Shown: positions 1 through 64,000 of the stretch, one piece after another
How the letters are laid out: the number at the start of each line of letters is the position of its first letter
How positions within the stretch are numbered: the stretch's first letter is position 1
Source: Ranitomeya imitator
Taxonomy: Eukaryota
Length of the DNA stretch: 64,000 bases
Reading direction: 5' to 3'
Assembly (NCBI RefSeq): GCF_032444005.1
Contig: NC_091288.1
Coordinates: 217,372,001 to 217,436,000, forward strand
The notes under the pieces: generated by a model
The model's database searches: none
Told to the model about the DNA's origin: nothing
What the model saw: only the letters and a program-made list of their open reading frames with translations
Translations under genes and position numbers: made by a program

Positions 1-1775
1 CTGCTGAGCCGTGTATCTAATCCTCTCCTGTGTGATACTGACTGCTGAGCCGTGTATCTAATCCTCTCCTGTGTGATACTGACTGCTGAGCCGTGTATCT
101 AATCCTCTCCTGTGTGATACTGTCTGCTGAGCCGTGTATCTAATCCTCTCCTGTGTGATACTGACTGCTGAGCCGTGTATCTAATCCTATCCTGTGTGAT
201 ACTGACTGCTGAGCTGTGTATCTAATCCTCTCCTGTGTGATACTGACTGCTGAGCCGTGTATCTAATCCTATCCTGTGTGATACTGACTGCTGAGCTGTG
301 TATCTAATCCTCTCCTGTGTGATACTGACTGCTGAGCCGTGTATCTAATCCTATCCTGTGTGATACTGACTGCTGAGCCGTGTATCTAATCCTATCCTGT
401 GTGATACTGACTGCTGAGCCGTGTATCTAATCCTCTCCTGTGTGATACTGTCTGCTGAGCTGTGTATCTAATCCTCTCCTGTGTGATACTGACTGCTGAG
501 CCGTGTATCTAATCCTCTCCTGTGTGATACTGACTGCTGAGCCGTGTATCTAATCCTATCCTGTGTGATACTGACTGCTGAGCTGTATCTAATCCTCTCC
601 TGTGTGATACTGACTGCTGAGCCGTGTATCTGATCCTATCCTGTGTGATACTGTCTGCTGAGCTGTATCTAATCCTCTCCTGTGTGATACTGACTGCTGA
701 GCCGTGTATCTAATCCTATCCTGTGTGATACTGACTGCTGAGCTGTGTATCTGATCCTATCCTGTGTGATACTGACTGCTGAGCTGTATCTAATCCTCTC
801 CTGTGTGATACTGACTGCTGAGCCGTGTATCTAATCCTCTCCTGTGTGATACTGACTGCTGAGCCGTGTATCTAATCCTATCCTGTGTGATACTGACTGC
901 TGAGCTGTATCTAATCCTCTCCTGTGTGATACTGACTGCTGAGCCGTGTATCTGATCCTATCCTGTGTGATACTGTCTGCTGAGCTGTATCTAATCCTCT
1001 CCTGTGTGATACTGACTGCTGAGCCGTGTATCTAATCCTCTCCTCTGTGATACTGACTGCTGAGCCGTGTATCTAATCCTCTCCTGTGTGATACTGACTG
1101 CTGAGCCGTGTATCTAATCCTCTCCTGTGTGATACTGACTGCTGAGCTGTATCTAATCCTCTCCTGTGTGATACTGACTGCTGAGCCGTGTATCTAATCC
1201 TCTCCTGTGTGATACTGACTGCTGAGCTGTATCTAATCCTCTCCTGTGTGATACTGACTGCTGAGCCGTGTATCTAATCCTCTCCTGTGTGATACTGACT
1301 GCTGAGCCGTGTATCTAATCCTCTCCTCTGTGATACTGACTGCTGAGCCGTGTATCTAATCCTCTCTTGTGTGATACTGACTGCTGAGCTGTATCTAATC
1401 CTCTCCTGTGTGATACTGACTGCTGAGCTGTGTATCTAATCCTCTCCTGTGTGATACTGACTGCTGAGCCGTGTATCTAATCCTCTCCTGTGTGATACTG
1501 ACTGCTGAGCTGTGTATCTAATCCTCTCCTGTGTGATACTGACTGCTGAGCCGTGTATCTAATCCTCTCCTGTGTGATACTGACTGCTGAGCCGTGTATC
1601 TAATCCTCTCCTGTGTGATACTGACTGCTGAGCCGTGTATCTAATCCTCTCTTGTGTGATACTGACTGCTGAGCTGTATCTAATCCTCTCTTGTGTGATA
1701 CTGACTGCTGAGCTGTATCTAATCCTCTCCTGTGTGATACTGACTGCTGAGCCGTGTATCTAATCCTATCCTGTG
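1..1775. repeat. 41-bp minisatellite (intronic to the SLC43-like gene; continues left of window)
   Basis: Unit CTGCTGAGCCGTGTATCTAATCCTCTCCTGTGTGATACTGA repeated about 43 times with 39-bp variants. Confidence 0.97.
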
Positions 1776-1823
1776 TGGTACACTGTAGCAGACCCTCTGA
1801 TGTAGCCCTGTGTCTGCTCTCAG

Positions 1824-1974
1824 CTTTCTCACCTCCTGGAGGACGTCCCGTTGCTCTTCTCCTCTCTGGTGATTGCGAGTTTCTCTTCCTCAGCGACAAT
1901 CTTCACCCTCATTAAGGTAAAACCGAACTTGACGACGTCGGTTCTCACACCGTGGCACTGTGTCATATACACTG

Positions 1975-2024
<50 letters not shown>

Positions 2025-5000
2025 AATCATTCAGCCCCTGGTGTATACAGTGCTCTGTCCCTGGTGGCCTAGTGGTGTATATAGTGCTCTGTCCCTGGTG
2101 GCCTAGTGGTGTATATAGTGCTCTGTCCCTGGTGGCCTAGTGGTGTATATAGTGTTCCATCCCTGGTGGCCTAGTGGTGTATATAGTGCTCTGTCCCTGG
2201 TGGCCTAGTGGTGTATATAGTGCTCTGTCCCTGGTGGCCTAGTGGTGTATATAGTGCTCTGTCCCTGGTGGCCTGTTGTGAATTCTGTTGTCAAGCTCCC
2301 TCCTGTGGTCATGAATGGTACTTCGGCTGGTTCTGTCCATGGGCTTCCTCTGGTAGTTGTGAGTGGGGCTGCGGCTTCTGAGTTTCCTTCCACAGGTGAC
2401 GAGGTTAATTCGTTAGCTGGCTGCTCTATTTAACTCCACCTAGATCATTGCTCCATGCCACCTGTCAATGTTCCAGTATTGGTCTGTTCGCTCCTGGATC
2501 GTTCTTGTGACCTGTCTTCCCAGCAGAAGCTAAGTTACTGCTTGTTTTTCTCTGGTTTGCTATTTTTCTGTCCAGCTTGCTATTTTGATTTTTGTCTTGC
2601 TTGCTGGAAGCTCTGGGACGCAGAGGGAGCGCCTCCACACCGTGAGTCGGTGCGGAGGGTCTTTTTGCGCCCTCTGCGTGGTCTTTTTGTAGTTTTTTGT
2701 GCTGACCGCAAAGTAACCTTTCCTATCCTCTGTCTGTTCAGTAAGTCGGGCCTCACTTTGCTAAATCTATTTCATCTCTGTGTTTGTAATTTTCATCTTT
2801 ACTCACAGTCATTATATGTGGGGGGCTGCCTGTTCCTTTGGGGAATTTCTCTGAGGCAAGGTAGGCTTTATTTTTCTATCTTCAGGGCTAGCTAGTTTCT
2901 TAGGCTGTGTCGAGTTGCATAGGGAGCGTTAGGAGCTATCTACAGCTATTTCTAGTGTGTGTGATAGGATTAGGGATTGCGGTCAGCAGAGTTCCCACGT
3001 CTCAGAGCTCGTCCTATATTATTAGTAACTATCAGGTCATTCCGTGTGCTCTTAACCACCAGGTCCATTATTGTACTTACCACCAGGTTATAACAGTGGC
3101 CTAGTGGTGTATATAGTGCTCTGTCCCTGGTGGCCTAGTGGTGTATATAGTGTTCTGTCCCTGGTGGTCTAGTGGTGTATATAGTGTTCCGTCCCTTGTG
3201 GCCTAGTGGTGTATATAGTGCTCTGTCCCTGGTGGCCTAGTGGTGTATATAGTGTTCTGTCCCTGGTGGTCTAGTGGTGTATATAGTGTTCCGTCCCTTG
3301 TGGCCTAGTGGTGTATATAGTGCTCTGTCCCTGGTGGCCTAGTGGTGTATATAGTGTTCCATCCCTGGTGGCCTAGTGGTGTATATAGTGCTCTGTCCCT
3401 GGTGGCCTAGTGGTGTATATAGTGTTCCATCCCTGGTGGCCTAGTGGTGTATATAGTGCTCTGTCCCTGGTGGCCTAGTGGTATATATAGTGCTCTGTCC
3501 CTGGTGGCCTAGTGTTGTATATAATGCTCTGTCCCTGGTGGCCTAGTGGTGTATATAATGCTCTGTCCCTGGTGGCCTAGTGGTGTATATAGTGCTATGT
3601 CCCTGGTGGCCTAGTGGTGTATATAGTGCTATGTCCCTGGTGGCCTAGTGGTGTATATGATGCTCTGTCCCTGGTGGCCTAGTTGTGCATATAATGCTCT
3701 GTCCCTGGTGGCCTAGTGGTGTATATAGTGCTTTGTCCCTGGTGGCCTAGTGGTGTATATAGTGCTTTGTCCCTGGTGGCCTAGTGGTGTATATAGTGTT
3801 TTGTCCCTAGTGGTGTATATAGTTGTCCGTCCCTGGTGGTCCCGTGACCTCACTCTGGGGATAACATTACAGTTTTGCTTCCCTCCTGTCTCCGTCCAGG
3901 TCCTGTATTATTCGGGGGTCCCTATTGTCCCCATCATTTTGTCATACGGGGCCTTGTCCTGTGCTGTGTTCCTGAACAGCTCCCTCTGCTGGCACCTGAA
4001 GCCCCCTGAGAAGCCAGAGGACAACGTGTACAGGTGAGTGAGGCGGGCGGCTGGCGAGTGCGGAGGGGACCGGTCATTACCGTGCGGTGTCTCCTCAGCG
4101 TCAGGCTGCAGCTCAACTGCTACGAGGCCATGAAGAAGAAGAAGCCGCAGGAGGACAACTGGTGCCAGAAGTCTCTGAAACTCAAGTTCCAGGAATCTCT
4201 GAGGGACAAAGAAAGAATCCTGAGTCAGAGGAGGACACTCAGCTTCCGGAGGCCACACGGTAAGCGGCGTCTACTAACCACTGCCGGGCCAGGACCAATG
4301 TCAGGTCTCTTCATCATGTCGCCAGTTATAGCACAGTAATATCGCGAGCAGCGCCATGTTCTGCCCCAAGAGGCCCATGAAGTCCAGCAGAGGACGTCCC
4401 CCGAGGACCAAGGCTACTCTCAGAACCGTCTGCTGACCATGGCTCCTCTTTTCTAGTTCCTGCCCCGACGCCGCTCCTGGAAAGTCTCACCTGTCCCACG
4501 TTCCTTCTTCACCTGCTGTCCGACACCGCGCTGCTCACCTGGATCTACTTCTACGTCTCCTCGGTGAACTCACATCTTCAGAGTAAGGCGGAGGAACATG
4601 GACCCCAGGCAGGTGAGAGCCCCGACTGCCCCTTCCAGGTGAGAGAGCCCCGACTGGCCCTGCCAGGTGAGAGCCCCCGACTGGCCCTGCCAGGTGAGAG
4701 CCCCCGACTGGCCCTGCCAGGTGGGAGCCCCGACTGCCCCTGCCTGGAGAGGAAACTCCTGACTGCCCCTGCCAGGTGAGAGAGCCCCCGACTGCCCCTG
4801 CCAGGAGAGAGAGCCCCCGACTGCCCCTGCCTGGTGAGAGAGCCCCCGACTGCCCCTGCCTGAAGAGAGAGCCCCTGACTGCCCCTGCCTGGAGAGAGAG
4901 CCCCCGACTGCCCCTGCCAGGTGAAAACTCCGAACTGGCCCTGCCAGGTTAGAACCCTAAACTGCCCCTGCCTTGAGAGAGAGCTCTCGACGGCCCCTAC

Positions 5001-8000
5001 TTGGAGAGAGAGAGCTCCAGACTGGCCTGCGTGGAGAGAGTCCCCAACTGCCCCTGCCAGGAGAGAGCTCCTGACTGGCCCTTCCTTTAGGAGACAGTTC
5101 CTGACTGGCACTGCCTGCCTGGAGAGTTCCCTACTGCCCCTGCCTGGAGAGAGAGGTCCCGACTGGCCCCACCTGGAGAGAGCCCCTGGCTTCTGCTTGC
5201 CATGTGAGAGCTCCAGACTGGCCGAGCCTGGAGATCCCCCGGCTTCTGCTTGCCATGTTTGAGCTCCTGACTGCCCCTGCCAGGCAGATCGATCTTAGTC
5301 TCAGCCCTTTTATGTCCCTATAATGGTGTCTCGCCCTTGCAGATCTCTACTCCTCCGTGTTTGGGGCGCTGCAGATGATCGGACTGTTTGCCGCGCCGAT
5401 GATCTCTGTTTTACTCCATAACCATCGCATCCGAAAAATGGGAAAACCGAGTGACCAACCCCCCGCCAGGTGCTTCCATGTTGTATACTGCGCTCCATCC
5501 TCTCCGGACTAGATTGCTGTAATCCTCATGATGTGATGGTGTCTTGTAGGAATCCTCCCCGGAGAGCATGCAGCGTGAGGAGGCTGGCTGCCGTCTATAT
5601 CCTCCGGACTCTTCTGGTCATTTGTTTTGGGATCATTTGTCTCGTTCCATCTCTTCACATCCAGGTAAACGGAGGAAGGCAATGATCACACCAGGCTCAG
5701 CCCAACGATCCAAGATGCATGTAGTACCACCTCACAGCCAGCAGATGGTGATGCGTCACCTTCATACACATTCCTCGCATCTCCACCTGCAGGCAGTGAC
5801 TGGTACTACGCTCAGGATAGCAGCAGTGGGGAGATTTTGTGCTTTTCTCCTTTTGACTTTTACCTTTCTCTTTGCCCCCGAGGTTATCGGCTTCATCCTC
5901 CACGTGGCGATGAGAACGTCCATGTTTTTAGTTGGCGCCACTCTTTATCTGTGTGTGTGAGTATAATGCTCTGGTGACATGACCCCACCACACTCCAATA
6001 ATGCAGGTGTTACAATGTCCAATATGTCCCTCAGGTTCCCCAGCCAACATTTCGGCGCTTTGCTGGGAATCAACACGTTCATCTCATCAATCCTGTCCCT
6101 TGTCCAGCATCCACTCTTCCTACTGGTCACAGGACCCCTGAAGAAAGACCCATTCTGGGTAAGGAAACAGTCACTTCCTGCATCATACTCCAGAGCTGCA
6201 CTCAATATTCTGCTGGTCACTGTGTACATGCATTACATTACTGATCCTGAGTTACATCCTGTATTATACTCCAGAGCTGCACTCACTATTCTGCTGGTGC
6301 AGTCACTGTGTACATACATTACATTACTGATCCTGAGTTACATCCTGTATTATACCCCAGAGCTGCACTCACTATTCTGGTGGTGCAGTCACTGTGTACA
6401 TACATTACATTACTGATCCTGGGTTACATCCTGTATTATACCCCAGAGCTGCACTCACTATTCTGGTGGTGCAGTCACTGTGTACATACATTACTGATCC
6501 TGAGTTACATCCTGTATTATACTCCAGAGCTGCACTCACTATTCTGCTGGTGCAGTCACTGTGTACATACATTACATTACTGATCCTGAGTTACCTCCTG
6601 TATTATACTCCAGAGCTGCACTCACTATTTTGCTGGTGCAGTCACTGTGTACATACATTACTGATCCTGGGTTACATCCTGTATTATACTCCAGAGCTGC
6701 ACTCACTATTCTGCTGGTGCAGTCACTGTGTACATACATTACATTACTGATCCTGAGTTACAGCCTGTATTATACCCCAGAGCTGCACTCACTATTCTGC
6801 TGGTGCAGTCACTGTGTACATACATTACATTACTGATCCTGAGTTACATCCTGTATTATCCTCCAGAGCTGCACTCACTATTCTGCTGGTGCAGTCACTG
6901 TGTACATACATTACATTACTGATCCTGCGTTACATCCTGTATTATACTCCAGAGCTGCACTCACTATTCTGCTGGTGCAGTCACTGTGTACATACATTAC
7001 ATTACTGATCCTGAGTTACATCCTGTATTATACCCCAGAGCTGCACTCACTATTGTGCTGGTGCAGTCACTGCGTACATACATTACATTACTGATCCTGA
7101 GTTACCTCCTGTATTATACTCCAGAGCTGCACTCACTATTCTGCTGGTGCAGTCACTGTGTACATTACATTACTGATCCTGAGTTACATCCTGTATTATA
7201 ACCCAGAGCTGCACTCACTATTCTGCTGGTGCAGTCACTGCGTACATACATTACATTACTGATCCTGAGTTACCTCCTGTATTATACCCCAGAGCTGCAC
7301 TCACTATTCTGCTGGTGCAGTCACTGTGTACATACATTACATTACTGATCCTGCGTTACATCCTGTATTATATCCCAGAGCTGCACTCACTATTCTGCTG
7401 GTGCAGTCACTGTGTACATACATTACATATCCTGAGTTACATCCTGTATTATACCCCAGAGCTGCACTCACTATTCTGCTGGTGCAGTCACTGTGTACAT
7501 ACATTACATATCCTGAGTTACATCCTGTATTATACCCCAGAGCTGCACTCACTATTCTGCTGGTGCAGTCACTGTGTACATACATTACATTACTGATCCT
7601 GAGTTACATCCTGTATTATACTCCAGAGCTGCACTCACTATTCTGCTGGTGCAGTCACTGTGTACATACATTACTGATCCTGAGTTACATCCTGTATTAT
7701 ACTGCAGAGCTGCACTCACTATTCTGCTGGTGCAGTCACTGTGTACATACATTACATTACTGATCCTGAGTTACCTCCTGTATTATACTCCAGAGCTGCG
7801 CTCACTATTCTGCTGGTGCAGTTACAATGTACATACATTAAATTACTGATCCTGAGTTACCTCCTGTATTATACTCCAGAGCTGCACTCACTATTGTGCT
7901 GGTGCAGTCACTGTGTACATACATTACTGATCCTGAGTTACATCCTGTATTATACTCCAGAGCTGCACTCACTATTCTGCTGGTGCAGTCACTGTGTACA

Positions 8001-11000
8001 TACATTACATTACTGATCCTGAGTTACCTCCTGTATTATACTCCAGAGCTGCACTCACTATTCTGCTGGTGCAGTCACTGTGTACATACATTACTTTACT
8101 GATCCTGAGTTACATCCTGTATTATACTCCAGAGCTGCACTCACTATTCTGCTGGTGCAGTCACTGTGTACATACATTACATAACTGATCCTGAGTTACC
8201 TCCTGTATTATACCCCAGAGCTGCACTCACTATTCTGCTGGTGCAGTCACTGTGTACATACATTACATTACTGATCCTGAGTTACCTCCTGTATTATACC
8301 CCAGAGCTGCACTCACTATTCTGCTGGTGCAGTCACTGTGTGCATACATTACATTACTGATCCTGAGTTACATCCTGTATTATACCCCAGAGCTGCACTC
8401 ACTATTCTGCTGGTGCAGTCACTGTGTGCATACATTACATTACTGATCCTGAGATACATCCTGTATTTTACTCCAGAGCTGCACTCACTATTGTATTCTG
8501 CTGGTGCAGTCACTGTGTGCATACATTACATTACTGATCCTGAGTTACATCCTGTATTATACCCCAGAGCTGCACTCACTATTCTGCTGGTGCAGTCACT
8601 GTGTACATACATTACTGATCCTGAGTTACATCCTGTATTATACTCCAGAGCTGCACTCACTATTCTGCTGGTGCAGTCACTGTGTAGATACATTACATTA
8701 CTGATCCTGAGTTACATCCTGTATTATACTCCAGAGCTGCACTCACTATTGTGCTGGTGCAGTCACTGTGTACATACATTACTGATCCTGAGTTACATCC
8801 TGTATTATACTCCAGAGCTGCACTCACTATTCTGCTGGTGCAGTCACTGTGTACATACATTACATTACTGATCCTGAGTTACATCCTGTATTATACCCCA
8901 GAGCTGCACTCACTATTCTGCTGGTGCAGTCACTGTGTGCATACATTACATTACTGATCCTGAGTTACATCCTGTATTATACCCCAGAGCTGCACTCACT
9001 ATTCTGCTGGTGCAGTCACTGTGTACATACATTACTGATCCTGAGTTACATCCAGTATTATACTCCAGAGCTGCACTCACTCTTCTGCTGGTGCAGTCAC
9101 TGTGTACATACATTACATTACTGATCCTGAGTTACATCCTGTATTATACTCCAGAGCTGCACTCACTATTCTGCTGGTGCAGTCACTGTGTAGATACATT
9201 ACTGATCCTGAGTTACATCCAGTATTATCTTCCAGAGCTGCACTCACTATTCTGCTGGTGCAGTCACTGTGTACATACATTACATTACTGATCCTGAGTT
9301 ACCTCCTGTATTATACTCCAGAGCTGCACTCACTATTCTGCTGGTGCAGTCACTGTGTACATACATTACATTACTGATCCTGAGTTACATCCTGTATTAT
9401 ACCCCAGAGCTGCACTCACTATTCTGCTGGTGCAGTCACTGTGTACATACATTACATTACTGATCCTGAGTTACCTCCTGTATTATACCCCAGAGCTGCA
9501 CTCACTATTCTGCTGGTGCAGTCACTGTGTACATACATTACATTACTGATCCTGAGTTACATCCTGTATTATACCCCAGAGCTGCACTCACTATTCTGCT
9601 GGTGCAGTCACTGTGTGCATACATTACATTACTGATTCTGAGTTACCTCCTGTATTATACCCCAGAGCTGCACTGACTATTCTGCTGGTGCAGTCACTGT
9701 GTACATACATTACATTACTGATCCTGAGTTACATCCTGTATTATACCCCAGAGCTGCACTCACTATTCTGCTGGTGCAGTCACTGTGTGCATACATTACA
9801 TTACTGATTCTGAGTTACCTCCTGTATTATACTCCAGAGCTGCACTCACTATTCTGCTGGTGCAGTCACTGTGTGCATACATTACATTACTGATCCTGAG
9901 TTACATCCTGTATTTTACTCCAGAGCTGCACTCACTATTCTATTCTGCTGGTGCAGTCACTGTGTGCATACATTACATTACTGATCCTGAGTTACATCCT
10001 GTATTATAACCCAGAGCTGCACTCACTATTCTGCTGGTGCAGTCACTGTGTACATACATTACTGATCCTGAGTTACATCCAGTATTATACTCCAGAGCTG
10101 CACTCACTCTTCTGCTGGTGCAGTCACTGTGTACATACATTACATTACTGATCCTGAGTTAAATCCTGTATTATACTCCAGAGCTGCACTCACTATTCTG
10201 CTGGTGCAGTCACTGTGTACATACATTACATTACTGATCCTGAGTTACATCCAGTATTATACTCCAGAGCTGCACTCACTATTCTGCTGGTGCAGTCACT
10301 GTGTACATACATTACATTACTGATCCTGAGTTACCTCCTCTATTATACCCCAGAGCTGCACTCACTATTCTGCTGGTGCAGTCACTGTGTACATACATTA
10401 CTGATCCTGAGTTACATCCAGTATTATACTCCAGAGCTGCACTCACTATTCTGCTGGTGCAGTCACTGTGTACCTACATTACATTACTGATCCTGAGTTA
10501 CATCCTGTATTTTATTCCAGAGCTGCACTCACTATTCTGCTGGTGCAGTCACTGTGTACATACATTACATTACTGATCCTGAGTTACATCCTGTATTATA
10601 CCCCAGAGCTGCACTCACTATTCTGCTGGTGCAGTCACTGTGCACATACATTACATTACTGATCCTGCGTTACATCCAGTATTATACTCCAGAGCTGCAC
10701 TCACTCTTCTGCTGGTGCAGTCACTGTGTACATACATTACATTACTGATCCTGAGTTACCTCCTGTATTATACCCCAGAGCTGCACTCACTATTCTGCTG
10801 GTGCAGTCACTGTGTACATACATTACATTACTGATCCTGAGTTACATCCTGTATTATACCCCAGAACTGCACTCACTATTCTGCTGGTGCAGTCACTGTG
10901 TACATACATTACATTACTGATCCTGAGTTACATCCTGTATTATACTCCAGAGCTGCACTCACTCTTCTGCTGGTGCAGTCACTGTGTACATACATTACTG

Positions 11001-12092
11001 ATCCTGAGTTACCTCCTGTATTATACCCCAGAGCTGCACTCACTATTCTGCTGGTGCAGTCACTGTGTACATACATTACATTACTGATCCTGAGTTACAT
11101 TCTGTATTATACTCCAGAGCTGCACTCACTATTCTGCTGGTGCAGTCACTGTGTACATACATTACATTACTGATCCTGAGTTACATCCTGTATTATACTC
11201 CAGAGCTGCACTCACTATTCTGCTGGTGCAGTCACTGTGTACATACATTACATTACTGATCCTGAGTTACATCCTGTATTATACTCCAGAGCTGCACTCA
11301 CTATTCTGGTGCAGTCACTGTGTACATACATTACTGATCCTGAGTTACATCCTGTATTATACTCCAGAGCTGCACTCACTATTCTGGTGCAGTCACTGTG
11401 TACATACATTACATTACTGATCCTGAGTTACCTCCTGTATTATACTCCAGAGCTGCACTCACTATTCTGGTGCAGTCACTGTGTACATACATTACATTAC
11501 TGATCCTGAGTTACCTCCTGTATTATACCCCAGAGCTGCACTCACTATTCTGCTGGTGCAGTCACTGAGTACATACATTACATTACTGATCCTGAGTTAC
11601 ATCCTGTATTATACTCCAGAGCTGCACTCACTATTCTGCTGGTGCAGTCACTGTGTACATACATTACATTACTGATCCTGAGTTACCTCCTGTATTATAC
11701 CCCAGAGCTGCACTCACTATTCTGCTGGTGCAGTCACTGTGTACATACATTACATTACTGATCCTGAGTTACATTCTGTATTATACCCCAGAGCTGCACT
11801 CACTATTCTGCTGGTGCAGTCACTGTGTACATACATTACATTACTGATCCTGAGTTACATTCTGTATTATACTCCAGAGCTGCGCTCACTATTCTGCTCT
11901 GGAGTAGATCCCTTCTCCCTGTAACCTCTTCTCCCGTTGCTGTAGATCCACGCTGGCTTCCTGGCTTTGTCTCTGGTCGCCGTCGCTCTTCCGTTCCACC
12001 TCATCGTGAAGAATCACCGCCGGCACCGTGACCCCCGCTCGCGCCCCATCCACCTCCGCCCGCTGCCACCGTCCACTTGCGCCAAGGCCTGA
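1824..12092 (+). CDS. SLC43-family (LAT3/LAT4-like) MFS amino-acid transporter, 3' nine coding exons; 5' exons lie left of the window
   Basis: Exons 1824-1916, 3900-4033, 4099-4259, 4457-4612, 5343-5469, 5550-5664, 5883-5956, 6035-6158, 11946-12092 (TGA). All GT-AG with phases that chain correctly. Peptides align by eye to SLC43A1/A2, e.g. LFSSLVIASFSSSATIFTLIK, LESLTCPTFLLHLL, DLYSSVFGALQMIGL, FPSQHFGALLGINTFISSILSLVQHPLFLLVTGPLKKDPFW. Confidence 0.9.
1975..2024. repeat. (TA)n microsatellite
   Basis: About 24 TA units with one TG interruption. Confidence 0.97.
2033..3838. repeat. 34-bp minisatellite interrupted by a solo LTR
   Basis: Unit AGTGCTCTGTCCCTGGTGGCCTAGTGGTGTATAT at 2033-2273 and 3096-3838. 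Confidence 0.95.
2274..3095 (+). mobile_element. Solo LTR of a Ty3/Gypsy (chromovirus-type) retrotransposon
   Basis: TGTTGTG...TTATAACA termini; GTGGCC duplicated at 2268-2273 and 3096-3101; clear homology to the reverse complement of the LTR at 60261-61008 (shared TGTTGTGAATTCTGT, TTTTTCTGTCCAGCTTGCTATT, TCGGGCCTCACTTTGCT, CAGTCATTATATGTGGGGG blocks). Confidence 0.9.
4613..5285. repeat. Degenerate GC-rich ~27-30-bp tandem repeat
   Basis: Variants of GAGAGCCCCCGACTGCCCCTGCCAGGT starting at the 4613 splice donor and decaying rightward. Confidence 0.85.
6175..11900. repeat. 86/81-bp minisatellite filling the last SLC43-like intron
   Basis: Unit TACTCCAGAGCTGCACTCACTATTCTGCTGGTGCAGTCACTGTGTACATACATTACATTACTGATCCTGAGTTACATCCTGTATTA; 81-bp variants lack one CATTA. 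Confidence 0.97.
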
Positions 12093-12127
12093 GGCAGATC
12101 CGGTAGATCACAGACGATCGAGGCCGA

Positions 12128-12133
12128 AATAAA
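12128..12133 (+). terminator. Candidate poly(A) signal of the SLC43-like gene
   Basis: AATAAA 36 nt after the TGA stop. Confidence 0.6.
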
Positions 12134-12148
12134 GGATTTTTTTTTAAT

Positions 12149-12154
12149 TTTATT
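12149..12154 (-). terminator. Candidate poly(A) signal of the PITP gene
   Basis: TTTATT on + is AATAAA on -, about 820 nt beyond the PITP stop. Confidence 0.5.
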
Positions 12155-12970
12155 TTCATAAATGCGGTCACATGATAACTTTAAAAAAAAAAAAAAAATT
12201 ACTAAAGCCCCTCCATCCCGTCCCCCCGGATGATTCCGCCCTCCTGGTCTCTTCTCTATAACCTGCGTCTCTGGACCCTGAAGTGCTGCCCCGCCGGCCT
12301 CCCCTACCGGACCGCACCAAGCAACACCCCCCCCCGCCCGCCATCCCAGAAATGGAACAATCCACGAGAAGGAAAGACATTAACCCCTGTGCCGCTGGAC
12401 TGTGGCAGCATTAACCGCTCCACTGCTGGACATCAGTCACGGCGGATGCACCGATAGTCTCATAATAAATCTCGTAATAAAACTCTTTTTTTCGGTCTGG
12501 CGGAACATTCTAAGAACCGTTAAGGGGGCGGCGGGGTTTGCTCCGCCTCTCAGTGTCCGTCTCCAACAAGGAAGGGTTACACATTAGGCAGCTGAGTCCT
12601 GGGGCAGTGAAGAGGTTAACAGAGTCTGGCAATGATGAGGGCAAGTAGGAAAAAAAAAAAAAAACATTGACGAGAGGCCAAAACATGAAAGGATCGGGCA
12701 GGAAGGAGTCCGCGGGGGACGGCTCAGCAGATCTTCCTCTCCAGTCATTGCTCCTTTCAGACACGCCCCCTGCGCAGATCAGCCAATGAGAAGGAAGGTG
12801 GTCCAGACTCCGCCCCAGAGGGATCTGAAGAAAAACATAGATGTAATTACCTATTCTGCCTGTAGATGGCGACATTGCAAAGCACACCACCCAGTGGTCA
12901 CTGCCGGTACTGCACTGCTCGGCTGATTTAACCCTTTTCTTACTTGTTCCTTTCCGAGGACCCCAGGGCT

Positions 12971-15900
12971 TTATTCATCTTTGGCAGACATTCCTCTGAC
13001 TTGTCCTTTTTGCCTCATCTGGGAGAGAAGATAATAAAATCGATGAGTCCTAGAAATAAAAGGACGACTTAAGACCGATCCCCCCCCCCCCCCGCCAAAA
13101 AAAAAAAACGCACCTCGTCGAGTTCTCGCTGCGTCTCGTCTTCCATCCGACGGATGTCGTCCATGTTCAGGTGCACCCACCGGTCCAACGAGCAGAAGAG
13201 CTGGCGGTGAAAGTTGGTGAAGAGGCGCTTCTCTTGCTAGAATACAAAATGTAGAGGTTTTTGTTGAGCCTGAGAGAGGACAGGAAGGAGCAGAAGCTTG
13301 AGCGCAGCTCTGGATGTGAAAGATGGTACTTATGGTAATACACATCACACTCCAGTCACAACCAAAGCTGCTGCTGGACTTCTGCTCCTTCCTATTAGCT
13401 CTCACATTGTGGCTGGATCACTGAATTACATCCTCGTCACATCCAGAGCTGCAATCAAGGTTCTGCTGCTTTCCTGTTAGCTCTCAGGCCAACATCTCAG
13501 GTTCTCTCTCCAGGAGAGGGGTGCATTGTGGGCGTTTAACACTGTAGAGTAGGGTTTCCTACATCCAACATCTCCCACAATGCAATGCTGTAGGAATTCT
13601 GGGAAATCCTTAAAGGGAGTTTTCACCTTGTGGATAAATTTCTCCATTCTGCCCTGAAGACCCCACCACCGGAACTTGACGGTGACCAGCTTGTAGGCAC
13701 ACATGTGAGGGCACGAGGGGTTGTTCAACACTTCTTTCTACAGCCAAGGACCAAAAAGAGGATTAGCTCACTGCGTCCGTGAACCAGGAGGCTCAGGATG
13801 AGCACTGCTGCTCCATGGTACTGTCCATTTAAAGAAAGTGAAAGGATCGTACCATCCAGTCCTTATTTAGGGGACCTCTCCCCGTCTTCTCCGACCTGAA
13901 GGTCGCAGGATCCTCTTCTGGTTTATAGTCCTGTTGAGACACAGTCAGACCTGGGTAAATGTGCAGTCCCACGTCAGGAGGACACAGCCGCAGTCGTTGC
14001 ACTCACATCTTCGGCGATCTCGGAGCGGTCTGCAATGTCGATAGGTACCACCTCCACTTCCTTCCAGGTCTCGGCATCCAGTCCATGGACCTGCAGGGGA
14101 CGGGAAGGTCCGGGAATTAGGGGGCACAAACCTGCATACGGGGGATGGGCGAGGGAAGACTCACGTTTTCCAGGCTTCCAAAATCGGGTTTATGCCAAGT
14201 CTCGATTTTGATGAAGAAGTCGTCTTTCATGTATTCGTTCTGGGGGGAAAAGTCAGGATTAAAAAATATGCAAAAAGCAGCCAGGATTCTCCATAGACCT
14301 CTATGGAACAGCGCCCCCTGCTGACACAACAACATCAGCACACCGGACGGGAGGGACACGCTGCTGCTAGAGGGGAAGTGATGGGACCGGCCCAGGAAAC
14401 GGCCATCACTGCCACAAAAATAACTGGAGGACGAGTCCACCATCCTGAGAGCGAAATCACCACATCCACTCAGGCCACAGCCGTCATCAGCGTACTACAA
14501 TCCCCAGCATGGCTATAAGGGCCAAAATAGCACCAATCCTGTACAGGTGGGGGGATTGGGGGCTCTGCTGTCTGTGACCGCCTGATGTACAATGATCATC
14601 GGTATCAGAACATCTCACACAGGTAGAAACTAAAGATGAGAGAGCGCGAGGAGATGGAGGCAGAGGGGAGAGCGCGAAGAGAGGGAGGCAGAGGGGAGAG
14701 CGCGAGGAGAGGGAGGCAGAGGGGAGAGCGCGAGGAGAGGGAGGCAGAGGGGAGAGCGCGAAGAGAGTGAGGCAGAGGGGAGAGCGCGAGGAGAGGGAGG
14801 CAGAGGGGAGAGCGCGAGGAGAGGGAGGCAGAGGGGAGAGCGCGAGGAGAGGGAGGCAGAGGGGAGAGCGCGAAGAGAGGGAGGCAGAGGGGAGAGCGCG
14901 AGGAGAGGGAGGCAGAGGGGAGAGCGCGAGGAGAGGGAGGCAGAGGGGAGAGCGCGAGGAGAGGGAGGCAGAGGGGAGAGCGCGAGGAGAGGGAGGCAGA
15001 GGGGAGAGCGCGAGGAGAGGGAGGCAGAGGGGAGAGCGCGAGGAGAGGGAGGCAGAGGGGAGAGCGCGAGGAGAGGGAGGCAGAGGGGAGAGCGCGAGGA
15101 GAGGGAGGCAGAGGGGAGAGCGCGAGGAGAGGGAGGCAGAGGGGAGAGCGCGAGGAGAGGGAGGCAGAGGGGAGAGCGCGAGGAGAGGGAGGCAGAGGGG
15201 AGAGCGCGAGGAGAGGGAGGCAGAGGGGAGAGCGCGAGGAGAGGGAGGCAGAGGGGAGAGCGCGAGGAGAGGGAGGCAGAGGGGAGAGCGCGAGGAGAGG
15301 GAGGCAGAGGGGAGAGCGCGAGGAGAGGGAGGCAGAGGGGAGAGCGCGAGGAGAGGGAGGCAGAGGGGAGAGCGCGAGGAGAGGGAGGCAGAGGGGAGAG
15401 CGCGAGGAGAGGGAGGCAGAGGGGAGAGCGCGAGGAGAGGGAGGCAGAGGGGAGAGCGCGAGGAGAGGGAGGCAGAGGGGAGAGCGCGAGGAGAGGGAGG
15501 CAGAGGGGAGAGCGCGAGGAGAGGGAGGCAGAGGGGAGAGCGCGAGGAGAGGGAGGCAGAGGGGAGAGCGCGAGGAGAGGGAGGCAGAGGGGAGAGCGCG
15601 AGGAGAGGGAGGCAGAGGGGAGAGCGCGAGGAGAGGGAGGCAGAGGGGAGAGCGCGAGGAGAGGGAGGCAGAGGGGAGAGCGCGAGGAGAGGGAGGCAGA
15701 GGGGAGAGCGCGAGGAGAGGGAGGCAGAGGGGAGAGCGCGAGGAGAGGGAGGCAGAGGGGAGAGCGCGAGGAGAGGGAGGCAGAGGGGAGAGCGCGAGGA
15801 GAGGGAGGCAGAGGGGAGAGCGCGAGGAGAGGGAGGCAGAGGGGAGAGCGCGAGGAGAGGGAGGCAGAGGGGAGAGCGCGAGGAAAGGGAGGCAGAGGGG

Positions 15901-18847
15901 TGAGCGCGAGGAAAGGGAGGCAGAAGGGAGAGCGCGAGGAAAGGGAGGCAGAGGGGAGAGCGCGAGGAAAGGGAGGCAGAGGGGAGAGCGCGAGGAAAGG
16001 GAGGCAGAGGGGAGAGCGCGAGGAAAGGGAGGCAGAGGGGAGAGCGCGAGGAAAGGGAGGCAGAGGGGAGAGCGCGAGGAAAGGGAGGCAGAGGGGAGAG
16101 CGCGAGGAAAGGGAGGCAGAGGGGAGAGCGCGAGGAAAGGGAGGCAGAGGGGAGAGCGCGAGGAAAGGGAGGCAGAGGGGAGAGCGCGAGGAAAGGGAGG
16201 CAGAGGGGAGAGCGCGAGGAAAGGGAGGCAGAGGGGAGAGCGCGAGGGAAGGGAGGCAGAGGGGAGAGCGCGAGGAAAGGGAGGCAGAGGGGAGAGCGCG
16301 AGGAGCGGGAGGCAGAGGGGAGAGCGCGAGGAGCGGGAGGCAGAGGGGAGAGCGCGAGGAAAGGGAGGCAGAGGGGAGAGAGAGAGGGAAGGGAGCAACA
16401 GCGAGAGAAAAAACGCGGGAAGGGAAGCAGAAAGGAGAGCAAGTGTGGGAAGGGATGCAGAGGGGATAGAGAGAAAAAGTTCACCATCCAGCGAGTGAAA
16501 TCATCACATCTACTCAGGTCACAGCCATCACCAGTGGTCTATAATCCCTAATGTTTATTTAAAAGCCAAAGTACCCCGGATCCTGTACAGGTGGTGGTGG
16601 GGGGGGCTCCGCTGTCTGAGACCACCTGATGTACACTGATCACCGGTATCAGAACATCTCACACAGGAAAAAAAATCATCACGTCACCACAGAGAGAGAC
16701 TGGAGGAGGCTCCCACAGGGATTTATGGCCAGGAGGAGCAGAAAGAGGGAGGAGGAGAAGAAGATACATGGCACAAAACAGCAGCCGGACCAGGAAGGTC
16801 CCACAGCTACATACTGTCCAAGAAACTGAAACCGCGGAGAGGAGGCAGCGCAGAGGGGAGGCGGCGCAGAGGGGAGGCGGCGCAGAGGGGAGGCGGCGAT
16901 CGCGAGAGGGAAATGAGGAAGAGGGGAGAGCATAAGTGCAGACAGGGAGTGAGAGAACTGGGACATGAGGGACTGTGCAGGTAGGCACACAGCGGGTGGT
17001 GCACATTAGAGGGCAGGTAGGCGCACAGCGGGAAGTTACGGCACTGCAAGCAGGTAGGGGCACAGCGGGCAGGGCATATTAGCGGGTGGTGAGGGCACAT
17101 TAGCGGGTGGTGAGGGCACATTAGCGGGCGGTGAGGGCACATTAGCGGGCGGTGAGGGCACATTAGCGGGTGGTGAACATTAGCGGGCAGGTAGGGGCAC
17201 ATTAGCGGGCAGGTAGGGGCACATTAGCGGGCAGGTACGGCACAGCGGGCAGGTACGGCACAGCGGGCAGGTACGGCACAGCGGGCAGGTACGGCACAGC
17301 GGGCAGGTACGGCACAGCGGGCAGGTACGGCACAGCGGGCAGGTACGGCACAGCGGGCAGGTACGGCACAGCGGGCAGGTACGGCACAGCGGGCAGGTAC
17401 GGCACAGCGGGCAGGTACGGCACAGCGGGCAGGTACGGCACAGCGGGCAGGTACGGCACAGCGGGCAGGTACGGCACAGCGGGCAGGTACGGCACAGCGG
17501 GCAGGTACGGCACAGCGGGCAGGTACGGCACAGCGGGCAGGTACGGCACAGCGGGCAGGTACGGCACATTAGCGGGTGGTGAACATTGGCGGGCGGGTAG
17601 GGGCACAGGGGGCGGGTACGGCACAGCGGGCGGTACACATTAGTGGACAGGTACGGCACAGCGGGCGGTACACATTAGTGGGCAGGTACGGCACAGTGGG
17701 CAGGTAGGGCACATTAGTGGGCAGGTATGGCACAGCAGGTGGGTAGGGGCACAGCGGGCAGTTATGGCACAGCAAGCAGGTAGGGGCACAGCGGGCAGGG
17801 AACATTAGCGGGTGGTGAGGGCACAGCGAGCAGGTATGGCACAGCAGCTAGGGCATATTAGCGGGTGGTGACATTAGCAGGCAGGTAGGGGCACATTAGT
17901 GGGCAGGTATGGCACAGCGGGCGGTGCACATTAGCGGGCGGTGCAGACAGGATGCGCTGTATATACTCACAGTGACGACTGATGTCCGGTTGCAGCCGCG
18001 GGAGGGGGGAGAAGAGAGACGACATGGTTACGAGACCCCCGCACACTATTACCTCTCACTATGCAGCCCCCCGACACTCACTGGTGCGGCAGTACGGATA
18101 CGCGTTCCAGGCTTTCTCGTGGAACACCAGCGATCCCTCGGGGGCGATCATCTTCACGAAGCTGGGGACCTTACTGCGAGGCGAGAACACACGTCACCAC
18201 ACGTCTCACCATTCCTGCGAGCGGCGGCCGGTTGCTATGGGTAACGGCGCTCACCTCTGCAGGTGGTAGATCTTGTGGGTGTACTGCCCCTTCTCCCCGT
18301 CGCGCTCGTACGGCTCGTTCTTCAGCACCTCGATGCCCTCCCCTCCCCCGGTGTTGTCCTTACTGGCCTCCGCCACCGAGAACAGCTGCCCGACCTGGTA
18401 CTGGAGAGAGAAGCCGCACGTTACCGGGGCGACCGCCGAAGCCTCCTCATTGGTCAGCGCGCTCTTCGGTCCAAGCTGGTGGCCAACATCGCGGCGGCCG
18501 TAAAGCAGGAGCCTGGATTTAAAGGGGAAGTGTCGCACTTACCTCCTCCACCGAGATGGGCAGAAAGACGCGGCTGGAAGAGAAAAAACGGAGAAAGTCA
18601 GAAGAGTCCAGCGAATCCCAAACCTCCATGTGACGTAACCGGGGGACACCGCCATATTGTGCACATACACTACAGGGGGCAGAACCACAAGCCCCAGCAT
18701 GCCCAGACACTACAGCTGAGCCCCCTCCCATATGTCACCAGCCCCCTCCCTCACCGGGCAGCCCCCCACAGTCCCTACCAGGGGGTCCCCACATGCCCAG
18801 GCCGGCCCGCGGGCCGGGAGCACTCACAATTCCTTAATCAGGACCAT
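12971..18847 (-). CDS. PITPNB-like: Class I phosphatidylinositol transfer protein (PITP beta-like), complete, 271 aa, 11 coding exons
   Basis: Exons 18828-18847, 18543-18573, 18255-18400, 18082-18173, 17971-17978, 14165-14239, 14007-14090, 13853-13930, 13627-13737, 13114-13236, 12971-13018 total 816 nt, all GT-AG. Protein [49 protein letters not shown]...[33 protein letters not shown]...[16 protein letters not shown]...[15 protein letters not shown]. Family certain; paralog assignment needs a tree. Confidence 0.96.
14640..16382. repeat. 28-bp polypurine minisatellite in PITP intron 5
   Basis: Unit GAGGAGAGGGAGGCAGAGGGGAGAGCGC, about 62 near-perfect copies; a GAGGAAAGGG variant block from about 15880. 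Confidence 0.97.
17000..17940. repeat. 18-bp GC-rich tandem repeat with degenerate flanks
   Basis: GCGGGCAGGTACGGCACA perfect at about 17226-17566; related 19-21-bp variants either side. Confidence 0.92.
17971..17978 (-). CDS. 8-nt microexon of the PITP gene
   Basis: cag|TCGTCACT|gtgagt on -; supplies I-V-T and restores frame between the 92-nt and 75-nt exons. Confidence 0.92.
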
Positions 18848-18849
18848 CC

Positions 18850-19190
18850 TTTCCTCCCTCCGCTTCACCAGCCCCTGCAACACAGGCCGGAAACCGGAAA
18901 CCAGGCCGCCCAGGCTGGAGGGAGGGACACATGCTTGTGCTCGGAGGGAGCCGGCGGCCGGTGACGTCACTGTCCAGCGACGCGCAATCTGAAAGTGCTG
19001 TATGTGGCCGCACGGCCGCTGGTTGCTAGGGGGCTGCTTGGTTACTAAGAGCAAGGGGTGCGATGAGCAGAGGGAGATTCAGCCAATAGGAGGAGGAGGA
19101 GGCGGGGCTTGTGCGACAGTTCCCAGAAAACAGCAACAAAAAACGTCAGAAACGAGGTTCCGGTGCGGCTGCAGGAAGGACGTGAGGAGC
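18850..19190 (-). promoter_or_regulatory. CpG-rich PITP promoter/5'UTR
   Basis: High CpG density from about 18000 to 19200; palindromic CRE TGACGTCA 18962-18969, CCAAT 19083-19087, GC box near 19101, tandem CCGGAAA near 18887-18900. Confidence 0.65.
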
Positions 19191-21903
19191 GCGGTGACGT
19201 CACTGCTGTAGTATATCACTTATATCAGGAGAGCGGTGACATCACTGCTGTAGTATATCACTTATATCAGGAGAGCGGTGACATCACTGCTGTAGTATAT
19301 CACTTATATCAGGAGAGCGGTGATGTCACTGCTGTAGTATATCACTTATATCAGGAGAGCGGTGACATCACTGCTGTAGTATATCACTTATATCAGGAGA
19401 GCGGTGACATCACTGCTGTAGTATATCACTTATATCAGGAGAGCGGTGACATCACTGCTGTAGTATATCACTTATATCAGGAGAGCGGTGATGTCACTGC
19501 TGTAGTATATCACTTATATCAGGAGAGCGGTGACGTCACTGCTGTAGTATATCACTTATATCAGGAGAGCGGTGACATCACTGCTGTAGTATATCACTTA
19601 TATCAGGAGAGCGGTGACGTCACTGCTGTAGTATATCACTTATATCAGGAGAGCGGTGACATCACTGCTGTAGTATATCACTTATATCAGGAGAGCGGTG
19701 ACATCACTGCTGTAGTATATCACTTATATCAGGAGAGCGGTGACATCACTGCTGTAGTATATCACTTATATCAGGAGAGCGGTGACGTCACTGCTGTAGT
19801 ATATCACTTATATCAGGAGGGCGGTGACATCACTGCTGTAGTATATCACTTATATCAGGAGCGCGGTGACGTCACTGCTGTAGTATATCACTTATCAGGA
19901 GAGCGGTGACGTCACTGCTGTAGTATATCACTTATATCAGGAGAGCGGTGACATCACTGCTGTAGTATATCATTTATATCAGGAGGGCGGTGACGTCACT
20001 GCTGTAGTATATCACTTATATCAGGAGGGCGGTGACATCACTGTTGTAGTATATCACTTATATCAGGAGGGCGGTGACATCACTGCTGTAGTATATCACT
20101 TATATGAGGAGAGCGGTGACGTCACTGCTGTAGTATATCACTTATATCAGGAGAGTGGTGACATCACTGCTGTAGTATATCACTTATATCAGGAGGGCGG
20201 TGACATCACTGTTGTAGTATATCACTTATATCAGGAGAGCGGTGACATCACTGCTGTAGTATATCACTTATATCAGGAGGGCGGTGACATCACTGTTGTA
20301 GTATATCACTTATATCAGGAGGGCGGTGACGTCACTGCTGTAGTATATCACTTATATCAGGAGGGCGGTGACATCACTGTTGTAGTATATCACTTATATC
20401 AGGAGAGTGGTGACATCACTGCTGTAGTATATCACTTATATCAGGAGGGCGGTGACGTCACTGCTGTAGTATATCACTTATATCAGGAGAGCGGTGATGT
20501 CACTGCTGTAGTATATCACTTATATCAGGAGAGTGGTGACATCACTGCTGTAGTATATCACTTATATCAGGAGAGCGGTGACATCACTGCTGTAGTATAT
20601 CACTTATATCAGGAGTGCGGTGACATCACTGCTGTAGTATATCACTTATATCAGGAGAGCGGTGACATCACTGCTGTAGTATATCATTTATATCAGGAGA
20701 GCGGTGACATCACTGCTGTAGTATATCACTTATATCAGGAGAGCGGTGACATCACTGCTGTAGTATATCACTTATATCAGGAGAGCGGTGACGTCACTGC
20801 TGTAGTATATCACTTATATCAGGAGGGCGGTGACATCACTGCTGTAGTATATCACTTATATCAGGAGGGCGGTGACATCACTGCTGTAGTATATCACTTA
20901 TATGAGGAGAGCGGTGACATCACTGCTGTAGTATATCACTTATATCAGGAGAGCGGTGACGTCACTGCTGTAGTATATCACTTATATCAGGAGGGCGGTG
21001 ACATCACTGTTGTAGTATATCACTTATATCAGGAGAGTGGTGACATCACTGCTGTAGTATATCACTTATATCAGGAGGGCGGTGACGTCACTGCTGTAGT
21101 ATATCACTTATATCAGGAGTGCGGTGACATCACTGCTGTAGTATATCATTTATATCAGGAGAGCGGTGACATCACTGCTGTAGTATATCATTTATATCAG
21201 GAGAGCGGTGACATCACTGCTGTAGTATATCACTTATATCAGGAGAGCGGTGACATCACTGCTGTAGTATATCACTTATATCAGGAGAGCGGTGACGTCA
21301 CTGCTGTAGTATATCACTTATATCAGGAGGGCGGTGACATCACTGCTGTAGTATATCACTTATATCAGGAGGGCGGTGACATCACTGCTGTAGTATATCA
21401 CTTATATGAGGAGAGCGGTGACATCACTGCTGTAGTATATCACTTATATCAGGAGAGCGGTGACATCACTGCTGTAGTATATCACTTATATCAGGAGAGC
21501 GGTGACGTCACTGCTGTAGTATATCACTTATATCAGGAGGGCGGTGACATCACTGCTGTAGTATATCACTTATATCAGGAAGGCGGTGACATCACTGCTG
21601 TAGTATATCACTTATATCAGGAGAGCGGTGACATCACTGCTGTAGTATATCACTTATATCAGGAGAGCGGTGACATCACTGCTGTAGTATATCACTTATA
21701 TCAGGAGAGCGGTGACGTCACTGCTGTAGTATATCACTTATATCAGGAGAGCGGTGACATCACTGCTGTAGTATATCACTTATATCAGGAGAGCGGTGAC
21801 ATCACTGCTGTAGTATATCACTTATATCAGGAGAGCGGTGACATCACTGCTGTAGTATATCACTTATATCAGGAGAGCGGTGACATCACTGCTGTAGTAT
21901 ATC
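19190..21903. repeat. 42-bp minisatellite directly upstream of the PITP promoter
   Basis: Unit ATCAGGAGAGCGGTGAC(A/G)TCACTGCTGTAGTATATCACTTAT, about 64 copies. Confidence 0.97.
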
Positions 21904-22879
21904 CTCATTACTCCCATCAGCACTGTACAGGACAATGATACCTTGGAAATCAGAGAACAGGATGAGGGATTACTGCGGAAACAGAACCTCTAACCCCCAT
22001 CTATTATTCTGGGCGGCACCACTAAGCCTTCCGAGCCCCCCGAATGTTATAAGAGCTATATTCCTGCTCCCACTATCACTTGCTGTCAGTCCACACTGTG
22101 ACTGTCATTCTATTCACTGTTTGAATGAACCTCTTGGCTGCTCTCGTGTGTTCTTATCTGGGGTCACAGTACGCTCCGTCCTCGCTGTGTGGATTTTTGA
22201 TGTTACTTGGAATGAGTCCAATGATAAGAAGCAGCCAGATCTGCGGAATGTTCTAGATGCCCGGGGACAACTCATAGAGTCCCATGGATTCCAGTACCAT
22301 CTATATGCTGATGACACTCAGATCTACCTCTCTGGTCCAGACTCTGCTCTCTGCTGTCCAGAATCCCAGAGTGTCTCTCAGCCATATCCTCCTCCTCCTC
22401 CTCCTCCTCTCGCTTCCTCAACCTCAATGTGGACAAATCTGAACTCATCATCTTTCCTCCATCTCATAGATCTTTCTATACCTGACCTATGTATCACAAT
22501 CAATGACATCACGCCCTCCCCCGTACCGGAAGTCCGCTGCCTCGGAGTAACCCTCAACTCTGCCCTGTCCTTCAAACCGCACATCCAAGCTCTTTCCACC
22601 TCCTGTCGCCTCCAGCTCAAAAATATCTCCAGAATCCGTCCTTTCCTCAACCGTCAATCTACTAAAATGCTTGTGCATCATCTCCTGCCTCGACTACTGC
22701 AACATCCTCCTCTGTGGCCTCCCTGCTAACACCCTTGCACCTCTCCAGTCCATCCTTAACTCTGCTGCCCGACTAATTCATCTCTCTCCTCGCTACTCCT
22801 CCGCTTCCCCCCTCTGCAAATCTCTTCACTGGCTCCCATTCCCTCAGCGTATCCAGTTCACATTACTAATACTGACCTA

Positions 22880-23059
22880 GAAAAATATTTAGAATTGAGA
22901 GTCCTCAGTGGTTGATACCTTTTAATGGCTAACTGAAAAGATGGTAACAAATTGCAAGCTTTCGAGACTACACAGGTCCCTTCATCAGGCAAAGACTAAA
23001 AGAAATTCTAAATGTTTTTCTATCCACTGGCTAACACGGTACCAAGATATATTTCTTTC
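22880..23059 (-). mobile_element. 180-bp non-autonomous insertion with 14-bp TSD carrying a hammerhead motif (retrozyme/Penelope-like derivative)
   Basis: CTAATACTGACCTA at 22866-22879 and 23060-23073; removing the insert plus one copy restores L2 ...[12 protein letters not shown]. Confidence 0.85.
22952..22992 (-). ncRNA. Candidate minimal type I hammerhead ribozyme
   Basis: Minus strand UUGC-CUGAUGA-A-GGGAC(CUGUGUA)GUCUC-GAAA-GCUU-GCAA: conserved core, 5-bp helix II, palindromic AGCU helix III, 4-bp helix I. Activity untested. Confidence 0.7.
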
Positions 23060-23354
23060 CTAATACTGACCTACAAAGCCATCCATAACCTGTCTGCTCC
23101 ATATATCTCTGACCTAATCTCCCGATATCTTCCCTCACGTAATCTCCGGTCCTCCCAAGACCTCCTTCTCTCCTCCACACTTATCAGATCCTCACCCAAC
23201 CGCCTCCAAGACTTCTCCCGAATATCCCCCATCTTCTGGAATTCAGTGCCCCAACACGTCCGACTATCAACCACCCTCGGATCTTTCAGACGGAACCTGA
23301 AAACCCATCTCTTCAGGAAAGCCTACAGCCTGCACTGACCCTGCTGCCTCCTAA

Positions 23355-23965
23355 CCACTACCGAAGCTACCGCCTCACCAACGCCGGAGCTACCGCCTCA
23401 CCAACACCGGAGCCACCGCCTCACCAACACCAGAGATACCGCCTCACCAACACCGGAGCTACCGTCTCACCAACACCGAAGCTACCGCCTCACCAACACT
23501 GAAGCTACCGCCTCACCAACACCGGAGCTACCGCCTCACCAGCACCGGAGCTACCACCTCACCAGCACCGAAGCTACCGCCTCACCACTACCGGAGCTAC
23601 CGCCTCACCAACACCAGAGCTACCGCCTCACCAGCACCGGAGCTACTGCCTCACCACTACCGGAGCTACCGCCTCACCAACACCGGAGCTACCGCCTCAC
23701 CAACACCGGAGCTACCGCCTCACCAACACCGGAGCTACCGCCTCACCCACACCGGAGCTACCGCCTCACCAACACCGGAGCTACCGCCTCACCAACACCG
23801 GAGCTACCGCCTCACCAACACCGGAGCTACCGCCTCACCAACACCGGAGCTACCGCCTCACCAACACCGGAGCTACCGCCTCACCAACACCGGAGCTACC
23901 GCCTCACCAATACCGGAGCTACCGCCTCACCAACACCGGAGCTACCGCCTCACCAACACCGGAGC
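23355..23965. repeat. 23-bp minisatellite in the L2 3'UTR
   Basis: Unit CACCGGAGCTACCGCCTCACCAA, about 26 copies starting just after the L2 stop. Confidence 0.93.
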
Positions 23966-24218
23966 TCCTCCACCCCTCAACTACACATCTACTCTTGGGA
24001 CTCCTGCCTCATTGAAGCTGCTCCTCATATTGAGGCTCCTCCTTCTTGTCCTTATTTAAGCTCCTTCTTGAAGCAGAGTTGCAGTGTAAAGCATAGTGGA
24101 GGAGACAAGTTCTTCCTCTGATTCTTAGAAGGATGCTCCAGAGCTTTCGCCCCATTTATCCCCTCACAGTGTAACAAACAGATGCAAGAAAGAAGTTGCC
24201 GATACAAACTTTTATAAG

Positions 24219-24224
24219 TTTATT
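24219..24224 (-). terminator. Candidate poly(A) signal of SULT gene A
   Basis: TTTATT on + (AATAAA on -), about 550 nt past the stop. Confidence 0.45.
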
Positions 24225-24770
24225 GCAAAAATTAATAATTTTCAGCTGCCATCAGCTTTGACCTCAGGATCTCCGCTTTCTGTCAGTGAGCGGGAACATT
24301 CTAGATTATGCTACAGACCTAGAACTTCAGCTGCTGAGAGTTTGTTACAGTTGTGTCCGGCTTAGGTGATCCTCTGCGAGGTGAACTCATCGGCAGCTCA
24401 GGTGTCGATCTTGTGCTGATACTTTGTTACAGTGTATCAGCGCAGGTAAAATGCATTAGGCTGAAGTCCTGGGTGTTATAAGGGGAGAGAAGGTGCGGAG
24501 ACACTGCATCGTTGCCTACGACCAGGACAAAAGAGGGGGGTATGTAAGGGGCCTGTCCATAGAGGACGTCCGGTGGGGTTTTCCTTTTATGCACAGTAAG
24601 TAGACAAATAGATGGAGCTGCCCTGTCTGTGGCAGCTCAGCATCAGGCGCTGTATACCATGGCGTCCGGGGGAGCCGCAGTAGCCGTACGTAGGACTAGA
24701 GCAGAAGCTGTGGAAGTGATTGACAGCAAGCAGAGATCTTCGAAACATCAGTGAACTCTTCTGTGCGCCG

Positions 24771-30216
<5,446 letters not shown>

Positions 30217-30384
30217 CCTGAGCTCCGCAGTCGCCTCTCTGCCCCGGCTCCGCTCTCACCGCGCCGCATCCCGGAGAAATATAAGGGACATAACCGGCTA
30301 CGTCACAGAGGGTGTGAAGAGGCGAGAACGGGGCAGAGCCGGGGCGGCAACGACACATGCAGCAGAGCCGGGAATGTCCTGCAC

Positions 30385-32650
30385 AGTGACAACTCCGAGC
30401 AGAGTAATGGAGGAGATGTGACCTGCAGTCCTATGTAACACCACAGATAACACAGTGATATCTCTCTGAGTACAGATAATGTAGGAGATGTCACCTGCAG
30501 TCCTATGTAACACCACAGATAACAGGGACAACTCCGAGCAGAGTAATGGAGGAGATGTGACCTGCAGTCCTATGTAACACCACAGATAACACAGTGATCA
30601 CTCTCTGAGTACAGATAATGTAGGAGATGTCACCTGCAGTCCTATGTAACACCACAGATAGCACAGTGATAACTCTCTGAGTACAGATAATGTAGTAGAT
30701 GTCACCTGCAGTCCTATGTAACACCACAGATAGCACACTGATAACTCTCTGAGTACAGATAATGTGGTAGATGTCACCTGCAGTCCTATGTAACACCACA
30801 GATAACACAGTGATAACTCTCTGAGTACAGATAATGTAGTAGATGTCACCTGCAGTCCTATGTAACAGCACAGATAACAGTGATCACTCTCTGAGAACAG
30901 ATAATGTAGTAGATGTCACCTGCAGTCCTATGTAACACCACAGATAACACAGTGATGACTCCCTGAGTACAGATAATGTAGGAGATGTCACCTGCAGTCC
31001 TATGTAACACCACAGATAACACAGTGATAAGTCTCTGAGTACAGATAATGTAGTAGATGTCACCTGCAGTCCTATGTAACACCACAGATAACACAGTGAT
31101 AACTCCCTGAGTACAGATAATGTAGTAGATGTCACCTGCAGTCCTATGTAACACCACAGATAACACAGTGATAACTCTCTGAGTACAGATAATGTAGTAG
31201 ATGTCACCTGCAGTCCTATGTAACACCACAGATAACACAGTGATAACTCTCTGAGTACAGATAATGCAGTAGATGTCACCTGCAGTCCTATGTAACACCA
31301 CAGATAACACAGTGATGACTCTCTGAGTACAGATAATGTAGATGTCACCTGCAGTCCTATGTAACACCACAGATAACACAGTGATCACTCTCTGAGTGCA
31401 GATAATGTAGTAGATGTCACCTGCAGTCCTATGTAACAGCACAGATAACAGTGATCACTCTCTGAGAACAGATAATGTAGTAGATGTCACCTGCAGTCCT
31501 ATGTAACACCACAGATAACAGTGATGACTCCCTGAGTACAGATAATGTAGGAGATGTCACCTGCAGTCCTATGTAACACCACAGATAACACAGTGATAAG
31601 TCTCTGAGTACAGATAATGTAGTAGATGTCACCTGCAGTCCTATGTAACACCACAGATAACACAGTGATAACTCCCTGAGTACAGATAATGTAGTAGATG
31701 TCACCTGCAGTCCTATGTAACACCACAGATAACACAGTGATAACTCTCTGAGTACAGATAATGTAGTAGATGTCACCTGCAGTCCTATGTAACACCACAG
31801 ATAACACAGTGATAACTCTCTGAGTACAGATAATGCAGTAGATGTCACCTGCAGTCCTATGTAACACCACAGATAACACAGTGATGACTCTCTGAGTACA
31901 GATAATGTAGATGTCACCTGCAGTCCTATGTAACACCACAGATAACACAGTGATCACTCTCTGAGTGCAGATAATGTAGTAGATGTCACCTGCAGTCCTA
32001 TGTAACACCACAGATCACACAGTGATGACTCTCTGAGTACAGATAATGTAGATGTCACCTGCAGTCCTATGTAACACCACAGATAACACAGTGATAACTC
32101 TCTGAGAACAGATAATGTAGTAGATGTCACCTGCAGTCCTATGTAACACCACAGATAACACAGTGAGAACTCTCTGAGTACAGATAATGTAGTAGATGTC
32201 ACCTGCAGTCCCATGTAACACCACAGATAACACAGTGATAACTCTCTGAGTACAGATAATGTAGTAGATGTCACCTGCAGTCCTATGTAACACCACAGAT
32301 AACACAGTGATAACTCTGAGTACAGATAATGTAGTAGATGTCACCTGCAGTCCTATGTAACACCACAGATAACACAGTGATCACTCTCTGAGTACAGATA
32401 ATGTAGTAGATGTCACCTGCAGTCCTATGTAACACCACAGATAACACAGTGATAACTCTCTGAGTACAGATAATGTAGTAGATGTCACCTGCAGTCCTAT
32501 GTAACACCACAGATAACACAGTGATAACTCTCTGAGTACAGATAATGTAGTAGATGTCACCTGCAGTCCTATGTAACACCACAGATAATACAGTGATAAC
32601 TCTCTGAGTACAGATAATGTAGTAGATGTCACCTGCAGTCCCATGTAACA
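30385..32650. repeat. 72-bp minisatellite between the divergent SULT A and SULT B promoters
   Basis: Unit GATGTCACCTGCAGTCCTATGTAACACCACAGATAACACAGTGATAACTCTCTGAGTACAGATAATGTAGTA, about 31 copies. Confidence 0.96.
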
Positions 32651-33708
32651 GATGACAAGCTCGGCTCTGCTACATCGGGGTAATACTGTGTCTCATTGGG
32701 TGTGTCCGGGACGTCGGGTCACGCCGTGGGTCCTACAGTGCCGCCGTCTCCAGCACATGATGGCCGCCCAGTGAACTGCATCTCTGCCCGTCACGGCTCC
32801 ACATCTCTGCTTACTGGGGGTAAATGGAAACAACCCGTCCGGACCCAAAACTTCTCACAGCTGAGGGTTTGGTACATTGTATTACAGGATGTCTCCTTCC
32901 TACACTGATACATTGTAACAAAACCATCAGCGATGGGCCCAGGACTGGTGTCAGACGGGCCGTCCTCTGCTTGCGGACAGTGAATAGAACCCACCTATAA
33001 CCCCCCTGTTCTCGCTTGTTTGTCTGCACTGATACATTGTATCAAACCATCAGCTGTGAACGTTGAGCCGCGATCTATGATCAGATCTGTGCGCAGAGGC
33101 GGCTGCGTCACAATGTGTCAGCGCTGATTGCACCACATGACTGATAGCAGCGGTACAATGTGCCCGCAGGACACACCCTGATATAGGGCCACAATGTATG
33201 GAATCCATAGCGCAAAGTCCGCCCAGGGCAAGCACGCAACATTAACCCTACACCGGCCACAGCCAGAGGTTTGGAGGCAGCTTTGGATGTAACTAGAGTA
33301 GATGGACATGACCGAGCTCCTATACTAAAGGGCTGCAACGTGGGGACCAAGGAAAGAGCAAAAGCTCCGGCCCGGCCACCCAAGGGTTAATGCTCTGCCC
33401 ATGTGAGGGAGGGCAGGGCACATGGTGGGCTCTTATACAAGGGGGCGGGACCGGGGGAGGAGCTACTGCTGGGCGAGGAGCCAATAAGAAGTAGGAAAGA
33501 ATTGGACAAAGGAGGAAAAAGGAAACGAAGAAGCAGGAAAAGCAGCGAAGACCGAAGAGGAAGGTGAGAGAAGACCCTGGGAAAGAGGGACAGCAGCCAA
33601 AAAGGGAGTGTGGCCGCTGGCCCTTTAAGAGACTTTATTACAAACTTATTTAAAGTGATATCGTCCCAAAAATGTCTGATGACTAAAATTAGTTTGTGTG
33701 ATTCCAGA

Positions 33709-45546
<11,838 letters not shown>

Positions 45547-45819
45547 GAGGAGCCAAAAACATCTTGTTATTTTGTAGGATGGTGGAAAAATTATCCACAA
45601 CTGTCTGTAGGATCTAGTTGATTACTGGGATAGTTGATTATAATACACTTCCCACTTATGGAGGCTCCTCCCCTCATCATGGCTCCTCCCCTTTGTATAT
45701 GTGTGGCGGTTGCCTTGCTGCTTTTACCTGTGTTTTTTGATCGTTGTGTCCTCGCAGTTCTCTGTGCACAGACTTTGTACTCGGCAGACAATCTGAACAA
45801 CCAAAGCTGCAGTGTAAAG

Positions 45820-46835
45820 TGGAGCGCCCCCAGACACAGGCCCGCGGGGTACTCGGTACCGGTGTTGTCACGGTGGCTAGACCCGGTCCGTGACCCTGCT
45901 AAGGGGCGTCCAATGAAAGGTGATGGTGCGTGGTGCAAGGTGCGAGGAATAACGAGGACGCAGGGTTGCAGTCTCTTTACCTTTTTACTGAAGGCTTCGG
46001 GGTCCGCAATCCAGAGCACGGCTAACAGGGCTGTCTGACACCGGCCGGTCCGAAGGCACATCCAGAGTTCCCCTTGCAGGTGGAAATCAGTGTCTACCTT
46101 CTAGTGCCTGTGTGTTGTAGTCCTTCCCTGCTGAGCACCACAGGATAGTCCTCACAATGGTCGTATTTGTTCTTTCTGTCTCCGTCCCCCAGGTATATCT
46201 GGCTAGGACGCACCCATATGACAGGTAGGCCTGGAGTTATTCTGGGACCCTAGAGATGCCCCTCTCCCACGATTGCCTCCTATGTCTGTTTAGGTGATTT
46301 AAGTCAGACAGCCAACCTGTAATTAACTGTCCTGCCGCTCTTTGAAGTAATGCGTGGAGTCTGTTACTTCCTCGGTGCTCCGGCCACCGGCTATGCGCCT
46401 CAGTAGGATGTTGCCGATCTCAGGGCACGACTCCTACTGGTTCTTTCTCCTTCGTACTATGATCCCGCTTCTCACTTCTCCACAATATACTTCGCTTTGT
46501 GTCCTTCCTTAGGATGCCGCCGCAAGGTAGTGCAGGCGCGGCTCCGTAACGATCTGTCCTTTCTGCTAGGTACCTGCCAGGTTCCCACTTTTGACAGGTC
46601 CTCTCTGGAGCTCTCCCAGGCTGCGTTCTGTCCTCACTTCCTATCCAACCCCCAGTTTCTCAAGTGTGAGGAGTGGCCTAATACATAGTGCCTTTTGCTC
46701 CCCCTGGTGGCCGGAGTGTGAAGTGTGACTGTGATACCTGGTCAGGTGAACTCCTTCAGTGCAATCAGACATAACATCACTCCCCTTAGTGGCAGAGCGA
46801 CATTACTGCAACGACCAGGACTCTGGGGCGCTGCA
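45820..46835 (-). repeat. 3' LTR of the Gypsy element
   Basis: About 1016-bp direct repeat of 56434-57452; G-run PPT at 46838-46858 on -. Confidence 0.93.
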
Positions 46836-49800
46836 CATCCCCCCCCCCCCCCCCCCCGGTTAAATCCAGTACTCCCGGACTGGGAAAAGAAGAACAACAA
46901 TACATGTTAATAGAAAACACACAACATTTTTTAAATACTATGAACAAGTAAATATAACAGTGCTTTCCGTTATGGAAGGTGAGAACGCTTGAACGTTGCA
47001 AAAGATTGGTCATGCACAGTTCATGACTCCCAGTTCAGTAGGTGCAACCATAGAACAGCAGGGACCGCGGGTAAACAAAGGGGCCCCTGTGAAAGTTTTG
47101 GAGTGATTCACTGTTCATCACACCATTGTCCATTTTTAACCTATAACACAAATATTTACACAAACATTTTCAACCAAATAGCAACTATCGTTAGTATCGC
47201 CAAGTTTTGTAGCGAAGTGGAGTCTGATTCTTGGTGCTACGCGTAGACCTCCGCAGCGCAGGGGTTGCTATTGGCCTGACGGGGCCCGCTACGCTTGCTA
47301 TCGCTGGTGTAGTGCACTGTCTTCTAGCTACACTTCTAGTGAGTCTGGGCAGCACTGGCATACTGGAGTTCTCCGAGCTGCCACTACTAATGGTGGGCAT
47401 GGCAGATTCACAGATAGCAGAGGGAGGGCCCGTTGGTTCGACTGTTGGCATTGCATCTTCTGGTGGGATCGACTGCGCTTTCGGGTCTGGATGCCCTGGC
47501 ACCACATTTAGTTCTGGCGGTTTCAGTTGACGAAACATTAAGACAGGCACCACAATGGCCTGATTTATTTGAGTCCAAGACCGGGGAAAATCGCCAAGAA
47601 CCGTGTGTATCATCTTCTCCTCTTCCACGGGCGGAGAAGTCCTGGGATCTGTTTCCCCATCTCTCAGCTTATCAGGGCATATATTAAGGTGGTCTCTGGA
47701 TATGGCCGTTGAGGTTTCCCCTCCATCTTTGCTGATGAGACAGACCTTCGTATTGTCGAAATCGGAGGGCAGAATGGTATACGGTTCCGCTTCCCATTGG
47801 TCATCAAGCTTGTGTAGTCTCCTCTTTCGTTTGAGTACCTGCTCACCAGGTGACAATGGAGCCGCGGAAGCATACTGGTTGTAGTCCCTCTCTTGTTTTT
47901 GTCTGGCTTGGGCGAGACTTCTTTCTACACATTCCTGTAATTTGCTGTACCTTTGCTGCCTCTCGGTATCCCAATCCGCATCTGGCGATATATCTTCGGG
48001 GGTCAGGACCCCCATGTCCAGATCGATGGGTAACTTGCTAGACCTTCCTCGCATCAGGTACGCTGGGGTGCAGTTGGTGGAATTCACCGGGATGTGGTTG
48101 TACATATCTACCAAGTCTTGTAACTTTGTGGGCCACAAGTTCCGCTCCTCTACAGGTAAGGTCTTCAGTAAGTCGATCACCACTTGGTTCATCTTCTCAC
48201 ACATCCCGTTGGTCTATGGATGATATGGCGTGGTTCTGATCTTCTTACACCCGTACAAATTGCAGAACTCCTGGAACACCTCCGCTTCAAATGCTGGTCC
48301 CTGATCGGTCAGCACCTTCTCCGGGTACCCATGGGGTCTACAGAAGTACTGCTGGAAGGTTTTGGCAGCCGTCCTAGCCGTTAGATCTTTGACCGGCACG
48401 ACTACCAGGAATCTGGAGTAGTGGTCCACAATGGTGAGAGCGTAGATATAACCTGACCGGCTAGATGTTGGCTTTACATGATCCAGCGCGACCAACTCGA
48501 GCGGCCGTTTGGTGATGATGGGCTGCAAGGAAGCCCGTTGGCTGTCACGATCCTTCCGGCGTAGGCTACAGGGGCCACACTCTCGACACCACTTCTCGAT
48601 GGCTTTCTTTATGCCGATCCAGTAGAACCTCCCACGGAGTAGCCTCTCCAGCTTCCTCCATCCGAAGTGTCCTGCCCCATCGTGGTACGCTCCCAGGACC
48701 ATTGGCACATCTTGTCTTGGGACCACAATCTGCCATACCAATTCATGAGTGTGGGGGTCGATGCTCCTTCGGCACAGCTTGCCATCGTGAATAAACAGTT
48801 TGCCCCTCTCCTTCCACAACTGTAATGACTCTGGTGGATCATGTGGGCCGGGATGCAAACCTGCCTGCGTCAGGAGCTCTTTCACCCGACAGACCGCAGG
48901 GTCACCATCCTGGTTCTCTGTCCACCCGTGATGGGGCAGGGGATTCAACGGGGCGCCCTGTTTATTTCTGCGCCTGTTCTCCACCTGATGTGACTGGGTT
49001 GCCTTGGGGCGATGTAAAGTGGGCAGCTCTACTTCTTCAAATGCTTCTGGATCTTCCCCCGTTTCGGGCAAGTGAGGCATTCGGGACAATGCATCGGCAT
49101 TCGCATTCTTGTGCCCCGCCCGGTACTTGATGGTGAAGTCGTAATTGGACAACCGGGCCATCCACCGCTGCTCCAAGGCACCGAGTTTTGCTGTGTCCAA
49201 GTGCGTTAGTGGATTATTATCCGTGAAGACGGTGAATTTTGCTGAGGCCAGGTAATGCTTGAACCTCTCCGTCACGGCCCAAACGATGGCGAGGAACTCC
49301 AGCTTAAAGGAACTGTAGTTGTCTGGGTTCCTTTCGGTGGGGCGAAGCTTCCTGCTGGCGTAAGCGATTACTCTTTCCTTTCCCTTCTGGACCTAGGACA
49401 GCACAGCTCCCAGCCCCACGTTGCTGGCATCCGTATACAATACAAACGGTTGGTCATATTCAGGGTAGGCTAGTACTTCTTCTCTCGTCAGTGCCGATTT
49501 TAAGCAGGTGAACGATCCTTCCAGTCCGTCGTTCCAATCAAACGGGGTATTCTTACCCTTGGGTTTCTTGGGTTGGCCCACCAGCAGGTCTTGCAATGGC
49601 GCGGCCTTCTTGGTGAAATCTTTGATAAACCTCCGGTAGTAGCCCACCAACCCGAGGAACTGCTGGACTTCATGGAGGTTACCGGGCTGCGGCCAGTCCT
49701 TGATCACCGTGACCTTGTCGGGGTCTGGGGCCACTCCTTCGGCACTCACCACATGGCCCAGGTACTGTACTTTGGGTTTTAGCAGATGGCATTTGGACGG

Positions 49801-50179
49801 TTTCACCTTTAAGCCAAAGTTGGACAGAGCTTCAAACACCTTGGCCAGGTGCTTCAAATGGTCTTCATAGGTCTTAGAGAAGACAATGACATCGTCCAGA
49901 TACAGCAGCACGGTCTCAAAGTTCTTGTGTCCCAAACAGCACTCCATCATCCTCTGGAACGTCCCCGGGGCGTTACACAATCCGAAGGGCATGTAGTTGA
50001 ACTCGCAGAGACCCATCGGCGTCGTGAAGGCCGTTTTTTCCTTGTCCGCCTCTGCCACGGGAACCTGCCAGTACCCACTGGTGAGATCTAAGGTAGAGAA
50101 GTATTTAGCAGACTTTAACGCAGCCAAGGACTCCTCTATCCTAGGCAGGGGGTATGCGTCCTTATGTGTAATGCGGTTT

Positions 50180-50237
50180 ACGATACGATACGATACAATA
50201 CGATACACTTTATTGATCCCGTGGGAAATTATGCCTA
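50180..50237 (-). mobile_element. ~58-bp extremely 5'-truncated LINE 3' end inserted in Gypsy RT
   Basis: AATTTCCCACGGGATCAATAAAGTG(TATCG)n tail on -; splits VDYRQL|NRITHKDAYPLP. Confidence 0.7.
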
Positions 50238-51072
50238 TAACTGCCTATAATCCACACACATCCTCATGGTGCCATCTTTCTTCCTAACGAGGACTAATGG
50301 AGCTGCCCAGGGGCTACAGCTGTCTCTCACTACCCCAGCCTCCTTCATCTCTCGCAACATGTCCTTGGCACACTGATAATGAGCTGGGGGTACAGGACGG
50401 TATCTTTCTTTTATGGGTGGGTGATCTCCTGTGGGGATGTGATGTTGAATCCCTTTTACCCGCCCGAAATCAAGGGAGTGCTTGCTGAATACCCGCTCAT
50501 ACTCGTGAACCACTCTGTAGGCCCCCTGTATCTGGTGAGATGGAGTAGAATCAGTGCCCACATGTAATTCCCGACACCAATCTTTCGATTGCCCTGCAGA
50601 GCCGTTGTTCTCCGCCGGATTGGACGGGACCAAGGGCCCGGGTGCCTGTATCACGCTATTATTAACAGTAAACAGCTTGGCAAGTGTGACATATTTGGTT
50701 AGGTGGACTTCTTCCTCCCCACAGTTAAGGACACGTACTGGCACCCTCCCCTTGCGGACGTCGACCACCCCTCTGGCTGTCAGGAGGGTAGGCCTATTCT
50801 CCGAATACACGGGTTCTACCAGGGCCTGATAGTCTTTACCCCCGAGGCCTATGGCTGCCCGACACCATATTAACATTTCACTCCTGGGGGGTATTGCAAT
50901 GGGGTTCGAATCACTCACTGTGACCCGGCCAATTTCACCACCAGTCAGCTCCACTTGCTGTCTCCGCATTAGGGCTCTGATTTCTTTCTGTAGGGCACGT
51001 TGTTCACTGTGACCAGCTGTCTCTGCTACTTGCTGCAACAAAACAATAACTTCTGCAAGACAATTTTCTATG

Positions 51073-51330
51073 CAGTAAATAGTAATAACGGTCCTAGGAA
51101 CGCTGGAAATGAGACCAAAACAAGGATTTTAGTGTTGTTTGTGGTTCAACACTAAAATCCTTGTTTTGGACTCATTTCCAGCGCTCCTAGGACCGTTATT
51201 ACTATTTACTGCATTTTGTATCCTCCTAGAAGGTTAACGGCTGGAGCTGCGGTGGACCTTTTGCTTTCAATTCTAACTGTGACCCTCACAGTGCTCCCTA
51301 GTGACCGCTTTCTTTTCCCTTGAATTTCAC
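51073..51330. mobile_element. 258-bp insertion with 15-bp TSD and a 143-nt foldback
   Basis: AGACAATTTTCTATG at 51058-51072 and 51331-51345; removal restores [16 protein letters not shown]; inverted arms 51071-51137 and 51147-51213. Confidence 0.85.
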
Positions 51331-51492
51331 AGACAATTTTCTATGACATTAGTACCGATGGTCATCATGGGGTTACATTCACGTTGGTCAATATCAACAA
51401 TGACAATTCCCTGGGCCTCCAATTCTACCCGCCCCACCTTAATAGTGACCTCTTTATACCCCACTTGCGGCAGCGGCTGACCGTTACTAGCT

Positions 51493-54400
51493 ATTATTAT
51501 TATTATTTATTGTTATAGCGCCATTTATTCCATGGCGCTTTACATGTGAGGAGGGGTATACATAATGAAAACAAGTACAATAATCTTAAACAATACAAGT
51601 CATAACTGGTACAGGAGGAATGAGGACCCTGCCCGCGAGGGCTCACAATCTACAAGGGATGGGTGAGAATACAGTAGGAGAGAGGACCCTGCCCGCGAAG
51701 GCTCACAATCTACAAGGGATGGGTGAGAATACAGGAGGAGAGAGTAGAGATGGTCATGCAGCGGTTTGGTCGATCGGTGGTAGCTGCAGGTTGTAGGCTT
51801 GTCTGAAGAGGTGGGTCTTCAGGTTCTTTTTGAAGGTTTCGATGGTAGGTGAGAGTCTGATGTGTTGTGGTAGAGGGTTCCAGAGTAGGGGTGATACGCG
51901 AGAGAAATCTTGTATACGATTGTGAGAAGAGGAGATAAGAGGGGAGTAGAGAAGGAGATCTTGTGAGGATCGGAGGTTGCGGGTAGGTAAGTACCGGGAG
52001 ACGAGGTCACAGATGTATGGAGGAGACAGGTTGTGGATGGCTTTGTACGTCATGGTTAGGGTTTTGTAGTGGAGTCTCTGGGCAATGGGGAGCCAGTGAA
52101 GGGATTGACAGAGGGGAGAGGCCGGGGAATAGCGGGGGGACAGGTGGATTAGTCGGGCAGCAGAGTTTAGAATAGATTGGAGGGGTGCGAGAGTGTTAGC
52201 GGGGAGGCCACAGAGCAGGAGGTTGCAGTAGTCAAGGCGAGAGATGATGAGGGCATGGACTAGGGTTTTTGCAGATTCATGGTTGAGGAATGAACGGATT
52301 CGTGAAATATTTTTGAGTTGCAGTCGGCAGGAAGTGGAAAGGGCTTGGATATGTGGTTTGAAGGAGAGATCAGCGTCAAGGATTACCCCGAGGCAGCGAG
52401 CTTGTGGGACTGGGGAGAGTGGGCAGCCATTTACTGTAATGGATAGGTTCGTTGGGGGGGTCGCCTGAGATGGGGGAAAGATGATGAATTCTGTTTTGTC
52501 CATGTTAAGTTTCAGAAATCTAGCGGAGAAGAAGGATGAAATAGTGGACAGACATTGAGGGATTCTGGTTAGTAGGGAGGTGATATCTGGTCCAGAGATG
52601 TAGATCTGTGTGTCGTCAGCATAGAGGTGATACTGAAAGCCATGAGATTCTATGAGCTGTCCCAGGCCAAAGGTGTAAATGGAGAAGAGCAAGGGCCCAA
52701 GGACTGAACCTTGTGGGACTCCGATAGATAGAGGGCGAGGTGAGGAGGTGGTGTGTGAGTGGGAGACGCTGAATGTCCGGTCTGTTAGGTATGATGAGAT
52801 CCAGGATAGGGCCAAGTCTGCGATGCCAAGGGATGAGAGGGTCTGTAATAATAGGGAATGGTCCACTGTGTCAAAGGCAGCCGACAGGTCGAGGAGGAGG
52901 AGGACAGAGTAGTGTCGCTTGCTCTTGGCGGTTAAGATGTCATTGGTGACTTTAGTTAGGGCAGTTTCGGTGGAATGGTGTGACCGGAAGCCAGATTGTA
53001 GGCGGTCAAAGAGGGAGCAGGAAGAGAGATGGGAGGACAGTTCAAGGTAGACGTGTTGCTCCAGTAGTTTGGAGGCATAGGGGAGAAGTGATATAGGGCG
53101 ATAGCTAGATACAGAGGATGGGTCAAGAGAGGGCTTTTTGAGGATAGGTGTGATTGAGGCATGTTTAAAGCTTGAGGGGAAAACACCAGTTGTTAGAGAT
53201 AAGTTGAAGAGATGGGTTAGGGTTGGGATGAAGATTGTGGTGAGGTTTGGGATGAGGTGGGATGGGAGCGGGTCAAGTGCACAGGTGGTGAGATGTGATC
53301 TTGAGAGTAGAGTGGAGAGTTGATCTTCTGTAATGGTGGAGAAGTTGGTTTTGGAGGTGGAGGGCTGGGAAATCGGGAGGAAGGGCTCTGGGGGTTGTTG
53401 ACCAAAACTGTCTCTAATGCTATCAATCTTCTGCTTGAAAAATGAGGCAAAGTCTTCAGCAGAGATAAGTGGGGAGGGAGGAGGTGCTGGGGGACGGAGG
53501 AGAGAATTGAAGGTGTTGAATAACTGTTTAGGGTTGTGAGAGAGGGAGGATATGAGAGATGAGAAGTAGGTTTGTTTAGCTGTGGCAAGTGTGGTCTTGA
53601 AAGTAGTGAGGGACTGTTTGAATGCGATGAAGTGCTCGTTAGAGTGGGATCTTTTCCATCTGCGCTCAGCAGCCCTGGAAGCTCGCCTAAGTTCTTTGGT
53701 CAGGCTGGTGTGCCAGGGCTGTCTGTTGATTTTGCGAGCTTTGGTATGTGTAAGTGGGGCAGCAGATTCCAAAGCTACAGCTATTGTGGTATTATATAGA
53801 GCAGCAGCGTCATCCGCATTGTGTATGGAACTTATGCCTGTGAGGGGGAGGAGGGATTCAGATAATGAATGTAGGTCAAGATGTTTAATATTTCTGCGAG
53901 GGTGTGAAAGTTTGTGGGGTGGGGATTGTAGACATGGAGTGGAGAGAGATGAGAATGTGAGAAAGTTGTGATCAGAGAGTGGAAGAGGTGAGTTAGAGAG
54001 GTTAGATAGGGAGCAGAGGCGGGTGAAGATGGGGTCCAGTGTGTGACCGTCTTTGTGAGTGGCTGCAGAAGACCATTGAGTGAGGCCGAAGGAGGAAGTG
54101 AGAGTTAGAAGTTTAGTGGCAGCTGAGAGGGAAGTGTCAATGGGTATGTTGAAGTCGCCCATGATGATAGTGGGGATGTCCGCAGAAAGGAAATGAAGTA
54201 GCCAGGTGGTGAAGTGCTCAAAGAAGATGGTGGCTGGCCCTGGGGGGCGGTAAATGACAGCCAGTTGGAGGTTGGTGGGGGAGTAGATGCGCACAGAGTG
54301 CACCTCAAAGGAAGGGAGGGTAACAGAGGGTGGCAGTGGGATTGGGGTGAAGGAGCAGTTATCTGACAGGAGAAAACCAACTCCTCCGCCATGTTTGCTG

Positions 54401-55355
54401 CTGGGGCGGGGTGTGTGGGAAAGTGGAAGCCACCGTAAGAGAGTGCAGCAGGGGAGACTGAGTCAGAGGGGGTGAGCCAGGTTTCGGTGATGGCGAGGAA
54501 GGAAAGTTTGGTAGTAACAAAGAGATCATGGATGTAGGAGAGCTTGTTGCAGACAGAGCGAGCGTTCCACAGAGCTCCCGTTAGTGGGACTGGGGAGGCG
54601 GGGGCTGGGTGAATGGGTATTAGGTTAGAGAGGTTACGGAAGTTTGTGCTAGAGCGTGGATGGGAGGTAGAAATGATTGTGGGAATATGGTGAGGAGGAC
54701 CAGGATTTGGAGAGATATCACCAGCAGTAAGAAGGAGCAGAGAAAGTGTTAGCAGGTGGGAGCAGGAGAGGGCATGAGGGGGCTGTCTGTGCTTGGAGAC
54801 AGAGGATTGTATGTTAAGGAACAGTTTGGAGGAGGAGGTGAGGTGGATGGGGAGGATTGAAGAGGAGATGAACAGTTCCTTACTTTGTGTAGGGATCAGG
54901 GGAGGTAGCAGAAAGTGAAGGATTATAGGGGTGAAAGTGAAAACAAACAGAAACATTCTTTTCAAAGACTGTGGCCAGTTCCAATTCAGGTTTTAATTCT
55001 ACTGTAATCCACACTTTTAAGGACACACTTCTAAGGGATCACACTGCAGACTGAAGTCCATGCAGACTTCTACTATGCAATATATGGCAAACTAAGTGCG
55101 TTCAGGTGTGAAGCAGAGAGGAGTGGTCTCTGCTCATCTTGGTCAGAGAATTAAGGGTGGACCAGATGCATACAATCAGGCCTGAGTAAACAAGGTCATA
55201 AATAACACAGGGTAAGCCGGGGTTAGCTGAAAAGCATACCATGAGAATGCTAGGAGCAGAGGAAAGTCTGTGTGGAAAGCTGGGTGATGTAATTATGTGC
55301 ACTTCATAGACAGACAGCGCAGGGGAGCAGGCTGGATAGACATACCATGAGAATG
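51493..55355 (-). mobile_element. Near-full-length L2-clade LINE nested in the Gypsy protease
   Basis: APE plus RT ORF2, (AAT)n tail at about 51493, duplicated ~62-bp 3'UTR segment; host reading DDDLT|...ASNGQPLP is split. Confidence 0.93.
51754..54956 (-). pseudogene. L2 ORF2 (2A-like peptide, APE endonuclease, reverse transcriptase) with one frameshift near 54420
   Basis: GDISPNPGP; ALWNARSV, LAITETWL, IMGDFN (APE); [39 protein letters not shown] (RT). Confidence 0.9.
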
Positions 55356-56157
55356 CTAGGTAAGATCATCATCGGGGGCACGGGTGATGTAGGTGTCCTC
55401 CCAATAACGTCTATAAAGAATGTAGGGCATAGTTGTCACCTGGGAACCGGTGTCCAGCAAAGCGTTCATGGGGATACCGTCGATCACGATGGGGAGAACT
55501 GGTCGCCCTCCAGTCAGGTCTGGATTCTGCATGGCCAGGAAGTGTAGCTGGGCCCTTTGATTACTGCACAGGAGCCCTTCGATGAACCGCTCTTTCAGGA
55601 GTTTATCTTCATCTTGCATGCTCACTTTGCTTGATTGCCCGCAGCGCCTCCTGCAGATTAAGGGCATAGTCCCGTAAGCTATCCTGCGGCCTCTGCTTGC
55701 ACCCATAGAACGTCAATTTAATTTCCGTAGCGGTGCGGGTGTCAAAGGTGGTTTTAAGCTTTGCAAATAATTGTTGCGCAGTTTTCTTATCCGCAGCGGG
55801 CCAGGACTTCACTTCCCTCAACGCCGCTCCAAAGAGTTGGCCGGTTATCATATGAACTTTCTGAGGCTCCGTCAAGGGATAAAACTCGAGCAGGCTATAA
55901 ATCCCTTCTTTAAAGTCAGTTAACGTATGAGCTTCTCCGGAGTATCGCGGGAGCCAGGCGGCCCCAGGTAGGTACGGCATAGAGAAGGGCATTATGGCTG
56001 TGGTAGCTGCAGCAGTATCCGGCTGGTTGATGGGAGCGGCAAGCCCCGCGGCATACGGCGGTGATACCAGACCCGCGGCTGCGTCTACCACGGAATCCGG
56101 AAGTGCTCCCGAGTCTGCAGCCGTGGCCGCCGCCTCCGCTCCTCCGGGATCCGACAT
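55356..56157 (-). pseudogene. Gypsy gag (PNMA/capsid-like) and protease N-half, frameshifted and internally deleted
   Basis: MSDPGG...WLPRYSGE...FYGCKQRPQDSLRDYALNLQEAL; then LLKERFIEGL; protease ALLDTGSQVTT. Confidence 0.85.
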
Positions 56158-56412
56158 GGCCGTTCTTCCCCCCCTGCTAACCTGCCGGGGTCGGGGTTCT
56201 TCTTCCGAGATCGGCACCTCACCGCGTCTCCCTGCTCCGCGCTCTTTTCCAGCCGGCTCCACCCACGAAGCTATGGCTCCTCCCCTCGCGCTCCACACAG
56301 CGCGGCAATGGCGGATTTTTGGCGGCAAATAGCGATACACAGTCTTTGCAATAAGTCACAGTTCAATCACAGTTACAAGGCACACATGACCTGATTCTTC
56401 AGGCTTAAGTAG

Positions 56413-56430
56413 ATCCTGTTCGTGACGCCA
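56413..56430 (-). other. Primer-binding site for tRNA-Ser(CGA)
   Basis: TGGCGTCACGAACAGGAT on -; its complement ATCCTGTTCGTGACG+CCA matches the 3' 18 nt of the vertebrate tRNA-Ser(CGA) isodecoder beginning GTCACGGTGGC (recalled sequence; confirm in GtRNAdb). Confidence 0.8.
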
Positions 56431-56433
56431 AGT

Positions 56434-57452
56434 TGGAGCGCCCCCAGACACAGGGCCGCGGGGTACTCGGTCCGGGGTTGTCACGGTGGCTGGACCCGGT
56501 CCGTGATCCTGCTAAGGGGCGTCCAATGAAAGGTGATGGTGCGTGGTGCAAGGTGCGAGGAATAACGAGGACACAGGGTTGCAGTCTCTTTACCTTTTTA
56601 CTGAAGGCTTCGGGGTCCGCAGTCCAGAGCACGGCTAACGGGGCTGTCTGACACCGGCCGGTCCGAAGGCACATCCAGAGTTCCCCTTGCAGGTGGAAAT
56701 CAGTGTCTACCTTCTAGCGCCTGTGTGTTGTAGTCCTTCCCTGCTGAGCACCACAGGATAGTCCTCACAACTGTCGTATCTGTTCTTCCTCTCTCCGTCC
56801 CCCAGATTATATGGTTAGGACGCAGCTTTATGACAGGTAGGCCTGGAGTTATTCTGGGACCCTAGTGTCGCCCCTCTCCCACGTTGCTTCCTATGTCTTC
56901 TTAGGTGATTTAAGTCAGACAGCCAACCTACAATTAGCTGTCCTGCCGCTGTTTGAAGTACTACGTGGAGTCTGTTACTTCCTCGGTGCTCCGGCCACCG
57001 GCTATGCGCCTCAGTAGGATGTTGCCGATCTCGGGGCACGACTCCTTCTGGTTCTATCTCCTTCGTACTACGATCCCGCTTCTCACTTCTCCACAATATA
57101 CTTCGCTTTGTGTCCTTCCTTAGGATGCCGCCGCAAGGTAGTGCAGGCGCGGCTCCGTAACGATCTGTCCTTTCTGCTAGGTACCTGCCAGCTTCCCAGT
57201 TCTGACAGGTCCTCCCTGGAACTCTCCCAGGCTGCGTTCTCCCTAACTTCCTATCCAACCCCCAGATTTACCAGTGTGAGGAGTGGCCTAATACATAGTG
57301 CCTTTTGCTCCCCCTGGTGGCCGGAGTGTGAAGTGTAATGTGTGACTGTGATACCTGGTCAGGTGAACTCCTTCAGTGCAATCAGACATAACATCACTCC
57401 CCCTAGTGGCAGAGCGACATTACTGCAACGACCAGGACTCTGGGGCGCTGCA
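56434..57452 (-). repeat. 5' LTR of the Gypsy element
   Basis: About 1019 bp, followed on - by a 3-nt spacer and the PBS. Confidence 0.93.
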
Positions 57453-58776
57453 TAAAGCATGGCGAAGAGCTGGAGCATTGGCTTTAACCCTATAAATACA
57501 AGAGAGGTGACATTCAGACCCCCTCAGCCTCCTGGGGGCAAAGCTGGAGTCACTAATCCTAACTTGTACACTGTAACAAACCCTCCATAAAGAACAGTTT
57601 GGAGAAATCTCTTGTGATTTTCTGTGTTCCGCGTGCGCCGTGTATAGATGTCCAAGTATCGGGGGCTGCGCTTTCAGGAAAGAGGAATCCTCGATGGTAT
57701 AAAATTTATTATCAAGTGTAACATTCTAAAGAATTCCAAATATTGGCGCCGGTGTTCTCCATTCCGTCCCCGGGGGAGATTGTATTTTCCCTGTTATTTA
57801 GGCACACTTTTTGCAACGTGTTTTTATTTTTTTTGCTAAATAGCCATGACGTTGGTCAGAGACCCAAAAATACCGGATATTTGATTTTGTGCCAAATTCA
57901 GGACCTCCGCCCTCCCCCCCGCTGCCATAATAAAGAAACAGCAATAAAAACCACAAGAGAAAAACAAACAATAAAAACGACTCGCGGATGATAAACCAGA
58001 GAAAATCACAGGAACTTTCCTGAACTCCGAGGCGGGAGGACGCTCAGATCTGTGCGCAGAGGCGGCTGCGTCACAATGTGTCGGCGCTGATTGCACGTTC
58101 GCACACGATACAAAGGTGCAGATCAGGAGCCGTCACCTTCCACCCCGATCCCGGCCCGCGGCCCCCGCCACATGACTGATAGCAGCGGTACAATGTGCCT
58201 CTCTGATAGCGACGCGCCCGCTACACCCGCAGCCCATGTAGTACACCTTGCCCCGGACAGGGTCCGACCGCGCAACATTAACCCTTCACCTTCTATAGCA
58301 GCTGCACAACAAGGAAGCCGGAGAGGGTAGGATGCAGCTTTGGCTGTAACTAGAGAACACAGACCTTAGCGAGCTCCTATACAGAGATACTGGGCTGCAA
58401 GATGGAAAACGGATATGGATGCCGAAAAGTGGAGATCAAGGAGGGATCAGCTCGCCATGTTACAGAGGAGCAGGGTAAAAGCTGGGCTCTTACATAGGGT
58501 CAGTGCGGCAAGGGGGCGGAGCTACTGTTGTGGGAGGGGCCAGTAAGTGACGCTATAAGATGACAACGAGTTATTCCAAGGTAGTAAATAACTGGACAAA
58601 GGTGGAAAAGAAAACGAAGGAGCAGAAAAAGCAGCGGAGACCGAAGAGGAGGCGAGCGGCAGGTGAGAGAAGACTCTGGGAAGTGTTCACAGAAGGTTTT
58701 GTTCGGAACTTGATCATTTAAAGTCACATCGCCCCGAAAACGTCTGACGACTAAAATTAGCTTGTGTGATTCCAGA

Positions 58777-58948
58777 ATGGATCCTGAATTACTGGAGAAA
58801 TTAGCCGAAGGCATGAAGAACATGACGGTAAAAATAGGGGAGATCGAAGGAATTCTGCTCCCCAAAACCACCTGCGACTCCTGGGACCAAATATATAACT
58901 TTCAGGCCCGAGAGGACGATATCCTGATCTCTACATTTCCTAAAGCAG
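58777..58948 (+). CDS. SULT1-family sulfotransferase gene C, first coding exon (rest expected right of window)
   Basis: MDPELLEKLAEGMKNMTVKIGEIEGILLPKTTCDSWDQIYNFQAREDDILISTFPKAG|gtaagt; 17 nt and 7 aa differences from SULT B exon 33709-33880. Confidence 0.88.
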
Positions 58949-58967
58949 GTAAGTGATCAAATGGAGG

Positions 58968-60260
58968 AGGAGGATCTTATCATGTATCTCTGTATACAGA
59001 GAGCTCCCCCTAGTGGTGACTGCAGACAGGATCTTATCATGTATCTCTGTATACAGGGAGCTCCCCCTAGTGGTGACTGCAGACAGAATCTGATCATGCA
59101 TCTCTGTATACAGGGAGCTCCCCCTAGTGGTGACTGCAGACAGGATCTTATCATGTATCTCTGTATACAGGGAGCTCCCCCTAGTGGTGGCTGCAGACAG
59201 GATCTTATCATGTATCTCTGTATACAGGGGGCTCCCCCTAGTGGTGACTGCAGACAGGATCTTATCATGTATCTCTGTATAAAGGGAGCTCCCCCTAGTG
59301 GTGGCTGCAGACAGGATCTTATCATGTATCTCTGTATACAGGGAGCTCCCCCTAGTGGTGGCTACAGACAGGATATTATCATGTATCTCTGTATACAGAG
59401 AGCTCCCCCTAGTGGTGACTGCAGACAGGATCTTATCATGTATCTCTGTATACAGGGAGCTCCCCCTAGTGGTGGCTGCAGGCAGGATCTTATCATGTAT
59501 CTCTGTATACAGGGAGCTCCCCCTAGTGGTGGCTGCAGACAGGATCTTATCATGTATCTCTGTATACAGGGAGCTCCCCCTAGTGGTGGCTACAGACAGG
59601 ATCTTATCATGTATCTCTGTATACAGGGAGCTCCCCCTAGTGGTGGCTACAGACAGGATCTTATCATGTATCTCTGTATACAGGGAGCTCCCCCTAGTGG
59701 TGACTGCAGACAGGATCTTATCATGTATCTGCATACAGGGAGCTCCCCCTAGTGGTGGCTGCAGACAGAATCTTATCGTGTATCTCTGGATACAGGGAGC
59801 TCCCCCTAGTGGTGGCTGCAGACAGAATCTTATCATGTATCTCTGTATACAGGGAGCTCCCCCTAGTGGTGGCTGCAGACAGGATCTTATCATGTATCTC
59901 TGTATACAGGGAGCTCCCCCTAGTGGTGGCTGCAGACAGGATCTTATCATGTATCTCTGTATACAGGGAGCTCCCCCTAGTGGTGGCTGCAGACAGGATC
60001 TTATCATGTATCTCTGTATACAGGGAGCTCCCCCTAGTGGTGACTGCAGACAGGATCTTATCATGTATCTCTGTGTACAGGGAGCTCCCCCTAGTGGTGG
60101 CTGCAGACAGGATCTTATCATGTATCTCTGTATACAGGGAGCTCCCCCTAGTGGTGGCTGCAGACAGGATCTTATCATGTATCTCTGTATACAGGGAGCT
60201 CCCCCTAGTGGTGACTGCAGACAGGATCTTATCATGTATCTCTGTATACAGGGAGCTCCC
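58968..60260. repeat. 57-bp minisatellite (same family as 33900-40258), cut by an LTR insertion
   Basis: About 23 copies ending ...GGGAGCTCCC directly before the LTR. Confidence 0.96.
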
Positions 60261-61008
60261 TGTTATGGCTGGCAATCAGGCAACACAGCGTGCAGTAATC
60301 AGCGCACATACAGAGATCTGGCAATAACCCAAAACAATAGGACGAGCTCTGAGACGTGGAATCTCTGTAGACTGCAGTACCTGATCTATCCTCACACAAC
60401 TGTAAGCAGCAGTGGATTGCGCCTATCAACTACCTATGCAACTCGGCACTGCCTGAGGAGCTGACTAGCCTGAAGATAGAAATACAAGCCTGACTTACCT
60501 CAGAGAAATACCCCAAAGGAATAGGCAGCCCCCACATATAATGACTGTTAGCAAGATGAAAAGACAAACGTAGGAATGAAATAGATTCAGCAAAGTGAGG
60601 CCCGATATTCTAGACAGAGCGAGGATAGCAAAGAGAACTATGCAGTCTACAAAAAACCCTAAAACGAAAACCACGCAAAGGGGCAAAAAGACCCACCGTG
60701 CCGAACTAACAGCACGGCGGTGCACCCCTTTGCTTCTCAGAGCTTCCAGCAAAAGTTAATAGCAAGCTGGACAGAAAAAACAGAAAACAAACTAGAAGCA
60801 CTTATCTAGCAGAGCAGCAGGCCCAAGGAAAGATGCAGTAGCTCAGATCCAACACTGGAACATTGACAAGGAGCAAGGAAGACAGACTCAGGTGGAGCTA
60901 AATAGCAAGGCAGCCAACGAGCTCACCAAAACACCTGAGGGAGGAAGCCCAGAGACTGCAATACCACTTGTGACCACAGAAGTGAACTCAGCCACAGAAT
61001 TCACAACA
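60261..61008 (-). repeat. 3' LTR of a chromovirus-type Gypsy element
   Basis: On -: PPT AAGGGGGGGG, TAC, then TGTTGTGAATTCTG...CCATAACA (748 bp). Confidence 0.92.
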
Positions 61009-63995
61009 GTACCCCCCCCTTGAGGAGGGGTCACCGAACCCTCACCAGAACCCCCAGGCCGACCAGGATGAGCCACATGAAAGGCACGAACAAGATCTGG
61101 GGCATGGACATCAGAGGCAAAAACCCAGGAATTATCTTCCTGAGCATAACCCTTCCATTTGACCAGATACTGGAGTTTCCGTCTAGAGACACGAGAATCC
61201 AAAATCTTCTCCACAATATACTCCAATTCCCCCTCCACCAAAACAGGGGCAGGAGGCTCCACAGATGGAACCATAGGTGCCACGTATCTCCTCAACAACG
61301 ACCTATGGAATACATTATGTATGGAAAAGGAGTCTGGGAGGGTCAGACGAAAAGACACCGGATTGAGAATCTCAGAAATCCTATACGGACCAATAAAACG
61401 AGGTTTAAATTTAGGAGAGGAAACCTTCATAGGTATATGACGAGAAGATAACCAAACCAGATCCCCAACACGAAGTCGGGGTCCCACACGGCGTCTGCGA
61501 TTAGCGAAAAGCTGAGCCTTCTCCTGGGACAAGGTCAAATTGTCCACTACCTGAGTCCAGATCTGCTGCAACCTGTCCACCACATAATCCACACCAGGAC
61601 AGTCCGAAGACTCAACCTGTCCTGAAGAGAAACGAGGATGGAACCCAGAATTGCAGAAAAATGGAGAGACCAAGGTAGCCGAGCTGGCCCGATTATTAAG
61701 GGCGAACTCAGCCAACGGCAAAAATGACACCCAATCATCCTGGTCAGCGGAAACAAAACATCTCAGATATGTTTCCAAGGTCTGATTGGTTCGTTCGGTC
61801 TGGCCATTAGTCTGAGGATGGAAGGCCGAGGAAAAAGATAGGTCAATGCCCATCCTACCACAAAAGGCTCGCCAGAACCTCGAGACAAACTGGGAACCTC
61901 TGTCAGAAACAATATTCTCAGGAATGCCATGTAAACGAACCACATGCTGGAAGAACAAAGGCACCAAATCAGAGGAGGAAGGCAATTTAACCAAGGGCAC
62001 CAGATGGACCATTTTAGAAAAGCGATCACAGACCACCCAAATGACAGACATTTTTTGAGAAACGGGAAGGTCAGAAATGAAATCCATCGAAATATGTGTC
62101 CAAGGCCTCTTCGGGACCGGCAAGGGCAAAAGCAACCCACTGGCACGTGAACAGCAGGGCTTAGCCCTAGCACAAATTCCACAGGACTGCACAAAAGCAC
62201 GCACATCCCGTGACAGAGATGGCCACCAGAAGGATCTAGCAACCAACTCCCTGGTACCAAAGATTCCTGGATGACCGGCCAGCACCGAACAATGAAGTTC
62301 AGAGATAACTTTACTAGTCCACCTATCAGGGACGAACAGTTTCTCGGCCGGACAACGATCAGGTTTATTAGCCTGAAATTTCTGCAACACTCTCCGCAAA
62401 TCAGGGGAGATGGCAGACACAATGACTCCTTCCTTGAGGATACTCGCCGGCTCAGATAACCCCGGAGAGTCGGGCACAAAACTCCTAGACAGAGCATCCG
62501 CCTTCACATTTTTAGAGCCCGGAAGGTATGAAATCACAAAATCAAAACGAGCAAAAAATAACGACCAACGGGCCTGTCTAGGATTCAAGCGCTTGGCAGA
62601 CTCAAGATAAGTAAGGTTCTTATGATCAGTCAAAACCACCACGCGATGCTTAGCACCCTCAAGCCAATGACGCCACTCCTCGAATGCCCACTTCATGGCC
62701 AGCAACTCTCGGTTGCCCACATCATAATTACGCTCAGCAGCAGAAAATTTCCTGGAAAAGAAAGCACATGGTTTGAACACTGAGCAACCAGAACCTCTCT
62801 GTGACAAAACCGCCCCTGCACCAATCTCAGAAGCATCAACCTCGACCTGGAACGGAAGAGAAACATCAGGTTGACACAACACAGGGGCACAGCAAAAACG
62901 ACGCTTCAACTCCTGAAAAGCTTCCACGGCAGCAGAAGACCAATTAACCAAATCAGCACCCTTCTTGGTCAAATCGGTCAATGGTCTGGCAATGCTAGAA
63001 AAATTACAGATGAAGCGACGATAAAAATTAGCAAAGCCCAGGAATTTCTGCAAACTTTTTAGAGATGTCGGCTGAGTCCAATCCTGGATGGCCTGAAGCT
63101 TAACCGGATCCATCTCGATAGTAGAAGGGGAAAAGATGAACCCCAAAAATGAAACTTTCTGCACACCGAAGAGACACTTTGATCCCTTCACGAACAAGGA
63201 ATTAGCACGCAGTACCTGGAAAACCATTCTGACTTGCTTCACATGAGACTCCCAATCATCTGAGAAGATCAAAATGTCATCCAAGTAAACAATCAAGAAT
63301 TTATCCAGATACTCACGGAAAATGTCATGCATAAAAGACTGAAAAACAGATGGAGCATTGGCAAGTCCGAACGGCATCACCAGATACTCAAAATGACCCT
63401 CGGGCGTATTAAATGCCGTTTTCCATTCATCTCCCTGCCTGATTCTCACCAGATTATACGCACCACGAAGATCAATCTTAGTAAACCAACTAGCCCCCTT
63501 AATCCGAGCAAACAAGTCAGAAATCAATGGCAAGGGATACTGAAACTTAACAGTGATCTTATTAAGAAGGCGGTAATCAATACACGGTCTTAGCGAACCA
63601 TCCTTCTTGGCTACAAAAAAGAACCCTGCTCCCAATGGTGACGACGATGGGCGAATATGTCCCTTCTCCAGGGACTCCTCCACATAACTGCGCATAGCGG
63701 TGTGTTCAGGTACGGACAAATTAAATAAACGACCCTTAGGGAATTTACTACCAGGAATCAAATCGATAGCACAATCACAATTCCTATGCGGAGGTAGGGC
63801 ATCAGACTTGGACTCTTCAAATACATCCTGAAAGTCCGACAAGAACTCTGGGATGTCAGAAGGAATGGATGACGAAATAGACAAAAATGGAACATCACCA
63901 TGTACTCCCTGACAACCCCAGCTGGTTACCGACATAGAGTTCCAATCCAATACTGGATTATGGGTTTGTAGCCATGGCAACCCCAACACGACCAC
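60888..63995 (-). CDS. Chromovirus (Tf2/Sushi-like) pol: protease C-end, RT, RNase H, integrase, chromodomain; open, 5'-partial
   Basis: 1035 codons without a stop: VVLGLPWL, FTKIDLRGAY, IVYLDDILIFS, EVDASEIGAGAVL, HCSVLAGHPG...CGIC, VCDRFSK, SDRGSQF, EYIVEKILDSR...YLVKWKGY...NSW. Confidence 0.96.
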   Translation of the reverse strand: MVVLGLPWLQTHNPVLDWNSMSVTSWGCQGVHGDVPFLSISSSIPSDIPEFLSDFQDVFEESKSDALPPHRNCDCAIDLIPGSKFPKGRLFNLSVPEHTAMRSYVEESLEKGHIRPSSSPLGAGFFFVAKKDGSLRPCIDYRLLNKITVKFQYPLPLISDLFARIKGASWFTKIDLRGAYNLVRIRQGDEWKTAFNTPEGHFEYLVMPFGLANAPSVFQSFMHDIFREYLDKFLIVYLDDILIFSDDWESHVKQVRMVFQVLRANSLFVKGSKCLFGVQKVSFLGFIFSPSTIEMDPVKLQAIQDWTQPTSLKSLQKFLGFANFYRRFICNFSSIARPLTDLTKKGADLVNWSSAAVEAFQELKRRFCCAPVLCQPDVSLPFQVEVDASEIGAGAVLSQRGSGCSVFKPCAFFSRKFSAAERNYDVGNRELLAMKWAFEEWRHWLEGAKHRVVVLTDHKNLTYLESAKRLNPRQARWSLFFARFDFVISYLPGSKNVKADALSRSFVPDSPGLSEPASILKEGVIVSAISPDLRRVLQKFQANKPDRCPAEKLFVPDRWTSKVISELHCSVLAGHPGIFGTRELVARSFWWPSLSRDVRAFVQSCGICARAKPCCSRASGLLLPLPVPKRPWTHISMDFISDLPVSQKMSVIWVVCDRFSKMVHLVPLVKLPSSSDLVPLFFQHVVRLHGIPENIVSDRGSQFVSRFWRAFCGRMGIDLSFSSAFHPQTNGQTERTNQTLETYLRCFVSADQDDWVSFLPLAEFALNNRASSATLVSPFFCNSGFHPRFSSGQVESSDCPGVDYVVDRLQQIWTQVVDNLTLSQEKAQLFANRRRRVGPRLRVGDLVWLSSRHIPMKVSSPKFKPRFIGPYRISEILNPVSFRLTLPDSFSIHNVFHRSLLRRYVAPMVPSVEPPAPVLVEGELEYIVEKILDSRVSRRKLQYLVKWKGYAQEDNSWVFASDVHAPDLVRAFHVAHPGRPGGSGEGSVTPPQGGGTVVNSVAEFTSVVTSGIAVSGLPPSGVLVSSLAALLFSST

Positions 63996-64000
63996 ATCAT

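What the first reader, a model, noticed from the sequence alone, without database searches (positions are those of the whole stretch)
56413..56528. Gypsy U5 is complementary to the 5' half of its own primer tRNA, beyond the PBS
Seen: both LTRs carry, on +, GTCACGGTGGC (56480-56490; 45867-45877) and GCTAAGGGGCGTCCAATG (56511-56528; 45898-45915), 50-100 nt from the PBS. Recalled tRNA-Ser(CGA): GTCACGGTGGC CGAGTG GTTAAGGCG TTGGACTCGAAA TCCAATG...ATCCTGTTCGTGACG. The element RNA (-) therefore has blocks complementary, in correct antiparallel order, to tRNA nt 1-11, the D-arm and the 3' anticodon strand, in addition to the 18-nt PBS. GTCACGG/CCGTGAC also forms a local U5 hairpin (perfect in the 3' LTR) that could compete. 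Known: extended primer-template pairing in Ty1, Ty3 and the HIV-1 primer activation signal. Inference: a multipartite PBS clasping both tRNA ends and gating initiation, or an old capture of primer cDNA into U5.
Basis: partly seen in the sequence, partly recalled or inferred. Interest (0 to 1): 0.7.

Follow-up and report, generated by a model that had tools for sequence, protein, structure and literature searches.

The report
Frog Gypsy U5 loop matches primer tRNA 5' end
A frog Gypsy-type retrotransposon carries, in a hairpin loop just upstream of its primer-binding site, an 11-base motif complementary to the 5' end of the same tRNA-Ser that primes it; related elements keep this motif and it changes when the primer changes, so it is probably a second contact with the primer, untested at the bench.

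Summary
The element is a minus-strand Ty3/gypsy copy (45820-57452, TSD TAAAG). It has an 18/18 PBS for tRNA-Ser(CGA), and GCCACCGTGAC in U5 is a perfect complement of tRNA nt 1-11.

That block is real. A full 11-nt register arises in 0.012% of U5 shuffles. It recurs 44-89 nt upstream of the PBS in about nine related families from five frog genera. Most sequence differences in it are G.U-compatible. In two Phyllobates families whose PBS is of the tRNA-Ser(AGA/UGA) type, the block matches that tRNA's 5' end instead.

The block sits in the apical loop of a conserved U5 stem-loop.

It is at chance level (P about 0.65), is not conserved, and forms the 5' arm of a covarying basal U5 stem.

Most relatives also carry a 12-nt PBS-like repeat (PBS2) about one tRNA length upstream of the block. 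It is decayed in this window.

Best reading, at about 50%: a split primer clamp, a new variant of the Ty1, Ty3, HIV-1 and RSV extended primer contacts.

The host's own tRNA gene was not seen.

The scan noted the same feature before on other pieces of this genome (s1-274993, s1-429610, s1-307440, s1-288273, s1-295143).

The parts
45820..57452 (-). Ty3/gypsy LTR retrotransposon, 11.6 kb, degenerate (pol split into several ORFs, nested LINE fragment)
   Evidence: LTR pair; ends read; Pfam RVT_1, RNase H, Integrase_H2C2, rve and a PNMA-like gag
45815..45819 (.). Target-site duplication TAAAG (left copy); the right copy is at 57453-57457
   Evidence: Read directly
56434..57452 (-). 5' LTR (1019 nt), sense TGCAGCGCCCCAGAG...TCTGGGGGCGCTCCA, with a terminal inverted repeat of about 15 nt
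45820..46835 (-). 3' LTR (1016 nt), about 96-97% identical to the 5' LTR
56413..56430 (-). PBS, 18/18 complementary to the 3' end (with CCA) of tRNA-Ser(CGA); a 3-nt spacer (56431-56433) separates it from the LTR
   Evidence: tRNA from L002; PMC9659620
56480..56490 (-). Block 1: sense GCCACCGUGAC, perfect complement of tRNA-Ser(CGA) nt 1-11, 49 nt upstream of the PBS (the 3' LTR copy is at 45867-45877)
   Evidence: conserved and switching in relatives
56468..56503 (-). Conserved apical U5 stem-loop: 5' arm CGGACCGGGUCC (56492-56503), 3' arm CCCCGGACCG (56468-56477), block 1 in the loop
   Evidence: RNAalifold on 10 and 11 relatives; MFE with the block unpaired in an 18-nt loop; P(unpaired) 0.80; the 13-mer CACGGACCGGGTC is identical in loci of three other frog species (Phyllobates, Dendrobates tinctorius, Ranitomeya)
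56507..56528 (-).
   Evidence: covarying pairs UUGGA/UCCAA, UUGGG/CCCAA, UUGAC/GUCAA, UUGAG/CUCAA, UGUGAC/GUCACA across families
56500..56506 (-). Upstream arm of a family-specific local hairpin that can sequester block 1 (sense AUCACGG here; GUCACGG in the 3' LTR at 45887-45893)
   Evidence: in the 3' LTR copy the block's P(unpaired) drops to 0.36
56540..56551 (-). Decayed remnant of the second PBS-like site (PBS2): sense TTGCACCACGCA, 8/12 to TGGCGTCACGAA; intact in relatives
   Evidence: alignment; spacing
46836..46859 (-). Polypurine tract (a long G run followed by ATG) abutting the 3' LTR
55609..56340 (-). gag ORF (PNMA-like); its closest relatives are in dendrobatid frogs
48214..50208 (-). 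pol fragments: RT/RNase H (49393-50208) and RNase H/integrase (48214-49275)
51754..54303 (-). Nested non-LTR (LINE) fragment with endonuclease and RT domains, interrupting the element

Best explanation
Block 1 is a conserved cis element of a frog Ty3/gypsy lineage. It is an 11-nt sequence displayed in the apical loop of a U5 stem-loop that ends 0-4 nt from the PBS.

Proposed mechanism. When the 3' 18 nt of tRNA-Ser anneal to the PBS, the acceptor stem opens. The freed 5' strand plus nt 8-11 (G1-C11) then pairs with the loop. The element therefore holds both strands of the acceptor stem, as a split or extended primer-binding site. This would stabilise or select the cognate primer and could gate initiation.

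Shown: the complementarity, its statistical excess, its conservation, its G.U-compatible substitutions, its switch together with PBS type, and the predicted loop placement.

Inferred: that the pairing forms in particles and helps reverse transcription.

It belongs to the basal U5 stem.
For: (1) Block 1 gives 11/11 Watson-Crick pairs with tRNA nt 1-11. The duplex energy is -23.4 kcal/mol, against -12.9 +/- 1.8 for shuffles. The register test gives P = 1.2e-4.

(2) The block recurs 44-89 nt upstream of the PBS in related families from Dendrobates, Ranitomeya, Anomaloglossus, Phyllobates and Dendropsophus and in a Logan contig, although the LTRs are otherwise not alignable by BLAST.

(3) Variants keep the pairing. 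GCUGCUGUGAC, GCUACUGUGAC and GCCACUGUGAC differ only at positions that become G.U pairs (P 7e-4 to 4e-3).

(4) There is a primer switch. Two Phyllobates families with a PBS for tRNA-Ser(AGA/UGA) have blocks GCCACGACUGC (11/11 with 1 G.U; -21.2 cognate against -13.9 non-cognate; P = 5.8e-4) and GCCAC-ACGGA-GACUAC. These lie in a homologous U5 framework. The tRNA ends come from PMC10359600.

(5) Cognate beats non-cognate by 5 to 12 kcal/mol in 7 families.

(6) An unrelated gypsy lineage with the same Ser-AGA PBS lacks any block (3 copies).

(7) The block lies in the loop of a stem predicted in all 11 sequences. It is mostly unpaired.

(8) At the one position that separates the two models (tRNA G7.U66), the block has C, which pairs with G7. 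It does not have the U that would pair with the A in the PBS. Block-tRNA duplexes are about twice as stable as block-PBS duplexes in four of six families tested; F5 is the exception (-15.1 vs -12.7).
Against: There is no experiment. The host's own tRNA-Ser genes were not seen; the tRNA comes from a metagenome contig plus mammalian literature.

The families are related, so conservation is partly descent. The switch to the AGA type is probably a single evolutionary event.

Three families pair only with bulges or weakly (F3, F5: cognate about equal to non-cognate; F4: none). The Pseudophryne relatives show no clear block.

The stem-loop has little covariation, because its sequence is conserved.

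Pairing 11 nt inside an 18-nt loop while the 3' end is held at the PBS is a pseudoknot-like arrangement. The folding tools cannot score it.
Confidence: 0.5

Rival explanations
1. The block's function is intramolecular. Its 3' half (CCGUGAC) pairs with the acceptor-derived part of the element's own PBS (GUCACGA), or of PBS2. This forms a mirror image of the acceptor stem that masks the PBS until the primer is placed. Covariation with PBS type would follow automatically.
For: The complements of two complementary strands are themselves complementary. RNAduplex gives 6-bp block-PBS helices of -9 to -13 kcal/mol in most families. PBS2, the block and PBS1 all change together in the AGA-type families. 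Related masking stems are known in retroviral leaders (established knowledge; summarised in PMC5371799).
Against: This model explains only 6-7 of the 11 nt. The GCCA(C) part, which pairs with tRNA nt 7-11, is kept or changed only to G.U-compatible letters. At the G7.U66 position the block fits the tRNA and not the PBS. The block-tRNA duplex is about twice as stable in four of six families tested. In MFE and ensemble folds the block is mostly unpaired rather than bound to the PBS.
Confidence: 0.2
2. The block is a relic. An ancestor copied its whole primer tRNA (with CCA) by read-through during plus-strand strong-stop synthesis, and later adopted a downstream PBS. The old PBS (PBS2), the tRNA body and the complement of the tRNA 5' end thus became part of U5. 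The block would then persist by descent, without a role of its own.
For: PBS2 is the complement of tRNA nt 65-76, including CCA. It is preceded by CCACA-GG, which looks like an old LTR end plus spacer and matches the LTR starts TGTGG. The distance from PBS2 start to block end is 87-99 nt in most families, against 85 for tRNA+CCA. Read-through past position 58 is documented when the RT stop is missing (PMC8599865). Earlier scan notes describe the same spacing (s1-307440).
Against: The 49-89 nt between PBS2 and the block are not tRNA-like in any family (P 0.14-0.92). ARAGORN and Rfam see no tRNA there. A neutral relic would not stay 11/11 pairing-competent while its surroundings decay. It also would not switch to the AGA type at three sites within a homologous, non-tRNA framework. 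An origin as a relic and a present function are compatible.
Confidence: 0.15
3. The strand that matters is the other one. Read as minus-strand DNA (or antisense RNA), U5 carries the tRNA's own 5' strand and, in relatives, its 3' strand with CCA. This acceptor-stem mimic could act in strand transfer or primer removal, or be recognised by host factors. Alternatively, the sense block is a target of host 5' tRNA fragments.
For: The plus strand of the window reads GTCACGGTGGC, identical to the tRNA 5' end. Relatives add TTCGTGACGCCA downstream at about tRNA spacing. 5' fragments of exactly this tRNA exist in mammals (PMC11551137 and PMC7330628).
Against: There is no cloverleaf or tRNA-like fold on the antisense strand. 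PBS2 is already decayed in both LTRs of this element, so the mimic is incomplete here. A site that exposes the element to host small RNAs should be lost, not conserved. G.U-compatible substitutions argue for RNA-RNA pairing of the sense strand, because the same changes give A.C and C.A mismatches on the other strand.
Confidence: 0.1
4. Chance resemblance in a G+C-rich U5.
For: About 2 exact 11-mers to an 85-nt query are expected somewhere in 128 kb (my arithmetic). The second block is indeed at chance level.
Against: P = 1.2e-4 for the register within 200 nt of the PBS. The block recurs at the same place in about nine families and switches with primer type.
Confidence: 0.03

Closest known systems
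Ty3 bipartite PBS and Ty1 extended PBS (boxes 0, 1, 2.1) of yeast
   Same: An LTR retrotransposon RNA pairs with its primer tRNA at sites beyond the 3'-terminal PBS, and these contacts are needed to build the initiation complex (PMC5371799). Ty3 belongs to the same superfamily as this element.
   Different: The yeast contacts involve the T and D arms of tRNAiMet. They lie downstream of the PBS (Ty1) or about 4.8 kb away in U3 (Ty3). Here the contact is with the 5' acceptor strand plus nt 8-11 of tRNA-Ser, from a U5 hairpin loop about 50-90 nt upstream of a full 18-nt PBS. No experiment exists for the frog elements.
HIV-1 primer activation signal and A-rich loop; RSV/ASLV U5-TpsiC interaction and U5-IR stem; FIV
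   Same: A U5 motif upstream of the PBS pairs with a second part of the primer tRNA. A U5 stem abuts the PBS. The motif can be masked by alternative local pairing (PMC5371799; otherwise established knowledge).
   Different: Those motifs pair with the TpsiC arm or the anticodon loop, are 6-8 nt long, and occur in retroviruses. I found no description of a contact with the tRNA 5' end.
Read-through copies of the primer tRNA in retroviral or retrotransposon DNA
   Same: PBS2 with the CCA complement, and the tRNA-length spacing to the block, fit a reverse-transcribed mature tRNA. Read-through is known when the position-58 stop fails (PMC8599865).
   Different: Read-through products lie downstream of the PBS and are usually dead ends. 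Here the material is inside U5, its middle is unrecognisable, and its two ends track the current primer.

Membership tests
Ty3/gypsy (Metaviridae) LTR retrotransposon | Direct LTRs with TG...CA ends and a short target-site duplication | tested here: met
   LTRs 45820-46835 and 56434-57452, sense TGCAG...CTCCA; TSD TAAAG
Ty3/gypsy (Metaviridae) LTR retrotransposon | pol domain order RT - RNase H - integrase | tested here: met
   On the minus strand, RVT_1 and RNase H (49393-50208) precede Integrase_H2C2 and rve (48214-49275). Relatives have PR-RT-RH-IN in one ORF.
Ty3/gypsy (Metaviridae) LTR retrotransposon | tRNA PBS next to the 5' LTR and a polypurine tract next to the 3' LTR | tested here: met
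   18/18 PBS 3 nt from the LTR; G-run PPT at 46836-46859
Extended / multipartite primer-binding site (Ty1, Ty3, HIV-1 PAS, RSV U5-TpsiC type) | Complementarity to the primer tRNA outside its 3' 18 nt, beyond chance | tested here: met
   11/11 to nt 1-11, P = 1.2e-4. The D-arm/anticodon part is not met.
Extended / multipartite primer-binding site (Ty1, Ty3, HIV-1 PAS, RSV U5-TpsiC type) | Conserved among relatives and changing with primer identity | tested here: met
   About nine families. G.U-compatible variants. An AGA-type block goes with an AGA-type PBS in two Phyllobates families, probably from one switch event.
Extended / multipartite primer-binding site (Ty1, Ty3, HIV-1 PAS, RSV U5-TpsiC type) | The pairing forms in the initiation complex and affects minus-strand synthesis | not testable with these tools
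   This needs chemical probing and primer-extension assays.
tRNA gene, tRNA-derived SINE or tRNA-like structure in U5 | Cloverleaf or tRNA-like sequence recognised over the whole length | tested here: not met
   ARAGORN finds 0 genes in the window. There is no Rfam tRNA hit at E <= 10 in 56350-56650. The middle segment is not tRNA-like.

The most novel reading that the evidence does not exclude
A lineage of vertebrate Ty3/gypsy elements recognises its primer tRNA through both strands of the acceptor stem. The 3' strand binds the PBS, and the 5' strand (nt 1-11) binds a U5 hairpin loop. A third site, PBS2, could dock a second acceptor end. The whole set is retuned when the element changes primer. 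This would be a primer-selection mechanism not described for any retroelement. It may have been built from a reverse-transcribed copy of the primer itself.
Probability: 0.4. Interest if true: 0.75.

Novelty: new variant of a known kind. Interest (0 to 1): 0.6.

Why it matters
How retroelements choose and place their primer tRNA is understood in detail for only a few systems: Ty1, Ty3, HIV-1 and RSV. In all of them the extra contacts involve the T, D or anticodon arms.

A conserved contact with the 5' acceptor strand that tracks the primer would be different. It would show that the strand released on annealing can itself be captured.

It would also give a simple sequence rule, the PBS plus the reverse complement of tRNA nt 1-11 in a U5 loop. 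That rule could be used to annotate primer use and to spot primer switches in the very large, LTR-rich genomes of frogs.

It is directly testable with short RNA fragments in vitro.

Tried and rejected
- The D-arm/anticodon complementarity is rejected. It is not above chance, is not conserved, and is part of the basal stem.
- The whole-tRNA relic cannot be demonstrated. The middle segment between PBS2 and the block is not tRNA-like in 8 sequences.
- There is no tRNA gene in the window and no Rfam family in U5.
- RNAcofold of the full tRNA with U5-PBS finds only the PBS helix. The loop contact would be a pseudoknot that the program cannot represent, so this says nothing either way.
- BLAST of the window LTR against the first three frog loci found only the PBS. 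Homology of U5 became visible only with MAFFT.
- A generic scan for TGG-initiated direct repeats, meant to find dual PBSs of other tRNA types, returned only satellites and this lineage.
- The Pseudophryne relatives (L010) have a PBS with a 1-nt insertion and no clear block.
- One look-up (P0030) returned no DNA.
- The metagenome scan gave one bacterial-looking contig (L001, not used) and one eukaryotic contig (L002). Only the 82-nt tRNA gene of L002 was used. L002 is not human: its D-loop differs from the published mouse and human sequences.

Full report
**What is there.**
- The finding lies in the 5' LTR of a minus-strand Ty3/gypsy element spanning 45820-57452. The element is flanked by a 5-bp target duplication, TAAAG.
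- The LTRs (45820-46835 and 56434-57452) are about 96-97% identical. In sense they read TGCAGCGCCCC...GGGGGCGCTCCA.
- A G-run polypurine tract abuts the 3' LTR.
- Pfam finds a PNMA-like gag, then RT, RNase H and integrase in gypsy order. These are split over several ORFs and interrupted by a LINE fragment with endonuclease and RT domains.
- Three bases after the 5' LTR lies an 18/18 PBS (56413-56430).

**The tRNA.**
- The window has no tRNA gene.
- A scan of metagenome contigs for the T-arm/acceptor 22-mer returned a eukaryotic tRNA-Ser(CGA) gene (L002:2222-2303:-). It begins GTCACGGTGGCCGAG and ends ATCCTGTTCGTGACG.
- The literature gives the same ends in mammals: tRF5-20-SerCGA-2 (PMC11551137), a tRF-5 (PMC7330628) and tRF-Ser-CGA-013 (PMC9659620). 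PMC10359600 lists full tRNA-Ser sequences, including the AGA/UGA type (5' GTAGTCGTGGC, 3' ...CCTGCCGACTACGCCA).
The frog's own gene was not seen.

**Is it more than chance?**
- Block 1 (56480-56490; 45867-45877) is a perfect complement of tRNA nt 1-11.
- Against any part of the tRNA, the local-alignment score of U5 is reached by 1.5% of dinucleotide shuffles.
- For the specific register nt 1-11 within 200 nt of U5, P = 1.2e-4.
- The duplex energy is -23.4 kcal/mol, against -12.9 +/- 1.8 for shuffles.
- With nt 1-11 removed, the best remaining match is the 7-mer TCCAATG, P about 0.65. The second block is therefore noise as far as the tRNA is concerned.

**Relatives.**
- The gag ORF finds proteins of dendrobatid frogs. 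The window also shares an 86-bp satellite with Dendrobates tinctorius loci, so the host is a dendrobatid or a close relative.
- I fetched loci from Anomaloglossus (L003), Phyllobates (L004, L011), D. tinctorius (L005-L007), Ranitomeya (L013), Dendropsophus (L012) and Pseudophryne (L010), plus two Logan contigs.
- The LTRs do not align by BLAST. MAFFT of the last 300 nt before the PBS shows a shared U5 framework. It includes the 13-mer CACGGACCGGGTC, which is identical in the window and in loci of three other frog species (Phyllobates, D. tinctorius, Ranitomeya).

Block 1 is present 44-89 nt upstream of the PBS in the following families.

| Family / locus | Block | Note |
|---|---|---|
| D. tinctorius | GCTGCTGTGAC / GCTACTGTGAC | 11/11 pairs, the 2-3 differences all G.U |
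| Ranitomeya | GCCACTGTGAC | 11/11, one G.U |
| Ranitomeya | GCCACC-C-GTGAC | one bulge |
| Anomaloglossus | GCCACCACTGAC | 6+4 bp |
| Logan contig | GCCCACCGTGCAC | |
| Dendropsophus | CCGTGAC | |

**The primer switch.**
- Two Phyllobates families have a PBS for tRNA-Ser(AGA/UGA), TGGCGTAGTCGGCAGGAT.
- In the same U5 framework their blocks are GCCACGACTGC and GCCAC-ACGGA-GACTAC.
- GCCACGACTGC gives 11/11 pairs with GUAGUCGUGGC, one of them G.U. The energy is -21.2 for the cognate tRNA against -13.9 for the non-cognate, P = 5.8e-4.
- In seven families the cognate 5' end binds 5-12 kcal/mol better than the other tRNA-Ser.
- A different gypsy lineage with the same Ser-AGA PBS has no block in three copies.
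- The AGA switch is probably one event. It is strong evidence, but it is a single case.

**A third site.**
- Most relatives have a 12-nt copy of the PBS start (PBS2) inside U5. It reads TGGCGTCACGAA, or TGGCGTAGTCGG in the AGA families. It is preceded by CCACA-GG.
- Its start lies 87-99 nt upstream of the block end, against 85 nt for tRNA+CCA.
- In the window only a decayed remnant is left (TTGCACCACGCA, 56540-56551), in both LTRs.
- LTR starts read TGTGG, so CCACA could be an old LTR end.
- This fits an ancient read-through copy of the primer followed by adoption of a downstream PBS. However, the middle segment is not tRNA-like, and neither ARAGORN nor Rfam sees a tRNA.

**Structure.**
- RNAalifold predicts the stem CGGaCCGGGuc / ggCCCGGuaCCG in all sequences, with the block in its loop.
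- In the window's fold the block is unpaired in an 18-nt loop. Its unpaired probability is 0.80, against 0.46 for the rest.
It shows clear compensatory changes among families (UUGGA/UCCAA, UUGGG/CCCAA, UUGAC/GUCAA, UUGAG/CUCAA, UGUGAC/GUCACA) and ends 0-4 nt from the PBS.
- In the 3' LTR copy, a 7-bp local hairpin (GUCACGG/CCGUGAC) competes for the block.

**Which partner?**
- The block could also pair with the element's own PBS, because the complements of the two acceptor strands are complementary to each other.
- That explains only 6-7 nt and gives -9 to -13 kcal/mol, about half the tRNA duplex in four of six families tested.
- At the tRNA's G7.U66 wobble the block has C, which fits G7. It does not have the U that would fit the A in the PBS.
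- The GCCA part changes only to G.U-compatible letters.
- I therefore favour pairing with the tRNA 5' end (about 0.5) over PBS masking (0.2), a functionless relic (0.15), an antisense-strand role (0.1) or chance (0.03).

**Comparison with known systems.**
- Extended primer contacts are established for Ty1, Ty3, HIV-1, FIV and RSV (PMC5371799). They use the T, D or anticodon arms.
- Full-text searches found nothing on a 5'-acceptor-strand contact or on frog gypsy PBS architecture.
- The feature is best classed as a new variant of a known kind.
- The scan had already noted it on other pieces of this genome.

**Limits.**
- There is no bench evidence and no host tRNA gene.
- The families are related, there is one switch event, and the structures are predicted.

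Noticed in passing
window 51754-54303 (-): A LINE fragment (an Exo_endo_phos tail plus RVT_1 in one 849-aa ORF) is nested inside the gypsy element. This explains its 9.6-kb internal region.
   Followed up: partly
window about 6270-11880 (-); also L005 and L006: An 86-bp satellite (TGGGGTATAATACAGGATGTAACTCAGG...) is shared between the window and Dendrobates tinctorius loci. This places the window in or near Dendrobatidae.
   Followed up: partly
L003 9587, L004 9389, L005 9441, L006 9523, L007 9079, L011 about 7432 and about 9513, L013 about 20520: A second, 12-nt PBS-like site (PBS2) lies inside U5, preceded by CCACA-GG. It follows the primer type (CGA or AGA) of the real PBS. Its function is unknown.
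   Followed up: partly
L010 6594 and 63144: Two Pseudophryne corroboree elements have a tRNA-Ser(CGA)-like PBS with one extra base (TGGCGTCC[A/G]CGAACAGGAT). This is either a bulged PBS or a local tRNA variant.
   Followed up: no
L011 6326-19111: In Phyllobates, one AGA-type element (LTRs 8620-9677 and 15728-16797) is inserted inside another AGA-type element of a different family (LTRs 6326-7612 and 17833-19111).
   Followed up: partly
window 50897-50912 (+): CAATGGGGTTCGAATC joins two 10-mers of the tRNA-Ser sequence (nt 41-50 and 61-70) inside the gypsy internal region. Probably chance.
   Followed up: no
window 51610-51729: A 60-nt tandem duplication (93% identical) next to the nested LINE.
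   Followed up: no
window 43950-45064: A 53-nt-period (38+15) repeat array just outside the 3' LTR, overlapping long plus-strand ORFs.
   Followed up: no
L006 8871 and 9672: Two complete U5-PBS units of the same D. tinctorius family lie 800 nt apart. This is either a tandem or a rearranged LTR arrangement.
   Followed up: no
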